Below, piece after piece: positions 1-64,000 of a stretch of DNA of 64,000 nt. The DNA lies in the IMG/VR virus record IMGVR_UViG_3300009430_000004, positions 62,001 through 126,000 of that record. The stretch is one strand, 5' to 3'. The notes under the pieces were generated by a model. That model saw only the letters and a list, made by a program, of their open reading frames with translations. It was not told the origin of the DNA and made no database searches. The position numbers and the translations under genes are program-made. The number at the start of each line of letters is the position of its first letter. Positions within the stretch are counted from its first letter, which is position 1.

Positions 1-1047
1 CTTAAGAGCATTGAGATATGCTGAAAACTTTTCTTCCAATACTGTCATTAATGCTGATATACTTAATTGATATATCTGCATTGCATTCTTAGCAAATGAT
101 AGTTGGTCAGAATTCAATTTACTATATGTCTGTTTTATATCATCTGTTTCCTTTTGGTTAGCATCACCCTTATTAACAACTTCAACTTTGGTTGGTTGTT
201 TGGAAGCATCTAGAACCTTAGGTTCTTCCTTTTTAGGCTCTTCCTTGGCAGGTGCTTCAGCTTCTAATACTATAAAGTTATCACAGTATTTAAGCTCAGT
301 TTCAGAATATAATGAATTCTCAACCAAGCAGAAACTTTCTTTTGCTGCGATATTCTTTATCATACCTTCAATTGTTTTAATTTCTTTTTCAGCCTTATTC
401 ATTAATCCCTGAATGAACGGCTCTATGTCCTTACCATAATTATAGCAATAGTTTTTGAATTCTTTTACTAGTCTCTCTAAATTAGGACCCTCGAGAGCAA
501 CAGGCTTAATAGGTCCTTTAGGTTGACCACATCTATAGGTATTTTTTAATCCTATAGTAAGATCTCCGTTCTCATCCAGATAATTAGACAATAATTCAGA
601 TTTTAACTTGTTCATATCTGAATAAGTTTCTTTAGACTTAGGATTAGTTGCAGCAGACCTGATTTTGGTCTCAACGGCAGATGCAACATCTCTCATTTTC
701 TCCATAGGCATTTCCCAATAAGGTAATGCACTTATCTTAAGGTCTGCATAGTTTATCTTATCAAGCTTATTAAAGTTATTATCCATCCATTCCTTGTTGG
801 ATTCAAAAAGGCTCTTAGCCTTTCCTTTAAACACATTAATTAGTCTTTGAAAGAATGATTTGATTCGTTCCCATAAACTTTCAGTTTTAGCATTAGTTTG
901 AGTACCAACTTCTTCAAGAAGAATGTGATGGTCTTCCAAACATGCTATCATGAATTCCGACTCGGCTTCCATTCTTTCAAACAGGATTTCATTGAATTCC
1001 TTGTTGAAGAGTATATGTTTAGCGGTTACTTCCATACAGTAATCCAT
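1..1047 (-). CDS. Putative internal head/virion protein, paralogue of the three neighbouring genes; truncated at window edge (not in ORF track)
   Basis: Hand translation from ATG at 1047 behind SD AAAGGAGTG: MDYCMEVTAKHILFNKEFNEILFERMEAESEFMIACLEDHHILLEEVGTQTNAKTESLWERIKSFFQRLINVFK... It has the same W-x-[KR]-IK-x-FF motif as its neighbours; the frame appears open to base 1. Confidence 0.75.
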   Translation of the reverse strand, partial: MDYCMEVTAKHILFNKEFNEILFERMEAESEFMIACLEDHHILLEEVGTQTNAKTESLWERIKSFFQRLINVFKGKAKSLFESNKEWMDNNFNKLDKINYADLKISALPYWEMPMEKMRDVASAVETKIRSAATNPKSKETYSDMNKLKSELLSNYLDENGDLTIGLKNTYRCGQPKGPIKPVALEGPNLERLVKEFKNYCYNYGKDIEPFIQGLMNKAEKEIKTIEGMIKNIAAKESFCLVENSLYSETELKYCDNFIVLEAEAPAKEEPKKEEPKVLDASKQPTKVEVVNKGDANQKETDDIKQTYSKLNSDQLSFAKNAMQIYQLSISALMTVLEEKFSAYLNALK

Positions 1048-1064
1048 TTATATTCACTCCTTTC

Positions 1065-2144
1065 TTAATTTTCTTTCTTCTCTTCTTCTTTTTTATGAGT
1101 CATTGACTTTCTAACTATCACTCTATATAGCTTTAATGCTTCTTTAAGAGCATTAACTTTCTCAACCATTGCTGTTACACAGATATTACCAAGCTCTTTA
1201 GCTTGAGTAAACTTAAAGTTATAGAAAGTATTTATCTTCTCAAGGTCACTAAATGCATAATTCTTCTCAACTTTATTACCAGTATTTTTAATACCATAAC
1301 CACTTTCTTTCTTTTCAATCTTATTCATACCTATGGTCTTATTATTACCCTTGTAATATACACTGGCACTCTTTTCGAAGAATAACTTCATACTGTCTAT
1401 AAGAGCCATTACTTTGTCTCTTTCTTTAACAGCATCATTATATAATTTCTTCGTGTGAGGATAATCGTTGATTATCTTAGTAAGGTATGATTTCTTAACT
1501 TCAATATCTGTTTCCTCATCCTCACCTTTTCTATATAGCTTTCTAGCAGTCTTAACAAATTCGTCTTCTTCTATCTCACCTGACATACCAAGCACATATG
1601 CTCTTAATTTATTCATTTGAGTTGAAGCAACGTATTTATCCTTTTCTTTAATTATGTCACCTTTCTTCTTTCCGTCTAACTGCTCAAGTTCACTGTTGTA
1701 GTCACTAATTATGGCATCTATCTTATCAAGCCTAGGAATACTATCTTGGAATACATAATCATACCCCTTGATAGTGAAGTCTGGATCTAACTTCTGAAGA
1801 TGGTCCTTATATTTAGTTAGGAACGCATCAAAGTCACCGAGATAAGCGTTGATAATCATAAATACTTTCTTCATGAATTCAGTGAACCTTTTCATGAGGT
1901 TTTTGAAGAATCTTATTACAGAATCAATAAAGTCGCCGAATCCTTCTGTAAGTATTTCAAGGCTCTGTTCTTTCATTGATAAATGAGTAACTTGAATATG
2001 ATTCTTGTTAATATCAAAATATTCTTCTTCTAATATTAACATAGTCTCCAAACAAGATTGAGATATATCGAAATCATCAGTTTCACATCTCAGTCTTGAT
2101 GTAGGAGCTGTAGGCTTATTAGTGAAAATATTATTGTATATCAC
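1065..2144 (-). CDS. Putative internal head/virion protein (jumbo-phage paralogue family)
   Basis: 359 aa; acidic N-terminal segment ending ILTE, then amphipathic helix FIDSVIRFFKNLMKRF; late-type promoter at 2173-2184. Confidence 0.65.
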   Translation of the reverse strand: MIYNNIFTNKPTAPTSRLRCETDDFDISQSCLETMLILEEEYFDINKNHIQVTHLSMKEQSLEILTEGFGDFIDSVIRFFKNLMKRFTEFMKKVFMIINAYLGDFDAFLTKYKDHLQKLDPDFTIKGYDYVFQDSIPRLDKIDAIISDYNSELEQLDGKKKGDIIKEKDKYVASTQMNKLRAYVLGMSGEIEEDEFVKTARKLYRKGEDEETDIEVKKSYLTKIINDYPHTKKLYNDAVKERDKVMALIDSMKLFFEKSASVYYKGNNKTIGMNKIEKKESGYGIKNTGNKVEKNYAFSDLEKINTFYNFKFTQAKELGNICVTAMVEKVNALKEALKLYRVIVRKSMTHKKEEEKKEN

Positions 2145-2172
2145 TTATATCACTCCTTTTCTTGTATTCTTT

Positions 2173-2184
2173 TATTAATTTGTT
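2173..2184 (-). promoter_or_regulatory. Late-type phage promoter AACA-N6-TA (representative copy)
   Basis: Intergenic copies upstream of genes. Minus strand: 2173, 4424, 6934, 27554, 34738, 34923, 61626. Plus strand: 7386, 11562, 36311, 39427, 41652 (TG), 46737, 48136, 51320. Matches the AR9 late consensus AACA-N6-T[A/G]. Confidence 0.75.
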
Positions 2185-2195
2185 TGGAATAAAAA

Positions 2196-2231
2196 AATTA
2201 TACTAGATGACCGAAGCCATCTAGTATAATT
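2196..2231 (-). terminator. Intrinsic terminator
   Basis: aattatactagatg-accgaagc-catctagtataatt flanked by an A tract. Confidence 0.75.
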
Positions 2232-2239
2232 CTTATTTA

Positions 2240-3319
2240 TTAAACGTATTTCATTGCAGCTTCAAGGATTGACTCAGCACCTTCGCCAGCTTCGTTGGCA
2301 TCACCATCAAAACCTTCTTTAACAGGTTTGAATGTTAGGTAATGCTTAAGAATAGCTTCGAACTCTCTTGCCATTTCCTTTATGCAGTCAGCTTCAACCT
2401 TTGATAGAGATGAAAGCACAGTTGCTCCGAATCTCAACATTTCAGTTGCATGTGATACATATGGAGAAACCTTTGAATAGTCATCTCCCTTAAACTTGTT
2501 AGCAGCCTTGTCGATAGCTTTTATAATCTTATCGAACTCAGTGTTAACCTTTTGCTCTTCTTTTTCAACTTCCTTAAGAGCCTTGTCTTTTTCTTTGATG
2601 AAGCTCATCATGTATTCTTTGGAGTTACTTGAGAAGTCTTCAAACTCTTCTTTAGTGTCTTCACCATTTCTGAAGGCTTTCTGAACTTCTTCCATAACTT
2701 CTTCAACAGAGTCTCCACCAAGCTTCTTGAGTAATTCTTCTTTTTCATCAGCAGTGTTATACTCTGCTTTGTAAGAAGACTTATTCTTATCAAGTGCATC
2801 ATGATGGCTATCTGATTTAGTAACATCAGCATCAACAACACCGTTTCTGTAAGTGTCCATTGCCATTGTGATTATACCTATATTCTTAGCACATGCATTT
2901 CCGCCAGCATCATAAGTATACTTAAATGTTGTATACTTGAAGCCCTTAGCAGTCTTTCCTCTTAATTCTTTTTCAAACTTCTTAACGAAATCTGAACCAG
3001 AAGTGAAAATTATAGCAAGCATTCTCTTGAACTTGTTGTACCATTCTTTTATTTTAGCCCAAAGCTTGCTGAACATTTCTTTTATTTTAGCCCATACACC
3101 TTTCCCGAAAGCTTCGAGAAGAACTTCTGGGTCAGCAGCACTTTCTAGAACTGCTTCTTCCATCATAACATCAGATATATACATACCTGCTCTGAGCTGG
3201 TAAGAATCTTTAGCAGACTCAGTTATGATTTGATCAAAACATTCATTAGTCGGTTGGATAAATCCAACATTCTCTGTAGCAGGAACGTAGCTTTTTGATC
3301 TATTTCCGAATATAGCCAT
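2240..3319 (-). CDS. Putative internal head/virion protein (paralogue)
   Basis: 359 aa; AVLE/VLLE followed by GVWAKIKEMFSKLWAKIKEW; aligns by eye with 3340..4392 (SG.[DE]F..K[FY]EK.LR....G[FY].Y..FKYT). Confidence 0.7.
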   Translation of the reverse strand: MAIFGNRSKSYVPATENVGFIQPTNECFDQIITESAKDSYQLRAGMYISDVMMEEAVLESAADPEVLLEAFGKGVWAKIKEMFSKLWAKIKEWYNKFKRMLAIIFTSGSDFVKKFEKELRGKTAKGFKYTTFKYTYDAGGNACAKNIGIITMAMDTYRNGVVDADVTKSDSHHDALDKNKSSYKAEYNTADEKEELLKKLGGDSVEEVMEEVQKAFRNGEDTKEEFEDFSSNSKEYMMSFIKEKDKALKEVEKEEQKVNTEFDKIIKAIDKAANKFKGDDYSKVSPYVSHATEMLRFGATVLSSLSKVEADCIKEMAREFEAILKHYLTFKPVKEGFDGDANEAGEGAESILEAAMKYV

Positions 3320-3339
3320 TTTCTTTCCCTCCCTCTATA

Positions 3340-4392
3340 TTAATCTACTTTTTTATACCTGAATGCATTTACGCAGACAGCTTTGTAAGTGTTATTTCTT
3401 TCAGTAACTGCTTCTTTCCAAGCTCTGAACCAGTCAAGAGCAATTGTCTTAGCTTCGCTGAATAATGAAGCTTCTTTCTGAGCAACTTGAACCATTCTAG
3501 CAGCAACGTTTCTAACGTGCTCAGACTTGGTTTTGTCACCAACAGCTTTATCTGAAGCCTTTTCCCATTCTCCAACCTTCTTAATTTTCTTTTCGAAAAT
3601 CTTATCACAATCTTTGATTGCGTCTTCAGCATTCTTAAGGTCTTTGTTAGTCTTAAGAACATTGATGATCTCTCCGATGTTAATCTTAACATCTTCCTTA
3701 TCATTGTCATCAGTAGCTCCATCTCTGAAGTGTGCAAATAGAGCTTCTTTAAACTCTTCATTGTCAAGACTTCCGCTACCAGTAGCATAAGTTCCTCTTA
3801 AGGAATCAAAGAAATCAGATCTTTCTTCATCAATTCTGTCAATGAATTTGTCAAGATCTTCTATCTTAGATCCAGCAGGTTCTGGAACTGCGAATTTCTT
3901 TTCAATTTCTTTCTCTGCAACTTCAAGTAATGTTGAAGCCTTATCACCGTCAAGGTTAGTGTACTTGAACATCTTATACTCATAACCTGAAAGGTTAAGT
4001 TTTCTAAGTTGCTTCTCGTACTTTGTTGCAAACTCTTTGCCTGATTTAAACATTCCGTCGAAGAATCTTACAACAGAAGCAAAGAATTGCTTAATTTTTC
4101 CCCACATTTTCTCGAGGAACGTTTTTATTTTAGCCCAAACGTCTTTGACCATTCCTTCAGCAACAGCTTCGAATTCAGCCATTCTAGCCTCTACTGCACT
4201 TGATTCGGTTAAAATCTTAAGATCTCTCTTAAGGCTAAGTTCTTCCATATCGAGAGCGTGTATAGACTCAATAATTGCTAATTGATCTTCAAAGCCTTCT
4301 TGAATAGCCAGTAAATCTCCATTATTTTCGCAAGAATAACCCTCGAAAACAGGAGCAGTTAAATTAGTAGTATTTCTACCAAATATACTCAT
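3340..4392 (-). CDS. Putative internal head/virion protein (paralogue)
   Basis: 350 aa; ILTE/AVAE followed by VWAKIKTFLEKMWGKIKQFF; late-type promoter at 4424-4435. Confidence 0.7.
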   Translation of the reverse strand: MSIFGRNTTNLTAPVFEGYSCENNGDLLAIQEGFEDQLAIIESIHALDMEELSLKRDLKILTESSAVEARMAEFEAVAEGMVKDVWAKIKTFLEKMWGKIKQFFASVVRFFDGMFKSGKEFATKYEKQLRKLNLSGYEYKMFKYTNLDGDKASTLLEVAEKEIEKKFAVPEPAGSKIEDLDKFIDRIDEERSDFFDSLRGTYATGSGSLDNEEFKEALFAHFRDGATDDNDKEDVKINIGEIINVLKTNKDLKNAEDAIKDCDKIFEKKIKKVGEWEKASDKAVGDKTKSEHVRNVAARMVQVAQKEASLFSEAKTIALDWFRAWKEAVTERNNTYKAVCVNAFRYKKVD

Positions 4393-4463
4393 GATCTACT
4401 CACAACCTTTCTATAATATTTTTTATAAATATGTTTGTAATTGTAATTTAAATAATCTGAAAT

Positions 4464-5462
4464 TTATAATAGTTTAAATCCATTCTGGTCTGTAGATGCA
4501 GACTGGGACTGGATATTGTCGAGCGTCCAGCTCTTATTTTCTTGTTTTAAAGCAACCGCAGTTTTATTTTCTGTTAAACCATGGTTAACCTTTATTCTGT
4601 CTGAAATCTCATTAAGCTTATTAATAGCTTCTTGTTGTTTCTTGAGAATCTCATTTTTCTTCTTAGCAGATACTGTACCAGATTCAAGACTTTGCTTATT
4701 TATCTCAAGCAACCTAGCCTGTTGTTTAAGATAGTCAGCAGTTTTCATTCTAGAATAGTAGAAGAAGAATATTAATTCTCTTATAAGAGGTACTAATACT
4801 ACAACCCCTCCTATTATTAATGTTGGTACAATAAGGTCGTCAACCCCAACAAAACCTTCCTTGCCGCTATTAACAACGGCATTTAATACTCTGGCAAAGT
4901 CTCCTTGTTTAACACTAAGATTGAACTTGTCAAGATTAGTAATACATAAGGAACCTCCTTGCCTAGCATTCTTTATAATGGTGAACTCTACTCGGTCAGG
5001 TCTCTTAATGAAATCCACATAAGAAGCCAGAATAGTGGACACAGCTTCAACACAAGCATATACTAGAGTATTATACTGAAGGATTATAAACTCTTTTTCA
5101 AGCTTGAACCCTTTCTCGAATAAATCTCTGTATGCTGCTATGTTAGATATAGCTTGAGTTACCACATCTATCTCAGCAATCCTAGTATTGGCTTTTGTAG
5201 CAATTTCTTTTATTAAGGACAGTACCGATGTCATTGAGTTGTACCCTGAATAAGCTGTGATGTCACCCTTACTTTGAGGGATGTCATCAAAATCAATATG
5301 AGCTTTGTCAACAGCGGATTTATACAGATTTGATATCATCGCATTGTTAACATTGTTCATCTCAGACTCCATAAGGGAATATAGTCTATTCCTCTCACTG
5401 TAAGTAACAGCGTTTTCTACCAATATTTTCATAACTGGATTTATAGTTATCATTTTTCTCAC
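4464..5462 (-). CDS. Hypothetical virion-region protein with one hydrophobic helix
   Basis: 332 aa; hydrophobic stretch LIVPTLIIGGVVVLVPLIRELIFFFYY; downstream of 5481..6914 in the same operon. Confidence 0.5.
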   Translation of the reverse strand: MRKMITINPVMKILVENAVTYSERNRLYSLMESEMNNVNNAMISNLYKSAVDKAHIDFDDIPQSKGDITAYSGYNSMTSVLSLIKEIATKANTRIAEIDVVTQAISNIAAYRDLFEKGFKLEKEFIILQYNTLVYACVEAVSTILASYVDFIKRPDRVEFTIIKNARQGGSLCITNLDKFNLSVKQGDFARVLNAVVNSGKEGFVGVDDLIVPTLIIGGVVVLVPLIRELIFFFYYSRMKTADYLKQQARLLEINKQSLESGTVSAKKKNEILKKQQEAINKLNEISDRIKVNHGLTENKTAVALKQENKSWTLDNIQSQSASTDQNGFKLL

Positions 5463-5480
5463 CTCACTTTTCTAAAAAAA

Positions 5481-6914
5481 TTAGTATCTGTTAACAAGTT
5501 TGAGCATTTCTTTAAATGTCTTATCATTGGAGTTTTCTTTCTCCAATCCATTAAATGTTACAGATTCGAAGTTATTCTTACCATCGAACATGAAGTGTGC
5601 AATTTGTGTTGAATTGTCAACAACCACAAATCCAAGTAAGAAGTAAGTTTGCATAACTTTGTCTACGAAGTCAGGATTCATCAAATCATAACCGTAGTTT
5701 GTTTTAATATATTCAACTTCTTCCATTGATAACACTATTGAAGCGTTAGGAAGAATTTGAGTTGGTAGCATAATTGCACTCTTGATTTTAGCAAGAGCTC
5801 TTCTTCTCTTTAGTGTGATCCACCATGGAGAAGAACCTGCACTTCTATTTACTACATCATCTTTTATTTCTTTGATATTGAATACGAAATCCTTGAAGAA
5901 ACTAATCTCTCCAGAAGTCCATCTTATGAAATCAAAGAATTTGTTATTACTCTTACATCCGTTAATGATATTTGTTACCATTTCATCGGAATTGATAGGA
6001 TGCATTGTTGCCTTAACTCCGATTATGAAATCAAGGTATCCACCGTCAGTTTTATCTGGTCCAAGAATCTTCACTCTGATATGAAGAGTAGTTGGAACTA
6101 ATTCGTTGGATTTCTTAACATCATTATCAGTTAATACTTTATCGGCAAGTCTAACATCCATTTGACTTGGTGCAAATCTCTTATTCTCAGCAGCCTTAGT
6201 CTCATACTGATTAACAGTAGTGCTTATGATGTTATTAGACATCATATTATTGAGGTTTGTGCTCCTATCCGTATTATTATTAGTAATAGGTCTAGGGCTT
6301 CCCCCTCCTTTACCACCTTTAGCTTCAGTTACGATACTATTATGGTATTTTGAGAGATTCTCATTTGCAAATTTATATAATGTACCACCCGTTGGGATGA
6401 ATTTGTCATTGAGATTATCAAATCTCACATGCTCAAGAACACTTCCAAGAAGCTCCTTGTTCTCAGCAATAACTTTACCAGTAGCACCATCGTATATTCC
6501 AGCTATTACAGCTTTAGTCCCATTTTCACTTACATAAAGTGTATAGTTATCTTTAAGAACATCCACACCAAAATTCATTACATCCATTAAGTCTGACTTA
6601 ACATCTGTATTCTGATGAAATTGTCTTAAGAAACCAGCAGGGTCTTTATCTGCGTCCACTCTAAGAAATGGACTCATAGTGATGGCTACTTGAGTGAAAG
6701 TTGAATACTGTCTTTCAAGAGCTTTCGTAATCATTTGAAGTGTTTGGATATCTAATGATCTAGACACTAGCACTGGAAATTGAAGTGTTCCTTCCATGCT
6801 TCTCTTGGATATTGAAGAATACTTCTTTTTTCTAAAGTATTCATCCATAGTTCCAGCAGCATCTATGTCACGCACGGTGTCTAATATATCCTTTAGAATG
6901 CTCATTTTTATCAC
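5481..6914 (-). CDS. Hypothetical virion structural protein
   Basis: 477 aa, SD AAAGGGTG, late-type promoter at 6934-6945; internal IVTE followed by a G/N-rich linker. Confidence 0.5.
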   Translation of the reverse strand: MIKMSILKDILDTVRDIDAAGTMDEYFRKKKYSSISKRSMEGTLQFPVLVSRSLDIQTLQMITKALERQYSTFTQVAITMSPFLRVDADKDPAGFLRQFHQNTDVKSDLMDVMNFGVDVLKDNYTLYVSENGTKAVIAGIYDGATGKVIAENKELLGSVLEHVRFDNLNDKFIPTGGTLYKFANENLSKYHNSIVTEAKGGKGGGSPRPITNNNTDRSTNLNNMMSNNIISTTVNQYETKAAENKRFAPSQMDVRLADKVLTDNDVKKSNELVPTTLHIRVKILGPDKTDGGYLDFIIGVKATMHPINSDEMVTNIINGCKSNNKFFDFIRWTSGEISFFKDFVFNIKEIKDDVVNRSAGSSPWWITLKRRRALAKIKSAIMLPTQILPNASIVLSMEEVEYIKTNYGYDLMNPDFVDKVMQTYFLLGFVVVDNSTQIAHFMFDGKNNFESVTFNGLEKENSNDKTFKEMLKLVNRY

Positions 6915-7036
6915 CCTTTCTATTAATATGATTTATTAATATGTTTTAAAAACAAAAAAAATATTCACCCTTAACATTGCCTATTATTATAAGGGGTTAA
7001 GGGCAAATAGCGGTTTGGCTCCCGTTATTCTTCTAT

Positions 7037-7210
7037 CTATCTACACATGTTTTCATTAAACATTTTCATTGTTTCTTGTTGTTTATTATAATCATCTTTC
7101 TTCATATAATTATCGAGTTTTTCTTTCCTCGTTTTATTTACCTCTTCTCTGTTTGCTAGCTTACTAGCAACCCCCGTCATCATAATAATTGTTTGTGCTA
7201 AATAAATCAT
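7037..7210 (-). CDS. Small early protein (about 57 aa)
   Basis: The track ORF starts at 7279, but SD GGGAGG precedes the ATG at 7210 (MIYLAQTIIMMTGVASKL...); early-type promoter at 7346-7355. Confidence 0.5.
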   Translation of the reverse strand: MIYLAQTIIMMTGVASKLANREEVNKTRKEKLDNYMKKDDYNKQQETMKMFNENMCR

Positions 7211-7385
7211 AAAAACCATCCTCCCGAATTTTATTTTTAAGTCATCTCTAACTAACGCTATATTGCGGGCGGTTTTCATAAATTATTTTTCACAGTGTCT
7301 AAAAGAGATTGATGTCTTTTATCTTTCTCCTTTATACACATTGTAATAATATATATCTATTCTTTCCATTAAATTTTCAAGTGGA

Positions 7386-7397
7386 AACAAATATATA
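7386..7397 (+). promoter_or_regulatory. Late-type promoter for the baseplate operon
   Basis: AACA-AATATA-TA about 30 nt before the ATG at 7428. Confidence 0.7.
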
Positions 7398-7427
7398 ATT
7401 TAAAATAGAAAAAAAGAAGGTGATATA

Positions 7428-8909
7428 ATGCGTCTTAAAGTTAAAATAACAACAGGTGGTAGTCCACTTAGGATAAGAAGTGGTGCAAGTACATCAACTT
7501 CTGTAGTAGGTTCATTCAACAAGGGTGCTGAAACCATAGTTGTAGAATCACAATCAAGTGGTGGATGGACCTGGTATAAACTAGAAGATGGACGTGGGTG
7601 GATTTGTGGTAAAGAACCTTCTGCAAGCTATAACTATGTTACGGTACTAGAGGATTTAACACCCAAACCTGCTCCGCAACCAGCCCCAGACCCGACACCT
7701 CCAGCACCTGCACCAGATGCACCAAAACCTCAGCCACCAAAAGACCCTCCGCCTCCAGCAGTAGACCATGATAAAATAAATAGTCTAATGGAGAAGAAGG
7801 ATGTAGCTAAGGATATTGTATTTGGTAGTGAGATGAAGGATAAATTTGCTTTCGGGTTACCAGATTATGACCGTATAGATTTTACACCAAATTCGTCAGG
7901 ATTTCCTACATCGGTAGTGGATAATGGTGTAAAAATATATAATTATTTTACTGACACATCGTTCCTTAATAACAATTTAAAGGCTGTTAGGAATAATTTG
8001 AATTTGATAGGTGATGATGGGTTTAAGTCAATCAGTAGAAACCTATTTAGAAGATTTAATAGGTTTAAGGTTGCTTATCCAGATTACCACCTAGGTAAAA
8101 CATTTTCACATGTATTCTTTACAAGACCAGACTTAAATTTGGTCGACCCTTTAGGTGGAGGGAACTATCAGTTAAATTCACAGGTTTCTAATGACCCTGT
8201 GTTTTACTACTTATTTAAAAACAATCCTGAAGTAATCTTATCTTTGACAAGACATTTTTCGGCAGGACATGATTTTCATGCATTTCTGTCTAATACTGCA
8301 AGTTCATTTGAATTGTCAGATGAGTTTATCAAGACTGTTGAACATGGTGAAACCTTTACAGGGTATAAAGTACAGTATGGAAAAAATAATATTGAGTCTA
8401 GAACTGCTGGGTCATTCTCGGTCAGTTATATAGATGACCAGGATTTCTCAGTTTATAAAACTCACAAAGCTTGGATAGAATATATCTCAAGGGTGTATCG
8501 TGGCGAGATAAAAGCCGACCGTGATTATATAAAGAAAAAAATATTAGACTATGCTTGTAGTGTATACTACATAGTCTGTGGACCAGATGGAGAAACTATT
8601 TTATTCTGGTCTAAATATTATGGAGTATTTCCAACAAATGCTCCTTCGAGCACACAAAGCTGGTCAAGAGGAAACATGGTTAAAATGCCAGAATACTCTA
8701 TAAACTATGCTTACGCATTTAAAGAAGATTTCAGCCCTCTGTCTTTAGCAGAATTTAATAAAAATAGCACAGGTTATTATTTGTACAAGAAGACATATGA
8801 AAAAGAATTATTGTCAACTGGTAAAGCAATGGCTGGTGCTCCATTTATTGAGACTAGACAGGATAATTCAGGAGGGTATGACTTCAAATTGAAATTCCGA
8901 TATTTTTAA
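7428..8909 (+). CDS. Tail/baseplate structural protein with N-terminal SH3b domain and Pro-rich linker
   Basis: SH3b signature PLRIRSGASTS...WYKLEDGRGWI; PKPAPQPAPDPTPPAPAP linker; beta-rich, tail-tube-like C-terminal region; adjacent to the baseplate wedge gene. Confidence 0.65.
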   Translation: MRLKVKITTGGSPLRIRSGASTSTSVVGSFNKGAETIVVESQSSGGWTWYKLEDGRGWICGKEPSASYNYVTVLEDLTPKPAPQPAPDPTPPAPAPDAPKPQPPKDPPPPAVDHDKINSLMEKKDVAKDIVFGSEMKDKFAFGLPDYDRIDFTPNSSGFPTSVVDNGVKIYNYFTDTSFLNNNLKAVRNNLNLIGDDGFKSISRNLFRRFNRFKVAYPDYHLGKTFSHVFFTRPDLNLVDPLGGGNYQLNSQVSNDPVFYYLFKNNPEVILSLTRHFSAGHDFHAFLSNTASSFELSDEFIKTVEHGETFTGYKVQYGKNNIESRTAGSFSVSYIDDQDFSVYKTHKAWIEYISRVYRGEIKADRDYIKKKILDYACSVYYIVCGPDGETILFWSKYYGVFPTNAPSSTQSWSRGNMVKMPEYSINYAYAFKEDFSPLSLAEFNKNSTGYYLYKKTYEKELLSTGKAMAGAPFIETRQDNSGGYDFKLKFRYF

Positions 8910-8924
8910 AAAAGGGGTGATAAA

Positions 8925-11561
8925 ATGTCTACTAAACGAGATTATTCGAGTATTTATTCCATAAAAGAGTTTGCAATGACCGAGATAGCACCCAAGTATT
9001 TTGACCTTGATGATGTTAATCAACTCAATATAGGTTTACTTGGTTACACTACAGAACTTGTCGCAAACACAACGGAAGATACTTTTAACTCAGTTTCTAC
9101 ATTTATAAAAGAAATGTTCCCCAATAAGGCAATTATACCTGAGTCTATATACAATTATGCATCTCTATTCCAACTAGATAACCTATTTGCTAATCCGTCA
9201 AATTTATCAGTAATGCTATTCTTGAATGAGGCGGATATTATCAAATTGGGTACTAAGAAAGATAACTATTATGAGTTCGTATTAGACTCAAATCTTGTCA
9301 TAGATATTGAGGGAAAACAATTTATGCCAGATTATGATATCGTCATTAACTGTAAACCATACAAGGGTGATTATATCTTTACGGCTTCATATGATTTAAA
9401 TTACAAGAATTCTCTAAGTGATATAGTTAATCCGTACATCAAGACTAAGAGAATAAAGTATACAAATACCAATTATATTGGTTTATTATTAAAGGTACGA
9501 CAGGTTAATAAATTCCAGCAAACTGAATATATTATAACAAACGACAAGATTAATTTACCAACCTTGTCATTCCAGTTCTTTGACCAATTAGCTAACTTCG
9601 AGGTGTTCTATAAAGCACCTGAAGATAAGACATATACTCAGTTAATTAAGAGGCTTATGAATACGCCTCCTATAAGAACTCCATTCTGCTACTATAAGTT
9701 TAAGAATGAACATCAAATTGAAATAACCTTTACATCAAGAGATAATTACTTCCAACCAAAGTTCAACTCAGAATTGTTAATTCATTATGAGACAACTACA
9801 GGTGTAAAAGGGAACTTCTCTTTCTATAAAGGTAACAATGTTGCTGTTATACCTAAGTCTGATAAATATGCCTATAATAATAACATTGCTCTATTTGCTA
9901 TTGTGCAATCTGAGAGTGTGAATGGAAGGGATAGTTTAGGACTTGACGAGATAAGGAGTATAGTAGTTGAGAAATTCTCTACAGTTAGCTCCTATACAAA
10001 TGAGAACGACCTACAGATGTACTTCTCAAACTTCCGCTATAAATACGGTAATGAGGTACTATTCTTGAAAAGGCGTGACGATGCTTTCGAGCGTCTATTC
10101 TCAGCATTTGCCATTATGAAAGATATGAATAAGGATATTTATCCTACAAATACTCTACATTTGGATATGACTCCATCTCAGTTTGATATAGAATATGAAC
10201 AATCCAACCGATATATTTTAAAGGCTGGACGTTTATTTAGATATAAAGCTGATAGTAGAGATACTTCGGAATTGATTCCTGGTAAGACATTAAAAGATGA
10301 TATAAGTGCATTAACTGACCCATTTGTCTACACGAATCCTTTCCTTATTACAGTAACAAAGAATCCTAGTATTGTTGGGTTCTATCTAAATTCAATCAAC
10401 TATAGATTCCCTCTTGAATATAGCTATGTTAATAGTGACTCATTAGTACAGTTTATCTGTAACAGTGTTAACGTATCTAGAAACTCTTTAATGGGGGAAG
10501 ATACCTATAAGTTGACCATACTCCTAACCCCTACAACTGATTTAGAAACATCATTGGTATCTGAGGATGGGACTGATTTGGGGTTATTGAAAGTAAAAGG
10601 TATGTTAGAAGATTATAGTGCTGCCGAGATGTGTTATGTTGATTTTACATTTAAGGAATATAACGATAAGACCAATATGTATACGTATGAAGCAGATATA
10701 AAAACTGATGACTATATGACAAATAGCCAAAAAATAAGAGCGTATGATATGCACGATATCATAACTGGAGAGAGTGAAATAAAGCTCATTCCAATGGTAG
10801 ACTTAAACCTTAATATATACGCTTTTTATAAATATCCAGACCAGAAACTAACTCATAAGTTTGATTATCTTACAGAGTTGCATGATTACACTCTGACCAA
10901 TATGTATACAACTTATGAGCAAAAGATAAACCTGATGTCTCCTATGAATATAGTGAGAAGTAAGATGAAATACAAAGACCTTGGTAATGACACATATGGT
11001 ATGAATATATCCTTCTTACCATTAATCAAGGCATCTACATTGAAAAATCCTGAAATGTATACTCATTTCATGGAAACACTATTCTTACAGTATACTTACA
11101 TGCAAGGGGCAGTTAATAGTATCACCAATAACTATGGTATAGACTTAAAGTTCTATAATACTTACGGTAAGTCTAAAAACTTCTTAGCAGGTGATGATTT
11201 GAAGCTTCTTGACCGTGTTAACTGTAGTATCAAATTCTTGATAGCTCCTAATATAGGTGCTGAACAAGAAACCCTTAAGAGAGACATACAACTGTTTGTC
11301 AAGAACTATATCGAAGGGGTTAATAATAGAGGTTACAACTCGATTTATATCTCTAATTTAATTCAACAGTTAGAGAATAATTTCCCTGATATTCGATACT
11401 TAAAGTTCTTAAATATTAATAACTATGACTCATCAGTACAGGTTATTGAGAATAAAACTGTTGACCTTAATAGGTTAACCAAGGATGAACGCTTAAACTA
11501 TGTACCAGAGTATTTGACGATTCATGAAAGCGATATCGTTATAGATTTTATACAGAATTAA
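8925..11561 (+). CDS. Putative baseplate wedge protein
   Basis: 878 aa; layout resembles myovirus wedge proteins (N-terminal KAIIPESIYNYA, central YETTTGVKGN and NGRDSLGLDEIR, C-terminal IYISNLIQQLENNF). Confidence 0.6.
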   Translation: MSTKRDYSSIYSIKEFAMTEIAPKYFDLDDVNQLNIGLLGYTTELVANTTEDTFNSVSTFIKEMFPNKAIIPESIYNYASLFQLDNLFANPSNLSVMLFLNEADIIKLGTKKDNYYEFVLDSNLVIDIEGKQFMPDYDIVINCKPYKGDYIFTASYDLNYKNSLSDIVNPYIKTKRIKYTNTNYIGLLLKVRQVNKFQQTEYIITNDKINLPTLSFQFFDQLANFEVFYKAPEDKTYTQLIKRLMNTPPIRTPFCYYKFKNEHQIEITFTSRDNYFQPKFNSELLIHYETTTGVKGNFSFYKGNNVAVIPKSDKYAYNNNIALFAIVQSESVNGRDSLGLDEIRSIVVEKFSTVSSYTNENDLQMYFSNFRYKYGNEVLFLKRRDDAFERLFSAFAIMKDMNKDIYPTNTLHLDMTPSQFDIEYEQSNRYILKAGRLFRYKADSRDTSELIPGKTLKDDISALTDPFVYTNPFLITVTKNPSIVGFYLNSINYRFPLEYSYVNSDSLVQFICNSVNVSRNSLMGEDTYKLTILLTPTTDLETSLVSEDGTDLGLLKVKGMLEDYSAAEMCYVDFTFKEYNDKTNMYTYEADIKTDDYMTNSQKIRAYDMHDIITGESEIKLIPMVDLNLNIYAFYKYPDQKLTHKFDYLTELHDYTLTNMYTTYEQKINLMSPMNIVRSKMKYKDLGNDTYGMNISFLPLIKASTLKNPEMYTHFMETLFLQYTYMQGAVNSITNNYGIDLKFYNTYGKSKNFLAGDDLKLLDRVNCSIKFLIAPNIGAEQETLKRDIQLFVKNYIEGVNNRGYNSIYISNLIQQLENNFPDIRYLKFLNINNYDSSVQVIENKTVDLNRLTKDERLNYVPEYLTIHESDIVIDFIQN

Positions 11562-11605
11562 AACATTATAGTAATTAACTTTAGTTATAGAAAGGAGAGA
11601 ATAGC

Positions 11606-12727
11606 ATGAGTGTATTTAAAAACATTGAGACCCGTGTTGAGAAATTCTCTACAGGAATAAAAGATCTCAATAACTATAATAAGATAAGTAACGGTGCGGC
11701 GTCGAAAGAATATCTTAACAAGAAAGCTGTTTTAGAACATTGTGAGGATATCGACGATAAGGCTAAAAAGTCTGAGAAAGATTACAACTATAGACAGAAG
11801 AATCAGGGAATATTCAATAAGCAATTACTTGAATCCCAGCTTCTATTAAAGGTTAATGAGTTAACCACACAAGGTAAGGTAACAGTATTCAAGGAGATTC
11901 TCTTTGAAGTATTTAAGAAGGCTCTTTATCTGGATGAGAGCTTTATTATGGAAAACTATGAAAATGTTAGAGCATTAACAGATTCATATGTTGATAATAA
12001 TAAAGGTATCAAACTACTTGAGTCTGCTACTCAAAGAACAAATTCTCCTCTTTTACGAAATATGCTTACTCTTTGTGAAAACACTGCAAGAAAAGTTGCT
12101 ACAAGAAAGATGCAACAAATCAATGAGTGTAGGAATCCTGAGCAATTGGATGATATCAACTTCGAGATGAACGAAGAAGAAAAAGAAACATTCAATTACG
12201 AAAAGGATAAATTGGGTATTGATGAGCTTGCTAAATTGGTAAAAGATAAGGTATTGACTGTTGTTCAGGACGAAAAGAGTCGTGAAGCTAAGCAGGAAGA
12301 ACTTTATTCTGATATCGAAGGTGAGTTAAAGGAAAACCCTGATGTTACTACTGAGGAAGCTGCTAAAGAAGCTTTAGCGAAAATAGCTATTAAGCAAAAT
12401 CCTATTGAAGAGACAACTTTGTTCAATGCATTACTTAGACATTCATATAAGGAATTGCTTGAAAATGTAGCTATCGCATCTGATGATGGTAATAAAGAGC
12501 AAAAAAGAAAAGAAGAAAATGAAGACCTTGATGACATTGATTATGACATCGAGGATGAAGTTGGTGATGACGATGTTCTAGGTTCAGATGACTTAGATAT
12601 CGACATGGACTTGGTATTAGCTGAAGCTATAACTAAGTACACGCTTATGGAAATGGCATATACTATCAGACTTGAAGAATATTCTATCGAGGCTGTTAGA
12701 AAAGTAACACAATCACTTTTAAAATAA
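11606..12727 (+). CDS. Hypothetical acidic virion protein
   Basis: 373 aa; late-type promoter at 11562-11573; repeated LLES/AVLE/LLEN motifs. Confidence 0.5.
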   Translation: MSVFKNIETRVEKFSTGIKDLNNYNKISNGAASKEYLNKKAVLEHCEDIDDKAKKSEKDYNYRQKNQGIFNKQLLESQLLLKVNELTTQGKVTVFKEILFEVFKKALYLDESFIMENYENVRALTDSYVDNNKGIKLLESATQRTNSPLLRNMLTLCENTARKVATRKMQQINECRNPEQLDDINFEMNEEEKETFNYEKDKLGIDELAKLVKDKVLTVVQDEKSREAKQEELYSDIEGELKENPDVTTEEAAKEALAKIAIKQNPIEETTLFNALLRHSYKELLENVAIASDDGNKEQKRKEENEDLDDIDYDIEDEVGDDDVLGSDDLDIDMDLVLAEAITKYTLMEMAYTIRLEEYSIEAVRKVTQSLLK

Positions 12728-12772
12728 AAAAGTAGAGTAGGAATGGTTTATCACCATTCCTACTCTATTTTT
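12728..12772. terminator. Bidirectional intrinsic terminator between convergent genes
   Basis: agagtaggaatggt-ttatc-accattcctactct with A and T tails. Confidence 0.8.
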
Positions 12773-13110
12773 CTTTTGAGGCGAACTATAAGTTCGTTAT
12801 TATTTTTTATAAATTTAAATAAAAAATTAACATCTATATCAGGACCTATCAGTTCTGATAGTTCATTGGAGATGTCGGCTTTGACATCCTCCATAATCTT
12901 CTTCTTGTCAACTTTAATAGTTAACTCATTTGTTGATATTTTATTTATTGTATATTTATCTTTAATAGATTCATTAAGCTTAGTAATTAACTGTTCGCAG
13001 TTAATTTTGTCTTTTTTCTTTTTTAACTTTTTAAATTGAGATTGGATGTAACTTGTTACACATTCATTTTCGAATAGATTAACAACTGCTGCCATCATTC
13101 TCACCTCCAA
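12760..13110 (-). CDS. Hypothetical protein
   Basis: 116 aa; SD GGAGGTG points to a start at the internal MM; ends in a bidirectional terminator. Confidence 0.5.
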   Translation of the reverse strand: MEVRMMAAVVNLFENECVTSYIQSQFKKLKKKKDKINCEQLITKLNESIKDKYTINKISTNELTIKVDKKKIMEDVKADISNELSELIGPDIDVNFLFKFIKNNNELIVRLKRKIE

Positions 13111-13151
13111 TTTCCTTTCTATTAGATATTTGTATATATGCTTGTAAGAAA

Positions 13152-13814
13152 TTACACAATTGAGTCTTTTTCTGTAATTTTATCCAGATTTTCCTGGTAG
13201 TATTTCCATCCCTCAACTTTTTTCTTATTATACTTACAATCAAATTTTTCCATGTATTCTAAATGTATTTCTATTCTTGGTTTAAAAGAATAGAATTTTC
13301 TAACTGCCCCATCCACTATTAGACAATCATCCAATAGAAGATGCTTCTGAATCATATCAGAATATGTCTTTCCAGCATTGTCCCAATCAGGTTTGGGTAT
13401 AGCAACTAATAGTTTAAGCTCAGCTAATATTTTTTCTATCTTACTCATCTGTGCTGGCATCGGCATATATAAATCGCAATAGAATTTACATGGTGTTACT
13501 ATTAAATCATACTCATCATCTGAGTTTTCTATAAAATCTTTAAATATTTGACTGTTGTCACTAGCATTCTTTACATAGAATACTTTCGTTCTACCTGAAT
13601 ATCTTGCACGAGGGGTTGCTTTCGGCAAGAAATAAAATATAAAATCAAGTTCAACCCATCGTGCTCTTTTTAATCTCAGGATAGCTTCTTTAATCTTTTC
13701 AACCTCTTTTACTTTAAGCTTCAACTCCTGAACGATATATACAAATCTATCGTATATATTATTAGGAATTTCACCATATTTCTCTTTATATTCTCGTATC
13801 TCTTTTTTGCTCAT
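13152..13814 (-). CDS. rusA: RusA-like Holliday junction resolvase
   Basis: PKATPRAR plus KPDWDNAGKTYSDMIQ...LDDCLIVD, the RusA acidic catalytic motif. Confidence 0.75.
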   Translation of the reverse strand: MSKKEIREYKEKYGEIPNNIYDRFVYIVQELKLKVKEVEKIKEAILRLKRARWVELDFIFYFLPKATPRARYSGRTKVFYVKNASDNSQIFKDFIENSDDEYDLIVTPCKFYCDLYMPMPAQMSKIEKILAELKLLVAIPKPDWDNAGKTYSDMIQKHLLLDDCLIVDGAVRKFYSFKPRIEIHLEYMEKFDCKYNKKKVEGWKYYQENLDKITEKDSIV

Positions 13815-13825
13815 ATCATCAATCC

Positions 13826-15538
13826 TTAAATCTTAAATATTGGTTCTACTTTACCTCTGATGTCCTGTATAAACTGCCTGAAATAGTTTCCAGGTAAATC
13901 TACCATTTGACCGAAGAACACGGCAAACATCGTTTCTAGTTTAAGCATAAAGTTAGGTTTTGTTATGTCAACTCCGCATGTAACTGCAAGAAAATCTATT
14001 AACCCTTGATTCTGGAAGAATAGGTCTGGTTTTGTACTGGATGTCATCATAAGGTTACTGTATAAGTCTTTTACACCAACTGTTATTTTAACCTCAGATG
14101 GTAAACCATCAGCAGTCCAGGAACCATCTCCCCCCTTATCAATATTAATAGAGTCAATTATTCCAAGTTCACATGAGAACCATCCTTTTGAGAATACCTT
14201 TACTAAAAACGGTGAGGCATAACTGTTAGCAGTAGATTGTCTAGGTAATGATAGTGCTAATATATGCATCATTGGTACAAGTATATTCAAATATATACTT
14301 TCTTTATCTCCATATGGAGATACTAGATTAATAGTTACATTGTACGACTTATTATATGCTGAATCACCCCATAATTCTGGGAATATAATATTTGATCCAG
14401 ATAATACAGTAGAGGACATACCCAGAAGCCTTGTAAAGAAGTTCTCTTTTGAGTTTTTAAGCATTTTCTGTGCTATGTCATCCATACCTTTCGCAAAGCT
14501 TTCTCTCATATCATCCAACCCTTTGACCGCAGCAGTGTTAGTTAGGAAGGCAACTTCCTTAATAATTCCTTCTGCACTATCAAACATACCTTCAAGTTTT
14601 GAAGTAGTTGTATTATTATTGGTTGATTCTGAAAACGATGTATTAGGTTCAACGAAAAATTGTGTGTATTGGTATTGACCAAACATCGCTTCATATAAAT
14701 CTGCTGTCATTTCTTTGGGACTGAATACTGAGCTATTCTTTTCATTCTTTTGTTTATAGTCATTTTTATACTTATAATCACCCCAGTCATAATATTTATA
14801 TGCTGTTGTGCCATTAGGTCCAGTTTCGTCAGCTAATCCAATATATATTGCACACATTCTACATAGAATATTTACATATTTAATGAACTCTGCATAGTCT
14901 GGAATAAAATCAAAGTATCTAATATCCTTATTGCCAAGAATCTTATCCAACACTGATTTCGTATCAGAATCGTTCGACTTACTGGTAAAGAATGATGTCA
15001 TTGCTTTTTGCTCCGAATCTGATAAATCTGGTAAATAATTCGGTCTACCAGGTATAAAATAAACTATCGGAGATTCAGCCACTATCGACTCAAGATATTT
15101 ACGTCCTAAATCCATCTCTTCATTTAATCTAAAATCAGTTTGTTTTGTAAATTGAAATGGAGAGCCAAATAGTCTTGTTGAAGCATCTATTCTTTTGTCA
15201 TAACCTTTCTTAGATTGGTCATATAACATCTGAATTACTTTGGAATCAAGTCCTAAACTTGTTCCTGTTGAAGCATCTTCGGGCATAGCAGGGGCGGGAG
15301 TTGGAGCTGGTGCTGGAGGCTTTTGCTCTTCCAGATTCTTTAACACCTTCGTGTAATTCTTAAATATCCATCCTCTACCGTCCTCTAATTTATACCAATC
15401 ACCCGAGACACCATTTACCGTTACAACAGATCCCTTAGGAAGGGCCCCATTAGTTCCATTACTTGTACTCGGTCCTTTTCTTATATTTAACGGGTCACTT
15501 TGTGTAGCAACTTGTACTTCTAATCTCATATTTATCAC
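13826..15538 (-). CDS. Tail/baseplate structural protein with N-terminal SH3b domain
   Basis: PLNIRKGPSTS...WYKLEDGRGWI; PPAPAPTPAPA linker; C-terminal tail-tube/hub-like region (PELWGDS...GIIDSINIDKG...PSEVKITVGVKDL); directly downstream of the tape-measure-like gene. Confidence 0.65.
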   Translation of the reverse strand: MINMRLEVQVATQSDPLNIRKGPSTSNGTNGALPKGSVVTVNGVSGDWYKLEDGRGWIFKNYTKVLKNLEEQKPPAPAPTPAPAMPEDASTGTSLGLDSKVIQMLYDQSKKGYDKRIDASTRLFGSPFQFTKQTDFRLNEEMDLGRKYLESIVAESPIVYFIPGRPNYLPDLSDSEQKAMTSFFTSKSNDSDTKSVLDKILGNKDIRYFDFIPDYAEFIKYVNILCRMCAIYIGLADETGPNGTTAYKYYDWGDYKYKNDYKQKNEKNSSVFSPKEMTADLYEAMFGQYQYTQFFVEPNTSFSESTNNNTTTSKLEGMFDSAEGIIKEVAFLTNTAAVKGLDDMRESFAKGMDDIAQKMLKNSKENFFTRLLGMSSTVLSGSNIIFPELWGDSAYNKSYNVTINLVSPYGDKESIYLNILVPMMHILALSLPRQSTANSYASPFLVKVFSKGWFSCELGIIDSINIDKGGDGSWTADGLPSEVKITVGVKDLYSNLMMTSSTKPDLFFQNQGLIDFLAVTCGVDITKPNFMLKLETMFAVFFGQMVDLPGNYFRQFIQDIRGKVEPIFKI

Positions 15539-15604
15539 CTTCCTTAAAAAAATAATAGAGATAAGACACTACATCTTATCTCTATGTTTTATTTATATTA
15601 TTTG

Positions 15605-18600
15605 TTAATTAGTTCTTCCTTTAGCTATACCTTTGGCAGTCTGATAATCTCTCTGTTGCTTGTTATTACGTCTATCATTAGCCATACCCATGATTGGGTT
15701 GATATAGTTATTAGTTTGTGGAGGAGCTACTACAATTGTAGAGCCTGCTGGCTTTTCACCATCTTCTCCTTCAATAGAAGTTGTTGTTTGTGATTTAGTA
15801 ATGACATTAACAACACACTCTTTCTTATTAAGCTCTTTAATACCTTCTGATGTAGCTCCAGTATTATTCTCAATGTTTCTAAGGACTTCAATTGCTGTCT
15901 TAAGTAAGTCATCAGATAATCCTGCCTTTTGGATATCACTATTTCCATACATATAAGACCTAACTTCTGGATTTGGATCTTCATAGAAGCTTGGTAATCT
16001 CATACCTTCAGATTTAATTTTACCCTCGCCTGAAAGTGCATTATTTAGAGTATCTGTTATAGACTCAGTTAGGTCACCGAATCCCCCTTTAACATCTTGA
16101 ACTTTTTCTGGTGCTGAAGTTCTTTGGGAGCTAGTAAGCTTAGTGGTAATATCACACATCATATCACCGAACCCACCAAGTATGGTTTCTGGTTCTCTTA
16201 CTATCCTATCTCCAAATCCTCCTTGTTCAGGGTCCCAATCAACAAGAGAATTGAATGAGCTCTTAAGTCTGTTAGAATAAATACTCTTTGGACCCCAATA
16301 ACTCTTAGACATAAACTCATTGTAGAAGTGCTGGAACTCTGCCTTACCAGTTGCACTGGTTGGAGAATATCTTTCTAGGAATGGTTTTACTAAAGCTGGA
16401 CCACTATTTGCTATCTCAGCAAGGAATGCTATTGACCTTGGATCTTTTATCTTGCCTGGTTCAACACCATATTTATATACAGGAGCTAAGTTACGGTTCT
16501 TAACATGGTCTAATAAGAACGAATCTTGAACCTTCTTAGTTACCTGCATATTAGATGCTAGGTATTTCTCAAGTCTGTCCTGTTCAGATTGACTCCAAGG
16601 ACTACTGTCATTCCAATTCTTCGAAGCAAAGTATCTAGCTTCAGGGTTGTCAGGCATCTCTTGTAACATTCTGTCCATGATTGCCTTAGCGTTTCCACCT
16701 CTCCATTGGATTATACCAATAGATGGTGATATTCTTTGTCCAGTTGAAGCATTTACGTCATTTCTTCCGTAAGTATACTTACCACCAGACTCATGTTTAA
16801 CTGTTAACTCGGCTGTCTTCTTAAGTATGGCATCTTGTACATTCTTAGGTATGAAGTCTATATTAAAGTTTCCAACATAACCATCACTTGAACTACTTCC
16901 TGTTAGGAAGCTATCTCCCCATGAAAGTTGTTTATTTTCACCAGAATATAGATTTTCTGAATATAAACTAAATGCTTCACTCATCTTTCCAAACAAGTCG
17001 AGTATAGTAGGATTTTCCATCGTTCCACCTATTGGTGATGATGATGGTGTATATGCTTCTGGATTTCTAGGGTCAGGTAATGAACCTCCAGTGTATCTGA
17101 ATCCCCATCCCTTTCTAGCTTCATCCAATACTGTATTTAAATTGTAAGTTTTTGAATAAGCTGGACCTCTTGGATCATTGATTACTATACCATTAGGACC
17201 ATCATTTGCAACAGCAACAACAAAGTGTCCTGAAGACGTAAATGGTGATTGGTCAGCAGAATGCTTCCTTGTACCAGATAATATGATTGGCACATGTTGG
17301 TCTAGCATTGATTGTAATTGTGAACGCTGGGAACTTGGATTTATTTCTGTTTTTTGTAAGCTGAACATACTTGCCATTTTATCGAAATAACCCCATGATG
17401 TACCAGCACTTGAACTATATCCACCCTTTTGAGCAAGGTCTGCCATTTGAGGTGGCTCATATCTTTTTCCTGTAAGCTGAGTTGCAACCATCGCCATGGA
17501 CGTAGGTCCACATCCTCTAGCCTTTAGTGTTGGGTTTTCGGAACGTGTTCCGAATTGTGGACTATGGTCATATGCATATCTTCCCCATCTATCATCTCCC
17601 TGTGAATAGTATGCGAAGTTGTTTATAGTGTCCGACTCAACACCAAAACCTCCCCCCTCTACTTTAGGGACACGCTTATTAAGGGACTTATTGTACTTAG
17701 TATCAGGTACTGGCACGTTTCCGTAACCGCCTTCACCCCAACCTAATTTATCAAGTTCATCACTGGCTCTTCCAGTAAAGAAATTCTTAACAGAATCAAA
17801 TCCATTTTTAAAGAAGTTTCCTATACCTTTGAAGAAACCACCTATTCTATCGAGACCTTCAGTAAGGTGTTTCTTTATATCTTTCCACTTGTCTGATATG
17901 GTATCTCCGATGTTGCCCCATAATTCTTTTGCACCATCAGCAAGTTTCTTAGCACCTGTAGTAATGGTCTCCTTGGCTTCACCCAATCTATCTTTAACAG
18001 GTTCTGGCATACTATTCCATATATTTCCCGCAGTATCTTTAATGTTAGCAGCGGCTGTTCCAATTAAGGACTTAGCACTCTCCCATTGTTTACCTACTCC
18101 AGATTTTATGGATTCCCAGGTTTCCCCTGCTTCAGCTTTGAATGCTTCTAATTTTTCACCGATAATACCTTTTGCTGTACCCCATGCATCACCGATGTTA
18201 GATTTTATATTACCCCATGTTTCAGAAGTGTTTGCTTTAAATTCTTCGAGCTTTCCTCCAATAGTTTCCTTAGCTGAGCTCCATGCATTTCCGATGTTAG
18301 TCTTTAATGCATCCCAAGTCTCAGAAGCATTTTGTTTGAAAGCTTCCAGTTTCTCTCCAACCACAGTTTTGGCTGAATCCCAAGCACTTCCTATATTGGT
18401 TTTCAATGCTTCCCATTTCTCGGAAGTATATTGTCCTACGGCACTAAGTGCACCACCAATAGTTTCCTTTGCAGAATTCCATTGTTTACCGATACCTTCC
18501 TTAATACCGTTCCATGTTTCACTAGCTTCTTTCTTAAACTCTTCAAGTTTTTCATTTATTTTTTCTTTAGCAGATGTCCATGCTTTCTTAGCAGGTTCAA

Positions 18601-21600
18601 CTAAATTATCACCTATAAACTTCTTAGTACCTTCCATAAAGTCATTGAACCTAAGTCCAATACCATAGAATGTCTTAGCAGTCTTTTCAGCATCTAGTAG
18701 ACCAAGACTAAGTTTTTCTAGGGCTTCTGCTGCACCTGAAGCAGCTCTCATGCCAGTTGTAATCTTTCCATCTCCTTTGAGGTTGAAGTTCTGTTTTACC
18801 ATATCGTCATTCTTAAATGCGTTTACAGCTCCACCTAAAGCAGAATTGTCCCATACCATTTTAGCACCTTTCTTGGTTGCATCCCAAGCGACCGATGCTC
18901 CTTGTTGTATCTTTTCTCCTGCCCATTGAGCCCCCTGAGATATCTTCTCTCCAGCCCAAGCGGCTCCTTTCTTGGTAGCATCCCATGCTACAGAAGCACC
19001 TTGAGCTATCTTGTTTCCTGCCCACTGAGCACCTTCACCTATCTTATTTCCTGCCCAAGATAAGGCTCCAGTAGTGGCATTCCATGCCTTTGATGTTTTG
19101 TCCCCTACCCATGATGCTCCAGCTTTTATGCCTTTCCAAGTATTTGACACACCATCAGCAATGTGTTGTCCTACAGTTTTATTTACTTTGTCGTTATATG
19201 CATCTACCGATAACTTAGTACCGTTAGCTTCATTATAAGCATCTACTTCAGCTTTAAAGTCAGCTTGTGCTTGTTCGAGCTTAGCTCCTTTTTCATCAGA
19301 TGTTATAGCTTTGTAGATTTGAGTAGCCATCATCTGGATAAAGTCTACGCCAGTCATCTCAACACAGATATCGTTCAATATCTCTATTACGAAGAACCAA
19401 CTTACATTAAGTAATGCTTTCATACCTGACGATATAGCTCTCATTATCCAGTCAACTTCATCTGAATCAACTTTAAACAAGTGAGCCGCTTCAAAACCTC
19501 CAGTCACAGCACCCCATGTTGCCCATACAGCATCAGAAGCTAATGCTGTTGCAGCAGCGGCTGCTATTTTTGCAAGCCCTTTGGCTACTTTTGGTAAATA
19601 TTTAACCCATTTGACTTTCTTTAATACCTTACCTAGAACATCCATAGCAGGTCCTATAGCTTTGGCAGCTTTAGGGAACTTCTTTTCAAACATCCTAGCG
19701 ATATTATCAACAGCGTCCATAGCCATCTTTGTAAATTTCTCTATTCTCCCTTTGTTAACAGCATCAACTACATCGTCAGCACCATCAACAGCTATCTTAG
19801 TAACATCTTCTCCTGATTCTTTAGCAGCCTTAGCAGCGGCGAAATCTACTACCTTTCCACCACCAGCTTTCTTAACTACATCATTAGCAGGATTAACAGC
19901 TTGTGCTATTTTTGAAGTACCTTCAGTAGCTTCGTCAACAAATGATACATTAGAAGTTTCCATTATAACTTCGCCAGCTTCAACATCACCTTTATTACCA
20001 AATTGCTTAACTTTGTCAACCACTTTGGATATAGGTCCTTTATTCTTGGCGGTAGCCCTAGCGGCATCATCTGCCACATTAACTCCTTTTTCTACAATAT
20101 TAGGGAAGAATTTCTTAGCTATATTATCCCATGTTCCTGTGAACTTTTCTGCTATATTATCCCAAACACCTTTGCTCTTTTCTGCAATATCGTCCCATAC
20201 AACATGAGCTTTCTCAGATACATCATCCCACATTTCAATGCCTTTTTTCTTAATAGGTGGGAAGACTTCGTCCCATACTTTCTTAACACCTTGGAAGGTT
20301 TTCTTAAATTCTTGGATAGAATTCTTAAGAGGAGCCATTAGGTGTTCAGAAGCTTTCTTTATTCCATACCCAACCGCACGAGTTCCATGTTCAACTAAGT
20401 CAGAGTTTACTATGGTTGTTCCGCCAACATCGGTTCTACTATCATTACCCTTTCCAAGTAGCCATTCCATTGCCTTCTTAAGTAATGGTAGAAGTGTTAA
20501 TGCTCCAACCATAAATAATCCCTTCTTACCGAATATATCAGCCCAATCAGTTGTATGTTGTCTCGTATCTTTACCTAACCCTGCAAGCAATTCTAGAATT
20601 CTGTCTTTCCAATTTCGTTCATGTTGTTTTTCTTCCTTGAGGGCATTAGCTGCTTGCACATTAGCGGCAGTTAATCTAGATGCATGTGCTTGTCTAGCAG
20701 CCGCTTCTGATTCTAATCTTTCATTTTGTTTCTTAGCTTCTTCTTCTTTGTCATTACTTTCATCGAATTTATCCATTCCAGCAAGAACTGAAGCCGCTAA
20801 ATTATTATTCTTAAACTCTGGAGCAACCATTGCAGTGCTACTTCCTCCAACAAGACTGCTAACACTAAATCCACTTTGTCTTTCAATACCCTGCATATCA
20901 GTATCAATTCGTACTGGTAGTGGGGTTATTCTATTGAATGCTTCTTTCATACTGTCAGGACTTAGAGCTGTAGCTAAAACTCCATTGGATTGGTCAACTC
21001 TAACCGCAAATGGTTGGATCTTTTCAAATGAACTTACTATCTTTTCTGGGCATAAGTATACTGGTAGACAAACATCCGAACCAACTATTCTTACACTTTG
21101 AACAAGACTGTCTGTATTGGTTTCTAATGATCTAGGAGCAGCCATTCTATTAGTGCCTATACTTTGAACCTCTCTTACAACGTCCAGAGTACCACCAACT
21201 ACAACTACTTTTTGCTCTTGAATTCCTAATAACTTTCCTAATCCTTGAGATAGGAACTTTAATGGTGATGTAACTATTTGCCACAACGTATTTCCAACCT
21301 CAGCTAACTTCTCACCAACACCTGTGATAGTCTTAAGTGTAAAATCAGCAATGTTGCTTCCGACAGCAAATAGCATATCTGTCGTTCTCTTAGTCATTTC
21401 TAAACCGAAATCTGTAACTATTGTAAATGTCTTTCCTATAGTGTTACCAACAGTTTCAACCAACCCCATTGTCATCTTTCCGAATTTAACTAATAATTCA
21501 CCAGTACCTTTTCCAAGCTGGAAGAACAAAGAGCCAACTCCTTTTCCGAAGCCAATCATTGTTTCCTTCACTGCTCCCATAGCACCTGAGAATATCTTAG

Positions 21601-24600
21601 CTACACCCATTAGGGATTCTCCTATTGCAGGTCCCACTACTTTGAGGGTTTCACCGACTGCTTTAAAAGCGTCGCCTACCATACCAACTATTTGTCCAGG
21701 TAACTTAACAAGAGATATTACAGCAGTCTTAGCTATATTACCTAATTCAATAGCAAAGTTTTTAATTCCTTTGGCTATTGTAACAGGAACGCTAAGTATT
21801 GCCTTAGCAGCATCCTTTATACCTGTTCCTATTTTACCTATAAACTCACCAACTGTCCTAAGTTTTGCAACAAAGAACTCTTTAATGCTGTCTAAAGGTT
21901 TGTATAACATCTTTCTTACTCTGCCAAAGAACCCAACTCTGTCTTTGTTAGCTGGGTCAGCAGCACCATCATCTGAAGTATTAGCCATTTTCTGAACTGA
22001 TTTTCTGATTTTATTGATATTGCTACCAACACCGTTTAATTGTCCATTTACTTCAGAAGCTATATTTCTAACATCTGTTGCGATTCTAGCAAGAAGAGCA
22101 TCTTTACCCTTAGGTAATCCTTTGCTTATATTATTAACCAATCTATTGGAATCGTTAACTGGTCCAGTTGCTGAGCTTGCAGGAACTGACTGATGCCCAG
22201 CCGCTTCACGAATAGCATTGGCTTGTTTTGCAGGCACTACCATTTCACCTTGGTGAAGGTTAGCCTTATAATTATCATGAGGTACATTGTCTATACCAGA
22301 TGCATGTGAATGTTCTTCATCTTCTTCTTTGTCTTTATTCTTTCCGAACCCTAAAGCATCTTTTAATCCACTAAATTTTTCACCTATGTTATAAGTTAAT
22401 CTATCTGTTGGATTAGGTTCTGTTGCTTCATTATCTATGGTCGGAACTGGAGTATCTGAGCTTAATGTTAGCGTAGAGGATTTATGACCTGGGATTATCC
22501 TAGATGCTATTTTGTCTATTGCATTATTGATTGATTCTAAGAATCCCGATGTTCTACGCATTTCATTAGATATATCATTTTGAAGTATATCTCTATTCTC
22601 CTGAGAAACTGTTATAAGCTCTTCCATTCTATTATTAGTCTCTTCTTGAGCCTCAATGACTGGTGTAGCTCCAGCTTCTTCCTTTTTCTCCTCTTCGGTT
22701 TTAGGTTTAACTCCGAATAATTTAGCTAAAGTTGAATCTAGTGAACCACTTTCGATAGCTTTCCTAATCATCTTCTTCTGCTTCTTATCCAAAGATTTGA
22801 AGTCTACTGACCCACCTTCACCAAGCAATTGCTCTAGAGGAACTTTTGTCATATCTGATATTTTTCTAGCAATCTCTTCTTGTGGCATTCCTATCTTAGA
22901 CTTATTTTTACCTTCAAGATCAGGTCTGTAAATACGAGACACATCCACATCAAGATAATTACCATCTTTGTCTTTTAAGAAATTGTCATAATCATATTTT
23001 AACCCTAGGCTTCTATAGATATCTAAACGCTGTTTCTTAGCTTCGAGTAATGCTCTTTCTTTGGAGAAAGTTTCATCCTGCTCTTTATTCCTCTTAGCTA
23101 TTTGCTGCATTCTCTCACCATTAGGGTCTGCATAATCTGCCCCGTTTTCACCGTATCTTGCGGCATCACGGGTTTGTTTATTGAAATACATGTCATTCAG
23201 ACGCCCAAAGAATCCTTTACCTACTTTATTTCCGTCTTTATCTTTAGTAGAGAATAGACCAAGTTTTTCTCCTTTAGCTCGTCTTTCTTTGAAATTAAGT
23301 ATTCCACCTTCTTTAACAACATTTCCATTCTCATCAACAGTTTCTTTTCCATTCCAGCCTTGGTCTATCATGGAAGTTAAACCTCTTTGAGCATGTTTTT
23401 TAGTTAATCCTTGTGATAACATATTTAATCCTTTAAATGGAGCAGCTAATAGATTACCCATTATCTTCCCACTAAAATTAAGGATTTTTGAGAAGAAACC
23501 TTTTAATGGTTTCATAACCTTATCTTCCATAAACTTTCCAAACGGCATTCCAACATGTTTCTCAAATACATTTCCAATAAAACTAGTAAAGTTTTCCCAG
23601 CCCTTCTTAAACATATCTTTCATGTTAGTTACCATTATTGAGAATTCTTTCTTTAATGGTGCTATAGCATCAGCAAATGGATTTGCAATGCTCTTAGTGA
23701 ACCATTCTTTGATGTTGAGATTGATTTCTGAGAATTTAAGTTTAAGAGGTTCTTGGACTTCTAGTTTAAACCAGTTAGAGAATTTACCAATTAAACCACC
23801 TTGTCTCTTATTTGTCTTTTCATCAAACTCTCCAAATATAGCTTTTTTCCATTTCTCGGATGAAAGAGCAATACCAGCAGCCGCACCAAGTACAGCACCA
23901 CCAAGCGGACCTCCTGGAAGCATTAAAGCACCCATTATACCCAACTTGCTAGTTACTAACCCAAGGGCGGAACCCCCTATAATACCAGCTCCAACATTTC
24001 CAAGCAAATCTTTATTTTTATTGGTACTTCTAAATATCTTATTGAATATGCCACCATCTCGTTTTCCATCAGCACCTTTTTCACCAAATAGGAACTTTTG
24101 AACTGCTTCTGAACGATATAACATTGAACCTGCTATACCCATAACAGCTCCTCCTACAGGACCACCAGGAAGGAAGAATGATGGTAACATACCAAATCCT
24201 AATAATGGTTTCATAGCTCCTACAACAGCTCCACCAACCATACCAGCCTTATTCTTCTTGAAGAATTCTTGTGTAGACTTGCTTATAACTCCTCCTGTTC
24301 TCTCACCCATAGAATCTTTATCACCGAATAACCAGTTTTTAAATCTATCAGATTGAGTTAGAAAGCCTAAAGTTGAACCTACAATTGCTCCTCCAATAGG
24401 ACCGCCAGGTAATAGTAATGAACCCAATAATCCGAGCTTACCACCCATTAGTAAACCAGCACCACTTCCGATAATACCAAATGCTAATGATTTAGGTGCT
24501 CGTTCTTTTATCTTCTTTGTCATTTCATCAAATGCGATGTAATTATTATTCTTAGTACCGTCTTTGTTTTTCTTTGGACCAAACATGGCTTCACTAAAAT

Positions 24601-27526
24601 TAGTAAATCCATTCTTCAATGCATTGAATGCCCCAGTAAATACACCTTTCTGTAAATCAGGGTCATTAGCATTTTTATCACCAAAGAGATATATTTTTAA
24701 TGTATCCTTGAAACCACCAAATACTTTCTTCACTTCTCCAAATACACTATTTTCATTATCACCGAATGAAACTCCTGCTCTATTAGTATATCCTTTACCA
24801 GTAAAGTAATACTTAGCACCGTCCCATATATCGAGCATCTCATTGGCTGTATCAGACATTAAACCGCCTTCTCTAGCACCATTTTCACCAGTAGGTCTAC
24901 CAAAGATAAAGTCGGCAAGTTTTCCCATTTTCTTCTGTAAGGAAGTGTAAAAATCACTTTGTTTTATCTTAGTAAACATACCGTCTTTACCAAATAGAGC
25001 TTCTTTAGCAGGAAGGAATATATCGTTCTTTATCCAATTACCAAAGTCAGCAAATTTACCTTTAAGATTAGCAAGAGTTTGATCCATAAAAGATGAGCTT
25101 GGAGAGCCATCTTTGGATGCACCGAATACTATCTTAAACATAGCGGAGTCTATCTTATCAAATACACCTTTCATTAACTTAGCAGGTGTTTGTAAAATGT
25201 CGTCAACTTTCTCTCTTATCATGTTATATTTATCTTGAGCTCCACCTTTAAGGAACTTAGCGAACCATTTAGCAACAGTTTCCTGTTGATCTGGATTTTC
25301 TTGCTCGCTTTTCATTTTAGCATATGCTTCAGCATGTTCCCTGAGCTCTTTGTCTGATTTATCAGATAAATCAATAGATGAACCAAATACCCATTTACCA
25401 TCTTCCTCTTTCTTTCTTTTCTGTTCTTCGGATAACCTTTGAACAGCCTTGTTATATTTAGAGTTATTGGTAGCGTAGTCTGTTTCTTCTTTCTTCATCT
25501 TAGCAGTTCTTTCACGGATTCTATCTAACGGTGAAGGTGTCCCCCCTGAAGGTGTTGGGGGTGTTCCTGACCCATTCCCTGGAGATGTTGAGCTATCTCC
25601 ATTAGGAAACACAATGATGCCGTCAAGTAATATTTTCTTAATATCTCTTAAATAATCAAGAGTATTATGACCAAATTTATCAACAGCATTCATTCCAAAT
25701 CCTCGTCTAACCTCATATTTACCAGTCGTAGAATCACGCTTAATATGCTCATCAAAACCTGATGCCTGGAACGCAGACACACCATATTTATACTGGTTTT
25801 CTTCAGCCTCTGTCATAAATCTTTCGAGACCTTTTCTAGCATTAATATGAGAAGTACCAGCCATATCAAGTAATGTATTATTTGGTAATGACATTACTAT
25901 TTGTTTGAATAACCTCTGCATATCATTGCTCTTAAACTGATGAACATTCTTTAACTCATCAATAGTATTTCCTTCAGCATCCTTCTCATTAAAAGGATTT
26001 ACACCATAAGGTGTTTTAGCTAATTTAACGAAGAATTTATCTATATCTTCCCTAAATGCATCTCTATCCTTATTGTCTTCGATTAGGAATGCTTCAGAAC
26101 GAGTTTTAATTTCATCTATTACATCACTGAAGTTAGAAAGAATTGTTCTTTCTTGCTCCTTTTTGAATTCCTTTGACATTTCAAATACTGAACGGAATGA
26201 ACCTTTTTCATAGTCAAAGGCTTGCTCTTCCTTGCCAGATAAAGTGGCAAGTATCTTTCTCAAGTATGTTGGGATTACATCTGTGATGGCTTTCTTTGTG
26301 ACACCATCAAAGGGAACTGTCCCTTTCTTATATTGAGATAAATCAATAGATGTCTTAGTCTTAACATTTGCTCCAAATATTTGCCCTATGATTTGTAGAA
26401 ACGGATTATTAGAATTGAAAGCCAATCTATTAATCTTCATCAATAAAGCAGGGAAAAAATTTTGGAACGATTGATCCATATTTTCCATTGACTTCTTTAG
26501 GAAGCCAGGAATTAAAGATGCTACTATCTTGGTTGATATGAAACTAAGTGGTGATGCTGCCAAGAACTTCAATGTATCTGTATCTTCAAGCATTGATTTG
26601 ATTGGAGATAAGAACATGTTTGAGTCTATAGCATTACCAAGGTTTTTCTTCATCATATTCATGTAGCCTTTTACATTTAGACCACCCCTTGATAGTAACG
26701 CATTATCTAATGGATCTTCTTTAATTTTCTTTTCTTGTTCTTGGTCAACTCCCTTAGATGACACTGTTTGTAAATGTGTCAAAGTATCATTTAATACTTT
26801 AAGGTTTTCTTCATAGAATTTCAAAGAAGCTCCTATATATTTACCCATAGATTCACTTTGGAAATTGACCAAAAGACTTAAATTGGCATTCAGTGACTCC
26901 ATGCCTTGTACTATTGCGGAGCTAGTTTGTCTGTTTACAAGCAAAGCGTTTGATGAAAGTCCTATGTTAACATCATTAATAGACTGGGCAGCTTGTATAG
27001 TTGCCTGAGTTTGTCTTTCTAATGCTTTAACCATAGGATTATTTTTATTCATTGAAGGCTCTACTACATTGACAGTAGTGTTTTTATTAACAACTGGACT
27101 GGATATATCATCCATGGAATCTGATAGACTAAAGTCATCATTACCCATTTCAAAGTCTCCGTCCCCAAAGTCGAAATCGTCTAAGCCTTCGTTATAGATA
27201 GCTTCTTGTCGCTCTTTATTATAAATCTTACCAGACTTAATATCTTCAAGAGCATTTTTCAAAACATCCCTACCTATGCCTATTTGACTATTAGCATTTA
27301 TAGAATCTGTGACCCTTTTACCAATGGATCTAAAGTTTCTTATCTCTGTAAAGAGTTCGCTAACAGTATCTTCATTTGAGGTAACGAATTCCATTGATGC
27401 TGGCATCATCTCATTGACTAATTCTGTAGATGTATAGCCTAATGACTTACCAACATTCTTAAACCAATTTAAGGCTCCACTTGACTTAGTTGTAAGTGAA
27501 CCTTTATTCTTATTCTTTGTCGCCAT
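15605..27526 (-). CDS. Giant tape-measure-like tail protein with C39-like peptidase and lysozyme-like domains
   Basis: 3973 aa; Trp-periodic helical repeats; HASGIDNVPHDNYKANLHQGEMVVP motif typical of tape measure proteins; YYSQGDDRWG...GCGPTSMAMV...GHFVV...INDP (C39-like); HESGG...SIGIIQW (lysozyme-like). Confidence 0.8.
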   Translation of the reverse strand: MATKNKNKGSLTTKSSGALNWFKNVGKSLGYTSTELVNEMMPASMEFVTSNEDTVSELFTEIRNFRSIGKRVTDSINANSQIGIGRDVLKNALEDIKSGKIYNKERQEAIYNEGLDDFDFGDGDFEMGNDDFSLSDSMDDISSPVVNKNTTVNVVEPSMNKNNPMVKALERQTQATIQAAQSINDVNIGLSSNALLVNRQTSSAIVQGMESLNANLSLLVNFQSESMGKYIGASLKFYEENLKVLNDTLTHLQTVSSKGVDQEQEKKIKEDPLDNALLSRGGLNVKGYMNMMKKNLGNAIDSNMFLSPIKSMLEDTDTLKFLAASPLSFISTKIVASLIPGFLKKSMENMDQSFQNFFPALLMKINRLAFNSNNPFLQIIGQIFGANVKTKTSIDLSQYKKGTVPFDGVTKKAITDVIPTYLRKILATLSGKEEQAFDYEKGSFRSVFEMSKEFKKEQERTILSNFSDVIDEIKTRSEAFLIEDNKDRDAFREDIDKFFVKLAKTPYGVNPFNEKDAEGNTIDELKNVHQFKSNDMQRLFKQIVMSLPNNTLLDMAGTSHINARKGLERFMTEAEENQYKYGVSAFQASGFDEHIKRDSTTGKYEVRRGFGMNAVDKFGHNTLDYLRDIKKILLDGIIVFPNGDSSTSPGNGSGTPPTPSGGTPSPLDRIRERTAKMKKEETDYATNNSKYNKAVQRLSEEQKRKKEEDGKWVFGSSIDLSDKSDKELREHAEAYAKMKSEQENPDQQETVAKWFAKFLKGGAQDKYNMIREKVDDILQTPAKLMKGVFDKIDSAMFKIVFGASKDGSPSSSFMDQTLANLKGKFADFGNWIKNDIFLPAKEALFGKDGMFTKIKQSDFYTSLQKKMGKLADFIFGRPTGENGAREGGLMSDTANEMLDIWDGAKYYFTGKGYTNRAGVSFGDNENSVFGEVKKVFGGFKDTLKIYLFGDKNANDPDLQKGVFTGAFNALKNGFTNFSEAMFGPKKNKDGTKNNNYIAFDEMTKKIKERAPKSLAFGIIGSGAGLLMGGKLGLLGSLLLPGGPIGGAIVGSTLGFLTQSDRFKNWLFGDKDSMGERTGGVISKSTQEFFKKNKAGMVGGAVVGAMKPLLGFGMLPSFFLPGGPVGGAVMGIAGSMLYRSEAVQKFLFGEKGADGKRDGGIFNKIFRSTNKNKDLLGNVGAGIIGGSALGLVTSKLGIMGALMLPGGPLGGAVLGAAAGIALSSEKWKKAIFGEFDEKTNKRQGGLIGKFSNWFKLEVQEPLKLKFSEINLNIKEWFTKSIANPFADAIAPLKKEFSIMVTNMKDMFKKGWENFTSFIGNVFEKHVGMPFGKFMEDKVMKPLKGFFSKILNFSGKIMGNLLAAPFKGLNMLSQGLTKKHAQRGLTSMIDQGWNGKETVDENGNVVKEGGILNFKERRAKGEKLGLFSTKDKDGNKVGKGFFGRLNDMYFNKQTRDAARYGENGADYADPNGERMQQIAKRNKEQDETFSKERALLEAKKQRLDIYRSLGLKYDYDNFLKDKDGNYLDVDVSRIYRPDLEGKNKSKIGMPQEEIARKISDMTKVPLEQLLGEGGSVDFKSLDKKQKKMIRKAIESGSLDSTLAKLFGVKPKTEEEKKEEAGATPVIEAQEETNNRMEELITVSQENRDILQNDISNEMRRTSGFLESINNAIDKIASRIIPGHKSSTLTLSSDTPVPTIDNEATEPNPTDRLTYNIGEKFSGLKDALGFGKNKDKEEDEEHSHASGIDNVPHDNYKANLHQGEMVVPAKQANAIREAAGHQSVPASSATGPVNDSNRLVNNISKGLPKGKDALLARIATDVRNIASEVNGQLNGVGSNINKIRKSVQKMANTSDDGAADPANKDRVGFFGRVRKMLYKPLDSIKEFFVAKLRTVGEFIGKIGTGIKDAAKAILSVPVTIAKGIKNFAIELGNIAKTAVISLVKLPGQIVGMVGDAFKAVGETLKVVGPAIGESLMGVAKIFSGAMGAVKETMIGFGKGVGSLFFQLGKGTGELLVKFGKMTMGLVETVGNTIGKTFTIVTDFGLEMTKRTTDMLFAVGSNIADFTLKTITGVGEKLAEVGNTLWQIVTSPLKFLSQGLGKLLGIQEQKVVVVGGTLDVVREVQSIGTNRMAAPRSLETNTDSLVQSVRIVGSDVCLPVYLCPEKIVSSFEKIQPFAVRVDQSNGVLATALSPDSMKEAFNRITPLPVRIDTDMQGIERQSGFSVSSLVGGSSTAMVAPEFKNNNLAASVLAGMDKFDESNDKEEEAKKQNERLESEAAARQAHASRLTAANVQAANALKEEKQHERNWKDRILELLAGLGKDTRQHTTDWADIFGKKGLFMVGALTLLPLLKKAMEWLLGKGNDSRTDVGGTTIVNSDLVEHGTRAVGYGIKKASEHLMAPLKNSIQEFKKTFQGVKKVWDEVFPPIKKKGIEMWDDVSEKAHVVWDDIAEKSKGVWDNIAEKFTGTWDNIAKKFFPNIVEKGVNVADDAARATAKNKGPISKVVDKVKQFGNKGDVEAGEVIMETSNVSFVDEATEGTSKIAQAVNPANDVVKKAGGGKVVDFAAAKAAKESGEDVTKIAVDGADDVVDAVNKGRIEKFTKMAMDAVDNIARMFEKKFPKAAKAIGPAMDVLGKVLKKVKWVKYLPKVAKGLAKIAAAAATALASDAVWATWGAVTGGFEAAHLFKVDSDEVDWIMRAISSGMKALLNVSWFFVIEILNDICVEMTGVDFIQMMATQIYKAITSDEKGAKLEQAQADFKAEVDAYNEANGTKLSVDAYNDKVNKTVGQHIADGVSNTWKGIKAGASWVGDKTSKAWNATTGALSWAGNKIGEGAQWAGNKIAQGASVAWDATKKGAAWAGEKISQGAQWAGEKIQQGASVAWDATKKGAKMVWDNSALGGAVNAFKNDDMVKQNFNLKGDGKITTGMRAASGAAEALEKLSLGLLDAEKTAKTFYGIGLRFNDFMEGTKKFIGDNLVEPAKKAWTSAKEKINEKLEEFKKEASETWNGIKEGIGKQWNSAKETIGGALSAVGQYTSEKWEALKTNIGSAWDSAKTVVGEKLEAFKQNASETWDALKTNIGNAWSSAKETIGGKLEEFKANTSETWGNIKSNIGDAWGTAKGIIGEKLEAFKAEAGETWESIKSGVGKQWESAKSLIGTAAANIKDTAGNIWNSMPEPVKDRLGEAKETITTGAKKLADGAKELWGNIGDTISDKWKDIKKHLTEGLDRIGGFFKGIGNFFKNGFDSVKNFFTGRASDELDKLGWGEGGYGNVPVPDTKYNKSLNKRVPKVEGGGFGVESDTINNFAYYSQGDDRWGRYAYDHSPQFGTRSENPTLKARGCGPTSMAMVATQLTGKRYEPPQMADLAQKGGYSSSAGTSWGYFDKMASMFSLQKTEINPSSQRSQLQSMLDQHVPIILSGTRKHSADQSPFTSSGHFVVAVANDGPNGIVINDPRGPAYSKTYNLNTVLDEARKGWGFRYTGGSLPDPRNPEAYTPSSSPIGGTMENPTILDLFGKMSEAFSLYSENLYSGENKQLSWGDSFLTGSSSSDGYVGNFNIDFIPKNVQDAILKKTAELTVKHESGGKYTYGRNDVNASTGQRISPSIGIIQWRGGNAKAIMDRMLQEMPDNPEARYFASKNWNDSSPWSQSEQDRLEKYLASNMQVTKKVQDSFLLDHVKNRNLAPVYKYGVEPGKIKDPRSIAFLAEIANSGPALVKPFLERYSPTSATGKAEFQHFYNEFMSKSYWGPKSIYSNRLKSSFNSLVDWDPEQGGFGDRIVREPETILGGFGDMMCDITTKLTSSQRTSAPEKVQDVKGGFGDLTESITDTLNNALSGEGKIKSEGMRLPSFYEDPNPEVRSYMYGNSDIQKAGLSDDLLKTAIEVLRNIENNTGATSEGIKELNKKECVVNVITKSQTTTSIEGEDGEKPAGSTIVVAPPQTNNYINPIMGMANDRRNNKQQRDYQTAKGIAKGRTN
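17850..19150 (-). repeat. 11/22-residue Trp-periodic coding repeats within the tape-measure-like protein
   Basis: Examples: GAQWAGNKIAQGASVAWDATKKGAAWAGEKISQGAQWAGEKIQQGASVAWDATKK, and repeated KLEEFK..ASETW..IK..IG..W.SAK units. Boundaries approximate. Confidence 0.8.
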
Positions 27527-27553
27527 ATCTTCTCACTCCTTTCTCGGAATTAT

Positions 27554-27565
27554 TAAGATATTGTT
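27554..27565 (-). promoter_or_regulatory. Late-type promoter for the tape-measure operon
   Basis: AACA-ATATCT-TA about 28 nt before the ATG at 27526. Confidence 0.7.
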
Positions 27566-27603
27566 TTAATACAAAAAAATAAAGGGATTGAAAAGAAAAA
27601 TTA

Positions 27604-27631
27604 AAACCCCATAGCCGAAGCTATGGGGTTT
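27604..27631 (-). terminator. Intrinsic terminator
   Basis: aaaccccatagc-cgaa-gctatggggttt (UUCG loop on the minus strand). Confidence 0.75.
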
Positions 27632-27653
27632 GATACTGCCTTATGCAGCTATA

Positions 27654-28205
27654 TTATTTCTTTTTACCGTTAACTTTGCTCTTAAGCCATTTTGGGCATT
27701 TGGATTTCTTTTGAAGAATCTTGTGTGCCTTCTTTTGAACATGGATCTTTTCCTTGCTTCTGATATCTGTGAACTCTCCAACTGATTCGCCTACTTCGTC
27801 AAGCAGCATAGAACCTATGAAGTTTTCCCTTGGGATAAAATCAAATTTCTTTCCTGCATCCATGTAAACGTATGGAAGCTCTGAACAGATTTCATACATA
27901 CCGTCAACATTTCTGATCTCATAAGAAGCATCAAGAACTTTAGCAGCAGCCTGCTTGTCAACACCGAAATCCTGAAGTATAACTTTGAGCATGTTTCTGA
28001 ATTCTTGAACTGGGAATACATCTTTCTTAACCAGCTCACCGTCTTTTGTGGAAACAGCTTCCACTTTGTATCCAACTTCATTTAACCAAGCTTTTGCTAG
28101 CTTGTCGAAGTCTGACCTGCTGAATGATCTAACAGGTTTTCCTTTCTTTGAAACTGAAACGTTTGCTTTTATTTCAGCAAAAACTTCACTGAATGATTTA
28201 GCCAT
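27654..28205 (-). CDS. Hypothetical basic protein, possibly DNA-binding
   Basis: 183 aa; perfect SD GGAGGT, own AACT-N6-TA promoter variant and strong terminator; Lys-rich termini. Confidence 0.55.
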   Translation of the reverse strand: MAKSFSEVFAEIKANVSVSKKGKPVRSFSRSDFDKLAKAWLNEVGYKVEAVSTKDGELVKKDVFPVQEFRNMLKVILQDFGVDKQAAAKVLDASYEIRNVDGMYEICSELPYVYMDAGKKFDFIPRENFIGSMLLDEVGESVGEFTDIRSKEKIHVQKKAHKILQKKSKCPKWLKSKVNGKKK

Positions 28206-28278
28206 GATACATACCTCCTAATTTTAATTAGATTTTTAGTGGTTTATTTTATTAATTAGTTTAGGGTGTAATAATTTA

Positions 28279-28512
28279 TTACACGCTAATATCTATTACT
28301 AACTTGTCACTGGATTTGCCATCCTTGTCCTTTTTGTCCTTCTTTTTCTTTTTATCTTTGTCCTTCTTATCTCTGTCTTTATCCTTTTCTTTCTTATCTT
28401 TGTGTTTCTTATCTGACTTTTCACTAATCTTCTTTTCATAGCCTTTCATCATGTCAAACACATCGTCAATGACAAATTCATCAATATTAACTTCGCCTTT
28501 TCCTTTAGCCAT
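28279..28512 (-). CDS. Small K/D-rich low-complexity early protein
   Basis: KDKKEKDKDRDKKDKDKKKKKDKKDKD; SD GGGAGG; early-type promoter at 28559-28568. Confidence 0.65.
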   Translation of the reverse strand: MAKGKGEVNIDEFVIDDVFDMMKGYEKKISEKSDKKHKDKKEKDKDRDKKDKDKKKKKDKKDKDGKSSDKLVIDISV

Positions 28513-28638
28513 ATTTTTTCTCTCCCTCCCTTACGTTTTATTATTACTATACGCTGTAATAATATATATTTATTATACACATTACATTTCATATGTATGT
28601 TCCTAGTATATTAAAATCGTATTTTCGACACCCTCAAA

Positions 28639-28648
28639 TATATATTAT
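28639..28648 (+). promoter_or_regulatory. Early-type phage promoter TATATATTAT (representative copy)
   Basis: Exact intergenic 10-mer at + 28639, 29198, 35015, 35445, 38601, 41166, 45842, 48804, 49325, 54161 and - 7346, 28559. All lie upstream of small non-structural genes; resembles the phiKZ early motif TATATTAC. Confidence 0.75.
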
Positions 28649-28747
28649 TATTGTGTACATACATAAATAGATATTAGATTTGTATGTTCCGCTAGTAAAT
28701 TTGGTGCTAGTGAAAAATATTTTTGATTCTGTGGGAGGAATTAAATT

Positions 28748-29134
28748 ATGTTATTATCAATGTTAAAAATGAGAAAAATCAGATCTATCATCGCTACTGA
28801 ATTGAATAGAAACGCACATATTATAAATTCAGTTTCTTACCCTGTAACAGTTAATGAGCAAATGAATCATACTGCATGCAATGAGCATCGTGAGTATGTA
28901 CCATATATATCATTATCATGTTGGCATCATGGGAAGGATGGTGAGAAGATTTACAATCACACAAGCGGAATAACTATATATGCTGGTAGCATATTATATA
29001 TCTGTAAAACTAAGAAGCTTGACGTTGAATCTTATACAAGGAGTATCATGTCTCATTTAATACATAAGATTGCTACTTGTCAAGATCCAACATATCCAAC
29101 TGAACTTCAAAAGCCTGCTACTAAAACAGCATAG
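28748..29134 (+). CDS. Hypothetical early protein
   Basis: 128 aa; SD GGGAGG; early-type promoter at 28639-28648. Confidence 0.6.
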   Translation: MLLSMLKMRKIRSIIATELNRNAHIINSVSYPVTVNEQMNHTACNEHREYVPYISLSCWHHGKDGEKIYNHTSGITIYAGSILYICKTKKLDVESYTRSIMSHLIHKIATCQDPTYPTELQKPATKTA

Positions 29135-29241
29135 GCTTAATAAGAGATAAAGGTTGTTTATTGAACCTTTATTTTTTTTACTTAAGTGGATTTTAATTAT
29201 ATATTATACAATTGTAATAATAAATAAAAGGAGATGACTTT

Positions 29242-29574
29242 ATGGCTAAAGTTTACGGACATGTTGTCCACACTCAAAGAGTATCAACAAATATTGATGA
29301 CTTACAGCGTATTGCTGAGAATGGGGATTTATCTAAGAAAGACTTAAGGGTATTTCTGTTTCTAGCTTGTAGATTAGAAACCGAGAGGATTAAGAAAATA
29401 GATAAGAAGCAAATGGCTAAGAGCCTTGATTTATCTAAAGATGAAGTTAAGAAATGTTTAGACACATTAGAAGAACATGGTATTATAGAACGTGATTCTG
29501 ATGACCATGTTGAAGATGGATACCGATTCACATATACTAAGAATATGAGAAGAATGGATTCTATTCAACTATAA
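29242..29574 (+). CDS. Winged helix-turn-helix DNA-binding protein
   Basis: LSKKDLRVFLFL...KKQMAKSLDLSKDEVKKCLDTLEEHGIIER is a wHTH pattern. Confidence 0.75.
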   Translation: MAKVYGHVVHTQRVSTNIDDLQRIAENGDLSKKDLRVFLFLACRLETERIKKIDKKQMAKSLDLSKDEVKKCLDTLEEHGIIERDSDDHVEDGYRFTYTKNMRRMDSIQL

Positions 29575-29584
29575 ATAAATTAAA

Positions 29585-29631
29585 AAATAAAATAAGAGAT
29601 ATAGGTATATACCTATATCTCTTATTTTTTT
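29585..29631. terminator. Bidirectional intrinsic terminator between convergent genes
   Basis: aaaataagagatataggta-ta-tacctatatctcttatttt, a perfect palindrome. Confidence 0.8.
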
Positions 29632-30169
29632 ATGATTGTATTTTTTTCTTAAATTTCTCAAAAGTATCTCTGAGAGCTATATTAGTCTTAATATGAAGAA
29701 TTGGGTCTATTTTACCGTATCTTTTAAAATGGTCTGGTTCAAAGTCTCTTTTCATAGCTCTTAATGTAGATAAAGCAAATGATGTACCTAAGATTATAAC
29801 GGCATGTTTCTCAATTTCATTAATATCCATTCTCATTGTCTGTACACCGTCAACTATTGCTCGTCTACCTTTAAGTAACTGCATCATAATAGGAGTAACC
29901 TTTGAGGCATACTCTTCATCAGATAAGTTTTTAAGTGTCGTAACACCCATTATTTTTTTAACCTCATCTGTTAAAATATCCATTTCTATGAAATCGCAGT
30001 TATATTCCTGAGCTATTTGTGAACCGTAAGTGGATTTACCACTACCTGATAAACCTGCAATAAATAGAAGATTTACTTCACCAGACTTAAACTTATCAAA
30101 GTTATACTCAAAATTTTTATCTGATAATATAGCACCTTCTTTTAATATTAAACCTTTTAAATATCCCAA
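29630..30169 (-). CDS. P-loop nucleotide-kinase-like domain; probably the frameshifted C-terminus of the upstream RNAP gene
   Basis: LLFIAGLSGSGKST Walker A motif and IVDG; the TTG start has no SD; the frame stays open upstream to about 30253, overlapping the end of the beta gene. Confidence 0.7.
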   Translation of the reverse strand: MGYLKGLILKEGAILSDKNFEYNFDKFKSGEVNLLFIAGLSGSGKSTYGSQIAQEYNCDFIEMDILTDEVKKIMGVTTLKNLSDEEYASKVTPIMMQLLKGRRAIVDGVQTMRMDINEIEKHAVIILGTSFALSTLRAMKRDFEPDHFKRYGKIDPILHIKTNIALRDTFEKFKKKIQS

Positions 30170-30228
30170 CTCGCTATCTATTATAAATCCAGATTCCTTT
30201 ATTGATGAATATTCACCTCTGGATATAG

Positions 30229-33200
30229 TTAATTCTTCATGTTTTTTATTTGCCTAACAGCAACTAATTTATCTCCTTCTACTTTACATGTTGGTTTGTT
30301 TGATGGTTTAATATAATGACCAACAACGGTAAGCTTATTATTCTTATCCAATATCGGACATACAATTTCACCCTCACTAAATTCTTTCTTAGTAAAATAG
30401 CTTGGATTATCATCTACATTCTTTGCTTTATAAAGATTGATTAATGTAGCTTCAAGCAATGCTCTTCCATCGTTTCCTCTATAATCTTTTCCACAGTCAG
30501 GGCATGTACCAGTTTCATTCCATGCTTCTTCATAACCTATGAGTGCTCCACAATGAACACATCTAGCCATGATATCTCCCATAGATTCTTTCACAGGCTC
30601 CCATGGTTTACCAGAATAGATTTCCTGTAACTTACGCTTCATTTCAACCAAAACCTTATTACCAAACATGGTAAGTAGTATAGATGGTGTCATACGAGCT
30701 AAGACAGCTCCAGGAGCTATAACTGAAGAAACTTCTTCCTGTGATCTAAACTCTGAGTAAGGTTCATAACCTTCAGGTATAACCTCACCAATGATTGACT
30801 TTAGTGCTGTAAAGAACGTTATCTTATCTCCAACACCTACAGTATCTTTATATTTAATATAGAACTCGATTAATACACCTTCTCCAACTTCTGTTCCTTT
30901 AATCTTACCGTCCTTAGCCTCTATTTTTCCAGTGGCATCATTTAACAGAACACCTGCTTTGAATACAGAGTCGGATTTATCGTATTTGTTAATAATCTTC
31001 TTTTTCTTATTTATTTTTTCATAGTAATCTGAAACTATCTTTCTTAATGTCGGTGAAAGTTCTTCTAGTTCTACTGTTGAATATATCTTTATATCTTCAA
31101 TGACACCTGAGTATTTTGATTTAATAGGTGTCTTACCAAGAGACTTAATCTCTTCCTTAAGTTCATTTCCTACAGAAGCTAGGAACTTATTCAATGAATC
31201 GTCATCGAATGATGTTTCAAACCTAATTAATTCATCACCAACTTGTACCTTCTGTCCAATATCAACTATATAATCAACATTGGCGTTTTTACCAAGGGAT
31301 ACTACTTTCTGCATAACTACATCAGCAGCCATATCATAGCTTAGCTTTTTAGTTACGAAGGTTGAGTCTTCATATGTTGAATAAGTTGATAAACATGCTA
31401 CTTTTTGTAATGAACCTATATTAAATCTATTTCCATCTAATGGTGATTCACTAAAGAAGTGTTTATCAGATGCAAGAATATCATTTTCCTTAAACTTCTG
31501 ACCTTTCTTTAAATTACATGATAGTTGATTTGATAGGAAGAATCCACCTGCACCATTCTTAACAACTCTTGGCTGTGTATCAATAGCTTGAACTGATCCA
31601 TCCTTATACTTAACCATTGCAATTCCAGCATCTTCGTTAACTTCTACAACTTCCCCATCCAACTTAGCTCTAACAATAAAGTCGTTAGAAAGATGGTAAT
31701 GGATTACTTGTTCAGATCCGTTTGAAATCAATACTGGTGATGATTTGGCTATAGGTATAATGTGTTTGGACTGTTTAGTAGCCATCGCTGTTCTAATAGA
31801 GTCGTCACGGGTAACCCCTAGAGGGGATAATAACTCGGCAGGAGAGAATAGATTAGCATCTGTAAGCTTCTCTAACCTATCATCATTTACTTCAATATAA
31901 CCTCTTGGACTTACAATGTTTGGTTCAAGGGATAACTGTCTAACAACACCACAGTTTGCATCTGGAGAGGTTGATATAGATAGAATTCCCATCATAGTTG
32001 GGTCGTAAGAACGTTTGTCCTGAGTATAAGCTTCTGGAAGGTTCATACCTACATGACCCTTTGGAGTTATTGCTCGGGACTTTTCAAGTTCAACGATAGG
32101 ATTTAATATACTATAATCCTCAACAGTCTGTAATGTTAACAGTTTCTTCAACACTATATCCTGAGGTACTGAAATCTTAACTGGATTGTTATTGTACGCT
32201 GTAATTCTATATTGAGAATAAGCGTCAGCTATCTGTTTATATAGAATAGCATTCACTATTTCATTTGAACGCACTCTGTAGATATTCATATTATTTTCTT
32301 TGATTGATGAATTATCTGCAAGCAGAGAATTCGCAAATAATATTAAGCTAACGAAATCTGTAGGATAATTTAAATCCTCAAGAACTTCTTTAGTTATAGG
32401 GTCTATCATAAAGTCATAGAAGTTGTCAAATGCGTTACCTATCATCTTATTATTAAACATGATTTCGAAGATTGATAAGTATGCATCTTTACCATCAAAG
32501 TCGGCATAATCAAATGCTTTAGTTGGTATATCTGCGAAGGCATTTAGTAACAATGAATTCTCATAAGGATATTTGTCATATACAAGATATCCATCAGCGA
32601 ATTGTACAACACCTTCATTATTTGATACTTTAGGACGAGTGTCACTAAAGTGATGTCTTATATTTGCTTTTCTTAGTACACTGGTTATACCTTCAACATA
32701 ACCTAATAGCAATAATACAGGAACATTCTTGCTCATGATTGTTGCCTTAGTGTACATAAACTTCTTACCAGCAGTTGCAGAATCAAAATCCTCTACAAGT
32801 TTACCTTGGTCGCATGATAAGATAAAGTCTATAATATCCATTCCACCCATCATCTGAGTATTCAAGTCCATCAATATAGGTTCATTATTATTAAGGAAGA
32901 AACCTATACAGAAGTCGTTTTCTGTGAGTCTGTATTTTTTAGTATCAATTCTTGCCCGAACTTCATCCTGATTGAAAACAAACTCCGCATTATTAACCTT
33001 TATAATGCTATAAATCTTTGATAACTCGTCATATTCGAGTATAGACTTATATTTTGAGTTAGCAGCTAAGTTGTTACCATACTTAACCTTAACATTACTA
33101 CTTGGATTCAACAATGCTTTCTTAAACTTCTCAATCTTAGATGAAACCTTAGTACCAAATCTCCTAATAAACATCTTGTTGTAATTACTACAAACTTGAA

Positions 33201-34704
33201 CTTCATCAGGTCCAGTTTTAACTACGGGTTTCATGAAGAGTTGTTTTACGATAAGCTTTTTATTTCCACCAAGATACATAAATTTGTCATCTATAAACTT
33301 AGGCACATCAAATCGTAATCTGTGACGTACTCTATTGGCATCTTCAAGGTCAACTATATAAGTTTCCTTGAAGTTCATTTCATCTGAGCTGTCCACAACT
33401 TCGATATTTCTAACATAAACAGGTATTGACTTATCGTTAAGGGAAGTAATTATATTAACTAAATCCTTCTTAGATAAGGTTTCGTTATATGCTTTTTCAA
33501 AGTGTGGATATTTAATAGTTGTCATATTCTTATTGGTTGTTGTAACCTTATTCGATACATCAATTGATGGAATAGCGATTGATTTAGTATCCATCTTTTG
33601 AATTTCCTCAAGAGTCATTCTCTCAAGCTTTATTTTCCTCTGTTTTTCACGAAGTTCCTGGTCTCTCTTTATAGATAGAGTTGAACGACCTGTTTTTTGA
33701 CTTTGGTTAATATCATATACTTTCTTCAGAAGCTGTTGGTCAACAATCAGCTTATCTTCAAGCTTTTTCTTAATATCGTCAGCATCATCTTTAATATTAA
33801 CCTTCTCTTCTTCCATGACATCTTCAAGTCTATCCTTAACACTTTCTTCAAGCTCAGGACTTTCCTCTTCGTTTCCAGTGAACTTGTACGTTTCAATGAA
33901 TTTTGCAGCAACATCATTGAATATCTCGTATCTCTTAGCATCTTCCTCTATTTGTTTTTCATCATCCAATGCTGAAAGGTCAGCATGTATTTTTGAAATT
34001 TCTCTACGGAAGGCTGTGAATGATTTATCATCACATTGAGCAGGATTAACTCTCATCATTGAGTCATTATTATAGAAGACTATGTTGACATCCCCTAATT
34101 CCTTAAATTTGTCGAAGTATTTATACATCGCAAAATAAAGAAGTAGAACAGGATTATCAAAATTTAATCTCCTATTCTCAGCAGCTCTCTTTAATCCAGC
34201 TATCCTCCAGTCATCCATTCCTACAACGATTGTTTTTATTTTATAACCGTCCAATCGAGGATCATTAATGATATTCTTGAGATAATCAATATACCCTTTT
34301 GTTTTTAAGTCATATTTTAGCTTTCTGGCAAAATCAAAATATATAGTATTGTAAGTAGCTAGGTCAAAATACACATTCCTTTCATTAAGATTACTTATTG
34401 AAGGGACAGTATTTAGGAATTTAATTCCTGACTCTAGCTCACCATATATCGCTTCTCTCTCTTTTCTGTAGATTTTCCTATATGTCTTATTAGCTAACTT
34501 ACCTTTATAAATAGAGTCCATATAATAGAAATGGAACTTATTATTGTGATAAAGGTTTTTGTTTTCTATAAGACGCATAGAAGCATCCAGAGAACCGTTA
34601 TTGATGAATACAATACTATACATACTTTGAGCTTTTTGATCTACAGGCAATTGTGCCTTTTGTTTAAACACTTTCAAGTGCGGAATATCCGAAATAAAAA
34701 TCAT
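30229..34704 (-). CDS. rpoB: Multisubunit RNA polymerase beta-like subunit (probably virion RNAP) with long N-terminal extension and C-terminal Zn ribbon/SET-like appendage
   Basis: STSPDANCGVVRQL, RTAMATKQSKH, TYEDSTFV, VGDKITFFTALKSIIGEV and PGAVLARMT correspond to bacterial beta motifs (ETPEG.NIG, RALMGANMQRQ, NFEDS, GDKMAGRHGNKG, PLGVPSRMN). Late-type promoter at 34738-34749. Confidence 0.9.
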   Translation of the reverse strand: MIFISDIPHLKVFKQKAQLPVDQKAQSMYSIVFINNGSLDASMRLIENKNLYHNNKFHFYYMDSIYKGKLANKTYRKIYRKEREAIYGELESGIKFLNTVPSISNLNERNVYFDLATYNTIYFDFARKLKYDLKTKGYIDYLKNIINDPRLDGYKIKTIVVGMDDWRIAGLKRAAENRRLNFDNPVLLLYFAMYKYFDKFKELGDVNIVFYNNDSMMRVNPAQCDDKSFTAFRREISKIHADLSALDDEKQIEEDAKRYEIFNDVAAKFIETYKFTGNEEESPELEESVKDRLEDVMEEEKVNIKDDADDIKKKLEDKLIVDQQLLKKVYDINQSQKTGRSTLSIKRDQELREKQRKIKLERMTLEEIQKMDTKSIAIPSIDVSNKVTTTNKNMTTIKYPHFEKAYNETLSKKDLVNIITSLNDKSIPVYVRNIEVVDSSDEMNFKETYIVDLEDANRVRHRLRFDVPKFIDDKFMYLGGNKKLIVKQLFMKPVVKTGPDEVQVCSNYNKMFIRRFGTKVSSKIEKFKKALLNPSSNVKVKYGNNLAANSKYKSILEYDELSKIYSIIKVNNAEFVFNQDEVRARIDTKKYRLTENDFCIGFFLNNNEPILMDLNTQMMGGMDIIDFILSCDQGKLVEDFDSATAGKKFMYTKATIMSKNVPVLLLLGYVEGITSVLRKANIRHHFSDTRPKVSNNEGVVQFADGYLVYDKYPYENSLLLNAFADIPTKAFDYADFDGKDAYLSIFEIMFNNKMIGNAFDNFYDFMIDPITKEVLEDLNYPTDFVSLILFANSLLADNSSIKENNMNIYRVRSNEIVNAILYKQIADAYSQYRITAYNNNPVKISVPQDIVLKKLLTLQTVEDYSILNPIVELEKSRAITPKGHVGMNLPEAYTQDKRSYDPTMMGILSISTSPDANCGVVRQLSLEPNIVSPRGYIEVNDDRLEKLTDANLFSPAELLSPLGVTRDDSIRTAMATKQSKHIIPIAKSSPVLISNGSEQVIHYHLSNDFIVRAKLDGEVVEVNEDAGIAMVKYKDGSVQAIDTQPRVVKNGAGGFFLSNQLSCNLKKGQKFKENDILASDKHFFSESPLDGNRFNIGSLQKVACLSTYSTYEDSTFVTKKLSYDMAADVVMQKVVSLGKNANVDYIVDIGQKVQVGDELIRFETSFDDDSLNKFLASVGNELKEEIKSLGKTPIKSKYSGVIEDIKIYSTVELEELSPTLRKIVSDYYEKINKKKKIINKYDKSDSVFKAGVLLNDATGKIEAKDGKIKGTEVGEGVLIEFYIKYKDTVGVGDKITFFTALKSIIGEVIPEGYEPYSEFRSQEEVSSVIAPGAVLARMTPSILLTMFGNKVLVEMKRKLQEIYSGKPWEPVKESMGDIMARCVHCGALIGYEEAWNETGTCPDCGKDYRGNDGRALLEATLINLYKAKNVDDNPSYFTKKEFSEGEIVCPILDKNNKLTVVGHYIKPSNKPTCKVEGDKLVAVRQIKNMKN

Positions 34705-34763
34705 TTTCGATCACCCTTTCTCATAATAGTCTAGTATTATAAGAATGTTAGTGATCGAAAACG
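34702..34763 (-). promoter_or_regulatory. RBS/start-codon-sequestering hairpin containing a late-type promoter, upstream of RNAP beta
   Basis: mRNA cguuuucgaucac...gugaucgaaaaUG and uucuuauaaua/uauuaugagaa arms; AACA-TTCTTA-TA at 34749-34738 lies in the 5' arm. Confidence 0.75.
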
Positions 34764-34922
34764 TTATATACCCTACGAGTGTATGTGTTACAAAATCCCT
34801 CAACTTGGAAGCCTTACCCCCAAGTACATCTTGGGAAAAATCGCAAATTTGTTATCATAGAGCGTTGTCTCAGCACCCGTCATCTATGACCTCCTGGTTA
34901 CTTCTAAAAAGGTTTTCACCAT
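34764..34922 (-). ncRNA. Putative structured small RNA or leader (contains a possible 27-codon sORF at 34800..34883)
   Basis: Follows promoter 34923-34934; GC-richer than its flanks; stems ucauaga/ucuauga and acuugg/ccaagu. Confidence 0.4.
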
Positions 34923-35122
34923 TAATTTAATGTTTGTCCATATATCTTTTTAAACTTTAATTTTTGAGCTAACATGTGTATAATAAAGAAAACCGTAAAC
35001 TTGAGATAATTAAGTATATATTATTAATGTGTATAGCACCAGATAATAGATAAGCTGTACGTAATATATACACTTATATTTCATGTGGGTAAACAACAAA
35101 CAAAATTTAGGAGGAATAAACC

Positions 35123-35374
35123 ATGGAAAAATCAATAAAAAATTATTTCGGAATCGGTGTTAGAAAAGGTGTTAAGTTAGAAAGTCAAGGATTAGTTGAC
35201 TTAAGTATATTAGCTGAGCTTAAGATTAGAAAAGGAACAAACAAAACTCTCATAGCAAAGCAAATGCAACAAGGTGAGAACATAGAGAAATATATAAACA
35301 ATGTAAAACAGACTTTGTTAGATTTAGGCGTACAAGAAAAAGACATTTTAGGAATCTACAATTTCTTAGCGTAG
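35123..35374 (+). CDS. Hypothetical early protein
   Basis: 83 aa; SD AGGAGG; early-type promoter at 35015-35024; terminator near 35405-35440. Confidence 0.65.
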   Translation: MEKSIKNYFGIGVRKGVKLESQGLVDLSILAELKIRKGTNKTLIAKQMQQGENIEKYINNVKQTLLDLGVQEKDILGIYNFLA

Positions 35375-35492
35375 CAAGTTTCTTTAATTTGTCCCATAGA
35401 ATAAAAATAGGGTTCGATTCGTCGAGCCTTATTTTTTTTATATTTATATATTATTTATAGGTATAGTAATACGTATTAAAGGAGGTAATTAT

Positions 35493-36302
35493 ATGACTAT
35501 CAAACTAGATAGAATAGTTTGTCAACAGAGAATAACAAGAAAAAGGCACATATGGTGGCAATATACTATTGCTGATGACAAAATATATTTGAGAACTATA
35601 AAAGGTGGATATCCGAAGTTCGGAGAATTATTCATCGCATTAATGAGAGATGTACCGTTTTGTAGACATTATTTTTCCGAGGATTTTATAGTAGATAAAT
35701 ATATTACTCTAGAATCAGGAATATTTGGTACAGGTGGTAAGAAGGATGTCACACATCATCTATGGGCGTATATAGATCAAGATGATGAAGATATTAATGT
35801 GATAAACTTGTCAGATGAATATGAATTTAAAGAACCTTTAATATATCCTATAGACAAGTTAATCCAGATATTCAATATGTTGTATTCGGATTATATTGAC
35901 GAATATATAATACAAGATAAACGCTATTATAAATTAAATACTGTTGAGCTATATGACAAGAATTGGTATAAACGAAGTTATAGTGAATTATTTGTTAGAT
36001 TTAATAAGATGGATGAAGAAAAGCTCCCATATATTTTATCTAAACATTTTGGAGGATTTACTAAGAAAGATTCCAAATTAGAAGTATTTAATTATAATAT
36101 GTGCACTATGTGGGATAAGAAGGATGAGAGAGGTATTAAATACCGTGATGTTATAAAGAAGAAGTTTGGTGGATTACTTAGTAGTTTCTATATAGTATAC
36201 TATGCAGATGGGTGTACTATTGATACAACACGGGTAGAAGATAAATTCCTTAAAAAGTTATTAGGGGAGTTTACTAATAAAAATGAGCAAATTAAAAAAT
36301 AA
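35493..36302 (+). CDS. Hypothetical early protein
   Basis: 269 aa; SD AAGGAGGT; early-type promoter at 35445-35454. Confidence 0.65.
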   Translation: MTIKLDRIVCQQRITRKRHIWWQYTIADDKIYLRTIKGGYPKFGELFIALMRDVPFCRHYFSEDFIVDKYITLESGIFGTGGKKDVTHHLWAYIDQDDEDINVINLSDEYEFKEPLIYPIDKLIQIFNMLYSDYIDEYIIQDKRYYKLNTVELYDKNWYKRSYSELFVRFNKMDEEKLPYILSKHFGGFTKKDSKLEVFNYNMCTMWDKKDERGIKYRDVIKKKFGGLLSSFYIVYYADGCTIDTTRVEDKFLKKLLGEFTNKNEQIKK

Positions 36303-36322
36303 TATGGACAAACAATATAATA

Positions 36323-36575
36323 GATGGGGGACCGTACAATTTTTGTACTTGCCTACTTCCAACAAAAATTAGATTAAGGATTGTGGTTTAAACCACATAA
36401 TTCCTTGCTCTACAGTTGGGGGTAGGGGGACCGTACCGCTAGGTAATAGTTAAGACAGTCTCGAAGAGACTGAGTAGTAAAGGACAAGTGCCAGACGAGA
36501 GCTATAATATAGAGAAAAAAATAAAAAGAAGAAAATATAATTAAGAGTATATACCAAAAAAAGGTATATACTCAT
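36323..36575 (+). ncRNA. Putative structured non-coding RNA
   Basis: No long ORF and GC-richer; promoter 36311-36322; long hairpin 36352-36426; hairpin cagtctc-gaa-gagactg; 12-nt direct repeat GGGGGACCGTAC; terminator 36545-36578. Confidence 0.55.
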
Positions 36576-36597
36576 TTTAATTTATCTTAAAAAGGAG

Positions 36598-37179
36598 ATG
36601 AAATTATTAATGGATAATAAAATAGTTAGTATAGGTTCAGTTAATAAAAATTCAAGAGACTCTAAGTTTAAGAGACATATACAAAGTAATTTTACTCAGG
36701 ACAATCTAAAAAGAGAGATTGAAAATATGGCATCATTTATTAACTATGATCCTAAATTACTACTTAGTGTGAAGGAAGAAGTTGATAGATATTTTGAATC
36801 AGGTTCATTCTATAATTCAGTCTTTCAAGAGATTTCTGATGGAATTGGTACTAATGACTGTAGATTAGTAACTGACCCATTTGGAACTAAAATGTTTATA
36901 TATAAGATAGAAATCAAGTTAATAATAGGTATGTCAGATGTAGTTAGACATAATAGATTTCTTATAGATGCTATTGCTAAATATGCATTCAGAACTTATA
37001 AGAATGAAGGTTATAAGCAATATTTACTAGATGTATTTGAGACGCAAAACATGGGAATACAATTCATGGAAATTTATATACAAGATAAAGATATTTATAT
37101 GGGAGGAGAGATTAAATTACTTAAAGGTGAATTGTACGATAAGATGTATCACTATTATGAATTATTAGGTGACCAATAG
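36598..37179 (+). CDS. Hypothetical protein
   Basis: 193 aa; first gene of a tightly packed + strand cluster. Confidence 0.55.
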   Translation: MKLLMDNKIVSIGSVNKNSRDSKFKRHIQSNFTQDNLKREIENMASFINYDPKLLLSVKEEVDRYFESGSFYNSVFQEISDGIGTNDCRLVTDPFGTKMFIYKIEIKLIIGMSDVVRHNRFLIDAIAKYAFRTYKNEGYKQYLLDVFETQNMGIQFMEIYIQDKDIYMGGEIKLLKGELYDKMYHYYELLGDQ

Positions 37180-37570
37180 GGGTAGAGGGAAGATGTATGA
37201 AATAATAATTAAGTTTGTTAAAGGAACCACATTCAATGTTACTAGAAGAAGATTAATTAAGATGCTTAAACAGCTAGCGAAGAAAGATAAAGTTACGCTA
37301 GCTTATGAATATAATAATAGTATGGGACATCATAATATAAGGGAGATGAAAGGTAAGATAGTCGGATTTAGCGTTATACCAGTATTATATGATGGTAAAA
37401 CACCATATGAATATCAGATAAATGTAAATTACAGAGAAGCTGGGACTGAGGCTATGAAATCTTGGCAAGTATTTGTAACAGCAGATGCAGAGTTTTATGG
37501 ATACTGCCAAATAAGATGGTGTAACAGTGGTCCATGTTGTTATATAACAGGTTCATGGGAGGGTAAATAA
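37169..37570 (+). CDS. Hypothetical protein
   Basis: 133 aa; probable start at the internal MYEII after AGAGGGAAG. Confidence 0.55.
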   Translation: MTNRGRGKMYEIIIKFVKGTTFNVTRRRLIKMLKQLAKKDKVTLAYEYNNSMGHHNIREMKGKIVGFSVIPVLYDGKTPYEYQINVNYREAGTEAMKSWQVFVTADAEFYGYCQIRWCNSGPCCYITGSWEGK

Positions 37571-37963
37571 ATGCACGAGATACATTTTCTAATGTTTGTA
37601 AAAGATCCTAAAACCAAAGAGATAGTTAAATTATGTGTGGTTGCAGACAGTAATTGTTTTATTAGTGCAACTGTTAGAGAAGACTTCATGTTAGATGTCT
37701 ATGATAATAAATTACTAGGAGAATTAGAAAGAAACTTTCCTATAGAATTACTTCATTTAAGTAGTAGCAGCATAGCTGATTTCTTTCATAGCTCCTGTAT
37801 ATTTCCAAGACCCATACAAGACTTCTATGAGAAATATAAAGATGAATACTTTTCAATGGAATTCTATATGTTGCAGGCAAGTTTAGATGACATAAAGAAG
37901 TTTAAAACAAAATATAACTTGCCTATATTTACAAGAGATATCTATCTTACTTTTAATAAGTAA
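37571..37963 (+). CDS. Hypothetical protein
   Basis: 130 aa; SD GGGAGG; abuts the previous stop. Confidence 0.55.
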   Translation: MHEIHFLMFVKDPKTKEIVKLCVVADSNCFISATVREDFMLDVYDNKLLGELERNFPIELLHLSSSSIADFFHSSCIFPRPIQDFYEKYKDEYFSMEFYMLQASLDDIKKFKTKYNLPIFTRDIYLTFNK

Positions 37964-37964
37964 G

Positions 37965-38567
37965 ATGATAAATAAAATCAAAGGAGGTATTATCATGCCA
38001 AGAGAAGAAATGCATGAAGACCTATATAAAGAAATGAAGGATTATGTCGATACATTCGACGATGACAAAGAAAACAATAGGGAAGAAGACGATGAATATT
38101 ATGACAACAGGTATATCTATAAGAATTATCAGATTTTATCTGAAGCATTAAAAGCTTATGACCCTATTGAAATTACAACTATTGGGGCGTTGTTGCCGAA
38201 GAATTATGACCCAGATTCAATTAGTGATGATTACGATAATGCTGAATTTTATTCAGAGAAGTTTAGGTCTATTGATGATATCGTTGAAAAACTAGAGGAT
38301 GATGGATTTATGGTAACGAGTTTACCAGAGGATTTTGAAATGGCATCGCTTGATTTTCATGCTGAGGATGAGGATCTTGAAATAGAGGGTTGGATGTCAC
38401 AAAATAATAATTATAGAGTCATATTTGTATTTGCAATATTAGAAGATTCATATTATCCTTTTGCAACTATAATGAATGACGATGGGAAAATTATAAAGAA
38501 TAAGGATAAGAAGAAACCTAATATTATAAACTTAAAGATTCCGTTTATATCTAATTCATTTTTATAA
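37965..38567 (+). CDS. Hypothetical highly acidic protein
   Basis: D/E-rich; likely start ATG 37995 after AAGGAGGT. Confidence 0.6.
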   Translation: MINKIKGGIIMPREEMHEDLYKEMKDYVDTFDDDKENNREEDDEYYDNRYIYKNYQILSEALKAYDPIEITTIGALLPKNYDPDSISDDYDNAEFYSEKFRSIDDIVEKLEDDGFMVTSLPEDFEMASLDFHAEDEDLEIEGWMSQNNNYRVIFVFAILEDSYYPFATIMNDDGKIIKNKDKKKPNIINLKIPFISNSFL

Positions 38568-38647
38568 GAGGGTGTTAACACCCTCTATTATTTTTTCAAG
38601 TATATATTATAGAAGTGAGATAAATAAACAATAAAGGAGTAGATAAT

Positions 38648-39254
38648 ATGAAATTTTATTCAATGAAAGATTTAAAAGAAAAGACTAAAATGCAAATTAC
38701 AGAGTTTCCAAAGATATCAATATGGTTTACAAACTACCCCTGAAGATTTTAGTATAAAGGCAAACTATTTCGCTGACACTGGAGATATCGTATTTGTTTA
38801 CAGGGATGAAAAAGGTGAATATCAATCCAATGTTGTTAAGATACATGATAGCTATGGACTTGGTGTTTGTAAGTTATCTATAATGGATACTAAGATATTC
38901 ATTGTATTTGGTAAGAATACATTGAAGAATGAATCGGGATATGCATATTCAATGAAACCTGAAATCAATAAGATTCTTGAAGAATACTTTAGTGAGCTCG
39001 GTGTTGAAGTAACTTATGTTGAAGAACTTGAGGTATCTGAGTATATATCTGGGTTCCATGATGCAAAGGAATTCTTTAATAAATGCCCATATGAAATAAA
39101 GAGTTTTGATATAGACCTTGATGATGTATATATGGAAGATTGTGATGTTAAGGTGGTTAGACAGCTATTTGATATAGCAGACCAATATGATGTCACCGAT
39201 GAAATCGAAATCAAGGCTACAAAAGAACTAAAGGGATATCTTGATAAAAAATGA
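38648..39254 (+). CDS. Early gene interrupted by an apparent +1 frameshift at CCC_TGA (38738-38743)
   Basis: ATG 38648 with SD AAGGAG gives 31 aa to CCC TGA; the +1 frame (PEDFSIKANYF...) runs without stops into track ORF 38883..39254, which has no SD of its own. Confidence 0.65.
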
Positions 39255-39421
39255 TGGTAATGATAGAGAAAGAAAAAGTAGAATCTGTTGACTGGATTGA
39301 CTTTGAAGATGTTGAACTTAATAATGCTACTAAAGAACATTTCGACCAGATTGATACTCTTATAACAGATGAATCAAATCGAGATGATATAGGATTCAGG
39401 GTTCGATATATTCTTAAATAG
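39251..39421 (+). CDS. Small acidic protein (56 aa, below track cutoff)
   Basis: ATGA overlap with the upstream stop; MMVMIEKEKVESVDWIDFEDVELNNATKEHFDQIDTLITDESNRDDIGFRVRYILK. Confidence 0.5.
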   Translation: MMVMIEKEKVESVDWIDFEDVELNNATKEHFDQIDTLITDESNRDDIGFRVRYILK

Positions 39422-39444
39422 TCAAAAACAATCAAATAATAAAT

Positions 39445-40008
39445 ATGGCACTATCTCAGTGCCATATTTTTTTAGGAGGTGATGAAATGAAGTTACATGT
39501 TTTATTTGATTCAAAATCTAGTAACGTTGTGGCAATGGCTGAAGAAAAAGACTATGTCCTCCGTTATATCTTACAGAATAATTTTAATGAAGACTATAAA
39601 ATATCAAGTATCAAAAAGAAAAGTTTAGTTGAGAAATATTTGATAGTTTACGAGGAGTTTTTATTAGATGAATATGAGGAATTAGTCCTCACTACTCTTG
39701 AAAGAAGAATAGTTAATAATACTATGGGTGAAGAGCAGGCGAGGATAGAAAATACTATTGACGAATTAATGAAAATGGTCGCAGAGTATAATTTTAGTAG
39801 TAAGGATTCTGCTAAACTTAAAGAAGCTATAAAAGTATTAGAGAAGAATTCTAAGCCTAAGCGACTAAGTATTCTACTTAATATTAAGGAGTTTATTTTC
39901 ACTTTATTTTCACCAAGTGGAAAGAATATCATAGATTATTTTAAACAGCAATTTGGTATACAAGAGGAAACTAAATACTTCATCCACATCAATATAGAGG
40001 AGGATTAG
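39445..40008 (+). CDS. Hypothetical protein, likely paralogue of 50346..50813 and 50826..51293
   Basis: Likely start 39487 after AGGAGGTG; similar N-terminal beta pattern and C-terminal helical pattern to the other two. Confidence 0.55.
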   Translation: MALSQCHIFLGGDEMKLHVLFDSKSSNVVAMAEEKDYVLRYILQNNFNEDYKISSIKKKSLVEKYLIVYEEFLLDEYEELVLTTLERRIVNNTMGEEQARIENTIDELMKMVAEYNFSSKDSAKLKEAIKVLEKNSKPKRLSILLNIKEFIFTLFSPSGKNIIDYFKQQFGIQEETKYFIHINIEED

Positions 40009-40009
40009 T

Positions 40010-40339
40010 ATGAAAGATCTAGGATTCACTATAGAACGTAAACCTGGGGTTAGGGAAGGTTTGGTAGTAATAAAACCTGGTGAGAAGACAGGTGATGATA
40101 TTAAAAGTATTCATGAACTTATGCAAATAAAGGATAAACTTAATCCAACGGAATTCTATAATTGTCTTATGGCTCTAAATGCTGGAGCTGAGTTTATCCA
40201 TTTTGAATATAATGACGAGAAGGATTGTATTGAGATAAGTCATGCTTATTATTTTACTGACGAATTTGAATATGAAACTTGGAGGAAAACTTACTCAATA
40301 AGTTATCCTATAGAGATTATAAAGTTGAAAAAAGAATGA
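40010..40339 (+). CDS. Hypothetical protein
   Basis: 109 aa; SD GAGGAGG. Confidence 0.55.
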   Translation: MKDLGFTIERKPGVREGLVVIKPGEKTGDDIKSIHELMQIKDKLNPTEFYNCLMALNAGAEFIHFEYNDEKDCIEISHAYYFTDEFEYETWRKTYSISYPIEIIKLKKE

Positions 40340-40396
40340 GGTGTACGTGAGTACACCTATTTTTTTATATTTGGACAAACTTTTATTTAAATAATT

Positions 40397-41131
40397 ATGA
40401 ATGGGATGGGTAATATGAATACCGCAGGAAAGCTAATAGTTATAGAGGGACCAGATGGTTCTGGAAAGAAAACACATGCAAAGAAACTATCGGAGAGGTT
40501 AGATAAAGAGGGAATGAGTAATATGCAGGTAGCATTCCCAAACTATGGGTCACCTCAATGTGCAATGGTTGAGAAATATTTAGACCCAAATGGTGGATTT
40601 AAAAATCTCTATGGTGAAGATAATCTGACATATATAAAACAAGCATCATTATTTTATGCAATTGATAGAGTTGCAACGTTTATTGATACAAAAAACGAGA
40701 CTGGTGAATCGTTACTTGAAATGTTGAGACAAGGTATGCATATAGTATGCGATAGATATACCACATCCAACATACTTCATCAGGTTGGAAATTTATCACA
40801 CACTGAGCATATGATTCCATATATTGACTGGGTTCAGGACACAGAATATTATCATCTCGGCTTACCAAAGCCAGACCTAGTAATATTCCTTGATGTTGTA
40901 CCTGAGATTTCCATGGAGAATATGAGGCGTCGTTACCATGGTAAAGATGGTGTTGACAAACATGAGAACATGGCTCACTTATCTAAAGTATTTGAGAGAA
41001 AAGATAGAGTTATTAAATACTGTGGATGGGAAAAGATAAATTGCTGTGACGACAAGGGAAAGATGCTTCCACAAGAAGTAATACACAAATCCATTTTCAA
41101 GAAGGTTAGGAAAGTACTAAATCAAAAATAA
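40397..41131 (+). CDS. tmk: Thymidylate kinase
   Basis: LIVIEGPDGSGKKT P-loop; LFYAIDR; CDRYTTS; LPKPDLVIFLDV. Confidence 0.9.
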   Translation: MNGMGNMNTAGKLIVIEGPDGSGKKTHAKKLSERLDKEGMSNMQVAFPNYGSPQCAMVEKYLDPNGGFKNLYGEDNLTYIKQASLFYAIDRVATFIDTKNETGESLLEMLRQGMHIVCDRYTTSNILHQVGNLSHTEHMIPYIDWVQDTEYYHLGLPKPDLVIFLDVVPEISMENMRRRYHGKDGVDKHENMAHLSKVFERKDRVIKYCGWEKINCCDDKGKMLPQEVIHKSIFKKVRKVLNQK

Positions 41132-41217
41132 GTTTAACCCTATTGGTAAACTCTAAGCCAACAATTATATATTATTAATAAGTGTATATAAAATAAAAAC
41201 CTTAGGGGGTAGACAAA

Positions 41218-41550
41218 ATGATTTATAGTATTAATCATGACAAAGTAGGTTTATATGCAATTAATTTGGATTGGGTGTTTGCTCATGGGACTCTAGAAGA
41301 ATTCCTAGAATATGATTGTGTTAAAACCGATTCATTAATGGTATTCCATCATTATCTTAAAGTGGATAAAGGAGAATTACCATATGCTATTATAGAAGAT
41401 AGTGCCGAAAATCAATTCGGTGAGATAGTTAGAGTTAAAATATTCTTATGGAAAACCCAAATTATGAGAGGGTTTATTGTTAATATAAGAGATGAAGAAG
41501 CTATTAAACATGCACAAGAAAAATTCGACGAAAGGTCGACCATGTTGTAA
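41218..41550 (+). CDS. Hypothetical early protein
   Basis: 110 aa; early-type promoter at 41166-41175; terminator near 41578-41625. Confidence 0.6.
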   Translation: MIYSINHDKVGLYAINLDWVFAHGTLEEFLEYDCVKTDSLMVFHHYLKVDKGELPYAIIEDSAENQFGEIVRVKIFLWKTQIMRGFIVNIRDEEAIKHAQEKFDERSTML

Positions 41551-41734
41551 TAAATTATAGATTTCTCAGCCTCTCAAAATAGTGTCTACATATACGGAAA
41601 TCCGTGTTGTAGACATTATTTTTTTGTCTAAAATTGACTTTTAAAAGTTGGAACAATACAATGAATCCAAAATAGGGTGATAAAATTGTCACCCTATTAT
41701 TTTTTTATTCGATGACCAACTTTTAAATAAATCA

Positions 41735-44146
41735 ATGGAAAGAAATGTAAAATCTAGGAGGATGGGAAGTATGAAACCACAAATTATTTCTGACAATGCA
41801 CAGAGAATTTTAACAGAGAAAAATTACTTTAGAAATGGTGAAACCCACTGGGGAGATATCACCGACAGAGTATCAAAAGGAATCTCATTAGGAGAGCCTA
41901 AGGTAGAAGACAGGGAGAACGTTGCTCATGAAATAAATGAAGCATTAAAATCCCTTGAGTTTATATTTAGTAGTCCATGCCTTCTCAACGCAAGTGTTGT
42001 GAATCCTGGACAATTATCATCATGTTTCGTGGTAGGGTTGAGAGACAACATAGAAGCTATCAGTAAATGTGATGCAAACTTTGCAAAGATATTCCAACGT
42101 AATGGAGGAGCTGGAACAGACTTATCTGTTTTAAGACCTAACAAATCAAGAGTTGAGAATACTAATGGTTATTCATGTGGTGTTGTAGGATTTATGTATA
42201 AATTCAATGCAACAGCAGATATAATGACAAGAAATAATCCTACTAAAAGAGGAGCATTAAAGCTAAATCTTTCAGTATGGCATCCAGATATAATTGACTT
42301 CATCCACTCAAAATCAAAGGATGGGGAACTATCATTGATGAATATATCAGTTTCATTATTCGATGAGTTCATGATGGCTTGTTTAAATGATGAAGACTGG
42401 AATCTTGAATTCCCTGATTATTCATTTAATAAGGAAGTATATAACAATGAATGGGATGGAGACCTTGCTTTATGGAAAGAAAAGGGTTACCCTGTAGTTG
42501 TTTATCAGACTATAAAAGCAAGAGAATTGCTTGACATACTTTGTTTACAAGCATGGAAGACTGGTGAACCTGGAGTTAACTTCCAAGATGTAATGAATAG
42601 GGCTAATATGAATCCACATCTTGGTAGACAGATATTCACAAATCCATGTAACGAATTTGCTAATCTTATTTACACAAGCTGTAACTTAGCAAGCTTGAAC
42701 TTATTAAGACTTGTTATTGCTGGTAAATTTGATAGACAAAAGTTTATTAAGATGGTTAAGAATGGAATTAGATGGCTTGATGATATGATATCAGTTAACA
42801 AGCTCCCTCTACCTGAAATTCAAGAAATGACTGAGAAAATCAGACCTGTTGGATTAGGTGTTATGGGATTTGCTGATGTTTTATATGCTCTAAGAATTCC
42901 ATATAACTCAGTACAGGGTATACAATTTGCAGATGATTTGTTCTCTTTAATGAGACAGGCGGCTATTGAAGCTTCATCTGAATTAGCAGAGGAAAGAGGA
43001 TGTTATCCTGGATGGGAAGGAAGCAAGTGGCAACAGATGGGTATTCCAATGAGGAATAGTAATCTCTTATCAATTGCTCCAACAGGAACAATCTCAACAA
43101 TTGCTGATGTAAGTGGTTCTATTGAGCCAAACTTTGCATTAGTATTCTACAGAAAGACAAACTCAGGACAAAAATACTTATTCGTAAACGAGACATTCAA
43201 AGCTGAACTCGTTGAAAGAGGTATATATAGTGAAGAATTACTTGAGAAGATATTCAAGAATCACGGAAGCTGCGTGGGTATATCAGAGGTTCCAGAGGAT
43301 ATGCAGAGAATATATGTTACCGCACATGATATCACACCAATGGATCATTTGGATATGGTTGCTGTAATACAAAAACATATCGACCTTGCTATCAGTAAAA
43401 CAATTAACTTTGAAAACTCTGTTCCAGTTGAGGATATTAAGGGAGTTATTACTGAAGCTTGGAAAAAAGGTGTTAAGGGTATGACTGTATACAGAGATGG
43501 GTGTAGATCTGACCAGACTTTAACAACAGGTTCTACTTATGATAAGAAAGAAGAACCAAAGAAGATTAAGACAAGAAGAGAAATGGGTAGAAGACTTCCA
43601 GGTGCAACTTATGATGCTGAATCAGCATGTGGAAAGTTCTATTTAACTGTAAATAGAGATGCTGAAGGTAACTTTGTTGAAACCTTCGTTAATTTCAAGA
43701 AAGGACTTTGTAAATCAAATATAGATGGACTTAACAGGATGATTTCATTGGCTTTAAGGAATGGAATTCCAGCCGAAGCAGTAATTGAACAATTGAAAGG
43801 AATTTCATGTTCAGCTTGCACTAGAGTTGCTTCTAATGGAGATAAGCAAATTGATGGAATTAGCTGTCCAGATATAATTGCTAAGGTTCTTGAGCAAGAA
43901 TTTAAAATGGCTGCAACAAATCAAACACCAGTATCGGTGAATAAGGTTGAATTTCCAGCCGTTTGGACAACAGGTAAAGATGTTGCTGGAACAGGAATAG
44001 ATGCTAATTTAGTTAAATCTCATAAAACTCCACAAGAAGTAGCAGAATGTATTGCTAATAACATCTGCCCAGAATGTGGTACTGAGTTAACTCACGGAGC
44101 ATGTGTAGAATGTCCAGATTGTGGCTGGAATAAGTGTGGAGCTTAA
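41735..44146 (+). CDS. nrdJ: Class II (adenosylcobalamin-dependent) ribonucleotide reductase with TSCPD-like and C-terminal Zn-ribbon regions
   Basis: QLSSCFV, TGEPG, TNPCNE, SCNLASLNL, RPVGLG, IAPTGTIS, ISKTIN, KGMTVYRDG, SCPD, terminal CPECG...CPDCG. Likely start 41771; no NrdB gene nearby. Confidence 0.9.
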   Translation: MERNVKSRRMGSMKPQIISDNAQRILTEKNYFRNGETHWGDITDRVSKGISLGEPKVEDRENVAHEINEALKSLEFIFSSPCLLNASVVNPGQLSSCFVVGLRDNIEAISKCDANFAKIFQRNGGAGTDLSVLRPNKSRVENTNGYSCGVVGFMYKFNATADIMTRNNPTKRGALKLNLSVWHPDIIDFIHSKSKDGELSLMNISVSLFDEFMMACLNDEDWNLEFPDYSFNKEVYNNEWDGDLALWKEKGYPVVVYQTIKARELLDILCLQAWKTGEPGVNFQDVMNRANMNPHLGRQIFTNPCNEFANLIYTSCNLASLNLLRLVIAGKFDRQKFIKMVKNGIRWLDDMISVNKLPLPEIQEMTEKIRPVGLGVMGFADVLYALRIPYNSVQGIQFADDLFSLMRQAAIEASSELAEERGCYPGWEGSKWQQMGIPMRNSNLLSIAPTGTISTIADVSGSIEPNFALVFYRKTNSGQKYLFVNETFKAELVERGIYSEELLEKIFKNHGSCVGISEVPEDMQRIYVTAHDITPMDHLDMVAVIQKHIDLAISKTINFENSVPVEDIKGVITEAWKKGVKGMTVYRDGCRSDQTLTTGSTYDKKEEPKKIKTRREMGRRLPGATYDAESACGKFYLTVNRDAEGNFVETFVNFKKGLCKSNIDGLNRMISLALRNGIPAEAVIEQLKGISCSACTRVASNGDKQIDGISCPDIIAKVLEQEFKMAATNQTPVSVNKVEFPAVWTTGKDVAGTGIDANLVKSHKTPQEVAECIANNICPECGTELTHGACVECPDCGWNKCGA

Positions 44147-44218
44147 TAAAAAACATTATTGGAGATAGTTAGATTTTATCTAACTATCTCCTTAACTTAT
44201 ATTTAGGGGGTGTTTTAA

Positions 44219-44890
44219 ATGTTACCCGAAACAATTTTTCATAAATCTCCTTGGATAGAAGGGGAATATCAATACTTTGAAGATAATGACGGAACTAAAT
44301 GGAAAAGAAAATTTGATATGAGTGGTAGTAGTAACCATGGAAAATGGGAAAAAATAAGTGGAGGGGGAGAAAGGATGGAAAGAGTTGATAAAATTAACTA
44401 CTATTTAGACCAGGCTGAAGTTATTGCTGAAAGAAGCACATGTCTTAGAAGACAATATGGTGCTATAATAGTAAAGAATGACGAACCTATCGCATCAGGA
44501 TATAATGGAGCACCAAGAGGTGTCGTAAACTGTTGTGATGTTGAGTTCTGTATGAGAGAAATAAAGAATATTCCAGCAGGCGAACGATATGAAATGTGTC
44601 GTTCGGTACATGCTGAGATGAATGCAATGTTATCTGCTAAAAGGTCAGATATGATAGGTTCAACAATGTATCTAGTTGGACTCGATGTTGCTACAGGAAG
44701 TTATTCTAAATATAACAAACCCTGTAAAATATGCTCCAGAATGATAATTAATTCTGGCATAGAAGAAGTCGTAATGAGAATAGATAAACAAAACTATGAA
44801 ACCATAGTAACAGCTTCTCTTCAGAGTGAAATGGATGAAGAGATGATGATAATGGAATATGAAGCTAAGAAAATAAAGGAGGGAAAGTAA
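44219..44890 (+). CDS. dCMP deaminase
   Basis: RSTCLRRQYGA, GYNGAPRG, VHAEMNA and PCKIC Zn-deaminase motifs; the deaminase domain starts at the internal MERVDK after GGAGGGGG. Confidence 0.9.
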   Translation: MLPETIFHKSPWIEGEYQYFEDNDGTKWKRKFDMSGSSNHGKWEKISGGGERMERVDKINYYLDQAEVIAERSTCLRRQYGAIIVKNDEPIASGYNGAPRGVVNCCDVEFCMREIKNIPAGERYEMCRSVHAEMNAMLSAKRSDMIGSTMYLVGLDVATGSYSKYNKPCKICSRMIINSGIEEVVMRIDKQNYETIVTASLQSEMDEEMMIMEYEAKKIKEGK

Positions 44891-44894
44891 AAAA

Positions 44895-45822
44895 ATGGGA
44901 TTAATTAAATTAATAACTCATGGAGATATGGACGGTATCTCATGTTATTTGATGGTTAAACTTATACCTAACCATAAGAATGTAGATGTTACATTTGAGG
45001 ATTACAACACAGTCAATAATACAATAATTATATTTGTTAACAGCGGAGAATATAAAAATTATTCTCATGTCTATGTAACTGACCTAGGAATTAGTGAAGA
45101 GGCTGCTGCTAAATTAGATTCTATTAAGGATGAGTGTATGGTTACATTCATAGACCACCATGATACTAATAAGTGGATAGCTGAAAAATATTCATGGGCT
45201 ACTGTTATTTCTACAGTAGACGGAAGAAAGATTTCTGCAACAAAACTAATATTTGATAAATATAATCAATATATGCCAATCAATTGCATAGGTCAAATAA
45301 GCCTTTTCGCAAGTCTCGTTAGCGATTATGACACCTACACATGGAAAGATGAGAATAAACAAGATCCTAAACTTCTACAGGATTTATTCTCAATTTACGG
45401 TAGGAATATTTTCCTTGAGAAGATGGAGCAAAGACTAGCTACAAACCAACCTATAATAACAGAAGACGATAAGTTCCTTTCTTATGATTGAAAGACATCG
45501 TATTGATAGATATATCAAGTATAAGATGAAGGAAGTTATCTATAGAGAACTTAATGGATTTAAAGTCGGTATAGTATTTGCTGACCAATATGTGAGTGAA
45601 TTGGGAAATACTCTATGTGAAAAACTAGATATTGATATTGCGGCAATAGTTGATTTCAACTCAAAATGTATCAACTATAGATGTATTCGAGATGATATAC
45701 ATTTAGGGAAAGAATTCGCTTCACTATATGGTGGAGGGGGACACCCTAAGGCGGCAGGCAGTCAACTTACTAAGGAACTTATTAGTAGTGTAGCAGATAT
45801 GGTATTTACATTAGATAAATAG
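44895..45822 (+). CDS. DHH/DHHA1 phosphoesterase split into two ORFs (44895..45491 and 45484..45822) by an apparent +1 frameshift
   Basis: THGDMDG, VTDLG, IDHH and DYDT in ORF1; GGGGHPKAAG in ORF2. Removing one T near 45478-45480 gives continuous KFLLMIERHRIDRY. Confidence 0.8.
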
Positions 45823-45920
45823 TAAATTCAAAACCGATGTTTATATATTATAATAATAGATAGGGAGATAAGATATACCTATCTATTATTATAATTTTAT
45901 TCTGTGGGAGGAATTAAATC

Positions 45921-46667
45921 GTGGAAATTAAAAACAGTGTTGAAAAATTTATGGTAGTTGAAAGAAAGGTTCATGAACTTGTCATCTATATGGACAACAT
46001 GATTGAACTTGGTTCTATTAAAACATATGAAGACTTTAGGAAGACACTTAAAGAATATTATAAAAGTGAAAAATTCCTAGACACTTCTAGCCGTATGGGA
46101 GAACAAGCATCTATCTATATAGGTAATATGGTAAGCAGTTATATCATATGTAAGTGTGATGAGTTATTTGGTGCTAAGTTATGTCAGGAGAGTCTTAATG
46201 CAATTAAGAAGCTCGTTGAAAGCACCACAGTGTCATTCATTAATATTCTTAGCCCTTTAAGTATTTCGATGGTTAAATCAATACCAGAGGCTATGTTAGA
46301 ATATGCATGGATTTCCAAAATAACTGCTATGGCATGTGAAGAAAAATCTGTACAAACACGAGTTGATTTAATAACTCAGATTCATAGTCAAATAGAATCT
46401 GGACAAATTGATGTTTTAGTCATGGATCATAATCGTGTATTTGTAAAAGGTGTTGAAAATCAACAGCTTGTTGATACTTGTAGTAACTATAATCATTATA
46501 TTGATGAGATAGTGAAGCGACTAAATGAGAAAGGTGTTTATACGAATATAAACACAATGCATGATTTCTCCGAATTCCTTAATGAAGATATTGAATATAA
46601 CTATATAAGGGTTACTATATCGGGTAAAGGAAACTTGGATTTCATAGCAAAAGATTTCAATAAATAA
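45921..46667 (+). CDS. Hypothetical early protein
   Basis: 248 aa; GTG start with SD GGGAGG; early-type promoter at 45842-45851. Confidence 0.6.
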   Translation: MEIKNSVEKFMVVERKVHELVIYMDNMIELGSIKTYEDFRKTLKEYYKSEKFLDTSSRMGEQASIYIGNMVSSYIICKCDELFGAKLCQESLNAIKKLVESTTVSFINILSPLSISMVKSIPEAMLEYAWISKITAMACEEKSVQTRVDLITQIHSQIESGQIDVLVMDHNRVFVKGVENQQLVDTCSNYNHYIDEIVKRLNEKGVYTNINTMHDFSEFLNEDIEYNYIRVTISGKGNLDFIAKDFNK

Positions 46668-46764
46668 AATAAAAAAATAAGGTGATTTAGGTCATCTTAT
46701 TTTTTTTCTATTTTTGTAAAAAAATATAGACATGCTAACAAATATTTAATAAATAAAGAAGGGG

Positions 46765-47604
46765 ATGGTGGGTAAAATGAATAAAGCCGACAGAATATTT
46801 AGAGAACTTTGTACAAATATTATGGAGAATGGGGTTAGCACAGAAGGTCAAAAAGTTAGACCAAAGTATGCAGATGGAACTCCTTCACACACATTATTTC
46901 TAAATCAAGTTTCAGAGGAATATGACATCTCCAAGGGAGAATTTCCAATAATAACTGTGAGACCAATTGCTTGGAAATTTGGGATAAAGGAAATCCTCTG
47001 GATATATCAGGATCAAACAAATGATTTAACCGTACTTAAAGAGAAGTATGGTATTGACTGGTGGGATGAGTGGAATGTTGGAGACAACACTATAGGACAA
47101 AGATATGGTGCAACTATCCGTAGATATGACTTGATGAATAAGTTATTAAACGGAATTAAAAATGAACCATATGGTCGTCGCCACATCATCAATTTATATC
47201 AATACGCTGACTTTGAAGAGACAAAAGGATTATTCCCATGTGCAATGGAGACTCATTGGACAGTTAGAGGAGAATTCCTTGATATGACAATGATTCAGCG
47301 TTCATCAGATTACTTAATGGCTAACCATATAAACAAAATGCAATACGTTGCATTACTTATGATGGTTGCTAAACACTGTGGCTACAAGCCAGGAAAGTTT
47401 GTACATTTCACTCAAAATGTACACATCTATGATAGACATGTTGAGCAAGCTAAAGAATTATTAGCTAGAGAGCCAAGAGATGCAAGTCCTCAACTTATCT
47501 TAGATACAGATAAGACAAACTTCTACGAGTTTACAATTGACGATTTTAAGATGATCGACTATGACCCAATTAAGCCAAATGTAAAGCTAGAAATAGCTAT
47601 ATAA
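46765..47604 (+). CDS. thyA: Thymidylate synthase
   Basis: EILW, YG, RRH, LFPC (catalytic Cys), QRSSD...INKMQY, NVHIYDRH. Confidence 0.93.
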   Translation: MVGKMNKADRIFRELCTNIMENGVSTEGQKVRPKYADGTPSHTLFLNQVSEEYDISKGEFPIITVRPIAWKFGIKEILWIYQDQTNDLTVLKEKYGIDWWDEWNVGDNTIGQRYGATIRRYDLMNKLLNGIKNEPYGRRHIINLYQYADFEETKGLFPCAMETHWTVRGEFLDMTMIQRSSDYLMANHINKMQYVALLMMVAKHCGYKPGKFVHFTQNVHIYDRHVEQAKELLAREPRDASPQLILDTDKTNFYEFTIDDFKMIDYDPIKPNVKLEIAI

Positions 47605-47614
47605 GAGGTGTGAG

Positions 47615-48121
47615 ATGACTGTTAAGAATATCAGTATGATTGTAGATGTAGATAATGAGAATGGGATAGGATATCGAAATAAGTTACTATGTCATATCTC
47701 AGAAGATTTAAAATACTTTAAGAAGATGACACATGGGAAGGCAATAGTAATGGGTCTTAACACATTCTTATCATTACCTAAGGCACCATTACCAAATAGG
47801 ATTAATATAGTCCTTACTACAAAAACGGCAGGATTTGCAGACCCCAATATTATAGTAATGCATTCAATTGAAAGCGTTATAAAATGGGCTGAAGCTAATC
47901 CTGAGATAGAAGTAATGATATGTGGTGGTGCATCAGTATATGAACAGTTCATGGAATATGCAAGTAAGTTATATGTAACTCATATAGCCCACACCTTTCA
48001 GGCAGATACATTCTTCCCAGGCTTTGATGATTGGGAACCTGTTTGGGTGCAAGCTGATAGAGAAAACTTAAAACACCAATATCCACATATATTTACTATA
48101 TATGAGAAAATCCAGGAATAA
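47615..48121 (+). CDS. folA: Dihydrofolate reductase
   Basis: GIG.NKL, DLKYFKKMT, VMG..TF.SLP, PLPNRINIVLT, CGGASVY, ADTFFP. Confidence 0.93.
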   Translation: MTVKNISMIVDVDNENGIGYRNKLLCHISEDLKYFKKMTHGKAIVMGLNTFLSLPKAPLPNRINIVLTTKTAGFADPNIIVMHSIESVIKWAEANPEIEVMICGGASVYEQFMEYASKLYVTHIAHTFQADTFFPGFDDWEPVWVQADRENLKHQYPHIFTIYEKIQE

Positions 48122-48175
48122 AAATCTAATGGGTAAACATCTAAGTAAAATATTTTATTAGAGGGGGTTACCACT

Positions 48176-48745
48176 ATGCCACAGGTAAACGTTGATTTAA
48201 CTCAGGTAGTTGTATCTGTAATCGGTATTATGATGACATGGATACTTTCAAAACTTTCCAAATGGATGGATGCAAAAGCAGAAGTAATTAAGCAGGCGAA
48301 CAAGAACGACAAGTTGGATAAATATGTTGATATTGCGAAGAATACAGTTCTCGACGCTGTAAAAGCTATCAACCAGTCAGTAGTTGATGACTTGAAAGAG
48401 AAATCCGCTGATGGTAAGCTTACAGACGCAGAGAAGGAAGATATTCTTTGGGAAGCAGTTGAAAATGTATTAGCATCTTTATCTGATAATTTGAAAGGTA
48501 CACTTGCTGCTGTTTATGGCGACTTACCAACATGGGTAAAAATCCAAGTTGAAAATGCAGTTATTCAGGAGAAAGAACGTAAGAGCGACCTTGTCAGCAT
48601 AACTGACCTGGCTAGCCAGTACGGTGAAATTCTAACTGAGGGATATGAAGAAGATACTGATGTAGAAGCTGATGCACAAGCAGAAGTTACTACAGGTGTA
48701 GTTGAAGAATCAACCGATAAGGTTGAAGAGGAAGCTAAAGGTTAA
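48176..48745 (+). CDS. Putative holin (LL-H-like) with acidic C-terminal tail
   Basis: Single N-terminal TM helix; AKNTVLDAVKAINQ...DGKLTDAEK...IQVENAV pattern; late-type promoter at 48136-48147. Confidence 0.6.
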   Translation: MPQVNVDLTQVVVSVIGIMMTWILSKLSKWMDAKAEVIKQANKNDKLDKYVDIAKNTVLDAVKAINQSVVDDLKEKSADGKLTDAEKEDILWEAVENVLASLSDNLKGTLAAVYGDLPTWVKIQVENAVIQEKERKSDLVSITDLASQYGEILTEGYEEDTDVEADAQAEVTTGVVEESTDKVEEEAKG

Positions 48746-48755
48746 AGACAAAAGA

Positions 48756-48797
48756 GGGAAGAGCTGATGAAGCTCTTCCCACATATTTTATTTTTTT
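48756..48797 (+). terminator. Intrinsic terminator after the holin
   Basis: gggaagagct-gatga-agctcttccc followed by a T-rich tract. Confidence 0.7.
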
Positions 48798-48860
48798 CTC
48801 GTTTATATATTATACAGACGTAGTTATATCACGATATGAGACAATTAAGGAGGAAATAAA

Positions 48861-49133
48861 ATGGATAATAAGGGCGTTCTTTTTGACGTTATAAACCATA
48901 TGAAAATAGGAGAAGTAGTAGATAAACATCTGCAACCTTTAGTGGGGATTACCACCAAAAATGTTGACAAATATGTAGGCGATATACTCGACGCCACAGT
49001 AGAAATGTCCATTTCAATCCTCAAGGGTCAAGGTAAGATGGTTATTGATGTTCCTATGACAGACAACTTTGCTAGAATTTATAAAATGAATATTCTAGCT
49101 AGAAATATTTGCGAGGTGATGATGCATGGCTAA
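48861..49133 (+). CDS. Hypothetical early protein
   Basis: 90 aa; SD AAGGAGG; early-type promoter at 48804-48813. Confidence 0.6.
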   Translation: MDNKGVLFDVINHMKIGEVVDKHLQPLVGITTKNVDKYVGDILDATVEMSISILKGQGKMVIDVPMTDNFARIYKMNILARNICEVMMHG

Positions 49134-49281
49134 GAATAAAAGATTAAAAATAGAAGTTAAACCAACGCTTGGAGACATAGCTAGATATCACTCTCTCATT
49201 CAAGCGTATGAATTTGACGAGCATATAAGAGAGATAGCTCGTGAGACAGTAAAGGATTATCTTAAGAAGACCAACAGGTAG
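49126..49281 (+). CDS. Small basic protein (51 aa, below track cutoff)
   Basis: SD GAGGTG; MAKNKRLKIEVKPTLGDIARYHSLIQAYEFDEHIREIARETVKDYLKKTNR. Confidence 0.55.
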   Translation: MAKNKRLKIEVKPTLGDIARYHSLIQAYEFDEHIREIARETVKDYLKKTNR

Positions 49282-49381
49282 CAGATAAATATCATATCGT
49301 GGTATAACCATTTTTAAATTAAATTATATATTATTTACATAGCTACAAATCTATAAAAATAAATTTGGGGGGTAAGTAACC

Positions 49382-49795
49382 ATGAACGAACTGATTCAAT
49401 TATTAAACAAAGTTAACAACAGAGAGATACCTGTATCTTCTACAGTATCTCAGGATTTGCTAGAAGTTATTCAATGGTCTAAAAATAGACCTATAAGCAA
49501 AGAAACCGTTAGACAATATCTAATTGAAACAGACCGCTATGAGACAGAAGAAGACCTAGACCTATTCATGAGAGACTTGTTCACTATTTACGCAGTCGTT
49601 CATGAGCAGGAACATAGAAATCAGATATCAAATCTAGTTAAATCCACAGTGTTAACTGGAGGCGTTTTCGTACCGAACAACAATACAGTACGAGAATTAA
49701 TAAATTCTGGTTTTAGGTGTTATCCAGTTACTTATTCCAATGAGGGAATGGTATTGGGTATAATAACAAAGGTAGGACATATAGTCATAGCATAA
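49382..49795 (+). CDS. Hypothetical early protein
   Basis: 137 aa; early-type promoter at 49325-49334. Confidence 0.6.
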   Translation: MNELIQLLNKVNNREIPVSSTVSQDLLEVIQWSKNRPISKETVRQYLIETDRYETEEDLDLFMRDLFTIYAVVHEQEHRNQISNLVKSTVLTGGVFVPNNNTVRELINSGFRCYPVTYSNEGMVLGIITKVGHIVIA

Positions 49796-49816
49796 AACAT
49801 ACAGGGGGACTGGGTT

Positions 49817-50062
49817 ATGTATTTGGGTGAGATATTGTCAGAAGTAGAAAAACATATGAAAGAAAATAAAGTGGCACTAGAAGATGCTGCTATAAATGTA
49901 CTAAACGGACTACCTGGTGGAAGGTTGCTCAATCTTGTTAAACAAGATACAATAAAATATCTATTACTCGGTAAAGAGGGGAAAACTAAATATAGATATT
50001 TTGAACCAGTATTAGAAATAGAAGATGGACATAACATATGCACATATGTTATATACGGCTAA
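49817..50062 (+). CDS. Hypothetical protein
   Basis: 81 aa; SD AGGGGG. Confidence 0.5.
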   Translation: MYLGEILSEVEKHMKENKVALEDAAINVLNGLPGGRLLNLVKQDTIKYLLLGKEGKTKYRYFEPVLEIEDGHNICTYVIYG

Positions 50063-50102
50063 CATTCGTTAGCCGTTTTATATTTTTTTAGGAGGTGATA
50101 AA

Positions 50103-50342
50103 TTGTATAATGAAGATAAGATAAATCAATTGGATAGATTCGTTTCTGACCTAGCATTTCATTATGGACAGGTTGAAAATTTTACTCAATATCTTAACTT
50201 AGATGAAACTGATTCTAAAGTTGTTGAGACTGGATTAAAGATTATTAAAAAGAAAATAAAGAAAATGACAAAGTCTAGATCAGTTGAAGAACTGAAAGAA
50301 GTTGTTAAGGTTAAAAAAGTTCTTAAAGAAAGAAGTGATTAG
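50103..50342 (+). CDS. Hypothetical protein
   Basis: 79 aa; TTG start with perfect SD AGGAGGTG. Confidence 0.55.
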   Translation: MYNEDKINQLDRFVSDLAFHYGQVENFTQYLNLDETDSKVVETGLKIIKKKIKKMTKSRSVEELKEVVKVKKVLKERSD

Positions 50343-50345
50343 GGG

Positions 50346-50813
50346 ATGAAATATTATATAGTATTAAGAAAAGATGGTAGCTACAGGGGGTTTACAACTA
50401 TCAAAGAAGTATTCGAAGATTTCACTAGGCAAAGGAATATGAAAGACTTCGAAGTATGTATAATGAATAAAAAGGATATGGAACCAAGACTGTTACAAGA
50501 AATAAACAGCAGTTATACTGAATTAGTACCCAATAGTGGTCTTTTAATGTTTCCTGATGAAGAGGAATACTTTATAGAAGGATTTAACCAATATCTCCTT
50601 GAGCTTAAAATGTATACATCATATCTATTAAAAGATATTCAATATATAGAATTTCAAGATAATGAAGAGAGAGATATAGTTATTAAAACTATAAAGATAA
50701 TCTATCAGATATTAAAAGACATTGAGGATGGTGAAAATAGTGATGCTTGTGTTGAGTATGACAGATATTTTAAAATGAAGGATATGGTTCAACACATAAT
50801 AAACCAATTCTAA
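50346..50813 (+). CDS. Hypothetical protein (tandem paralogue)
   Basis: 155 aa; MKYYIV...YIEFQDNEERDIV...C.EYD.YF is shared with the next gene. Confidence 0.65.
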   Translation: MKYYIVLRKDGSYRGFTTIKEVFEDFTRQRNMKDFEVCIMNKKDMEPRLLQEINSSYTELVPNSGLLMFPDEEEYFIEGFNQYLLELKMYTSYLLKDIQYIEFQDNEERDIVIKTIKIIYQILKDIEDGENSDACVEYDRYFKMKDMVQHIINQF

Positions 50814-50825
50814 GAAGGTGTTTAT

Positions 50826-51293
50826 ATGAAATACTATGTTATCTTTAGTAATAAAGGTAAATTTTTAGGTTATAGTAAGGATAAAGAATTAGTAAATAAG
50901 TTAGTTAAAAGTCGAAAGAAAGACTCTCTCATCGTGCATACGATGAAAGAAAAGGAAGTAACACCTGACCTTAAAAAGAGGTTAGAACATGGAATATATG
51001 ATATTTCTATTTATAAAGATGAAAGAACAAAGGAGGAAATAGTATTATTTGTACAAGAAGAAATCCGAGCTTTCGATGAATTAAATGATAGGATAATAGC
51101 ATTTAGATCTGATTTAGATTTCTTGATACTTAACTGGAAATATATAAAATTTGATGATGATGAGAAAAAGATAGTTGACAAAATGTTAACAACTCTGGAT
51201 ACTATCATATCAGAGATAGACTATACTGAATGTCATATAGATTACGATTTCTATTTTAATGTAATAAAGTATCTAAAACAATTTTTATATTAA
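50826..51293 (+). CDS. Hypothetical protein (tandem paralogue)
   Basis: 155 aa; MKYYVI...YIKFDDDEKKIV...CHIDYDFYF. Confidence 0.65.
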   Translation: MKYYVIFSNKGKFLGYSKDKELVNKLVKSRKKDSLIVHTMKEKEVTPDLKKRLEHGIYDISIYKDERTKEEIVLFVQEEIRAFDELNDRIIAFRSDLDFLILNWKYIKFDDDEKKIVDKMLTTLDTIISEIDYTECHIDYDFYFNVIKYLKQFLY

Positions 51294-51352
51294 GCATTCT
51301 CTAGTCTTTAACTTTATATAACAATACAATAAGAAATTATATAAGTGAAGGG

Positions 51353-52030
51353 GTGACTATGATGAGGGTGCCAAAGATTGAGAATTATAATAATAGGAAC
51401 CTTATTGAACTTAAAAAGATTAAGGAAGTTCCCAAACTAACAAGAAATGTTATTCTCATGAATGATAAAGATAAAATAAAACTAATAAAGACTATTGAGA
51501 AAATCATAAGAGGGTCTCAAGAGTATAAGCAATATGTGCAATATCTTAGAGATGAGATTGATATGACACTTTGCTCTTTCTTCAATAAAATATCAAATAA
51601 GGAATCAAAAAGGATTTCGATCGAAATTCATCACGAACCTTTTACCTTATTCGATTTAACTCAAATAGTTTTGGAGAAGTGGATAGCTAATGAAGAAGAT
51701 GTTAATCCTATCATGATTGCAGAAGAAGTGATGAGAATACACTACAGGGGACAAGTCGGATTAATTCCTTTATCAATAACAGTTCATGAACTGGTTCACA
51801 ATGGTAAAATATTTATTCCATTGCAAAATGTATATGGTGATTTCATATCCTTCCTAGAAGAATATGACCCATATATTCCAAATGACTTAAAAGACATACT
51901 AGAAGTAAAATTAAAAATGTCAAAAGAAATTCAAGCACTAGATATGACATTGCTTGAGAAGAAATTTATCTATTTAGAAGTTGATGGGATGACATTCCCT
52001 CAACCAATCAATGATTTAGTTGAAGTGTAA
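51353..52030 (+). CDS. HNH-like (His-Me finger) protein, paralogue of 60936..61592
   Basis: C...IEIHHEPFTLFD...LIPLSITVHELVH; late-type promoter at 51320-51331. Confidence 0.6.
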   Translation: MTMMRVPKIENYNNRNLIELKKIKEVPKLTRNVILMNDKDKIKLIKTIEKIIRGSQEYKQYVQYLRDEIDMTLCSFFNKISNKESKRISIEIHHEPFTLFDLTQIVLEKWIANEEDVNPIMIAEEVMRIHYRGQVGLIPLSITVHELVHNGKIFIPLQNVYGDFISFLEEYDPYIPNDLKDILEVKLKMSKEIQALDMTLLEKKFIYLEVDGMTFPQPINDLVEV

Positions 52031-52092
52031 AAAAATTTATCCTAGATGATTACTCATCTAGGATATTTTTATGTGATTAAGGAGGTATACAT

Positions 52093-52488
52093 ATGGACGA
52101 TAAAGATTATATGGTCTATATTATTAAAGATGACATGGATTTAACGGACGATGAATTCAAACTAATTAAAAATCTCTTTGAGTCGTTTGAGAATGAAGAT
52201 GAAGAAGATGGCGGAGAAAAAAAGACTGCAATGTTTGCAGGGGTAAATCATCTTCCTATGACAGACCTCAAAAAGATTCGTGATGCAATCTTTAAGGATT
52301 GCTCAGATTATAAACAGGTAATATTTATAAGAAATGATGACCCTATAACAGTGTCACGTATATTATTTCAACTTGGTTATGACCAATATATGTTATTCGA
52401 AACAGATGGTGATGAATTACTTATTTATATAATTGAAGACAAAACCTTACATGAAGTAAAATTAGATGATTCAGGCTTTGACCTGTAA
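52093..52488 (+). CDS. Hypothetical acidic protein
   Basis: 131 aa; SD AAGGAGGT. Confidence 0.6.
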   Translation: MDDKDYMVYIIKDDMDLTDDEFKLIKNLFESFENEDEEDGGEKKTAMFAGVNHLPMTDLKKIRDAIFKDCSDYKQVIFIRNDDPITVSRILFQLGYDQYMLFETDGDELLIYIIEDKTLHEVKLDDSGFDL

Positions 52489-52661
52489 AAAAACAGTAGT
52501 TACCCTACTAGCACCACCAAGCTAGTAGGGTAACCATCTTACGTTTAAGGAGGTAACTTCATGGAAATTATGAGCAAACTTATAAATTGTATTTAGGCAA
52601 ACTATTATATAAAAGTTTGAAATTTGTTTACCTGAAAATGGTAAAATGAGGGGGTAAGGGT

Positions 52662-53294
52662 ATGACCCGACTACGTATTTTTACAGATGGTGGTGCTTAT
52701 GCCAAAGACAATGGTAAATTCACAGCAGTATCATCTTACAGAATTTATAAAGATGACGAATTGTTACACGATAAACAAGAAGTGCATGATGATAAAACAA
52801 ATAATTATGCTGAGATATATGCAATAGCTACAGCTTTGGAGAATGTCCAAGATTATTTAGAGGTTGCTGAACCAGAAGAGTTTAGTGTAGAAGTATATAG
52901 CGACTCATTACTTTGTGTTCAATCACTGAATGTTTGGATTTATAATTGGATTAAGAAAGCTAAAGATGGTGTTATGTATAACTCCACAGGACAAAAGGTT
53001 GCAAATCAAGAGCTCATTAAAAGAGCTTTTAAAATAAAATATAAGTTAAAAGGTCACATCAATGTGTGGCATATTAATTCACATGAGCCACTCAAGAAAG
53101 TGAAAGAACTTTATAAGAAGTTCTTAAAGTTTAATAAATGTGATATAACATATGATGACTTCTTATTTGCGTATTTACAAAATAAGAAGTGTGATGAAGC
53201 TATAGACCCTATATATCGAGAATTTATTAAAAATAATAATGTAGATAACAAAGATATAAATTTGGATGGGGAGGTAACCAATAATGAATTTTAA
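52662..53294 (+). CDS. rnhA: Ribonuclease HI
   Basis: IFTDGG, TNNYAEIYA, YSDS, W...W, VANQEL, HINSH, NKKCD. Confidence 0.88.
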   Translation: MTRLRIFTDGGAYAKDNGKFTAVSSYRIYKDDELLHDKQEVHDDKTNNYAEIYAIATALENVQDYLEVAEPEEFSVEVYSDSLLCVQSLNVWIYNWIKKAKDGVMYNSTGQKVANQELIKRAFKIKYKLKGHINVWHINSHEPLKKVKELYKKFLKFNKCDITYDDFLFAYLQNKKCDEAIDPIYREFIKNNNVDNKDINLDGEVTNNEF

Positions 53295-54093
53295 AGATGA
53301 ATTATACAATAAAACTCTTGAAGAGTTAATAGACGAATTATATAAACATCCTTTCTACACCCATAACCATATGGTTGTGAAAGATGTTATAGCTGAAAGA
53401 TTAAAAGATAAACCAGACTATGATAAATACCTTGTATGTTTTCCAAGCAAATTCTCTCCAAGGTCGGAGCAGCTTCATTTAGAACAGGACATGCACAGTA
53501 TTAGAGGACTTGTTGAATGGGATAGAGTTGAAAGCTTAATGGAAGATGAATATTCTTTAATACCATTCTCAGACCTCAGTACCTTCATTGAAGATGAAAG
53601 ATTCGGATATGTTGAAAGATACATGGCAGAATATGATCTAGGTTTAAAACAATTGGTTGTAGCTTGCTACATAACAGATGGTAAAAATGTAATGTTGCTT
53701 GATTGTAAACAAGGTAGAATGGCTGGAAACTATACTATGGTTCAAGGTCATGTTGAATATGACCCAACAATTTATTTTAAGTCTCAGTTAGAATTCCTAA
53801 GGGATAATGCCTTTAGAGAATTTAGTGAGGAATTAAAATTATCAAAGGAGATAATATTCCCTTTGACACCAAAGTTTCTCTATAATGGGGAAATCCAACT
53901 TGTTCAATTAGAACATTTTGGAATAATATATGAGGTTAGAGTAGAAAACCTCAACGAGTACATCCACAATATAACGAGTGGAGAACCTGAAAAGCACACA
54001 CCAGTATGTATATCCCTGAAAGACACGGCGGATTTGGATGGGAAGATTGACAACTGGGCAAGTGTTGTTCTCAAACATCTAAGGGAACATTAA
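53284..54093 (+). CDS. Nudix-fold hydrolase
   Basis: KQLVVACYI...GHVE...AFREFSEEL (Nudix box with extended spacer), followed by HFGIIY. Confidence 0.65.
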   Translation: MNFKDELYNKTLEELIDELYKHPFYTHNHMVVKDVIAERLKDKPDYDKYLVCFPSKFSPRSEQLHLEQDMHSIRGLVEWDRVESLMEDEYSLIPFSDLSTFIEDERFGYVERYMAEYDLGLKQLVVACYITDGKNVMLLDCKQGRMAGNYTMVQGHVEYDPTIYFKSQLEFLRDNAFREFSEELKLSKEIIFPLTPKFLYNGEIQLVQLEHFGIIYEVRVENLNEYIHNITSGEPEKHTPVCISLKDTADLDGKIDNWASVVLKHLREH

Positions 54094-54207
54094 AAATATA
54101 AATTGGCATAATATACTGTATCTTCGGTATATTATGTTAATTTTTATCGGTAAAATAAAGTATATATTATATCTATAAGACAAAATACAATTTAGGAGGG
54201 TAACAAC

Positions 54208-55146
54208 ATGAAAGTTATGGGTAATTCAACCGCATTTCTTTTTGAAGTCTATGTCGTAGACTTTGGCGATAATTATCATAGATTACCAACAGAACCATCA
54301 AGTGAGTTGGAAATAGAGGCTAGGAGAATAAGACGTAGGTATAAGAACCTGACAGATTATATGAGGGCACTTGCTATATACCAAGAGTATATGAGTTTAT
54401 TAGCTCAAAAACATGGCGGTCCAAGATTATTTAAGATAAAACTTAAAAATGAATTGGTCGAAGACTTCGTGCCACCGAAACCACGTATGAAAAATACTGA
54501 GATGAATAAGTTCATTCTTAAGAATAAGATAATAGTGGGCAATATTAAGTCAGTAAAGATAGATGAAGAATTACTAGAAAAATATGTGGAAGATGTTTCG
54601 GATGAGCAACATGTAGAAGTCCTTGAACCAACGGCGGCATTTGACCCAATTGCCAATAGAGTAATTAAAGAAGAAGGGTCGTCGTTAGTGTCAATTAAGA
54701 AAGTTCAAAAGATATCTAATATAGATTATCTTGAAGAATATTTTAAGACTAAAAATGTAATTAAACATGAGGAAGAAATCAAAGATGTTCCATCTATAAA
54801 AGAAATAATGAGTGGCGAATATCTTGATAAGATAAAAGATACGTCCGATACGGACGATGTTCTATTCTATAAAGGAAATTATATGCATAGAGATTCTGTA
54901 GAAGAATTGCAGGTGTACCAAACGCTTGGTGATTTAGGATGGAACTCGCTTAAGGTTATGAAGAGTAAAGATGTTAGTAAAAACATCACTAGAATTATGA
55001 AGGAAAGAACTAAGAAAGATAAAAAGAAAAAAGGTAAGAAGAACGATGACTTCTTAGTACAGGTAATGACAGATGGAGATTATGAAAACTTCGATGCATT
55101 TCAAGAAGATATGTTAAATTTCTCATCTGCAAATATATTTAAATAA
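54208..55146 (+). CDS. Hypothetical early protein
   Basis: 312 aa; SD AGGAGG; early-type promoter at 54161-54170. Confidence 0.6.
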   Translation: MKVMGNSTAFLFEVYVVDFGDNYHRLPTEPSSELEIEARRIRRRYKNLTDYMRALAIYQEYMSLLAQKHGGPRLFKIKLKNELVEDFVPPKPRMKNTEMNKFILKNKIIVGNIKSVKIDEELLEKYVEDVSDEQHVEVLEPTAAFDPIANRVIKEEGSSLVSIKKVQKISNIDYLEEYFKTKNVIKHEEEIKDVPSIKEIMSGEYLDKIKDTSDTDDVLFYKGNYMHRDSVEELQVYQTLGDLGWNSLKVMKSKDVSKNITRIMKERTKKDKKKKGKKNDDFLVQVMTDGDYENFDAFQEDMLNFSSANIFK

Positions 55147-55172
55147 AATAATTTAACTGGGGGTAAATATAA

Positions 55173-55901
55173 ATGAGTAAGCTACCAATATTTAAATCAG
55201 TTCCAGAAGTAATGGCGTATATACACAATAATAATATACCACAGGAGAAAGTGCCAGATTATATGGCACGTATTCTCCCTGATAATCCCAAGGAGGATTT
55301 ATTGAGATATATGTTAAGTTTATTAGATACTAGCGAGCATATGCCTGATTCGGCAAAAGAAAAGTATCTTAAAAAGTTAGCTAATAGAATAGATAGGCGT
55401 CTTAGAGGTGTTGTCAAGAAAGAAAAGAAACTTGTTATTATGCAAGAGTTAGTTAAAGAATTCACTGTTGAGACAATACTTGAAAGAGATAAGTATAAAG
55501 AAGGTAACTCAGAAGGTTGGAAATCAACTAAGGAACATGTCACCACAATTTGTGAAAAAGTGTTGAGAGAATCCTCTGAGCTAACTGAAGAACAGAAAAC
55601 AGAAAGACTCGCTCTATTAAAAGAGAGATATAGAAATTGCACTGACGAATTCTTAGATATTGTGAGATTAAAGAAGTTTATTGCTGGTATTTGTGAGGTT
55701 GGGCTATTGAACACCCGAGAAAATGAATACCAATTGATTTTATATATTATACCTAAGGATATAAAGAATGTAGAGCCAGAGTTAGACCTGCCTACAGGAC
55801 CTAGCCTACCAAAGGGCTATGGGGTATTAAACCTTTCAGAAGATGTCAAAAATTATATTAAGAGGAGTGAAAATAACAATGTCGAGGACATTAAGAAGTA
55901 G
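55173..55901 (+). CDS. Hypothetical protein
   Basis: 242 aa ORF within the operon. Confidence 0.55.
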   Translation: MSKLPIFKSVPEVMAYIHNNNIPQEKVPDYMARILPDNPKEDLLRYMLSLLDTSEHMPDSAKEKYLKKLANRIDRRLRGVVKKEKKLVIMQELVKEFTVETILERDKYKEGNSEGWKSTKEHVTTICEKVLRESSELTEEQKTERLALLKERYRNCTDEFLDIVRLKKFIAGICEVGLLNTRENEYQLILYIIPKDIKNVEPELDLPTGPSLPKGYGVLNLSEDVKNYIKRSENNNVEDIKK

Positions 55902-57435
55902 AATAATGGAACACTTCGAAGCACCTTCGATGAAGGATATATTCAAAGTGTGCGATAACTCTGTTGTATCAGATAATAATGAGAAAGTAAATATGATTTT
56001 AAACTTATTACAACAGTATAAAAAAGATTTTATAGAATTGGGATCTGGAACCAATAGGTTGTCTATTTTAATGGACAACTATGTATTTAAGATAGCTCTA
56101 GACAAATGGGGGATGCGAGATAATGCTAATGAGTTCGCTATGTCTCATGAATTACAACCATATGTTATAAAAACATATGAAACCAATGACCTCATAGCTG
56201 TTTGTGAGTATGTAACACTCATAAGCCGTGAAGAGTTTATTGAGCGTAAACCTGAGATACAGAAAATTCTAGCAATACTTGCAGAAGGATATTTACTAGG
56301 GGATGTTGGTACTGTCCCAAAGAACTTCTGTAACTGGGGTTACAGAGATAATGGCGAATTAGTCATACTTGACTTTGCCTATATTTATAGAGTAAGAGGT
56401 GATGAAGTTCTCTGCTCATCAGATGGAACCATACTTGAATATGATGAGAACTTCTATAACTTAAGATGCCCTAAATGTAATAGAAAATATTCATTTATGG
56501 ATGTAAGAAGAAAGATTCCTATGGCTGATGAAGAAAAGGAAGTCTTCATGGCAAAGGAATTGTCTTATAAGCTGACTAAACCTGTTCAAGAGGTTAGTGA
56601 AAAGGATGCCAATGAGGAGGAGAAATCCTCTTTATATAATAACACAAATACAAAACGCAAGGAGGACCCCAATATGAAAATTGACAATTACCCAGATAGG
56701 AAAGAAGTTGAGGAGGAAGTGATGCAGGAGGAATCCTATTATGACGCCCTCAATCTATTTTCAGGAATGAATCAACCTTTAAAAGTTAATAATGATGATA
56801 CCATCGTTACAGATGAATCATTAAAGAAGGTTGAAGATGTAGTAAGAAATATTAATGAGGAATGCTCTCAGGAGATAACCTCAAACATCACCGAAGTAAT
56901 AGGTGATGGTGTAGAAGATGTGAAACTTGTCAATGTAAAAGTTGAGTCAATCACTGTTGAAAACGGTGAGGCTGTTGAACATCAGGTAGGTGAGAGTACC
57001 TATATCATAGGTATGGACCTCGCTAGAGGTAACCTCGATATAGACGAGGATGAAAATGTAGAAAATAGTGGTGATAAACCTGCTAACTGGCAGGATGTAA
57101 ACTGCGAGGAACAAGCTACTCAAACAAATCTTAATGAACAGCAATCAGGGGATGTTGGTAAGATAACAGTTAATGTTAGCCAACACACTCAGCAAATAAA
57201 TAGTTCATTAAAGATTATAAAGAGTGATGAAGGTGCTGATTGTGAATCACAAGCGACAGTTCAAACTGCAACATGTACAAAGGAAGAAAACATTGATGCT
57301 GTTGCTGAAGCACTCAGAAAAGAATTAGGAGAAGATGATGCGACTCTCGAAGGTGGAGATGATTATGAACATCTTTACGAAGAGAACGACAGACAGAAGA
57401 GAGGGAATAGACGAGAAAGAAAAGAATGGAGGTAA
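55843..57435 (+). CDS. Protein-kinase-like protein with Cys-rich knuckle and long acidic tail
   Basis: LGSGTNR (Gly loop), YVFKIA, N.NE, GDV....NFCNWG (catalytic loop), VILDFAY (DFG-like), CPKC; likely start ATG 55879 after GAGGAG. Confidence 0.7.
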   Translation: MSKIILRGVKITMSRTLRSRIMEHFEAPSMKDIFKVCDNSVVSDNNEKVNMILNLLQQYKKDFIELGSGTNRLSILMDNYVFKIALDKWGMRDNANEFAMSHELQPYVIKTYETNDLIAVCEYVTLISREEFIERKPEIQKILAILAEGYLLGDVGTVPKNFCNWGYRDNGELVILDFAYIYRVRGDEVLCSSDGTILEYDENFYNLRCPKCNRKYSFMDVRRKIPMADEEKEVFMAKELSYKLTKPVQEVSEKDANEEEKSSLYNNTNTKRKEDPNMKIDNYPDRKEVEEEVMQEESYYDALNLFSGMNQPLKVNNDDTIVTDESLKKVEDVVRNINEECSQEITSNITEVIGDGVEDVKLVNVKVESITVENGEAVEHQVGESTYIIGMDLARGNLDIDEDENVENSGDKPANWQDVNCEEQATQTNLNEQQSGDVGKITVNVSQHTQQINSSLKIIKSDEGADCESQATVQTATCTKEENIDAVAEALRKELGEDDATLEGGDDYEHLYEENDRQKRGNRRERKEWR

Positions 57436-57439
57436 TTAA

Positions 57440-58099
57440 ATGGGCTGTGTAATGAGGATGAATTCTGAAAAGTTCATCATGAATTTTATGAAAGACTACG
57501 ATCCAAGTGAATTTCAATTCATCTTGGTGTCAGAGAATATTTCAACAGAGAAGAGATATAAAAATGTAATGTCGGTGCCAGCTCTGATACCACCTCCAAA
57601 CATAATAGCGACTCATATTAATGAGGGTTATGGTAAGGAGTACAAGAAAAAATATCTTGACTTTCTTAAGAAAGGCGAGATAAACTCCTTAGTATCAATC
57701 ATTGTTAAAGCTGCTTTAGGAGGAATGAATATCGTCCTTCTATGTTCCAAGTCAGAAGATGAATACAAATATCTTAAACTTCTTTGTGAGTTTATCGAAG
57801 ATGAGTATAAACTCAAAACTTATACCCTGAAGTCATTTAAGGAAGACCCTAAGAAAGCCTCTAAGATTAAGAACAAGGAAGAGGTTGTTAGAGTTCTTGC
57901 AAAAGCTATGGAGAAGCTTCATGATGTTGGAAACAAACTATCACCAGAAATTGATGAGGACAAATTCATCAAGAGATTGAAGAAGCTTGATAAGAATGAG
58001 CTCCGAGTATACTGTAAGAACAAGGGTATCAAGATAGATAATGACATGGATAAGAAAGATATCATAAAGAAGATTAGAAAGAAAGTATTCAAGGACTAA
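57440..58099 (+). CDS. Hypothetical protein with C-terminal SAP/Rho-N-like helix-extension-helix
   Basis: LKKLDKNELRVYCKNKGIKIDNDMDKKDIIKKI. Confidence 0.55.
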   Translation: MGCVMRMNSEKFIMNFMKDYDPSEFQFILVSENISTEKRYKNVMSVPALIPPPNIIATHINEGYGKEYKKKYLDFLKKGEINSLVSIIVKAALGGMNIVLLCSKSEDEYKYLKLLCEFIEDEYKLKTYTLKSFKEDPKKASKIKNKEEVVRVLAKAMEKLHDVGNKLSPEIDEDKFIKRLKKLDKNELRVYCKNKGIKIDNDMDKKDIIKKIRKKVFKD

Positions 58100-58177
58100 A
58101 AACAAGTAAGCCTTAGCAGAAATGCTAAGGCTTATATTTTAATTTTTTACTATACATAATTTTAAAGAGGTGATTAT

Positions 58178-58672
58178 ATGAAAAGTATAAAAGATATTGA
58201 AGCAATAATTAAACAACAAGAATGGAAAACTGAAGGCTTCGATAAAGATAAATATATTGAAGAACTTTTAGGCGAATTGAGATTGAAAGCTATACAGCTA
58301 GAAGCTGTTCTATATACATCAGATATAACCGAAAAAGCTAATGGACAGCTAGGAAGGATGTATAATGAAAAATGTAGGGAGCTTGAGAATCTTAAAAAGT
58401 TCAGTGCAGAAACTATAAGACCTGTCGTAATGGACGAAACTATGGATGCCATGATTGTTAGAACAAGTGGTTTACATCCTAGCTTTGAACCATTCTATCA
58501 GAGAAGGGTACAATTGACAGAGGAAGAAGCAAAATATATATTGGAAGTTCAATCAGAACAAATGGGTGAACCTGGAATGGTCTGCATAGGTTTGGAGCCT
58601 GTGAGAAGAGCACCATGTGACCTAGGGGTTATATGTCTACAGGATTTCGTTAAAAAGGACGAAAAAAAATAA
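58178..58672 (+). CDS. Hypothetical protein
   Basis: 164 aa; SD GAGGTG. Confidence 0.55.
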   Translation: MKSIKDIEAIIKQQEWKTEGFDKDKYIEELLGELRLKAIQLEAVLYTSDITEKANGQLGRMYNEKCRELENLKKFSAETIRPVVMDETMDAMIVRTSGLHPSFEPFYQRRVQLTEEEAKYILEVQSEQMGEPGMVCIGLEPVRRAPCDLGVICLQDFVKKDEKK

Positions 58673-58744
58673 TAAACTAAGAATAACTTAGTTTATTATC
58701 AATAGTAGAGACAGATTATCTGAAAGGAGGAACCCCTTACGATT

Positions 58745-59497
58745 ATGTTGTATGAAAGACACAATTACTTGAATAAAAATATAGCATATTTAGTGTCAAA
58801 TGAGATAGTAGAGTATGATATCAAGTCGGCAGGATTTAATATCATGAAACGATATAAGCTACTTGAAGATTACAAGATTAGCTATCTTGAGAGACTAAAT
58901 AAGAAGCAAAGACAAATCCAAATAGGTTTGTATATAAAAAATGATAAAGAACTTGGCAAAACATTAAATGAAAAGTTCGTTGAAGTGCGTAGGTGGTTCT
59001 TCGAGCAGAATAATATTCAAGACGATGACGTTCTTTCTATAAAGAAAGACGCTATTATAACACTTAAACGATGTTTAAATACACAACTTGATAACCTCGA
59101 ATTCATCGAGAAAAATATTTATACATCATACTATTATCTAAACAACATGGAATTCTATTATAATCGTGATAATATTCACGTCAAAGGCATCTCAGATGAA
59201 TTACTAGAATTGCATAAAGAATACATGTTGGATTTTCTACATGACTTCTTTAAGATGAACGAGATATCCAAAAGAAAAAAAGTAGTAGAATTACTAAATG
59301 ATTTTGCTTTCTATTATAAGGATAGAAAGTTAGAAATGGGATACTATAGAGAGTTAAATAAACAATCACTTTTCAGGTTGAGGGATAACCTGTTTAACAA
59401 CACACTCGGGATAAAGGATGTAGGAGACATAAGCAAAATAGACATAGGTTATAATTATTTCAATTATGTCGTTCCATTAATAAGTATTTTAATTTAA
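58745..59497 (+). CDS. Divergent family-B DNA polymerase palm-like protein
   Basis: EYDIKSA resembles PolB motif A (DxxS) and SIKKDAII resembles motif C; only 250 aa, consistent with the split polymerases of phiKZ-like phages. Confidence 0.5.
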   Translation: MLYERHNYLNKNIAYLVSNEIVEYDIKSAGFNIMKRYKLLEDYKISYLERLNKKQRQIQIGLYIKNDKELGKTLNEKFVEVRRWFFEQNNIQDDDVLSIKKDAIITLKRCLNTQLDNLEFIEKNIYTSYYYLNNMEFYYNRDNIHVKGISDELLELHKEYMLDFLHDFFKMNEISKRKKVVELLNDFAFYYKDRKLEMGYYRELNKQSLFRLRDNLFNNTLGIKDVGDISKIDIGYNYFNYVVPLISILI

Positions 59498-59504
59498 AAG
59501 GAGT

Positions 59505-59720
59505 GTGTATTTTATGTTTAATAATAATGATGGAAATAACAGATGGAGAATAGTTCCAATGAAAAGAGGCGGATACAGAATTGAGCCAGGTAGTATATTA
59601 GATGGAATTGAATCTCCTGCTGGAATAGTGGCAGCTATCGTAATCATAGGGTATGCAGCATATAAGATTTATCAAGTGCTTGCACCGTTACTCTATGGAA
59701 GTTTCTTTATAATGTTTTAA
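59505..59720 (+). CDS. Small membrane protein
   Basis: 71 aa with a hydrophobic C-terminal half. Confidence 0.5.
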   Translation: MYFMFNNNDGNNRWRIVPMKRGGYRIEPGSILDGIESPAGIVAAIVIIGYAAYKIYQVLAPLLYGSFFIMF

Positions 59721-59721
59721 T

Positions 59722-59955
59722 TTGAAGGGGGTAAATGATATGTCAAATAAAAAGTTTACAAAAATCGCATTATGTATTATTACTTGTACAACAGGCGTAT
59801 TGCTAGTTAATGGTTTAATATTAGCTTTTGCAGCTTATGTATGTTCCAATGCAACTTTGTTTGACGTTCTTACGTTAACTTTCAAATTAACAAGCGGATT
59901 TTGGGCAGTTGTTTTAAGTGCAATATTGGTTCACTATAAAAGATTAATTGCATAA
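59722..59955 (+). CDS. Small two-TM membrane protein
   Basis: Two hydrophobic segments; likely start at MSNKK after GGGGGT. Confidence 0.5.
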   Translation: MKGVNDMSNKKFTKIALCIITCTTGVLLVNGLILAFAAYVCSNATLFDVLTLTFKLTSGFWAVVLSAILVHYKRLIA

Positions 59956-60010
59956 AAGCAAGCTGGGGGATAAAAGATGGGGAAGAAATTTATAAAAAGC
60001 AAAAGAAAAT

Positions 60011-60046
60011 GACCAAGTAGCGAAAGCTACTTGGTCTTTATTTTTT
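60011..60046. terminator. Terminator between convergent operons
   Basis: gaccaagtagc-gaaa-gctacttggtc followed by a T tract. Confidence 0.75.
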
Positions 60047-60431
60047 TCTCTTTTTGATATTCCATTAATAATAACTCCACATTCTTAGTGACATATCTAA
60101 TTATATATGTCCTATCGTGGTAAAATTCAAGTTCTTTTAAGAATGATTCATTAAAGGACGTTAAAACTCTTTCAACCAATTCCTTTAGGTCATCCTCAAA
60201 CTTATAAATTATTTTGATATCTTTTAGTTCATATTCGAATTTATATTTGTACATAAACTCCCTTTGAACTGTCTCATTGATGATTGTGAGAAGCTTTTTG
60301 TATTTAAGTCCGCTCACCTTTGTTTTTTTATTTTCCTCTAACCATTTTCCTATTTTGGAAACAAGTATTAGGTTTGAGACAATCATCGCTAACGCAACAA
60401 CTATCATAGCTATTAGATTAATATCCTTCAT
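60027..60431 (-). CDS. Membrane-anchored hypothetical protein
   Basis: N-terminal TM helix; TAATG translational coupling to the GGDEF gene. Confidence 0.6.
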   Translation of the reverse strand: MKDINLIAMIVVALAMIVSNLILVSKIGKWLEENKKTKVSGLKYKKLLTIINETVQREFMYKYKFEYELKDIKIIYKFEDDLKELVERVLTSFNESFLKELEFYHDRTYIIRYVTKNVELLLMEYQKEKKIKTK

Positions 60432-60910
60432 TATACCATCTCCCCTCTTTTTAGATTCTTAAGATTAAAGAATATAGTCTCAAGCGATTGATTTTCAAGG
60501 TCTTGGAAAGACATATATGTCTCAGGACATAATTTATAAGCTGCCATCTTATCCATTGTTTTAGTAAAAGTTTCCCAATCAATATCATGTTTAAGGAGAA
60601 CTATAAGCTCATCTCCTCCAAATCTAATTGGTATAAAATCATCTACTTTTGCTGCAATTAATGAATGTAAAATAGCCATTGCTGTCCGCATTATACACAT
60701 GTCTCCAACCATGTACCCCTGAGTTTCATTCATACATTTTAAATCTTTAATATCCACAAATATCATTTTGTTATAATCTTTTAAGTTTTCGAAATACAGA
60801 ATTTCCCTTCTGTAAAAAAAAGTTAGGTTGTCCCTCAATAGAGTTTCAACCTTTAAAGCAGCCTCACAGTTACAATTACCGCAAGCTTCTTTGAAGAATT
60901 TGTTGCTCAT
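60431..60910 (-). CDS. Stand-alone GGDEF (diguanylate cyclase-like) domain protein
   Basis: IFVDIKDLKCMNETQGYMVGD...RFGGDELIV matches D-I-D-x-FK-x-IND-xx-GH-xx-GD...R-x-GGDEF; SD AGGAGG. Confidence 0.75.
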   Translation of the reverse strand: MSNKFFKEACGNCNCEAALKVETLLRDNLTFFYRREILYFENLKDYNKMIFVDIKDLKCMNETQGYMVGDMCIMRTAMAILHSLIAAKVDDFIPIRFGGDELIVLLKHDIDWETFTKTMDKMAAYKLCPETYMSFQDLENQSLETIFFNLKNLKRGEMV

Positions 60911-60935
60911 AACCCACGCCTCCTAAGTTATTATA

Positions 60936-61592
60936 TTAAAAGTCAAGATTCTTAGACCATTTAGTTATAGAATCTTTTAACTCCAATACATTTTTATCGA
61001 AACTATCATATTTCTCCGATAATTCGATATAATGATTAATTTTACTTATTTGTTCCTCGTGTAATCCATTCTTATATTTTTTCAGAAAGGCGGTTAAATC
61101 TCCAAATGCTTGATGTAAGTTAATAAATATATTGTTTTCATGAACCTCTTGATGAACAGTCTTGGATAACATAACAACTTGAATATTGTTAGCAAAGTGC
61201 TCATCTATGAGTATATCAGATACTATAAATGTATTTATTTTCTTATTATTATAAATTAGATAATCGGTTACTATAGCGGCGTAGTCGAATAATGTGAGAA
61301 TAGGACCATGATGCATTTCTATTTCGGCATATTCATCCTCAATATTGGATAATACCTGACAAAATGTCAATCCTATTTCTTCCTTAAGATATTTTATATA
61401 TCTTGAATAAAAGTTTGATGTTCTAACCATCTTCTCGACAGATTTAACAAAAGATACGAAATTGTCAATATTAGAGAAATATTCAGCATCTTTATAAAAT
61501 GGTAATTCATACTCACCAGTGTCTGACTCGATGGTTGGATTCTTGCTAATTTTCTTGTAGTCAATATTAGGTAATTTATTCATAACCATCAT
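60936..61592 (-). CDS. HNH-like protein, paralogue of 51353..52030
   Basis: C...IEMHHGPILTLFD...VVMLSKTVHQEVH; late-type promoter at 61626-61637. Confidence 0.6.
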   Translation of the reverse strand: MMVMNKLPNIDYKKISKNPTIESDTGEYELPFYKDAEYFSNIDNFVSFVKSVEKMVRTSNFYSRYIKYLKEEIGLTFCQVLSNIEDEYAEIEMHHGPILTLFDYAAIVTDYLIYNNKKINTFIVSDILIDEHFANNIQVVMLSKTVHQEVHENNIFINLHQAFGDLTAFLKKYKNGLHEEQISKINHYIELSEKYDSFDKNVLELKDSITKWSKNLDF

Positions 61593-61670
61593 CCCCTTTT
61601 TGATTTTATTTGTACTACAATTACTTAATATATTGTTAATGTTATAAATATGAAAGGAGTTGACGATATA

Positions 61671-64000
61671 ATGTATATTTTGGATACTATATTTAGAGAC
61701 CTTCGTACGATAATAAATACTATAGTTATCAAGTACGATAAAAAAGGAAAAGAATTAGATACATTAGACATCGTAAGAGAATCTGATAGATATATATCTG
61801 CAAAATTAGCTCAGGATAGTTTTAATACTTATCAGAGCTTTGATATTGATGTTATAGTTGCAGCGGGAATCAATGACCTTGAATTTGCAACAAAATGTAA
61901 TGCGGATAAATATCTAATCCCCCTCACTAAGAGGAATGATGTTGTTTCAAAACAACGTGAAAAAGTTATAAACACTTATGTTGAAAGAAATAATTACTAC
62001 AGAATGCTCAATGGACTACCTGATATTGAAGATTTTGATTATATCTTCGTTGATGAAATAACCTGCACTGAGCTAAGTCTTAATCCTAATACCCCAATAC
62101 ATGAGTATACTAAGGAGGAGATAATAAGACTTGAAAGCTATGGCATATTAGAATCAATAAAGAAAGAATATCTAACTAAGAAGTATTTAAATTATCTTGG
62201 ACCTAATAGTATAGATATAGTTAGGGCAAGGAGTGCCAGAAACTTCAGTATTTTGAGAATGTCTCAGAGTATGTCAGAGAGTTTTTATGAAGAGTTTAAT
62301 AACATATATGAACAGTGTAGAGAATACTTTATGTCTGTTCTATATATAAAAGAGTATGGTAAGGAGTATGACTTATATGATAACTTCATGGCAATGATGA
62401 TATTCATAATGTCAATACAAAGACTTATCACAAATACTTTTAAATATGGTATTGAGCGAGATTTCTACGACCTAGGATCAATAGAAATGATGTTCAATGC
62501 TTACAATGTTCCGTTCATAGCGGAACTGCCTATAGAATATCAACGTATTCTCCTTCGTAACCTAAATAACCTTCTAAGGTATAAATCTACTGATAAGGTT
62601 CTATATGATGTTTGTACTCTATTGGGTTTTGAACGTATAAGAATATTTAAGTATTATCTTATGAAGGAACATGCTCTCGATGTCAATGAGAACCCATTGT
62701 TTGTTTATAAAACTATTAAGGATGAGCATGGTAATGACATAGTGGTTGAAGATAAAGAGCAGATGTACCGATTCTATTTCCAGACAGTTGACCTTAAGGA
62801 AAGAAATGTTGCACTTGCACTCACCGACTCGACAGCTAAACTTGATTATAATCAAGTAACTGTAGAAGACCCATATTGGTGGGAAGACGAAGATCTTAGG
62901 GAAGCACTGTACAATACTGAGTTCAATTATGTTGAAACTAAATTCTTGAATATGAATATAATGTACAAATTGACAGAAATGTTATTTGAGGTTATATATA
63001 CATTCAGAATGTTGGTTGATAAAAAAACAGAAGTTGATCGTATTACAATACAACTTCCGAAGATATTCGATAAGAAGGAGATTAAATTATTTGATTTGGC
63101 TATCTTCTTATCTGCTTTACTATGTAAGAAGAATAAGATGAGTGGGAACATCCTACACACCCCATCTAAGATTCTATCAGTAATGGGATTTAATTTCAGT
63201 GCTGATATGAATAAGGTGAGAGAATATATTGATAAAAACCCTCGTCTATTTGACAGAGAAACGCTGAAAAGATATCTTGAGAGATTGAATATTTATAATC
63301 CTCAGGATGTAAATGCGGTATTTACTAATGTTAAGAAGTTTAACGATTTCATTGTAGACAAGATGGCTAAGAGCCAGAATATTGAAGAGTATAGAGCATA
63401 TCAACAATTACACAAGACTCTCATGATAACAAATGAGACAACAGACTTATTCAAAAAAGATGATGGTACTATTGCTGAAACATTCCTTGATTATCTTGAG
63501 TATAGCGACTTTGACCTATATACTTTCGTAACAACATGCGATGAGTCTAAAATTTCTGAGTATATTGAACACGGCTTATTTAAACTAAATGAGCTCATGA
63601 CAACCTTAAAATATACTTATATACTTAATGACTCAAACAATGCATTGCTTAATGCTGTAATAACATTAATTCGTTTCTTCAAGTCATATACAACAGACTT
63701 GAGTAACTTCAATATCTTATATCTAATGGATAGTCGATATTACAATATGATAAAGTTAATCAATGACATCCATTTTATAGATAAATGCAACTGTATTAAA
63801 GAGCCAATGAAGGCTATAAAATTAAAAGAAAAACTTACTCCAAAGAGTAAAATATGGCATAATGATTTGGAGCAATTCAAATACAAGGTTAAATCTGTTA
63901 GTGTTGATGCAACTATTAGTGATGAGAAGCATTTCGAAAATGTTATTTCATCAATTAATGCAAATTATAAAATTTACTCCAAATTGATGCTAGATTATAT
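61671..64000 (+). CDS. Large putative virion structural protein, truncated at window end (not in ORF track)
   Basis: SD AAAGGAG; MYILDTIFRDLRTIINTIVIKYDKK...YVERNNYYRMLNGLP...LRYKSTDKV...; frame appears open to the window end. The E.N.YYR.L.G.P motif is reminiscent of jumbo-phage baseplate-associated proteins. Confidence 0.65.
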   Translation, partial: MYILDTIFRDLRTIINTIVIKYDKKGKELDTLDIVRESDRYISAKLAQDSFNTYQSFDIDVIVAAGINDLEFATKCNADKYLIPLTKRNDVVSKQREKVINTYVERNNYYRMLNGLPDIEDFDYIFVDEITCTELSLNPNTPIHEYTKEEIIRLESYGILESIKKEYLTKKYLNYLGPNSIDIVRARSARNFSILRMSQSMSESFYEEFNNIYEQCREYFMSVLYIKEYGKEYDLYDNFMAMMIFIMSIQRLITNTFKYGIERDFYDLGSIEMMFNAYNVPFIAELPIEYQRILLRNLNNLLRYKSTDKVLYDVCTLLGFERIRIFKYYLMKEHALDVNENPLFVYKTIKDEHGNDIVVEDKEQMYRFYFQTVDLKERNVALALTDSTAKLDYNQVTVEDPYWWEDEDLREALYNTEFNYVETKFLNMNIMYKLTEMLFEVIYTFRMLVDKKTEVDRITIQLPKIFDKKEIKLFDLAIFLSALLCKKNKMSGNILHTPSKILSVMGFNFSADMNKVREYIDKNPRLFDRETLKRYLERLNIYNPQDVNAVFTNVKKFNDFIVDKMAKSQNIEEYRAYQQLHKTLMITNETTDLFKKDDGTIAETFLDYLEYSDFDLYTFVTTCDESKISEYIEHGLFKLNELMTTLKYTYILNDSNNALLNAVITLIRFFKSYTTDLSNFNILYLMDSRYYNMIKLINDIHFIDKCNCIKEPMKAIKLKEKLTPKSKIWHNDLEQFKYKVKSVSVDATISDEKHFENVISSINANYKIYSKLMLDY

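What the first reader, a model, noticed from the sequence alone, without database searches (positions are those of the whole stretch)
29630..30600. RNAP beta as a cargo polyprotein: Zn ribbon + degenerate SET domain + P-loop kinase, joined across a -1 frameshift at A_AAA_AAC
Seen: after the last RNAP motif (ARMTPS) the ORF continues with WEPVKES, a C4 Zn ribbon (CVHCG...CPDCG), RALLEA, then SYFTKKEFSEGEIVCPI...GHYIKPSNKPTCKVEGDKLVAVRQIK. At 30241-30247 the mRNA reads AUA AAA AAC, three codons before the stop. The -1 frame continues K/N-HEELTISRGEY...LILKEGAILSD... without a stop into the Walker-A ORF 29630..30169, whose TTG start has no SD. Known: SET domains read LFA.......GE.I...RYINHSC.PNC...A.RDI..GEELT.DY, so the shift completes the SET signature (AVRQIKKHEELTI); A_AAA_AAC is a documented -1 slippery heptamer (IS1, MMTV); phiKZ-type head proteases cut after Glu. 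Inference: the virion RNAP subunit carries accessory modules separated by x-x-E sites (VKE, LLE, LKE), packaged with it and released on maturation, with the kinase made at sub-stoichiometric level if the shift is programmed. The SET NHS motif is degenerate (KPS), so it may be inactive. A homopolymer sequencing error (A6 for A7) is an equally open explanation; the fusion would still be unusual.
Basis: partly seen in the sequence, partly recalled or inferred. Interest (0 to 1): 0.8.

Follow-up and report, generated by a model that had tools for sequence, protein, structure and literature searches.

The report
Phage RNA polymerase gene with broken add-ons
A giant groundwater phage has three extra protein modules (zinc ribbon, SET-like domain, P-loop kinase) added to the end of its virion RNA polymerase beta gene, and a real one-base shortfall in a run of A's now splits this once continuous gene, more likely a leaky mutation than a programmed frameshift.

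Summary
The 1491-aa RNAP beta ORF (30229..34704, minus strand) ends three codons after an in-phase A_AAA_AAC (30247..30241). The -1 frame is open from 30253 into the P-loop ORF (29630..30169).

Six relatives end the gene at or just after '...EIY' with no extension. One relative (P0003/L008) carries the middle domain in a single frame, and the window's -1 product aligns to it without a gap ('IKKHEELTI' against 'IKGKEELTI'). So the shift restores an ancestral frame.

That intact domain is SET-like, but the evidence is sub-threshold. Pfam SET is its only hit (E 0.01), and 98 of 100 ESM Atlas neighbours are viral SET clusters. The NH motif and the catalytic Tyr are missing.

The Zn ribbon and P-loop modules recur in large multi-module proteins of other jumbo phages.

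A6 stands in two datasets that differ by 4 SNPs in 10.5 kb, so a sequencing error is practically excluded.

Nothing specific supports programmed shifting. The site lies inside a conserved motif, there is no stimulatory structure, the relative has no heptamer, and an A7-to-A6 deletion would produce this heptamer and this register by itself. The protease-site idea remains untested.

The parts
30589..34704 (-). Core of the RNAP beta-like subunit (virion type), up to '...EIYSGKPWEPVK'. Relatives L020/L021 have their stop codon at the next codon.
   Evidence: best cultured matches are Staphylococcus phage SA1 beta (41% id) and AR9 g189, annotated 'virion RNAP subunit'. L004, L005, L006, SA1, L020 and L021 end here or a few codons earlier.
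30463..30588 (-). Junction 'ES' plus the C4 zinc-ribbon module (MGDIMARCVHCG...CPDCGKDYRGNDGR). The Cys codons are at 30559-61, 30550-52, 30502-04 and 30493-95. An internal GGGAG-N5-ATG lies at 30580..30568.
   Evidence: weak Zn-ribbon Pfam hits. P0005 56% id, P0006 53% id, both starting at the same 'ESMGD'. for the internal SD-like site.
30244..30462 (-). SET-like domain, the part read in the 0 frame (ALLEATLINLY...VAVRQIK).
   Evidence: 38% id to P0003 residues 90-160 (E 3e-15). Searches place the intact P0003 domain with SET; the window's truncated part alone is not recognised.
30241..30247 (-). A_AAA_AAC heptamer (an A6 run followed by C), the point where the frame changes.
   Evidence: The same 31-mer is present in L034, L035 and L036. 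The Logan contig is identical over 29601-31500.
30229..30240 (-). 0-frame tail M-K-N and the TAA stop.
30191..30241 (-). C-terminal strand and motif of the SET-like domain, read in the -1 frame (HEELTISRGEYSSIKES).
   Evidence: ungapped continuation of the alignment with P0003 ('IKKHEELTI' against 'IKGKEELTI')..
29630..30190 (-). Linker and P-loop NMP-kinase-like module. TTG is at 30169, Walker A GLSGSGKST at 30029..30055, and the stop at 29630..29632.
   Evidence: Pfam SKI 25.8 bits (cut-off 22.1), plus AAA_33 and AAA_17; a family with P0002, P0005, L022-L028; shikimate/gluconate/adenylate-kinase-like chains.
29589..29628 (.). 18-bp palindromic bidirectional terminator that closes the RNAP beta / P-loop transcription unit.
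   Evidence: No terminator-like site lies between 30229 and 30169.

Best explanation
**What it is.** The virion-type RNAP beta gene of this 218-kb groundwater jumbo phage has gained a chain of accessory modules at the place where its relatives have their stop codon. The chain is a C4 zinc ribbon, a degenerate SET-like domain and a P-loop NMP-kinase-like domain. These were once one continuous ORF of about 1691 codons.

**What happened to it.** In the sequenced population the ORF is interrupted by a real one-base shortfall in an A run (A6 where A7 would keep the frame). The break lies eight or so residues before the end of the SET-like core.

**What is made now (inferred).**
- The main product is RNAP beta + Zn ribbon + a SET-like domain that lacks its last motif.
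- The full-length fusion is made only when ribosomes slip -1 on A_AAA_AAC, probably at a low level as at the IS1 site.
- The kinase may also start on its own at TTG 30169.

**How the break most likely arose (inferred).** The shift is most likely an unselected, leaky indel in dispensable cargo, not a programmed device.

**What the modules are for (inferred).** They are of the kind found in large multi-module ('polyvalent'-like) proteins of other jumbo phages. They may ride into the capsid and the host on the polymerase.

**Shown versus inferred.** Shown: the module identities, the ancestral continuity of the frame, the reality of A6, and the absence of the extension in relatives. Inferred: packaging, processing, activity and the rate of shifting.
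For: - **Lineage-specific extension.** L004, L005, L006, SA1, L020 and L021 end at or just after '...EIY'. The L020 stop codon TAA sits exactly where the window has GAA.
- **Ancestral single frame.** P0003/L008-L009, seen in two samples, has the SET-like domain uninterrupted and terminal. The window's -1 product aligns to it without a gap.
- **Open -1 frame.** The 28 codons open in the -1 frame have probability 0.02 by chance.
- **SET-like.** Pfam PF00856 is the only hit for the intact homologue (E 0.01). Atlas gives 98 of 100 viral SET clusters, score 0.89, 171 shared features.
- **Modules recur elsewhere.** P0005 has Zn ribbon then P-loop. L022 is a 1684-aa protein with P-loop and an SNF2-like part. 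L023, L024 and L026 have three tandem P-loop modules. The window's own genome has a 710-aa protein with the same N-terminal domain but different cargo.
- **A6 is real.** A Logan contig is identical over the site. A second genome with 4 SNPs in 10,476 nt carries the same 31-mer in ENA, JGI and Logan assemblies.
- **Against a programmed shift.** There is no downstream structure (z -0.28), and L008 has no heptamer at the homologous place. An A7-to-A6 deletion would yield the heptamer, its phase and the exact register automatically (inference).
- **IS1 precedent.** A_AAA_AAC shifts in IS1 without a stimulator, and that element is cited as a low-efficiency case (PMC4066793).
Against: - The downstream ORF is fully intact over 203 codons, and the frame between the heptamer and the TTG has no stop. 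That also fits a maintained, programmed shift.
- The 0-frame stop lies only three codons after the heptamer, as at many programmed sites.
- The two genomes that share A6 are almost clonal, so neither decay nor selection can be read from them.
- No raw reads could be inspected, only contigs, so a minority A7 subpopulation is not excluded.
- The SET assignment rests on sub-threshold evidence from one homologue. Both AF2 models were unusable (pLDDT 40-44).
Confidence: 0.55

Rival explanations
1. Programmed -1 ribosomal frameshift. The phage keeps A_AAA_AAC so that most RNAP beta molecules end after the Zn ribbon and truncated domain, while a set fraction carries the completed SET-like domain and the kinase. 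This would fix the stoichiometry of a virion cargo.
For: - An in-phase canonical heptamer with a 0-frame stop three codons later.
- The -1 frame is open and encodes homologous sequence in exact register.
- The kinase ORF is intact but lacks an ATG and an SD.
- The same state is present in two genome variants.
- A_AAA_AAC is a proven site in IS1 (PMC4066793).
Against: - The site lies inside the conserved C-terminal motif of the domain, so the 0-frame product has a crippled domain.
- No stimulatory hairpin or pseudoknot (z -0.28), and no well-placed SD-like stimulator.
- The only relative with this domain reads it in one frame without a heptamer.
- Every 'for' feature follows automatically from a single A deletion in an A7 run.
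- The two variants are 99.96% identical, so they give no evidence of conservation.
Confidence: 0.2
2. Two ordinary genes. RNAP beta with its extension ends at 30229, and the P-loop kinase is made on its own from TTG 30169. The 'EELTI' stretch is a fossil of an older arrangement with no present role.
For: - In relative L007 the P-loop modules are separate, overlapping genes with their own SD and ATG.
- The stand-alone homologue P0002 starts six residues after the TTG position.
- 24% of 55 unambiguous gene starts in this genome lack any SD-like 3-mer, so a start without an SD is not rare.
Against: - There is no start codon at the position where family members have their Met; the window has TTA there.
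- TTG with no SD lies 59 nt after the upstream stop.
- The frame is open for 28 codons upstream (P 0.02).
- The SET-like domain would be left without its final motif, which the intact relative keeps.
Confidence: 0.2
3. Homopolymer sequencing or assembly error. The true genome has A7 and a single 1691-codon ORF.
For: An A7 run would give exactly the register seen in the homologue. Homopolymers are error-prone on some platforms.
Against: - A6 stands in the IMG/VR record and in a Logan contig at word depth about 11 with no differences.
- It also stands in ENA (MEGAHIT), JGI and Logan assemblies of a variant that differs at four other positions.
Confidence: 0.03

Closest known systems
Virion RNAP beta subunit of PBS1/AR9-type and phiKZ-type jumbo phages (AR9 g189)
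   Same: - Clear homology of the core.
- Intron-bearing relatives: AR9 g189 is joined from six pieces, and L008 has a group I intron.
- Iyer et al. 2021 (PMC7824862) report that Bacillus group-1 phages fuse an HD phosphohydrolase to the C-terminal part of their RNAP beta, so accessory enzyme fusions have a precedent.
   Different: - Here beta is one 1491-aa ORF.
- The appended modules are a Zn ribbon, a SET-like domain and a P-loop kinase, not HD.
- They are absent from the six nearest relatives examined.
Polyvalent proteins of phages and conjugative elements (Iyer, Burroughs, Anand, de Souza, Aravind 2017, cited in PMC7824862 as ref. 100; details from my own knowledge)
   Same: - Several unrelated enzymatic or binding modules are strung in one ORF.
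- The same modules are reshuffled between phages.
- They are proposed to be delivered with the DNA.
   Different: - The carrier here is an essential polymerase subunit, not a dedicated giant effector protein.
- No processing peptidase lies in this ORF.
- Delivery is not shown.
IS1 InsAB' -1 frameshift at A_AAA_AAC
   Same: Identical heptamer, no known stimulator, a nearby 0-frame stop, and a fusion product made in the -1 frame (PMC4066793).
   Different: - In IS1 the shift is conserved across a family and joins two functional domains at their boundary.
- Here it cuts a domain, and it is seen only in near-clonal genomes.
SET-domain lysine methyltransferases, including small viral SET proteins (PBCV-1 vSET; virion packaging of vSET is from my own knowledge)
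   Same: - The C-terminal half resembles the SET profile ('Y-I-K-x-S-x-x-P-x-C' against 'F-I-N-H-S-C-x-P-N-C', then 'EELT').
- Pfam and Atlas point to SET.
- It would be a virion-borne SET, as an analogy.
   Different: - The score is below the Pfam cut-off.
- NH is replaced by KP (window) or KS (P0003).
- There is no Tyr at the catalytic position.
- The distance between the GE..I and NH-equivalent motifs is shorter.
- The fold is not confirmed.
T4 Alt and internal proteins; phiKZ/SPN3US head proteins cut by the prohead protease after Glu
   Same: - Proteins packed in the head and injected, and cut at short x-x-E motifs (PMC10052503 reports A/S/G-X-E with Ser preferred at P1').
- This genome has a weak gp21-like protease match.
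- Junctions read VKE/S, LLE/A and IKE/S.
   Different: - All known SPN3US cleavages except the protease's own remove N-terminal propeptides (PMC10052503).
- The P3 residue here is V/L/I, not A/S/G.
- Motif enrichment is weak.
- No proteomic data exist.

Membership tests
SET domain (Pfam PF00856) | Profile match above the curated cut-off (22.4 bits) | tested here: not met
   The intact homologue P0003:75-179 scores 16.7 bits, E 0.01, and SET is the only family hit. The window's 0-frame part gives no hit. A six-frame search of the genome gives none.
SET domain (Pfam PF00856) | N-H-S/C motif that binds AdoMet, and the catalytic Tyr after E-L-x-F/Y-D-Y | tested here: not met
   The window reads IKPSNKPTC and EELTISRGEY. 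P0003 reads IKSSKNPNC and EELTIPEKD. NH and the Tyr are absent in both.
SET domain (Pfam PF00856) | SET fold with C-terminal pseudoknot | tested here: inconclusive
   The AF2 models have pLDDT 39.7 and 44.1, too poor for a fold search. Atlas feature search gives 98 of 100 viral SET clusters. The joined window sequence could not be submitted to the tools.
Programmed -1 ribosomal frameshift | X_XXY_YYZ heptamer in phase, with an open -1 frame that encodes a meaningful continuation | tested here: met
Programmed -1 ribosomal frameshift | Stimulatory element (downstream structure or upstream SD-like site) | tested here: not met
   The 91 nt downstream fold at -12.3 kcal/mol, z -0.28 against shuffles. 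Only an AGG lies 5 nt upstream.
Programmed -1 ribosomal frameshift | Conservation of site and shift among diverged relatives | tested here: not met
   L008/L009 read the domain in one frame through GAT ATA AAA GGA AAA GAA. The only genomes that share the shift are 99.96% identical.
Programmed -1 ribosomal frameshift | Trans-frame protein product | not testable with these tools
   No isolate, proteome or RNA run. The one run found is DNA contigs.
P-loop NMP-kinase-like NTPases | Walker A G-x4-G-K-[ST] and a kinase-family profile match | tested here: met
   GLSGSGKST is present. Pfam SKI scores 25.8 bits, above the 22.1 cut-off, though it covers only profile positions 2-66. The family profile matches shikimate, gluconate and adenylate-kinase-like chains, end to end for 3lw7 and 3h0k.
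P-loop NMP-kinase-like NTPases | Identified substrate site or lid | tested here: inconclusive
   Only Walker A, a hydrophobic strand 'EGVQ' and a conserved K-R are invariant in the family. No specific kinase subfamily is matched.
Jumbo-phage virion RNAP beta | Closest homology to the virion rather than the non-virion paralogue | tested here: met
   Best AR9 match is g189, annotated as a virion RNAP subunit. phiKZ-group matches carry labels such as 'structural head protein' and 'virion-associated'. A search with its C-terminal 596 residues found no paralogue in the genome.
Jumbo-phage virion RNAP beta | Presence in the virion | not testable with these tools
   The genome comes from a metagenome.
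Polyvalent / multi-module injected phage proteins | Unrelated modules in one ORF that recur in other combinations in other phages | tested here: met
Prohead-protease substrates | Cleavage motif at module junctions beyond chance, and a protease in the genome | tested here: inconclusive
   [VILMF]xES occurs 2 times in 326 aa, P 0.06. The broader [VILMF]xE[SAG] occurs 5 times in 326 aa against 0.37 per 100 aa in the genome. Peptidase_S77 scores 20.8 bits, below the 27-bit cut-off. The 'VNES' string is the native N-terminus of separate P-loop genes.

The most novel reading that the evidence does not exclude
A jumbo phage uses its virion RNA polymerase beta subunit as the carrier of a polyvalent-type effector chain. 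It sets the dose of the last effectors (a completed SET-like domain and a P-loop kinase) by a programmed -1 frameshift at A_AAA_AAC, and the modules are released by the prohead protease at x-x-E junctions after packaging.
Probability: 0.12. Interest if true: 0.85.

Novelty: new variant of a known kind. Interest (0 to 1): 0.55.

Why it matters
- **A new route for effector delivery.** If the virion RNAP beta carries enzymatic cargo, that would be a new way for jumbo phages to deliver effectors: a ride on the one protein complex that must enter the cell with the DNA.
- **The fusion is a real architecture.** The intact SET-like fusion in the relative (L008/L009) shows it is not only a broken gene.
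- **A shared module pool.** The module family links the polymerase to multi-module proteins shared among uncultured jumbo phages (Zn ribbon, P-loop kinase, SNF2-like, C92-like). These are almost unannotated in public libraries.
- **The frameshift is a cautionary example.** A single A deletion in an A7 run mimics every sequence hallmark of a programmed -1 site.

Tried and rejected
- **AF2 models.** Models of the window's extension (single sequence) and of P0003:78-179 with a 3-row alignment had pLDDT 39.7 and 44.1, so no fold search was run.
- **SET searches that gave nothing.** Pfam SET on the window's own 0-frame part, a six-frame SET search of the genome and of four related jumbo-phage records, and a profile of the domain against PDB sequences.
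- **tblastn against cultured phages.** The extension and P0003's domain found nothing.
- **Word-indexed protein searches.** The extension within full-length RNAP and P0003's domain found only themselves.
- **Atlas search with the truncated window domain.** The hits were scattered and non-SET.
- **Downstream RNA structure.** Not different from shuffles.
- **Protease-motif enrichment.** Weak.
- **Sequencing-error reading.** Rejected.
- **Relatives of a virus record.** They cannot be drawn by the genome search.
Full report
**Setting.** The window is bases 62001-126000 of a 218,088-bp IMG/VR virus record with direct terminal repeats, 33% G+C. The one public run that holds it is a groundwater metagenome. 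The ORF in question (30229..34704, minus strand, 1491 aa) is a beta-like subunit of the multisubunit RNA polymerases of jumbo phages. Its best cultured matches are Staphylococcus phage SA1 beta (41% identity over 596 aa) and Yersinia phiR1-37, followed by phiKZ-group genes labelled 'structural head protein' or 'virion-associated'. The AR9 match is g189, annotated as a virion RNAP subunit. A search with its C-terminal 596 residues found no second copy in the genome.

**The observation.**
- After '...ARMTPS...KRKLQEIY' the ORF continues SGKPWEPVKES, then a CxxC...CxxC unit, RALLEA, and a stretch of about 80 aa that ends VAVRQIK.
- The mRNA then reads AUA AAA AAC AUG AAG AAU UAA.
- A_AAA_AAC lies at 30247..30241 in the canonical phase.
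- The -1 frame is open from 30253 to 29630 and contains the Walker-A ORF. Its first canonical start is TTG 30169, with no AGG/GGAG-type Shine-Dalgarno 4-18 nt upstream.
- An 18-bp palindromic terminator follows at 29589..29628, and none lies between the two ORFs.

**The extension is lineage-specific.** Three IMG/VR relatives end the gene at '...EIYED', '...IYDEK' or an equivalent position. They are L004 (77% identity over the compared C-terminal stretch), L005 (71%) and L006 (44%). Phage SA1 ends there as well. L020 and L021 end '...EIYTGKPWEPTK', with their TAA exactly where the window has the GAA of 'VKES'. The region between the RNAP gene and the conserved K-rich and 183-aa genes differs in every relative. 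So window 28600-30610 is a variable spot.

**The shift restores an ancestral frame.** An exhaustive HMMER search with the 126-aa extension found five proteins.
- P0003 is the C-terminal exon of a relative's RNAP beta. It lies on contigs L008 and L009 from two samples, and the gene there is interrupted by a group I intron (Rfam 81 bits).
- P0003 shares 'GKPWKPVTES', lacks the Zn ribbon, and carries the next domain in one frame up to its stop: '...KDIKGKEELTIPEKDTLKQYLDE'.
- The window's canonical -1 product ('...RQIK-K-HEELTISRGEY...') aligns with it without a gap across the shift.
- The same register would come from an A7 run.
- The open -1 frame has probability 0.02 by chance.
- Together these show that the two ORFs were one.

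**Is the domain SET?**
- For the intact P0003 domain, Pfam SET is the only family reported at E up to 10. The E-value is 0.01 and the score 16.7 bits, below the 22.4-bit cut-off. It covers profile positions 36-102.
- The ESM Atlas feature search gives 98 of 100 neighbours as viral SET clusters, with score 0.89 and 171 shared features.
- The window's truncated part alone is not recognised. This fits the loss of the final motif.
- Both proteins lack the NH pair and the catalytic Tyr.
- The AF2 models were useless.
- I call it SET-like and probably not a working methyltransferase, with about 0.8 confidence in the homology.

**The other modules.**
- The Zn ribbon is 53-56% identical to a unit in P0005 (710 aa) and P0006 (855 aa), starting at the same 'ESMGD'.
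- P0005 continues with a P-loop module of the window's family.
- That family (alignment A4) occurs once in a 1684-aa protein with an SNF2-like part (L022). It occurs three times in tandem in 1121-1136-aa proteins (L023, L024, L026), and also in L025, L027 and L028.
- In L007 the same modules are separate overlapping genes, each with an SD and 'MYVNES...'.
- The profile matches shikimate, gluconate and adenylate-kinase-like chains, and Pfam SKI passes its cut-off.
- The window's own genome has a 710-aa protein with the N-terminal C2H2 + DUF7487-like domain of P0005 and P0006 (61% identity), but with other cargo, including a C92-like part.
- So there is a pool of modules that are shuffled among carrier proteins. 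The nearest described concept is the 'polyvalent protein', and fusion of an HD domain to RNAP beta in Bacillus jumbo phages is a precedent (PMC7824862).

**Real or error?** A Logan contig of run X1 is identical over 29601-31500 at word depth about 11. A second genome differs from the window at 4 of 10,476 positions and has the same A6 31-mer. It is represented by an ENA contig of 218,197 bp, a JGI contig from sample 3300025106, and a Logan contig from SRR5747425. A sequencing error is practically excluded. Only contigs could be inspected, so a minority A7 subpopulation cannot be excluded.

**Programmed or not?**
- For: an in-phase heptamer, a close 0-frame stop, an intact downstream ORF, and an exact register.
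- Against: the site cuts a conserved motif, so the main product has a crippled domain.
- Against: there is no downstream structure (z -0.28).
- Against: the one relative with the domain has no heptamer.
- Against: the modules are dispensable in the relatives.
- Against: all the 'for' points follow from one A deletion in an A7 run.
- In-phase heptamers are frequent in this A+T-rich genome (210 per 63,317 positions).
- A_AAA_AAC shifts in IS1 without a stimulator and is cited as a low-efficiency case (PMC4066793). Some full-length protein is therefore likely to be made either way.
- I put a leaky mutation at about 0.55, a programmed shift at 0.2, functionally separate genes at 0.2, and an error at 0.03.

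**Protease sites.**
- The junctions read VKE/S, LLE/A and IKE/S.
- A weak T4 gp21-like match lies at G000:60172-60282.
- The jumbo phage SPN3US cuts after A/S/G-X-E with Ser preferred at P1', but almost only to remove N-terminal propeptides (PMC10052503).
- Enrichment of the motif in the extension is weak.
- 'V/I-N-E-S' is the native N-terminus of free P-loop genes.
- The idea is open but not supported.

**Verdict.** This is a real, lineage-specific accretion of polyvalent-type modules on a virion-type RNAP beta, with a genuine frameshift that is most likely not programmed. It is a new variant of known kinds.

Noticed in passing
L008:1048-1309 (also L009): A group I intron (Rfam RF00028, 81.1 bits, E 4e-21) interrupts the relative's RNAP beta gene between '...GVGDKIT' and 'FFTALKS...'. 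The window's gene has no insert at that place. AR9 g189 is likewise joined from six pieces.
   Followed up: partly
G000:C1:48986-51118 (outside the window; locus L031:1492-3624): A 710-aa modular protein. Its C2H2 + DUF7487-like N-domain (with a D...E-x-K string) is 61% identical to P0005. A helical part and a C92-like (YiiX) part shared with P0006 follow. The junctions read IVNES and ILES.
   Followed up: partly
L023:4374-6197, L024, L026; L007:2230-2360: Three P-loop modules are fused in tandem in one ORF in some jumbo-phage contigs. In L007 the same modules are separate overlapping genes. In the fused forms the former start Met is still visible ('...KEEDSN-MYVNES...').
   Followed up: partly
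window 28600-30610: A variable spot between the RNAP beta gene and the conserved K-rich 77-aa (28279..28512) and 183-aa (27654..28205) genes. Here it also holds two plus-strand ORFs: 28748..29134, and 29242..29574, which has a weak DUF4423 match in a precomputed annotation. L004 has repeat-protein genes there, and L005 has nothing.
   Followed up: partly
window 29589-29628: A perfect 18-bp palindrome with T runs on both sides, a bidirectional terminator between the convergent P-loop ORF and ORF 29242..29574. The Logan contig breaks at it.
   Followed up: yes
window 15605-27526: A giant 3973-aa ORF next to the RNAP gene. A precomputed annotation of the identical gene gives Peptidase_C39_2 and a weak Apolipoprotein match. 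It has Gly-rich membrane-like repeats and a lysozyme-like C-terminal part. It is probably a virion or ejection protein.
   Followed up: no
G000:C1:60172-60282 (just upstream of the window): A weak match to the T4 gp21 prohead protease family (PF03420, 20.8 bits, below the cut-off) in a 203-aa open frame. The nearby paralogous ORFs at window 2240-3319 and 3340-4392 each have two [VILMF]xES motifs within their first 61 residues.
   Followed up: no
window 27372, 29146, 33005, 35834: The only four differences in 10,476 nt between the window's genome and the ENA/JGI/Logan variant. The one at 33005 changes Ile567 to Ser in RNAP beta.
   Followed up: yes
window 30568-30580: GGGAG, five bases, then ATG (Met1379) inside the fused ORF. 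This could allow separate initiation of a free Zn-ribbon/SET-like protein. The GGGAG is also forced by the conserved M-G-D codons.
   Followed up: no

What the first reader, a model, noticed from the sequence alone, without database searches (positions are those of the whole stretch)
34702..34763. Hairpin that locks the RNAP beta start codon, with a late promoter embedded in its 5' arm
Seen: on the minus strand, CGUUUUCGAUCAC pairs with GUGAUCGAAAAUG (part of the SD, the spacer and the AUG), and UUCUUAUAAUA pairs with UAUUAUGAGAA. An AACA-TTCTTA-TA promoter lies inside the 5' arm. Known: T4 genes e, soc, 49 and I-TevI use this logic, where read-through transcripts are translationally silent and transcripts from the internal late promoter lack the 5' arm. 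Inference: RNAP synthesis is uncoupled from read-through of the upstream 34923 transcript.
Basis: partly seen in the sequence, partly recalled or inferred. Interest (0 to 1): 0.65.

Follow-up and report, generated by a model that had tools for sequence, protein, structure and literature searches.

The report
Promoter-in-hairpin insulator before phage RNAP gene
In front of a giant phage's virion RNA polymerase beta gene lies a conserved RNA hairpin that buries the ribosome-binding site and resembles a terminator, while the gene's own late promoter sits inside the hairpin, so probably only transcripts coming from upstream are shut off.

Summary
On the minus strand, 34763-34702 folds into a two-helix hairpin (14 bp plus 11 bp, -28.1 kcal/mol, z -7.75). 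Its 3' arm holds the SD GGUGA, the spacer and the AUG of a 1491-aa gene. That gene is the virion RNA polymerase beta subunit of an AR9/PBS1-like jumbo phage.

An AACA-N6-TA motif sits in the 5' half, with a predicted start at A34738, 34 nt before the AUG. This motif is the phage's real late-promoter class, peaking 10-40 nt upstream of 57 genes. The AR9 ortholog g189 has a mapped start site at the same kind of motif.

Six distinct relatives in three or four lineages keep the structure through compensatory changes (98% of cells paired, 5 of 11 outer pairs changed on both sides).

The upstream promoter is also late-type, so the effect is insulation rather than early/late timing. The hairpin also occupies the place where AR9 and another relative carry a canonical terminator.

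Best reading: it terminates the upstream unit (a conserved structured RNA) and also locks the SD. No RNA data could be obtained.

The parts
34750..34763 (-). Outer 5' arm of the hairpin (CGUUUUCGAUCACU), upstream of the embedded promoter
   Evidence: Covaries with the SD-spacer arm in relatives.
34738..34749 (-). Embedded late promoter AACA-TTCTTA-TA. AACA is 34749-34746 and the predicted start site is A34738, giving a 34-nt leader.
   Evidence: The motif class peaks 10-40 nt upstream of start codons genome-wide. PWM rank is 29 of 51. AR9 g189 has a mapped start site at AACA-AATAGA-TA (PMC5312081). A gp226 homolog is present in the genome.
34735..34745 (-). Inner 5' arm (UUCUUAUAAUA). It contains the promoter N6, -1 and +1.
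   Evidence: Replaced by an unrelated but still complementary pair of arms in L011.
34729..34734 (-). Hairpin loop CUAGAC
34718..34728 (-). Inner 3' arm (UAUUAUGAGAA)
34702..34715 (-). Outer 3' arm: SD GGUGA (34715-34711), spacer, and AUG (34704-34702)
   Evidence: The SD lies inside the arm in all six copies.
34692..34701 (-). U-rich tail AUUUUUAUUU directly after the stem (codons 2-4, Ile-Phe-Ile)
   Evidence: Only 5 of 211 genes have TTTTT in codons 2-5 and only 2 of 211 reach 7 T in 8. The tail resembles those of the genome's terminator-like sites. It is present in all six hairpin copies. The U-ending synonymous codons are unexpected from codon usage.
30229..34704 (-). Virion RNA polymerase beta subunit gene (1491 aa, uninterrupted)
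   Evidence: PHROG 14872/3148 at E 1e-164/1e-160. About 37% identity to AR9 g189, a virion RNAP subunit.
34923..34934 (-). Upstream late-type promoter AACA-TTAAAT-TA (predicted start 34923), the source of read-through RNA
   Evidence: A late-type promoter also precedes the conserved upstream RNA in L034, L014/28/33, L092, L011 and L111.
34797..34899 (-). Conserved structured RNA of the upstream unit. It has a single-stranded CAGGAGG, hairpin 1 (about 34889-34854) and hairpin 2 (34824-34804). The ORFs in it are not conserved.
   Evidence: 12 of 20 pairs with compensatory changes. CM R2 finds a single copy in the genome at 90.8 bits.
34774..34782 (-). Conserved ACACTCGTA, 10 nt before the hairpin. 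In L092 the same motif precedes a canonical terminator.

Best explanation
The element insulates the beta gene from upstream transcription and can form only in RNA that starts upstream of the gene's own promoter.

RNA begun at the upstream late promoter (predicted start 34923) runs through a conserved structured RNA and then transcribes both arms of the hairpin. The inner helix nucleates and the 14-bp outer helix zips up to the G of the AUG. The U-rich tail AUUUUUAUUU follows immediately. Most of these RNAs should therefore terminate within codons 2-4 of the beta gene. Any RNA that escapes termination carries its SD and AUG inside a -28 kcal/mol structure and should be poorly translated.

The beta mRNA proper starts at the AACA-N6-TA promoter lying between and inside the 5' arms (predicted +1 at A34738). 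It lacks the outer 5' arm entirely, so it neither terminates nor hides its RBS.

Shown: the structure, its covariation, the promoter class with its positional enrichment, and the U tail with its rarity. Inferred: the start sites, termination, and translational block. The likely purpose is quantitative insulation of virion RNAP beta synthesis from a neighbouring late unit, not early/late timing.
For: Structure:
- -28.1 kcal/mol, z -7.75, and the extreme outlier among 57 late leaders.

Conservation:
- Six distinct copies (window, L034, L011/L012, L014, L028, L033) fold to -27 to -33 kcal/mol (z -6 to -8). Nineteen other relatives give z above -2.3.
- 98.3% of cells are paired, against 40-53% when the partner is slid. 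The covariation score is 0.44 against 0.25 in shuffles (0 of 500 reach it).
- Each 5' arm pairs 11/11 with its own 3' arm but only 7-8/11 across lineages.
- The inner helix of L011 has an unrelated sequence but is still complementary.
- G.U pairs make the sense RNA more stable than the antisense in 5 of 6 copies.

Promoter:
- Genome-wide peak of AACA-N6-TW 10-40 nt upstream of start codons, with the extended consensus T-A(+1)-A(+2) matched.
- The AR9 ortholog g189 is late (0/24/390 at 5/20/40 min) with a mapped start at AACA-AATAGA-TA and a 26-nt leader (PMC5312081).
- A gp226 homolog is present at E 8e-21.

Lock:
- RBS unpaired probability is 0.11-0.24 for long leaders and 0.39-0.60 for short ones in all copies.

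Terminator:
- A U tail follows all six copies and is rare at gene starts.
- U-ending synonymous codons are used against codon usage (ATT 35%, TTT 55%).
- The L014 clade uses a UUG start, which makes the U run contiguous with the stem.
- There is no other minus-strand terminator between 34923 and the gene.
- AR9 and L092 have a canonical terminator at this position.
- Two other late promoters in this genome are embedded in hairpin-plus-U-run terminators.
- AR9 RNA-seq shows strong termination at predicted terminators.
Against: - There is no RNA evidence of any kind.
- The hairpin is not a textbook terminator. It has 25 bp in two helices with an internal loop and an A-U-rich base, and the simple terminator scan did not list it.
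- The U run could simply reflect a conserved Ile-Phe N-terminus in an AT-rich genome.
- SD occlusion could be a geometric by-product of placing the U tract in the first codons.
- The copies come from only three or four independent lineages.
- It is unknown whether these phage RNA polymerases terminate at such a structure.
- The upstream promoter scores modestly (8.5 against 15.0 for the embedded one).
Confidence: 0.5

Rival explanations
1. Pure translational lock. Read-through RNA continues into the gene but is not translated because the SD and AUG are paired. The U run is only the Ile-Phe-Ile coding sequence.
For: The SD lies in the 3' arm in all six copies, and the arm tracks spacer changes. 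RBS accessibility is 0.11 for the long leader against 0.60 for the short one. There is a direct T4 precedent (PMC3014915). Two other promoter-embedded terminators in this genome place their U run before the SD, so covering the SD here looks deliberate.
Against: The U tail is present in 6 of 6 copies and is rare elsewhere. U-ending synonymous codons and UUG starts occur. Canonical terminators sit at the equivalent position in AR9 and L092. The upstream unit has no other terminator. The upstream promoter is late-type, so the temporal rationale of T4 is missing.
Confidence: 0.17
2. Pure intrinsic terminator of the upstream unit that has come to overlap the next gene's promoter and RBS through compaction. 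SD occlusion is incidental and of no consequence, because almost no RNA reads through.
For: The same terminator evidence as above. L011's copy of the upstream RNA ends in a similarly long bipartite hairpin plus U run, so such shapes serve as terminator candidates in this group.
Against: A terminator does not need to reach into the SD and start codon, and the genome's other two embedded-promoter terminators do not. The stem base is A-U rich. Placing the U tract in codons 2-4 constrains the protein, which suggests the overlap with the RBS is itself useful.
Confidence: 0.2
3. RNase III processing site. The roughly 25-bp near-continuous duplex is cut by host RNase III, which separates the upstream RNA from the beta message and destroys the SD of read-through RNA.
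For: The length and coaxial two-helix shape fit the roughly two turns of dsRNA that RNase III needs (own knowledge). The structure is RNA-level and strand-specific.
Against: No specific feature points to RNase III. The U tail and the positional equivalence to terminators are left unexplained. The host is unknown.
Confidence: 0.05
4. DNA-level element. Either the inverted repeat binds a regulator over the promoter, or it extrudes as a cruciform that presents the template-strand UUGU/TTGT to the gp226-like subunit, which in AR9 reads the template strand.
For: AACA is exactly the unpaired 5' side of the internal loop in the window and in L034. AR9 nvRNAP recognises the template strand of its promoter (PMC5449584 and PMC9209446, abstracts).
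Against: In L011 and in L014/28/33, AACA is largely paired in the predicted fold. G.U pairs favour RNA on one strand. No other late promoter in the genome has such a structure. Arm sequences differ between lineages, which is unlike a protein-binding site.
Confidence: 0.04
5. No function: a fortuitous inverted repeat inherited by descent.
For: Only three or four lineages carry it. T-rich promoter upstream regions tend to pair with purine-rich SDs in this genome.
Against: Compensatory changes at 5 of 11 outer pairs, with 100% pairing retained at about 60% protein identity. z is -7.75.
Confidence: 0.04

Closest known systems
T4 leaders of genes e, soc, 49 and I-TevI (RBS-sequestering hairpin with a late promoter in or next to its 5' arm; Uzan & Miller 2010, PMC3014915)
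   Same: The SD and/or AUG is buried in a helix that exists only in RNA started upstream. A late promoter is placed so that its own transcripts lack the 5' strand. The arrangement is conserved among related phages.
   Different: T4 uses host RNAP with gp55 and TATAAATA promoters; here the promoter is the AACA-N6-TA class of a phage-encoded multisubunit RNAP. In T4 the silenced RNAs are early or middle, whereas here the upstream promoter is late-type. This element also carries a terminator-like U tail in the coding sequence. The regulated gene is the virion RNAP beta subunit.
AR9 g189 upstream region (terminator of g191, then the late promoter P189 with a mapped start site; Lavysh et al. 2017, PMC5312081)
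   Same: Orthologous gene, the same promoter class, a short leader (26 nt against 34 nt), and a terminator function immediately upstream.
   Different: In AR9 (and in L092) the terminator, promoter and RBS lie side by side. In the window's clade they are superimposed in one hairpin.
Promoter-embedded intrinsic terminators elsewhere in this genome (window 15584-15556 minus strand; genome 208.9 kb plus strand)
   Same: AACA-N6-TA lies inside or at the 5' arm of a hairpin followed by a U run, so only read-through RNA can form it.
   Different: Those are single 8-13-bp stems whose U run precedes the SD. The RBS is left free, and they are much weaker (-10.7 and -13.5 kcal/mol).
Riboswitch or attenuator expression platforms in which one hairpin is both terminator and SD sequester (own knowledge)
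   Same: One helix followed by Us that also covers the SD.
   Different: No ligand- or protein-sensing alternative fold was found. The conserved upstream RNA and the hairpin occur separately in L011, L092 and L111.

Membership tests
T4-type inhibitory leader with embedded late promoter | SD and/or start codon paired in a stable helix in the long transcript | tested here: met
   The SD is in the stem in 6 of 6 copies and the AUG in 3 of 6.
T4-type inhibitory leader with embedded late promoter | A promoter placed so that its transcripts lack the 5' strand of the helix | tested here: met
   Met in silico only: the motif, its genome-wide positional enrichment, and the mapped AR9 ortholog start site. 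The start site here was not measured.
T4-type inhibitory leader with embedded late promoter | The silenced long transcripts belong to an earlier temporal class than the embedded promoter | tested here: not met
   The upstream promoter is the same late type and is conserved. The only early-like site on this strand (35070) deviates from the consensus and is not conserved.
T4-type inhibitory leader with embedded late promoter | Long transcripts translated much less than short ones | not testable with these tools
   Only thermodynamic accessibility is available: 0.11 against 0.60.
Intrinsic (factor-independent) terminator | Stable hairpin followed at once by a U-rich tract | tested here: met
   There are 7 U in the best 8 nt directly after the stem, in all six copies.
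Intrinsic (factor-independent) terminator | Compact single stem with a short loop and a G+C-rich base | tested here: not met
   Two helices with an internal loop and an A-U-rich base. Not listed by the consensus scan. A similar bipartite candidate ends the upstream RNA in L011.
Intrinsic (factor-independent) terminator | Lies at the end of a transcription unit that has no other terminator | tested here: met
   Canonical terminators sit at the equivalent position in L092 and AR9.
Intrinsic (factor-independent) terminator | RNA 3' ends map to the U tract | not testable with these tools
AR9-type nvRNAP late promoter AACA-(6N)-TA/G | Motif with A/G at +1, over-represented a short distance upstream of late genes | tested here: met
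   The definition comes from PMC5312081.
AR9-type nvRNAP late promoter AACA-(6N)-TA/G | Genome encodes the promoter-specificity subunit (gp226 homolog) | tested here: met
   G000:C1:37511-38812, E 7.9e-21, covering residues 17-439 of 464.
AR9-type nvRNAP late promoter AACA-(6N)-TA/G | Uracil-containing template DNA is required for recognition | not tested
   Base modification cannot be read from the sequence.
Riboswitch or attenuator with this hairpin as its expression platform | The sensing RNA and the hairpin are always coupled, with a mutually exclusive alternative fold | tested here: not met
   The hairpin occurs without an adjacent upstream RNA in L011. The upstream RNA occurs without the hairpin in L092 and L111.

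The most novel reading that the evidence does not exclude
A three-in-one regulatory module in a jumbo phage with its own RNA polymerases. One conserved hairpin is at once the terminator of a previously undescribed, conserved, late-transcribed structured RNA, the housing of the nvRNAP promoter of the virion RNAP beta gene, and a fail-safe lock on that gene's RBS. The linked small RNA, which is syntenic with the beta gene in at least seven phage lineages and carries an exposed SD-like CAGGAGG, would itself act in virion RNAP production or packaging.
Probability: 0.15. Interest if true: 0.7.

Novelty: new variant of a known kind. Interest (0 to 1): 0.5.

Why it matters
Jumbo phages of the AR9/phiKZ type transcribe their genomes with their own two multisubunit RNA polymerases. 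Almost nothing is known about how they tune expression beyond promoter class.

This element suggests that the T4 trick of placing a promoter inside an inhibitory hairpin has arisen independently in a different transcription system. It guards the gene for the polymerase that must be packaged into virions. It also suggests that these phages superimpose terminator, promoter and RBS in one structure.

If confirmed, the element would be a compact, portable part that blocks upstream input while allowing local initiation. It would also be a handle for studying termination by non-canonical phage RNAPs. Finally, it flags a conserved small RNA next to the virion RNAP gene.

Tried and rejected
Searches that gave nothing:
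- Megablast of the region against phage records found no match.
- Pfam gave no RNAP hit for the 1491-aa protein. PHROGs and tblastn were needed to identify it.
- Rfam on 34500-35500 found nothing relevant.
I did not try to obtain reads any other way.
- The covariance model of the hairpin (R1) found no further copies in about 100 related loci.
- The genome-contig scan gave only relatives at 40% identity or less.
- The first MAFFT alignment (A2) misaligned the 3' arm. I used an alignment trimmed to the arms (A4), in which L011's inner helix and two outer pairs are still out of register, so the counts are conservative.

Ideas rejected:
- AACA presented unpaired, as an internal loop or cruciform. 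It holds only in the window and L034.
- The hairpin as expression platform of the upstream RNA. The two are separable.
- An upstream ORF translated through the hairpin and ending at the UGA of GGUGA. That frame exists in the window (TTG at 34803), but neither the frame nor the stop is conserved.
- Early-promoter read-through as in T4. The site at 35070(-) has a C at motif position 10 and a C at +1, and no relative has a same-strand early site.
- A generic property of late leaders. The other 56 leaders are far less structured.

Not used: the large protein searches, structure prediction and complex prediction. The question is about RNA, and the family scans settled the protein's identity.
Full report
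**What the window is.** The window is bases 62001-126000 of a complete 218,088-bp virus record with direct terminal repeats. The record is 33% G+C and matches metagenome contig Ga0114938_1000007. ORF 30229..34704(-) encodes 1491 aa. It matches PHROG 'RNA polymerase beta subunit' families at E 1e-164 and 1e-160. Its nearest characterised homologs are the beta subunits of Staphylococcus, Listeria and Bacillus jumbo phages. One is AR9 g189 (about 37% identity), annotated as a virion RNAP subunit. Pfam alone does not recognise the protein.

**The observation.** RNAfold gives a 14-bp outer helix (34763-34750 with 34715-34702). Between the helices is an internal loop whose 5' side is AACA. The 11-bp inner helix pairs 34745-34735 with 34728-34718, and the loop is CUAGAC. 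The energy is -28.1 kcal/mol against -10.0 +/- 2.3 for shuffles, z -7.75. The 3' arm is GGUGA (SD), the spacer and the AUG. The start codon is placed correctly, because M1 and P8 are invariant across relatives.

**The promoter.**
- AR9 late promoters are AACA-(6N)-TA/G, with the last base as +1 (PMC5312081).
- This genome has 576 AACA-N6-TW sites. The predicted +1 falls sharply 10-40 nt upstream of start codons: 44 sites lie in the 20-39 nt bins, against about 3 per bin as background. Fifty-seven genes carry such a site in front of a strong SD.
- The extended consensus is T-rich upstream, a W-rich N6, then T, A(+1), A(+2). The beta site matches it and ranks 29th of 51.
- The genome encodes a homolog of the AR9 promoter-specificity subunit gp226 (E 8e-21).
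- The orthologous AR9 gene g189 is late (0/24/390 at 5/20/40 min). It has an experimentally mapped start at AACA-AATAGA-TA with a 26-nt leader.
- Nearly all relatives keep such a motif 24-46 nt before the beta start.

**Is the hairpin special?** Among the 57 late leaders of this genome it is the extreme outlier (z -7.8, next -3.4). It switches predicted RBS accessibility from 0.11 for RNA starting upstream to 0.60 for RNA starting at +1.

**Conservation.**
- Protein-guided scans gave about 160 loci.
- Six distinct sequences keep the two-helix hairpin: the window, L034, L011/L012, L014, L028 and L033, at 54-63% protein identity. They fold to -27 to -33 kcal/mol with z -6 to -8. Nineteen other relatives have z above -2.3.
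- In an N-terminal tree the hairpin-bearing phages sit in one clade as three or four deep branches, together with some hairpin-less members.
- The five SD pairs of the outer helix are constant. The 5' arm follows the changes in the spacer pairs. On alignment A4, 98.3% of cells pair, against 40-53% with slid partners. Five of 11 outer pairs changed on both sides. The covariation score is 0.44 against 0.25 in shuffles (0 of 500 reach it).
- Swapping arms between lineages drops complementarity from 11/11 to 7-8/11 and roughly halves the energy.
- L011's inner helix (AUGUGGUA with UACCAUAU) is unrelated in sequence to the window's.
- G.U pairs make the sense RNA more stable than the antisense in five of six copies, which points to an RNA-level function on the gene's strand.
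- In every copy the predicted +1 lies near the 3' end of the inner 5' arm, so the gene's own transcript keeps at most 4 nt of it.

**What reads into the hairpin.**
- The region 34705-35122 is a divergent intergenic region. A perfect AR9-like early promoter (TATATATTAT-N6-G) at 35015(+) points rightward.
- On the beta strand the only early-like site (35070) deviates at motif position 10 and at +1, and it is not conserved.
- What is conserved on the beta strand is a late-type promoter (AACA-TTAAAT-TA, +1 at 34923) followed by a conserved RNA (34899-34797). This RNA has a single-stranded CAGGAGG and two hairpins, with compensatory changes in 12 of 20 pairs.
- The ORFs that start after the CAGGAGG differ in frame and length: 27, 39, 9, 9 and 42 aa. 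The unit is therefore probably non-coding.
- It is single-copy in this genome and lies upstream of beta in L034, L014/28/33, L092 and L111. In L011 it lies 1.8 kb away.
- There is no minus-strand terminator-like site between 34923 and the hairpin.
- The read-through RNA is therefore late, not early. The T4-style temporal rationale does not carry over.

**The overlooked terminator signature.**
- Directly after the stem comes AUUUUUAUUU (34701-34692, codons 2-4). All six copies have 6-7 U in the best 8 nt there. Eighteen of 19 hairpin-less relatives have 2-5.
- In this genome only 5 of 211 genes have TTTTT in codons 2-5, and only 2 reach 7 of 8.
- The codons are the U-ending synonyms, although ATT is 35% of Ile and TTT 55% of Phe.
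- The L014 clade uses a UUG start, which joins the U run to the stem.
- Tails of the genome's terminator-like sites look the same, for example ATTTTTTTAT and ATTTTTTAAT.
- In L092 the conserved ACACTCGTA at the end of the upstream RNA is followed by a canonical 14-bp stem plus T8 terminator. The promoter, SD and ATG then follow side by side. AR9 has the same linear order upstream of g189.
- In L011 the relocated upstream RNA ends in a long bipartite hairpin plus U run.
- Two other late promoters of this genome are embedded in hairpin-plus-U-run structures: window 15584-15556(-) with +1 at 15577, and genome 208.9 kb(+).
- AR9 RNA-seq shows strong termination at predicted terminators.
- The hairpin therefore sits where a terminator is expected, looks like one at its 3' end, and is the only candidate for ending the upstream unit.

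**Mechanism.** I take the element to be an insulator with two layers. It terminates the upstream late unit within the first codons of beta. It also occludes the SD, and in half the copies the start codon, in whatever RNA reads through. RNA from the embedded promoter is immune to both effects.
- The structure, the covariation, the promoter class and the rarity of the U tail are shown.
- The start sites, termination and translational block are inferred.
- I cannot separate the two layers in silico. SD occlusion could be a by-product of putting the U tract in the coding region. Against that, the genome's other two embedded-promoter terminators keep clear of the RBS, which suggests the overlap here is used.
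- Rivals considered are lock only, terminator only, an RNase III site, a DNA-level operator or cruciform, and chance. They are scored in the report sections.

**Comparison with known systems.** The element works like the T4 e/soc/49/I-TevI leaders (PMC3014915). It fails the temporal-class criterion and adds a terminator signature. The promoter is a member of the AR9 late class by every criterion I could test. The element is not a riboswitch platform, because the hairpin and the upstream RNA occur separately. I rate it a new variant of a known kind. Interest is moderate: well supported by comparative data, but with no RNA evidence.

**Limits.** The host is unknown, since the phage is known only from metagenomes. 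Only three or four independent lineages carry the element.

Noticed in passing
window 34797-34934 (-): A conserved, late-promoter-driven structured RNA lies upstream of the virion RNAP beta gene. It has an exposed CAGGAGG and two hairpins with compensatory changes in 12 of 20 pairs, and the ORFs within it are not conserved. It is single-copy in the genome, has no Rfam match, and is syntenic with beta in at least seven phage lineages. It may be a new phage small RNA.
   Followed up: partly
window 15546-15588 (-): A late promoter AACA-TAGAGA-TA (+1 at 15577) is embedded in the 5' arm of an 11-bp hairpin (15584-15556). A UUAUUUUUUU tail follows, between the 3973-aa gene and the next gene. This looks like a terminator that only read-through RNA can form. 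A second case lies at genome 208.9 kb (+), outside the window.
   Followed up: partly
window 35015-35031 (+) and 49 sites genome-wide: An AR9-like early promoter motif TATATATTAT-N6-R occurs as 49 perfect copies, mostly 20-100 nt upstream of genes. The copy at 35015 points away from the beta gene toward the plus-strand genes that start at 35123. A variant site, TATATATTAC-N6-C, lies at 35070 (-), and the same variant sits 18 nt upstream of a gene at genome 170396 (-).
   Followed up: partly
L014, L028, L033, L038 (match spans 5.6-6.7 kb): The beta genes of several relatives are interrupted. The first open frame stops after about 880-990 aa and the match spans far more DNA than 1400 codons, as in AR9 g189 with its introns and HNH gene. 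The window's gene is one uninterrupted 1491-aa frame.
   Followed up: no
window 15605-27526 (-): A single 3973-aa ORF with its own AACA-N6-TA promoter 28 nt upstream. Its G+C (about 0.36-0.41) is higher than the surrounding 0.30-0.35.
   Followed up: no
genome G000:C1:37511-38812 (+), outside the window: A homolog of the AR9 nvRNAP promoter-specificity subunit gp226 (25% identity, E 8e-21, 503-aa open frame).
   Followed up: partly
window 35403-35436 (+): A strong terminator-like site (15-bp stem, A tract before and T tract after) follows the small plus-strand gene 35123-35374. A further early promoter motif lies at 35445.
   Followed up: no
L014, L028, L033, L031, L038 gene starts: The beta gene starts with UUG in several relatives. 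In the hairpin-bearing L014 clade this makes the U run contiguous with the stem.
   Followed up: partly

What the first reader, a model, noticed from the sequence alone, without database searches (positions are those of the whole stretch)
34800..36436. The two candidate RNAs form a divergent matched pair
Seen: both start behind the identical 13-mer ATATGGACAAACA (minus strand 34931-34943, plus strand 36302-36314). This makes an inverted repeat that encloses a 1.36-kb block of two early genes at the point where gene orientation switches. Both transcripts also contain the same two words, UUGGGGGUA and CUUCCAA, paired with each other but in opposite order. Inference: co-regulated RNAs bound by one protein, or able to cross-pair as a two-piece RNA. 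Alternatives are a bidirectional replication-priming origin or the ends of an inserted or invertible cassette.
Basis: partly seen in the sequence, partly recalled or inferred. Interest (0 to 1): 0.65.

Follow-up and report, generated by a model that had tools for sequence, protein, structure and literature searches.

The report
Divergent late promoters driving noncoding RNAs
The repeated 13-mer marks two back-to-back late promoters of an uncultivated AR9-like jumbo phage. Each drives an unusually long structured noncoding transcript; the left one is a conserved RNA family next to the virion RNA polymerase gene, and nothing shows that the two RNAs act as a pair.

Summary
The 13-mer lies at 34931-34943(-) and 36302-36314(+) and nowhere else in the 218-kb phage genome. 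Both downstream stretches fold well and hold the two named words, paired as described.

The last four bases of the 13-mer (AACA), with N6-TA downstream, form the late-promoter consensus of Bacillus phage AR9's non-virion RNA polymerase. That motif is enriched in noncoding DNA here, and the genome encodes a homolog of gp226, the polymerase subunit that confers promoter recognition in AR9. So both RNAs are late transcripts, with predicted starts at 34923(-) and 36322(+). The enclosed genes carry AR9-type early promoters.

The left RNA (about 215-235 nt) is a new conserved RNA family. It occurs once per genome, upstream of the virion RNA polymerase beta gene, in four phage lineages, and its main hairpin shows compensatory base changes. 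The polymerase gene has its own proximal promoter.

The right RNA (about 260 nt, ending at a terminator) has no detectable sequence homolog, only positional analogs.

The "matched pair" idea is weak. The extra 9-base identity is matched or exceeded by 3 other pairs among 63,546 site pairs. The shared 9-mer is expected in 36% of random segment pairs. Cofolding gives no gain over shuffles. Inversion is unsupported. An origin of replication is not excluded.

The parts
34931..34943 (-). Left copy of the 13-mer. Its last four bases (34934-34931) are the AACA element (-11 to -8) of a distal late promoter; T(-1) is at 34924 and the predicted start is A at 34923.
34690..34923 (-). Left noncoding RNA, about 215-235 nt, running from the predicted start at 34923 to the hairpin and U-rich stretch at the polymerase gene start.
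   Evidence: Fold z -4.65. Homologs in L005, L007, L018, L028, L045 and L049. L005 and L007 carry their own terminators.
34890..34896 (-). Invariant single-stranded CAGGAGG (a perfect Shine-Dalgarno-like word), about 30 nt from the 5' end and 6 nt before an AUG/GUG.
34854..34890 (-). P1 hairpin, the conserved core of the left RNA family.
   Evidence: 13 pairs, 100% of cells paired, 7 pairs with compensatory changes, 0 of 500 shuffles as good. Model R1 scores 73-78 bits.
34803..34825 (-). P3 hairpin formed by the words UUGGGGGUA and CUUCCAA. Relatives keep a hairpin here, but its sequence varies.
34770..34782 (-). P4, a small conserved motif (ACACUCGUA-G/U-R-GU) shared with the L007 and L018 clades.
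34705..34761 (-). Long hairpin whose 3' arm holds the polymerase gene's Shine-Dalgarno sequence. It contains a proximal late promoter (AACA 34749-34746, predicted start 34738) and is followed by U-rich first codons. It probably ends the left RNA.
   Evidence: The terminator role is inferred; the terminator scan did not list it.
30229..34704 (-). 1491-aa homolog of the AR9 g189 virion RNA polymerase beta subunit.
35015..35031 (+). AR9-type early promoter (TATATATTAT-N6-G) in front of the 83-aa gene 35123-35374. The terminator is at 35403-35436.
35445..35461 (+). Second early promoter, in front of the 269-aa gene 35493-36302.
   Evidence: Homologs of the gene in G003 and G004.
36302..36314 (+). 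Right copy of the 13-mer. AACA lies at 36311-36314, T(-1) at 36321 and the predicted start (A) at 36322. It overlaps the stop codon of the 269-aa gene.
36322..36583 (+). Right noncoding transcript, about 260 nt. It is also the 3' untranslated stretch of the early operon and the leader of the genes from 36598/36610 onward.
   Evidence: Fold z -5.9. No sense ORF of 20 aa or more starts after the predicted start at 36322; the one sense ORF listed (29 aa, 36283-36372) begins upstream, inside the 269-aa gene. No sequence homolog.
36326..36337 (+). First copy of the 12-nt direct repeat GGGGGACCGTAC. The second copy is at 36425-36436. The repeat is unique to this RNA in the genome.
36352..36426 (+). 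Long hairpin closed by a 12-bp stem that includes CUUCCAA and UUGGGGGUA. Its two G-U pairs favour RNA-level pairing on this strand.
   Evidence: versus 84
36545..36573 (+). Intrinsic terminator-like hairpin (11 bp, 7-nt loop) with a weak U tail.

Best explanation
The window comes from a 218-kb uncultivated jumbo phage of the AR9/PBS1 group, probably with a Bacillota host. Like AR9, it uses two promoter classes.

The 3' end of the 13-mer is the -11 to -8 AACA element of two divergent late promoters (AACA-N6-TA, with +1 at the final A) read by the phage's non-virion RNA polymerase. Each promoter starts a long, structured, terminator-bounded noncoding transcript: left 34923 to about 34690 on the minus strand, right 36322 to about 36583 on the plus strand. 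Two early genes with their own early promoters lie between them. The RNAs are therefore co-regulated simply because they share a promoter class. The extra 9 identical bases upstream are probably a local promoter duplication or chance.

The left RNA is a real, conserved RNA. The virion polymerase beta gene is made from its own proximal late promoter inside that terminal hairpin. Transcripts reading through from the distal promoter would have the ribosome-binding site masked.

Inferred function, at low confidence: a late leader-type small RNA whose 5' Shine-Dalgarno word binds 30S subunits and stabilises the RNA, as STAB-SD does, and which modulates polymerase mRNA isoforms.

The right transcript is most simply the shared untranslated stretch between the early operon and four downstream genes. 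Its internal late promoter would keep those genes expressed late by reading through a weak terminator.
For: Promoter class:
- The AR9 late consensus is AACA-(6N)-TA/G with +1 at the last base. The AR9 early consensus is AAATATATATTAT-(6N)-G (PMC5312081; PMC7598289).
- AACA-N6-TA occurs 214 times, 69 of them in the 8% of the genome that is noncoding. Scrambled controls give 20-29 noncoding hits. Most sites lie 15-40 nt before a ribosome-binding site.
- TATATATTAT occurs 49 times, 44 of them noncoding and 29 with G at +7.
- A homolog of gp226, the subunit that confers promoter recognition on AR9's non-virion polymerase, lies at G000:37511-38812 (E 8e-21).
- The polymerase gene matches AR9 g189, a late virion polymerase gene. 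AR9 g189 itself has AACA-N6-TA upstream.

Left RNA:
- All left-RNA homologs start behind AACA-N6-TA followed by ATG.
- P1 covaries, and the model hits once per genome.
- L005 and L007 have their own terminators after the RNA, and proximal promoters lie before the polymerase gene in the window, L005, L007 and L018.

Right RNA:
- A terminator follows at 36545-36573.
- Apart from one poor-consensus antisense early-like word at 36504-36513 (minus strand), no other early or late motif lies between 36322 and 36610.

The STAB-SD principle is described in PMC4113751. 5'UTR-derived small RNAs conserved upstream of structural genes in giant phages are described in PMC11512511.
Against: - There are no expression data.
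- Whether this phage has uracil DNA, which AR9's polymerase needs, is unknown.
- The left terminal hairpin was not called a terminator by the scan.
- The function of the left RNA is inferred only. Its conserved loops and P4 are not explained by a stabiliser role. In L005 it is uncoupled from the polymerase gene by 1.7 kb.
- The right RNA's strong fold and its unique 12-nt direct repeat are not explained by a passive spacer.
- Positional analogs with G-rich words in G001, G003 and G004 hint at a function of its own.
Confidence: 0.72

Rival explanations
1. Functionally matched RNA pair. The same helix (UUGGGGG paired with CUUCCAA, including tandem G-U pairs) is displayed by both RNAs and bound by one phage or host protein, or the two RNAs exchange strands to form a two-piece RNA.
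For: - Both words occur in both RNAs and pair as stated.
- TTGGGGGTA is unique to these two sites.
- The promoters are 25 of 31 identical.
- These are the two longest late leaders in the genome and they are adjacent.
- In G003 and G004, two neighbouring late-promoter units at the analogous place carry a 17-nt complementarity with one compensatory change, so RNA-RNA pairing at this locus has some precedent.
Against: - The cofold gain is below that of shuffled partners.
- The intramolecular stems (10 and 12 bp) are longer than any swapped duplex (8-9 bp, read from the sequence).
- 36% of random segment pairs share a 9-mer.
- The helix sequence is not kept in the left-RNA homologs of relatives. 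L005 has GGGA/UCCC, and the L018 clade has an AU-rich hairpin.
- The transcribed parts show no significant similarity.
Confidence: 0.1
2. Bidirectional origin of replication. The two divergent phage-polymerase transcripts form R-loops, or are processed into primers, for leading-strand synthesis in both directions, as at the T7 primary origin or T4 oriF/oriG.
For: - The global minimum of cumulative GC skew lies at G000 96955 (window 34955), 12 bases outside the left 13-mer.
- The corresponding minima lie at the same locus in G001 (124800) and G003 (174414).
- The AT-skew minimum coincides in G000 and G001.
- 65-77% of genes point away from this point.
- Both RNAs are noncoding and carry G runs that are rare in these AT-rich genomes.
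Against: - Coding-strand skew is strongly positive whatever the gene's orientation (0.12-0.25). The difference between co-oriented and counter-oriented genes is small and inconsistent at third codon positions, so the minimum mostly reflects gene orientation.
- No iterons or other direct-repeat arrays were found.
- The two promoters are separated by 0.4 to 4.5 kb of variable early genes in different lineages.
- P1 covariation shows selection on the RNA fold rather than on hybrid formation.
- AR9 itself has no such RNA at g189.
Confidence: 0.12
3. The 13-mers are the ends of an inserted or invertible cassette, that is, recombination sites flanking the two early genes.
For: An inverted repeat of 13 of 13 (25 of 31) bases flanks a 1.36-kb block. 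The gene content of the block differs between relatives.
Against: - Neither enclosed protein nor its neighbours match a recombinase, invertase, transposase or homing endonuclease.
- The repeat coincides base for base with two promoters, from -30 to +1.
- The 269-aa gene has the same orientation relative to the polymerase gene in G003 and G004.
- Relatives have early genes at the same place without any such repeat.
- Reads to test inversion were not available.
Confidence: 0.03

Closest known systems
AR9 late promoters read by the non-virion RNA polymerase (Lavysh et al. 2017, PMC5312081; Sokolova et al. 2017, PMC5449584)
   Same: Same motif and spacing (AACA-N6-TA/G, start at the last base). 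The same companion early motif (TATATATTAT-N6-G). A gp226 homolog is present. The gene downstream on the left is the homolog of a late AR9 gene.
   Different: The phage is only about 36-38% identical to AR9 in the polymerase beta protein. AR9 has a short leader and no RNA at g189. Uracil DNA and real transcription starts are untested here.
5'UTR-derived small RNAs of giant phages, such as 201phi2-1 sRNA005 and the phiKZ sRNA upstream of gp182 (PMC11512511)
   Same: A short structured transcript made by termination just upstream of a late structural gene, with its position and fold conserved across related jumbo phages.
   Different: A different phage group (phiKZ-like, Pseudomonas), a different gene (tail protein) and no sequence relation. 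Those were seen by RNA sequencing; this one is only predicted.
STAB-SD 5' mRNA stabiliser of Bacillus thuringiensis cry3A (Agaisse and Lereclus 1996; reviewed in PMC4113751)
   Same: A perfect Shine-Dalgarno-like word near the 5' end of a long leader in a Bacillota setting, far from the gene's own ribosome-binding site.
   Different: Here a start codon follows at the canonical distance and lies inside a conserved hairpin. Stabilisation is untested. In two lineages the RNA is a separate transcription unit.
Transcript-primed phage origins (T7 primary origin; T4 oriF/oriG)
   Same: Phage-polymerase promoters with noncoding transcripts at a point from which genes and strand skew diverge.
   Different: No unwinding element or iterons were identified. 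The promoters are separated by genes. The evidence is compositional only.

Membership tests
AR9-type late (non-virion RNA polymerase) promoter | Sequence AACA-(6N)-T-A/G with the start at the last base | tested here: met
   Left: AACA 34934-34931, TA 34924-34923. Right: AACA 36311-36314, TA 36321-36322. Consensus taken from PMC5312081.
AR9-type late (non-virion RNA polymerase) promoter | The motif is over-represented upstream of genes in the same genome | tested here: met
   69 of 214 sites fall in the 8% noncoding DNA, against 20-29 for scrambled controls. The median distance to the next start codon is about 30 nt. The same holds in G001 and G003.
AR9-type late (non-virion RNA polymerase) promoter | The genome encodes the promoter-recognition subunit (gp226 family) | tested here: met
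   G000:37511-38812, E 7.9e-21, 25% identity over residues 17-439 of 464. Also present in G001, G003 and G004.
AR9-type late (non-virion RNA polymerase) promoter | Transcripts start at the predicted base, late in infection | not testable with these tools
AR9-type late (non-virion RNA polymerase) promoter | Deoxyuridine in the template strand, as the AR9 enzyme requires | not testable with these tools
   Base modification cannot be read from the sequence.
Conserved structured RNA family (left RNA) | Homologs in several lineages with compensatory base-pair changes | tested here: met
   Five distinct sequences from four lineages. 13 pairs, 100% paired, 7 with changes on both sides, 0 of 500 shuffles as good; slid controls give 23-59% paired.
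Conserved structured RNA family (left RNA) | Membership of a described Rfam family | tested here: not met
   No hit at gathering score in the window or the relatives' loci. The best E-value in the region is 2.4-6.
Same RNA family for the right RNA (paralog of the left) | Match to the left-RNA covariance model, or significant alignment | tested here: not met
   Model R1 does not hit 36300-36600. Alignment z is 0.4-1.9.
Invertible DNA segment | A recombinase gene in or beside the segment, and both orientations observed | tested here: not met
   No recombinase-like family was found in the enclosed proteins or their neighbours. Orientation is conserved in G003 and G004. Read-level inversion could not be tested.
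Replication origin | Strand-composition switch not explained by gene orientation; iterons or an unwinding element | tested here: inconclusive
   The skew minimum lies at the locus in 3 of 3 genomes, but the coding-strand effect dominates and no iterons were found.

The most novel reading that the evidence does not exclude
The locus is the replication origin of this clade of AR9-like jumbo phages. Two divergent transcripts made by the phage's own late polymerase, one of them a conserved structured RNA, serve as processed primers or R-loop formers for bidirectional replication. On this reading the conserved folds control primer formation, much as RNA II folding does at ColE1.
Probability: 0.1. 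Interest if true: 0.8.

Novelty: new member of a known kind. Interest (0 to 1): 0.45.

Why it matters
- It extends the unusual AR9 transcription scheme (template-strand late promoters and AT-rich early promoters) to a clade of uncultivated jumbo phages that share only about 36% identity with AR9 in the virion polymerase.
- It defines a new covariation-supported RNA family, absent from Rfam, tied to the virion RNA polymerase beta gene.
- It shows a compact design in which a hairpin ends one transcript, hides the ribosome-binding site of read-through RNA, and carries the promoter for the translatable mRNA.
- It marks the locus as the main divergence point of genes and strand skew in three genomes. 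That makes it the first place to look for an origin of replication in this phage group, where none is known to me.

Tried and rejected
- **Rfam:** gathering and E-value modes on the window and the relatives' loci gave nothing for either RNA. A weak RT-17 hit (19 bits, gathering score 40) was dismissed. No tRNA or tmRNA was found.
- **Phage collection:** megablast of the region gave no match.
- **Right-RNA homologs:** searched with nhmmer and blastn on loci, BLAST on four whole relatives (only A-rich low-complexity hits), protein anchors, a motif scan of IMG/VR (only the G001 site plus unrelated coding hits) and pairwise alignment against positional analogs. None was significant.
- **Closer relatives of this phage:** left-RNA patterns were used in IMG/VR and in the metagenome collection. 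These added members of the L018 clade only.
- **Cross-pairing:** no support.
- **Partial inverted duplication:** the idea that the right RNA is a partial inverted duplicate of the left, with collinear blocks, is not significant.
- **Leader peptide:** the short ORF after CAGGAGG is 9 codons in three lineages, 27 here and over 40 in L007. The differences between L018 and L028 are compensatory in the stem, so it was rejected as a conserved peptide.
- **Listeria phage LPJP1:** its 1-kb gap before the polymerase gene has a late-type promoter, but the fold is not significant (z -1.5) and the model does not hit it. Staphylococcus phage MarsHill and AR9 have no comparable RNA.
- **269-aa protein:** Pfam, PHROGs and the Atlas gave no lead.
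Full report
**1. Setting**

The window is G000:C1:62001-126000 of a 218,088-bp viral contig with 33.5% G+C. The 1491-aa ORF at 30229-34704(-) matches phage multisubunit RNA polymerase beta families. By tblastn it is 35-38% identical to proteins of Listeria phage LPJP1, Staphylococcus jumbo phages and Bacillus phages PBS1 and AR9. The AR9 match is g189, annotated as a virion RNA polymerase beta subunit. Uncultivated relatives with 34-61% identity were fetched.

**2. The observation**

The 13-mer occurs exactly twice in the whole genome, at the stated coordinates and in inverted orientation. TTGGGGGTA also occurs only at 34815-34823(-) and 36416-36424(+). CTTCCAA accompanies it in both places.

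In the predicted folds the two words pair with each other. On the left they form a local hairpin. On the right they close a long hairpin, in the opposite order. Both stretches fold far better than shuffles (z -4.65; -5.6 to -5.9), and the sense strands fold 10-12 kcal/mol better than the antisense strands. No convincing ORF lies on the sense strand.

**3. What the 13-mer is**

The inverted repeat is really 31 nt with 25 matches. It runs from -30 to +1 of a motif that AR9 work defines as the late promoter of the non-virion RNA polymerase: AACA-(6N)-TA/G, with transcription starting at the last base (PMC5312081; PMC7598289). Several results show that this genome uses that promoter class.

- AACA-N6-TA occurs 214 times, and 69 of those fall in the 8% of the genome that is noncoding. 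Scrambled controls give 20-29.
- Most sites lie 15-40 nt before a ribosome-binding site.
- The genome encodes a homolog of gp226, the subunit that confers promoter recognition on AR9's non-virion polymerase (E 8e-21).
- The AR9 early motif is also used. TATATATTAT occurs 49 times, 44 of them noncoding and 29 followed by G after six bases. Two copies precede the two enclosed genes, at 35015 and 35445.

The predicted starts are 34923(-) and 36322(+).

**4. How special the identity is**

Only the 9 bases upstream of AACA are unexplained by the promoter core.

- Among 63,546 pairs of sites, four share 9 or more such bases.
- Among 3,321 pairs of noncoding sites, four reach 25 of 31 identity.
- 36% of random genome segment pairs of these lengths share some 9-mer.
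- The upstream part is not conserved at the left-RNA promoters of relatives.

What does stand out is that these two promoters have the longest uninterrupted leaders in the genome (219 and 276 nt against a median of about 30), and they are neighbours.

**5. The left RNA**

Homologs were found in L005, L007, L018, L028, L045 and L049, which represent four lineages. All begin behind AACA-N6-TA followed by ATG. They share these features:

- an invariant single-stranded CAGGAGG;
- a hairpin P1, in which all 13 pairs are kept in all five distinct sequences and 7 pairs show compensatory changes (0 of 500 shuffles as good; slid registers give 23-59% paired);
- a conserved UA(A/U)CAAA;
- a small conserved motif P4, present in three lineages.

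A covariance model of P1 hits exactly once in each of G000, G001, G003 and G004 and in the L005 locus, at 73-78 bits. It does not hit the right RNA, AR9 or LPJP1. Rfam has no such family.

In L005 and L007 the RNA ends at its own strong terminator, and the polymerase gene has a separate proximal late promoter. In the window and the L018 clade the RNA runs into a long hairpin whose 3' arm contains the polymerase gene's ribosome-binding site. The loop side of that hairpin contains the proximal promoter (window AACA 34749-34746, start 34738), and U-rich first codons follow it.

I infer that the left RNA is a stand-alone late transcript of about 215-235 nt, that the polymerase mRNA starts at the proximal promoter, and that read-through RNA is translationally masked. 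The terminator function is an inference.

**6. The right RNA**

From 36322 it runs through a GUAC hairpin and a long hairpin closed by a 12-bp stem (36352-36426). It then passes a second copy of a 12-nt repeat that is unique to this RNA, a further hairpin and a purine-rich tract, and reaches a terminator-like hairpin at 36545-36573. The only other early or late motif before the next gene at 36598/36610 is a poor-consensus antisense early-like word at 36504-36513. That gene and the three after it must therefore depend on read-through.

No sequence homolog was found by any route. Positional analogs do exist.

- In G001, a late promoter right after a single divergent early gene drives a 305-nt structured leader (z -8.2).
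- In G003 and G004, right after the homolog of the 269-aa gene, lie two tandem late-promoter noncoding units. Their G-rich and C-rich words pair over 17 nt with one compensatory change.
- A G-rich word of the form GGG-N-GUA(A)G-N-GGG occurs in G001 only at that locus, and in G003 only at that locus on both strands (that is, the word and its complement). I defined this pattern after seeing the sequences, so it is a hint only.

**7.

- *Cross-pairing.* The heterodimer gains 4.7 kcal/mol over the monomers, less than the shuffled-partner mean of 8.9.
- *Common origin of the two RNAs.* Not shown.
- *One protein binding the shared helix.* Not testable here. The helix sequence is not conserved in the left-RNA family, which argues against it.
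- *Invertible or inserted cassette.* No recombinase-like protein was found, the repeat coincides with the promoters, and the orientation is kept in G003 and G004.
- *Origin.* The global minimum of cumulative GC skew lies at window 34955, and at the same locus in G001 and G003. However, coding strands are G-rich whichever way genes point, and the residual difference between co-oriented and counter-oriented genes is small. No iterons were found. An origin is therefore not excluded, but it is not shown either.

**8. Comparison with known systems**

The promoters fit the AR9 late class on three tested criteria. Start-site mapping and uracil content could not be tested. The left RNA resembles the 5'UTR-derived small RNAs reported upstream of a tail gene in phiKZ-like phages (PMC11512511). 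Its 5' Shine-Dalgarno word resembles the STAB-SD stabiliser (PMC4113751). Both are analogies of mechanism, not family membership.

**9. Limits**

All starts, ends and timing are predicted. No stretch was taken for human, and nothing was withheld for that reason.

**10. Verdict**

This is a real but largely explained feature. It consists of two late promoters with long noncoding transcripts around an early gene block. One transcript belongs to a new conserved RNA family. The "matched pair" reading is weakly founded. Interest is moderate.

Noticed in passing
window 34705-34761 (-), with L005:3104-3186 and L018:5993-6072: A long hairpin just before the polymerase start codon pairs the ribosome-binding site with the flank of an embedded proximal late promoter (CAC-Y-AACA-N6-TA). 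The U-rich first codons (MIFI...) follow like a terminator tail. The arms differ between lineages, yet each one folds.
   Followed up: partly
L018:860-1532 (-) and L056:2362-3000 (+): In G003 and G004, two tandem noncoding units behind late-type promoters lie downstream of the homolog of the 269-aa early gene. A 17-nt C-rich word in the second unit pairs with two G-rich words in the first, with one G-C to A-U swap between the two phages. This could be a genuine two-piece or long-range-closed RNA.
   Followed up: partly
L007:4957-5267 (-): G001 has a second long late leader (305 nt, fold z -8.2), divergent from its left-RNA homolog, with a single early gene between them. This is the same layout as in the window.
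   Followed up: partly
G000 96955 (window 34955); G001 124800; G003 174414: The global minimum of cumulative GC skew falls at this locus in all three genomes, and the AT-skew minimum does so in two of them. The signal is largely, though perhaps not wholly, explained by gene orientation.
   Followed up: partly
whole genome; for example window 28559, 28639, 29198, 38601, 41166: The AR9-type early promoter word TATATATTAT (then N6-G) occurs 49 times, 44 of them in noncoding DNA. This gives a ready map of early transcription units.
   Followed up: partly
G000:37511-38812 (outside the window): A homolog of AR9 gp226, the promoter-specificity subunit of the non-virion RNA polymerase. G003 has two copies.
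   Followed up: no
L018:8965-9310: A group I intron (Rfam RF00028, 61 bits) lies at the end of the polymerase beta ORF of a relative. This recalls the introns of AR9 g189. The window's gene is uninterrupted.
   Followed up: no
L038:1613-2665 (Listeria phage LPJP1, MZ422438.1): A 1-kb unannotated gap lies before the virion polymerase beta homolog. It has an AACA-N6-TA site at about 1826-1837, twin GGGACUC words and a double G6 run. Its fold is not significant, and it is not related to the left RNA by the model.
   Followed up: partly
window 15605-27526 (-): A 3973-aa ORF lies among virion-protein genes. It was not examined.
   Followed up: no
window 36504-36513 (-): A one-mismatch copy of the early promoter word lies antisense inside the right RNA. 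It is followed by C rather than G after six bases, so it is probably not functional.
   Followed up: no

Follow-up and report, generated by a model that had tools for sequence, protein, structure and literature searches.

A candidate structured non-coding RNA family linked to the orphan p269 protein family in uncultivated giant phages with AR9-like promoters

The gene-free interval downstream of p269, an orphan gene of an uncultivated giant phage, very probably holds a conserved and functional RNA structure, to judge from compensatory changes among related loci. Whether the region is a discrete structured non-coding RNA of ∼255–260 nt (A36322 to ∼36580), founding a new family coupled to p269, is in our estimation evenly balanced, and we rate its accumulation as a stand-alone species slightly better than that. 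Its transcription and the positions of its two ends are inferences. The family appears to be previously undescribed, with members in uncultivated giant phages that carry AR9-like promoters, and our best guess is that the RNA is a partner or regulator of p269. Positions refer to the window, the whole 64-kb stretch of DNA that was analyzed.

Table 1. Predicted features of the RNA region and its neighborhood (window coordinates)
Feature	Position	Strand	Description
p83	35123–35374	+	Small orphan gene, possible module member
Early promoter of p269	35442–35461	+	TTTATATATTAT-N6-G, AR9 virion-RNA-polymerase type; predicted start G35461
p269	35493–36302	+	Orphan protein, 269 aa, basic and aromatic-rich; conserved neighbor of the RNA
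Late promoter	36311–36322	+	AACA-N6-TA, sequence AACAATATAATA, AR9 non-virion-RNA-polymerase type; predicted start A36322
12-nt direct repeat	36326 and 36425	+	GGGGGACCGTAC, exact; sole two copies in the window
5′ G-box	36326–36337	+	First copy of GGGGGACCGUAC; UGGGG box
P1	36334–36348	+	Small hairpin GUACAA-UUU-UUGUAC; form not conserved
P2	36352–36426	+	Long imperfect 75-nt hairpin, arms of 36 and 35 nt
Second repeat copy	36425–36436	+	GGGGGACCGUAC; crosses the P2/P3 junction
P3	36434–36445	+	4-bp hairpin UACC-GCUA-GGUA; same place in five loci
P3–P4 linker	36446–36450	+	Unpaired AUAGU; conserved in the window, L052, and L053
P4	36456–36472	+	7-bp hairpin CAGUCUC-GAA-GAGACUG with GAA triloop; 5–11-bp hairpin in six loci
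Purine-rich tail	36473–36544	+	Unstructured; 70% purine in the window
Tail motif	36491–36501	+	CCAGACGAGAG, within the purine-rich tail; counterparts in relatives
Intrinsic terminator	36545–36583	+	11-bp stem (36545–36573), 7-nt A loop, then AUUUUAAUUUA
Next gene (p193)	36610–37179	+	Orphan; 189 aa, or 193 aa from start 36598

Source genome and promoter code

The source is an AR9/PBS1-like giant phage genome of 218 kb from groundwater, whose RNA polymerase beta-like gene is nearest to those of Listeria phage LPJP1, Staphylococcus phage S6, and Bacillus phages PBS1/AR9 (35–38% identity). A second JGI record is an identical copy of the sequence and contributes no variation. From 40 sites in the genome we derived the early promoter consensus TATATATTAT-N5-T-G, the early class of this phage being TATATATTAT-N6-G. 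The late motif AACA-N6-TA, with the extended consensus AACA-W6-TAA in this genome, lies ≤ 80 nt upstream of ORF starts in 71 of 576 matches (23 expected), a 3-fold enrichment of the AR9-type late class. Both computed consensuses are those mapped experimentally in AR9, namely AAATATATATTAT-(6N)-G for early promoters and AACA-(6N)-TA/G for late ones, the last base of the latter being the transcription start (PMC5312081). In AR9, late promoters also occur within early operons, 5′ untranslated regions reach 491 nt and have been suggested to be regulatory, and the polymerases halt at predicted intrinsic terminators; the terms small RNA, sRNA, and noncoding are absent from that transcriptome study (PMC5312081).

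The putative late promoter at 36311–36322 conforms to AACA-(6N)-TA/G, a class in use in this genome. The original prediction had given the RNA a promoter of its own at this site, and this is borne out by the class of the site and by its recurrence at the same position in related loci, but the window copy itself is weak: it scores 8.3 bits, ranks 88 of 2845 AACA sites, has no A at +2, and lies beneath the 10th percentile of the sites that are probably genuine. Chance matches to the core late motif are, moreover, not uncommon in A+T-rich DNA. A consensus late promoter occupies the homologous position in L046, L049, L050, L052, and L053, and a one-mismatch copy does so in L047; in all seven loci a late-type promoter lies 20–44 nt past the stop codon of the p269-family gene. 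From the late promoter of the RNA to the next start codon there are 276–288 nt, the usual distance in this genome being 17–35 nt.

The intrinsic terminator, predicted originally at 36545–36578, was recovered as an 11-bp, G+C-containing hairpin (36545–36573; ΔG −15.3 kcal/mol, z = −6.6) with a U-rich run, AUUUUAAUUU, directly after it. This U run is shorter than those of neighboring terminators, so the terminator may be leaky. Of the six loci, four have a clear terminator hairpin with a U run, namely L050, L052, L053, and that of the window, and L047 and L049 have weak candidates only. The p269 stop codon and the terminator are 243 nt apart, other such distances being mostly 0–37 nt (48/75). 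Since no terminator lies between G35461 and 36545, the region would also belong to the p269 early transcript and form its 3′ end, which the original prediction had overlooked.

Composition of the interval and its direct repeat

The interval 36303–36597 is free of genes, and small protein-coding ORFs were rejected there because none has a Shine–Dalgarno sequence. Every sequence feature listed in the original prediction is in place, and the GC-richer, gene-free character that it assigned to the interval is confirmed: G+C is 42–43% in the RNA core vs ∼28% in the upstream gene p269, and the core exceeds its neighboring gene by 9–18 percentage points in 6/6 loci.

The repeat core GGACCGTAC has no further + strand copies in the 218-kb genome beyond 36326 and 36425. 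Because exact 12-mers recur within 150 nt in 27 cases genome-wide (four having G+C ≥ 50%), the exact repeat alone is only mildly unusual. It is peculiar to the window copy: at the position of the second repeat, relatives carry GGGGUGCUCAC, GGGUAGCUCAC, or GGGGUGCUUAC, and what they have in common is confined to the G-rich 3′ arm of P2 and a short 5′ UGGGG box, so the earlier idea of a protein sponge with two binding sites was not sustained. A search of IMG/VR for the exact twin 12-mer pattern gave no match. The twin 12-mer also occurs in four other metagenome contigs, none of them homologous: one is a repeat array of low complexity, and the others are three G+C-rich tandem repeats that in at least two cases would be translated into Gly/Pro/Tyr-rich repeats. 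A degenerate 99-nt tandem repeat was dropped, as the two 99-nt units have only the 12-mer in common, and so was a MITE with target-site duplication, terminal inverted repeats being absent.

Elements of the predicted RNA

From 5′ to 3′, the RNA would comprise the G-box, P2, P3 and P4, a purine-rich tail with a conserved motif summarized as CCA(GA)CGAR, and the intrinsic terminator. The UGGGG box follows the predicted start by 4–27 nt in four of six loci (the window, L052, L053, and L049), and in place of P1, L053 forms a 7-bp hairpin whose loop contains the G-box. P2 has a 5′ arm rich in pyrimidines and a G-rich 3′ arm (UUGGGGGUAGG), and its four stem segments form an imperfect duplex of ∼27 bp with folding z-scores of −6.8 (+ strand) and −4.4 (− strand). 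Its length and sequence differ widely among members (inserts of 37–62 nt); its basal stem, of 9–17 bp, is completely paired in 6/6 loci. The G-U pairs of P2 have the U on the 5′ arm in all six loci and fit the + strand only, which favors a top-strand RNA; the + strand is thus supported as the functional strand, in agreement with the earlier preference for RNA-level structure over a DNA operator.

Two pairs of P3 covary, its variants being UACC/GGUA, UCAC/GUGA, CUUAC/GUAAG, and UUCAC/GUGAA, and each of the five loop-proximal pairs of P4 has two to four pair types across six loci. Taken as a whole, the segment 36438–36500 folds no more stably than its shuffled versions (z = −1.1). Purines make up 63–72% of the tail across the six loci, and the tail motif reads CCAGACGAGAG in the window, CCAGACGAAGA in L053, CCACGAGAGG in L052, and CCCACGAAAG in L050.

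Related loci and covariation

The p269 family surfaced solely through an exhaustive HMMER search, which found remote homologues (27–38% identity) in six other uncultivated contigs (L046, L047, L049, L050, L052, and L053). Each p269-family gene with downstream sequence is followed by a gene-free stretch of 250–730 nt. A covariance model for which the window copy was the sole input (R2) matched L053 at 335–493 (42.6 bits, E = 9.6e-9) and L052 at 701–870 (30.2 bits, E = 7.9e-6), both matches beginning ≤ 11 nt from the predicted transcription start. L047, L049, and L050 are tied to the family by position and architecture, without a significant R2 score (L047, E = 0.3). The architecture common to the related loci consists of a 5′ G-box, P2 with a G-rich 3′ arm, P3, P4, and a purine-rich tail. 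In L046 the promoter is present and the available 110 nt are unlike the RNA family.

Covariation was assessed on an alignment of three sequences fitted to the same structure that it tests. In this alignment 97% of helix cells were paired, vs 45–50% when partners were slid by 1–3 columns, and 19 pairs were altered on both sides, vs 1–4 after sliding; the observed values were reached in none of 500 shuffles. Two-sided changes affected 9/12 basal pairs of P2 and 4/7 pairs of P4. A six-locus table of P2, P3, and P4 agrees with compensatory changes. Homologues thus keep the helices through compensatory substitutions, as judged from the three-sequence, model-fitted alignment and this table, and the covariation that the original prediction had named as a check was found.

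Outside these contigs, blastn of the RNA region against cultured phages found nothing, and against phages retrieved via the RNA polymerase gene it gave low-complexity matches to the purine tail only. A first covariance model (R1) had no match in the RNA-polymerase relatives G001–G007, which also contain no p269 homologue.

The p269 family and neighboring genes

Proteins of the p269 family have a pI of 8.4–9.7. No match to p269 was found in Pfam, PHROG, or PADLOC, and its AlphaFold model (pLDDT 74, pTM 0.79) matched no fold in the PDB or the AlphaFold DB clusters, Cas and TnpB folds included. Searches of cultured phage records by tblastn with three family members found no homologue, word-based protein searches with p269, p193, and p200 returned self-matches only, and peptide-pattern scans of IMG/VR re-found the L049 contig and no new relative. 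The protein atlas gave nothing on the function of neighboring proteins.

The p269 family is the only gene family common to the loci, joined in some by the p83 family. p83 has an early-type promoter, TATATTAT, at 35017–35024 and its own terminator at 35403–35436, and its homologues precede the p269-family gene in L050 and, immediately, in L046; p83 may therefore belong to the module. The gene at 36610–37179 has no promoter of its own, its sole database match is itself, its protein matches nothing in Pfam or PADLOC, and its structure model (pLDDT 42) is too poor to judge. Genes following the RNA elsewhere show no relation to it or to one another, and it lies outside the conserved module. The genetic coupling of the RNA to the p269 family had escaped the original prediction.

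Comparison with known RNA classes

Rfam 15, whose families include tRNA, tmRNA, SRP, RNase P, 6S, Y RNA, riboswitches, T-box, ribozymes, CRISPR repeats, tracrRNA, and pRNA, gave zero matches at gathering scores anywhere in the 64-kb window, only chance-level matches around the region at E up to 10, and no match for the RNA of six related loci, and ARAGORN found no tRNA or tmRNA; the original prediction of a structured non-coding RNA outside the known families is supported in this respect. Likenesses noted by eye to T-box, RAT, 5S-like, group II domain V, and tracrRNA elements had no Rfam backing. The best match, to the RT-17 RNA (RF03020) at 36429–36526, is at chance level (19.1 bits vs a gathering score of 40.4, E = 0.55), with several predicted pairs non-canonical. 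With this score below threshold and no RVT_1 match across the whole genome, a retron or other reverse-transcriptase-associated RNA was rejected.

Type III toxin-antitoxin systems combine tandem RNA repeats of 34–45 nt, a terminator, and then a ToxN/AbiQ-family toxin gene; here the 99-nt units share no sequence beyond the 12-mer, and the downstream protein is unmatched and unconserved. A phage-encoded guide-RNA system (TnpB/Cas12) was set aside, there being no match in the genome to the RuvC/zinc-ribbon nuclease PF07282 and no Cas/TnpB fold for p269. Integron attC sites pair an integrase with an RYYYAAC / GTTRRRY hairpin that acts as bottom-strand DNA, and neither this nor another site-specific recombination site fits, since no integrase or tyrosine recombinase was found in the 218-kb genome and the G-U pairs favor a top-strand RNA.

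Among known arrangements, AR9/PBS1 transcription units have the same two promoter consensuses, late promoters inside early operons, and terminator boundaries, but here the late promoter precedes a conserved non-coding structure instead of a protein gene. Protein genes with an adjacent partner RNA include Ro60/Rsr with Y RNA, TnpB with omega RNA, and reverse transcriptases with their ncRNAs. As in those systems, a structured RNA of 150–300 nt is kept beside one protein family in otherwise unrelated neighborhoods, and, as with TnpB, it lies directly 3′ of the protein gene; however, p269 resembles Ro60, TnpB/Cas12, and reverse transcriptases neither in sequence nor in fold, and the RNA falls outside their Rfam families.

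Possible roles and alternative explanations

The RNA keeps company with the p269 family and not with the downstream gene, and we therefore think that it acts with or on p269. It could be made by two routes, within the early p269 mRNA, which would start at G35461 and carry it at the 3′ end, and alone from the late promoter 20–44 nt after the p269 stop codon. It might serve as a ligand or scaffold of the basic p269 protein or, alternatively, a late-made RNA might titrate or regulate the early protein. We regard action through p269 as plausible, at a little short of an even chance; that the RNA binds p269 is speculative.

The put RNA of phage HK022 renders the transcribing polymerase terminator-resistant, and the strongest rival, although unlikely, is a cis-acting leader of this general kind, in which late promoter, structured RNA, and terminator form a portable control cassette for the downstream gene. 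It would work by attenuation at a leaky or regulated terminator or by put-like resistance to it, the downstream genes being expressed late. Like put and cis-acting leaders, the region is ordered as promoter, stem-loop RNA, terminator, and promoter-less genes, and the ribosome-binding site of such a gene directly adjoins the terminator in L050, L052, L053, and the window; the long AR9 5′ untranslated regions and the late promoters inside AR9 early operons are also in keeping with a leader. Its sequence is, however, unrelated to put, and an anti-terminator switch was dropped because no alternative pairing competing with the terminator was found. The downstream genes, moreover, are unrelated across loci whereas the upstream gene is always of the p269 family, and in L049 the next gene lies 688 nt off with its own early promoter.

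We consider it more doubtful still that the region serves the early p269 mRNA as a 3′ untranslated element, with P2 as a stabilizer or RNase III-type processing site that sets the half-life of the mRNA or detaches it from downstream messages. RNase III processing hairpins of phage early mRNAs, with T7 and SP82 as precedents, are intercistronic duplexes, perfect or imperfect, of ∼20 bp or more that the host RNase III cleaves, and P2 would offer a duplex of this length; the linkage to p269 and the lack of a terminator ahead of 36545 would be explained as well. Nevertheless, a pure 3′ untranslated region would have no need of the late promoter that all seven loci retain directly behind the stop codon (in one case with one mismatch), and the conserved single-stranded motifs, P3, and P4 exceed what a processing hairpin needs.

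A decoy against host defense, such as a mimic of a host guide RNA, is very improbable. Its precedent is rAcrIIA1, a phage RNA that copies the Cas9 single guide (bioRxiv 10.64898/2026.06.03.729762), and the layout here is single-guide-like, with a 30-nt 5′ segment, a hairpin with a 36-nt arm resembling a repeat:anti-repeat, and three stem-loops. As in rAcrIIA1 and pseudo-ToxI, an intergenic RNA gene runs from promoter to terminator with several stem-loops behind a long duplex, but it shows no Rfam similarity to ToxI, CRISPR repeats, or tracrRNA, no tandem repeats, and no ToxN-like protein. The comparison with RNA anti-CRISPRs covered the CRISPR-DR and tracrRNA families of Rfam only, without a match at E up to 10; the high variability of P2 also counts against a mimic, which would leave the link to p269 unexplained.

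Equally improbable is a DNA-level element (an operator, recombination site, or replication origin) or a non-functional recombination leftover, for which the variable island (34704–39445), missing from phages retrieved via the RNA polymerase gene, and the global minimum of cumulative GC skew (34954, 1.4 kb from the RNA region) could be cited, but the G-U pairs suit one strand only, compensatory changes keep RNA helices, no integrase or reverse transcriptase is found in the genome, the region is conserved with a same-strand promoter and usually a terminator, and an origin was dropped as the skew minimum tracks gene orientation.

Implications

Variable islands of early genes often hold host-takeover and counter-defense functions, and the RNA and p269 sit in such an island. 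That the two form a new two-part ribonucleoprotein module, in which the late RNA scaffolds, guides, or switches off the early protein, is a tentative proposal that we think improbable, if marginally less so than a leader; if true, the module would be an RNA-based timer or effector in host takeover or counter-defense. To our knowledge, the giant-phage non-coding RNAs that have been characterized are few. The pairing of the RNA with an orphan protein family gives both genes a shared, testable context. The AR9 early/late promoter code holds in uncultivated groundwater phages too, and it allows transcription units, including non-coding ones, to be predicted from sequence alone.

Sequence features of the gene-free region

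The features behind the original prediction of a structured non-coding RNA were all present as described, including a purine-rich tail, and the gene-free interval, which follows the orphan gene p269 (269 aa), holds no ORF with a ribosome-binding site. Relative to shuffled sequence, the long hairpin (P2) folds with a z of −6.8 as + strand RNA; the − strand value is weaker, −4.4, because two G-U pairs turn into C-A mismatches there. The terminator reaches −6.6, and the segment 36438–36500 as a whole is not significantly stable (z = −1.1). On the + strand of the genome, the GGACCGTAC core of the direct repeat occurs only in these two copies. ARAGORN found no tRNA or tmRNA, and the proposed Rfam check gave no covariance-model match at gathering scores; at E up to 10 only a chance-level match to RT-17 appeared, and the genome encodes no reverse transcriptase.

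Features of the window and their positions
Feature	Position	Strand	Remarks
AR9-type promoter sites (examples)	7386, 11562, 39427, 41160, 46737, 51320	+	
AR9-type promoter sites (examples)	4435, 6945, 27565, 34749, 61637	−	
ORF of 3973 aa	15605-27526	−	single ORF
Block with p83, p269 and the RNA	34704-39445		also genes of 189, 133, 130, 200 and 123 aa
27-codon ORF	34800-34883	−	perfect AGGAGG ribosome-binding site; in a G+C-richer patch (43%)
Global minimum of cumulative GC skew	34954		around 34900-35000, in the A+T-rich divergent intergenic region
Early promoter of p269, TATATTAT	35447-35454	+	predicted start G35461
p269	35493-36302	+	
Gene-free interval	36303-36597		295 nt
Late-type promoter motif AACAATATAATA	36311-36322	+	predicted start A36322, four bases ahead of first G-run
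Direct repeat GGGGGACCGTAC	36326 and 36425	+	
Long hairpin (P2)	36352-36426		four segments, 75 nt
CAGUCUC-GAA-GAGACUG (P4)	36456-36472		
Early-promoter core TATATTAT	36504-36511	−	antisense, inside RNA tail
Terminator-like hairpin	36545-36573		

Phage affiliation and promoter code

The source record, from a groundwater metagenome, is complete (218,088 bp with terminal repeats, 33.5% G+C; the window is its bases 62001–126000). Near the gene-free region it encodes an RNA polymerase beta-like protein of 1491 aa, whose best matches (35–38% identity) are in Listeria phage LPJP1, Staphylococcus phages S6 and SA1, and Bacillus phages PBS1 and AR9. AACA-N6-TA is unremarkable in overall count in the window (141 matches versus 153 expected); it is strongly concentrated 17–35 nt upstream of start codons, and of its 576 matches in the genome 71 fall no more than 80 nt ahead of an ORF start, where 23 would be expected. 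Its extended consensus is AACA-W6-TAA. A second, early-type motif, TATATATTAT-N5-T-G, occurs in about 40 other upstream regions. These motifs equal exactly the late and early promoters of AR9 as defined by dRNA-seq, AACA-(6N)-TA/G, starting at its last base, and AAATATATATTAT-(6N)-G (PMC5312081). In AR9, predicted intrinsic terminators end transcription, and late promoters sometimes lie within early operons (PMC5312081). Since both promoter codes are in use, transcription units can be read from the sequence. Judged by its promoter motifs and beta-like protein, this is an uncultivated giant phage that resembles the AR9/PBS1 group in its RNA polymerase and promoters; from the polymerase relatives one may guess at a host among the Bacillota.

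About 50 late sites (AACA-W6-TAA, 17–35 nt ahead of start codons) and about 40 early sites (TATATATTAT-N5-T-G) were identified, some early sites having a CGTA(A/T)(A/T)T element ∼25 nt upstream. Outside the window, C1:39950-40300 (− strand) carries a pair of strong late promoters (18.9 and 18.3 bits) without a downstream gene. A short predicted transcript follows each and closes in a terminator-like hairpin, so that the phage may have additional late transcription units that are non-coding.

The block containing p269 and the small orphan gene p83 upstream of it is absent from the RNA-polymerase-related phages, and in L005 ∼1 kb separates the polymerase gene from the homologue of the gene at 39445, so on comparative grounds the block is a variable island. 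Its proteins match no known family, word-based searches with them returned no homologues, and p193, p269, and p200 lack close database relatives. The minimum of the genome-wide cumulative GC skew (218 kb) could be a replication origin or merely the largest gene-orientation switch. The nearby G+C-richer patch, flanked by the divergent promoters of the beta-like gene and p83, has fold z values of −1.2 (+ strand) and +0.1 (− strand), and its 27-codon ORF is probably a small unannotated gene rather than a second RNA.

Predicted transcription of the locus

p269 has a textbook early promoter, and early transcripts from it would meet no terminator until 36545, which would make the structured region, at the least, the 3′ part of the p269 mRNA. 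The 243 nt between stop codon and terminator are unusual, 48 of 75 other such distances in the genome being 0–37 nt. The late-type motif is a weak copy (8.3 bits, rank 88 of 2845 AACA sites, below the 10th percentile of likely true sites) and, on the window alone, would be judged rather unlikely to be active. The interval separating the terminator from the following gene contains no promoter, and no pairing in competition with the terminator was found. The antisense early-promoter core is preceded by TC, versus TA in the 40 early-type sites behind the consensus; the AR9 virion polymerase, which uses early promoters, is reportedly intolerant of such changes, and an antisense transcript is unlikely.

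Relatives of p269 and of the RNA

Searches by DNA similarity, by the twin 12-mer pattern, and with an initial covariance model made from a single sequence retrieved nothing from cultured phages, IMG/VR, or eight RNA-polymerase-related phages. Four other metagenome matches to the twin 12-mer pattern were unrelated tandem repeats, three of them G+C-rich, at least two of which would encode Gly/Pro/Tyr-rich repeats. On metagenome contigs L041, L043, and L044, GGGGGACCGTAC stands in tandem in G+C-rich repeat arrays and reads in frame as Gly-Gly-Pro-Tyr, which accounts for the chance matches to the twin pattern.

An exhaustive HMMER search with p269 yielded seven remote relatives (27–38% identity), none in cultured phages. 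Wherever sequence extends past the gene, what comes next is a long stretch free of genes, opened by a late promoter 35–44 nt past the stop codon. Because late promoters occupy the matching position in the relatives, the weak window copy regains credibility, and by this comparison it is rescued. L050 is syntenic with the window; its opposite strand encodes an RNA-polymerase-beta-like protein, and an early promoter precedes its p269 homologue. In its 729-nt gene-free stretch, at contig positions 4120–4560, L049 has a second late promoter, AACAAAGAATTAA, and an ∼18-nt segment, CCCUAUUGCUCCCUUGAG, that is a near-perfect complement of the first RNA's tail, CUCAAGGGCAAUAGGG; this suggests a second RNA able to pair with the first.

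Loci with p269 homologues (distance from predicted start to next gene) and matches to the covariance model R2
Contig	Distance (nt)	Late promoter	R2 match	Bits	E
L053	249	AACATAAAAATAA	335-493	42.6	9.6e-9
L052	323	AACATAATAGTAA	701-870	30.2	7.9e-6
L050	377	AACATAAATATAA			
L047	537	TACATATAAGTAA (one mismatch)			0.3
L049	688	AACATATAATTAA			
L046		AACATATTAATAA			

A conserved RNA structure

R2, built from the window sequence and the curated structure of P2 and the two short hairpins 3′ of it (P3 and P4) only, was searched against 26.8 kb on both strands with filters off. Both significant matches, in L053 and L052, start no more than 11 nt away from where transcription is predicted to begin. 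In the three-sequence model alignment, standard pairs fill 97% of cells versus 45–50% with partners slid by 1–3 columns, both-side pair changes number 19 versus 1–4 in slid controls, and none of 500 shuffles equalled these values; fitting the alignment to the structure somewhat inflates the figures, but the gap to controls is still large.

Helices were compared by hand across six loci. The P2 basal stem is fully paired in all six (9–17 bp, inserts of 37–62 nt), with the U of its G-U pairs always in the 5′ arm. P3 lies directly 3′ of P2 in five of six (UACC/GGUA, UCAC/GUGA, CUUAC/GUAAG, UUCAC/GUGAA), with two covarying positions. P4 is found in every locus (CAGUCUC/GAGACUG, CGCCUC/GAGGCG, CUUCCCC/GGGGAAG, GUUCAC/GUGAAC, and others), and all five loop-proximal pairs show compensatory variation. 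Conserved sequence comprises a UGGGG box near the 5′ end (4/6 loci), UUGGG..AGG in the 3′ arm of P2, unpaired AUAGU between P3 and P4, and CCA(GA)CGAR 3′ of P4, with a tail of 63–72% purine. A final hairpin and U run are clear in the window, L050, L052, and L053, with weak candidates only in L047 and L049. Core G+C exceeds that of the adjacent gene by 9–18 percentage points at all six loci, and the related RNAs have no Rfam match.

The region thus holds a structured RNA element that is conserved and strand-specific and represents a new family; a conserved late promoter lies on one side of it and, usually, a terminator on the other. Comparative evidence supports the central proposal that this is a novel structured RNA of the phage, equipped with a promoter and a terminator of its own; the idea of two binding sites is weakened, as the exact 12-nt repeat is not kept in the relatives and looks like a local elaboration of the likeness that the 5′ G-box bears to the G-rich P2/P3 junction. 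The element is likely to be a stand-alone RNA of ∼255 nt accumulating late in infection, and likely also to close the early p269 message at its 3′ end.

Linkage to p269 and possible roles

In an all-against-all comparison of neighbouring proteins, the p269 family alone was common to all loci; the small p83 family was found in the window, L046, and L050. The genes 3′ of the RNA are mutually unrelated, and in L049 the next gene carries its own early promoter. The RNA therefore belongs with p269 rather than with the downstream gene. p269-family proteins are basic (pI 8.4–9.7) and rich in aromatic residues. An AlphaFold model of p269 from a six-sequence alignment was reasonably confident (pLDDT 74, pTM 0.79) and matched no solved or predicted fold; protein family libraries did not recognize the sequence.

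Because the pair of RNA and p269 gene is the sole conserved thing, we favour a partnership in which the RNA would be a ligand or scaffold of p269 or, alternatively, the late RNA would titrate or regulate the early p269 protein. The main rivals are a portable leader controlling read-through into promoter-less downstream genes, to be weighed against the unrelated following genes and the separate promoter in L049, and a 3′ UTR element for stability or processing, a role that the predicted position at the end of the early message would allow. A decoy or guide-mimic and a DNA-level element are possible, with little in their support. The element represents a new RNA family whose general kind is known, and its favoured partner, p269, is an orphan protein.
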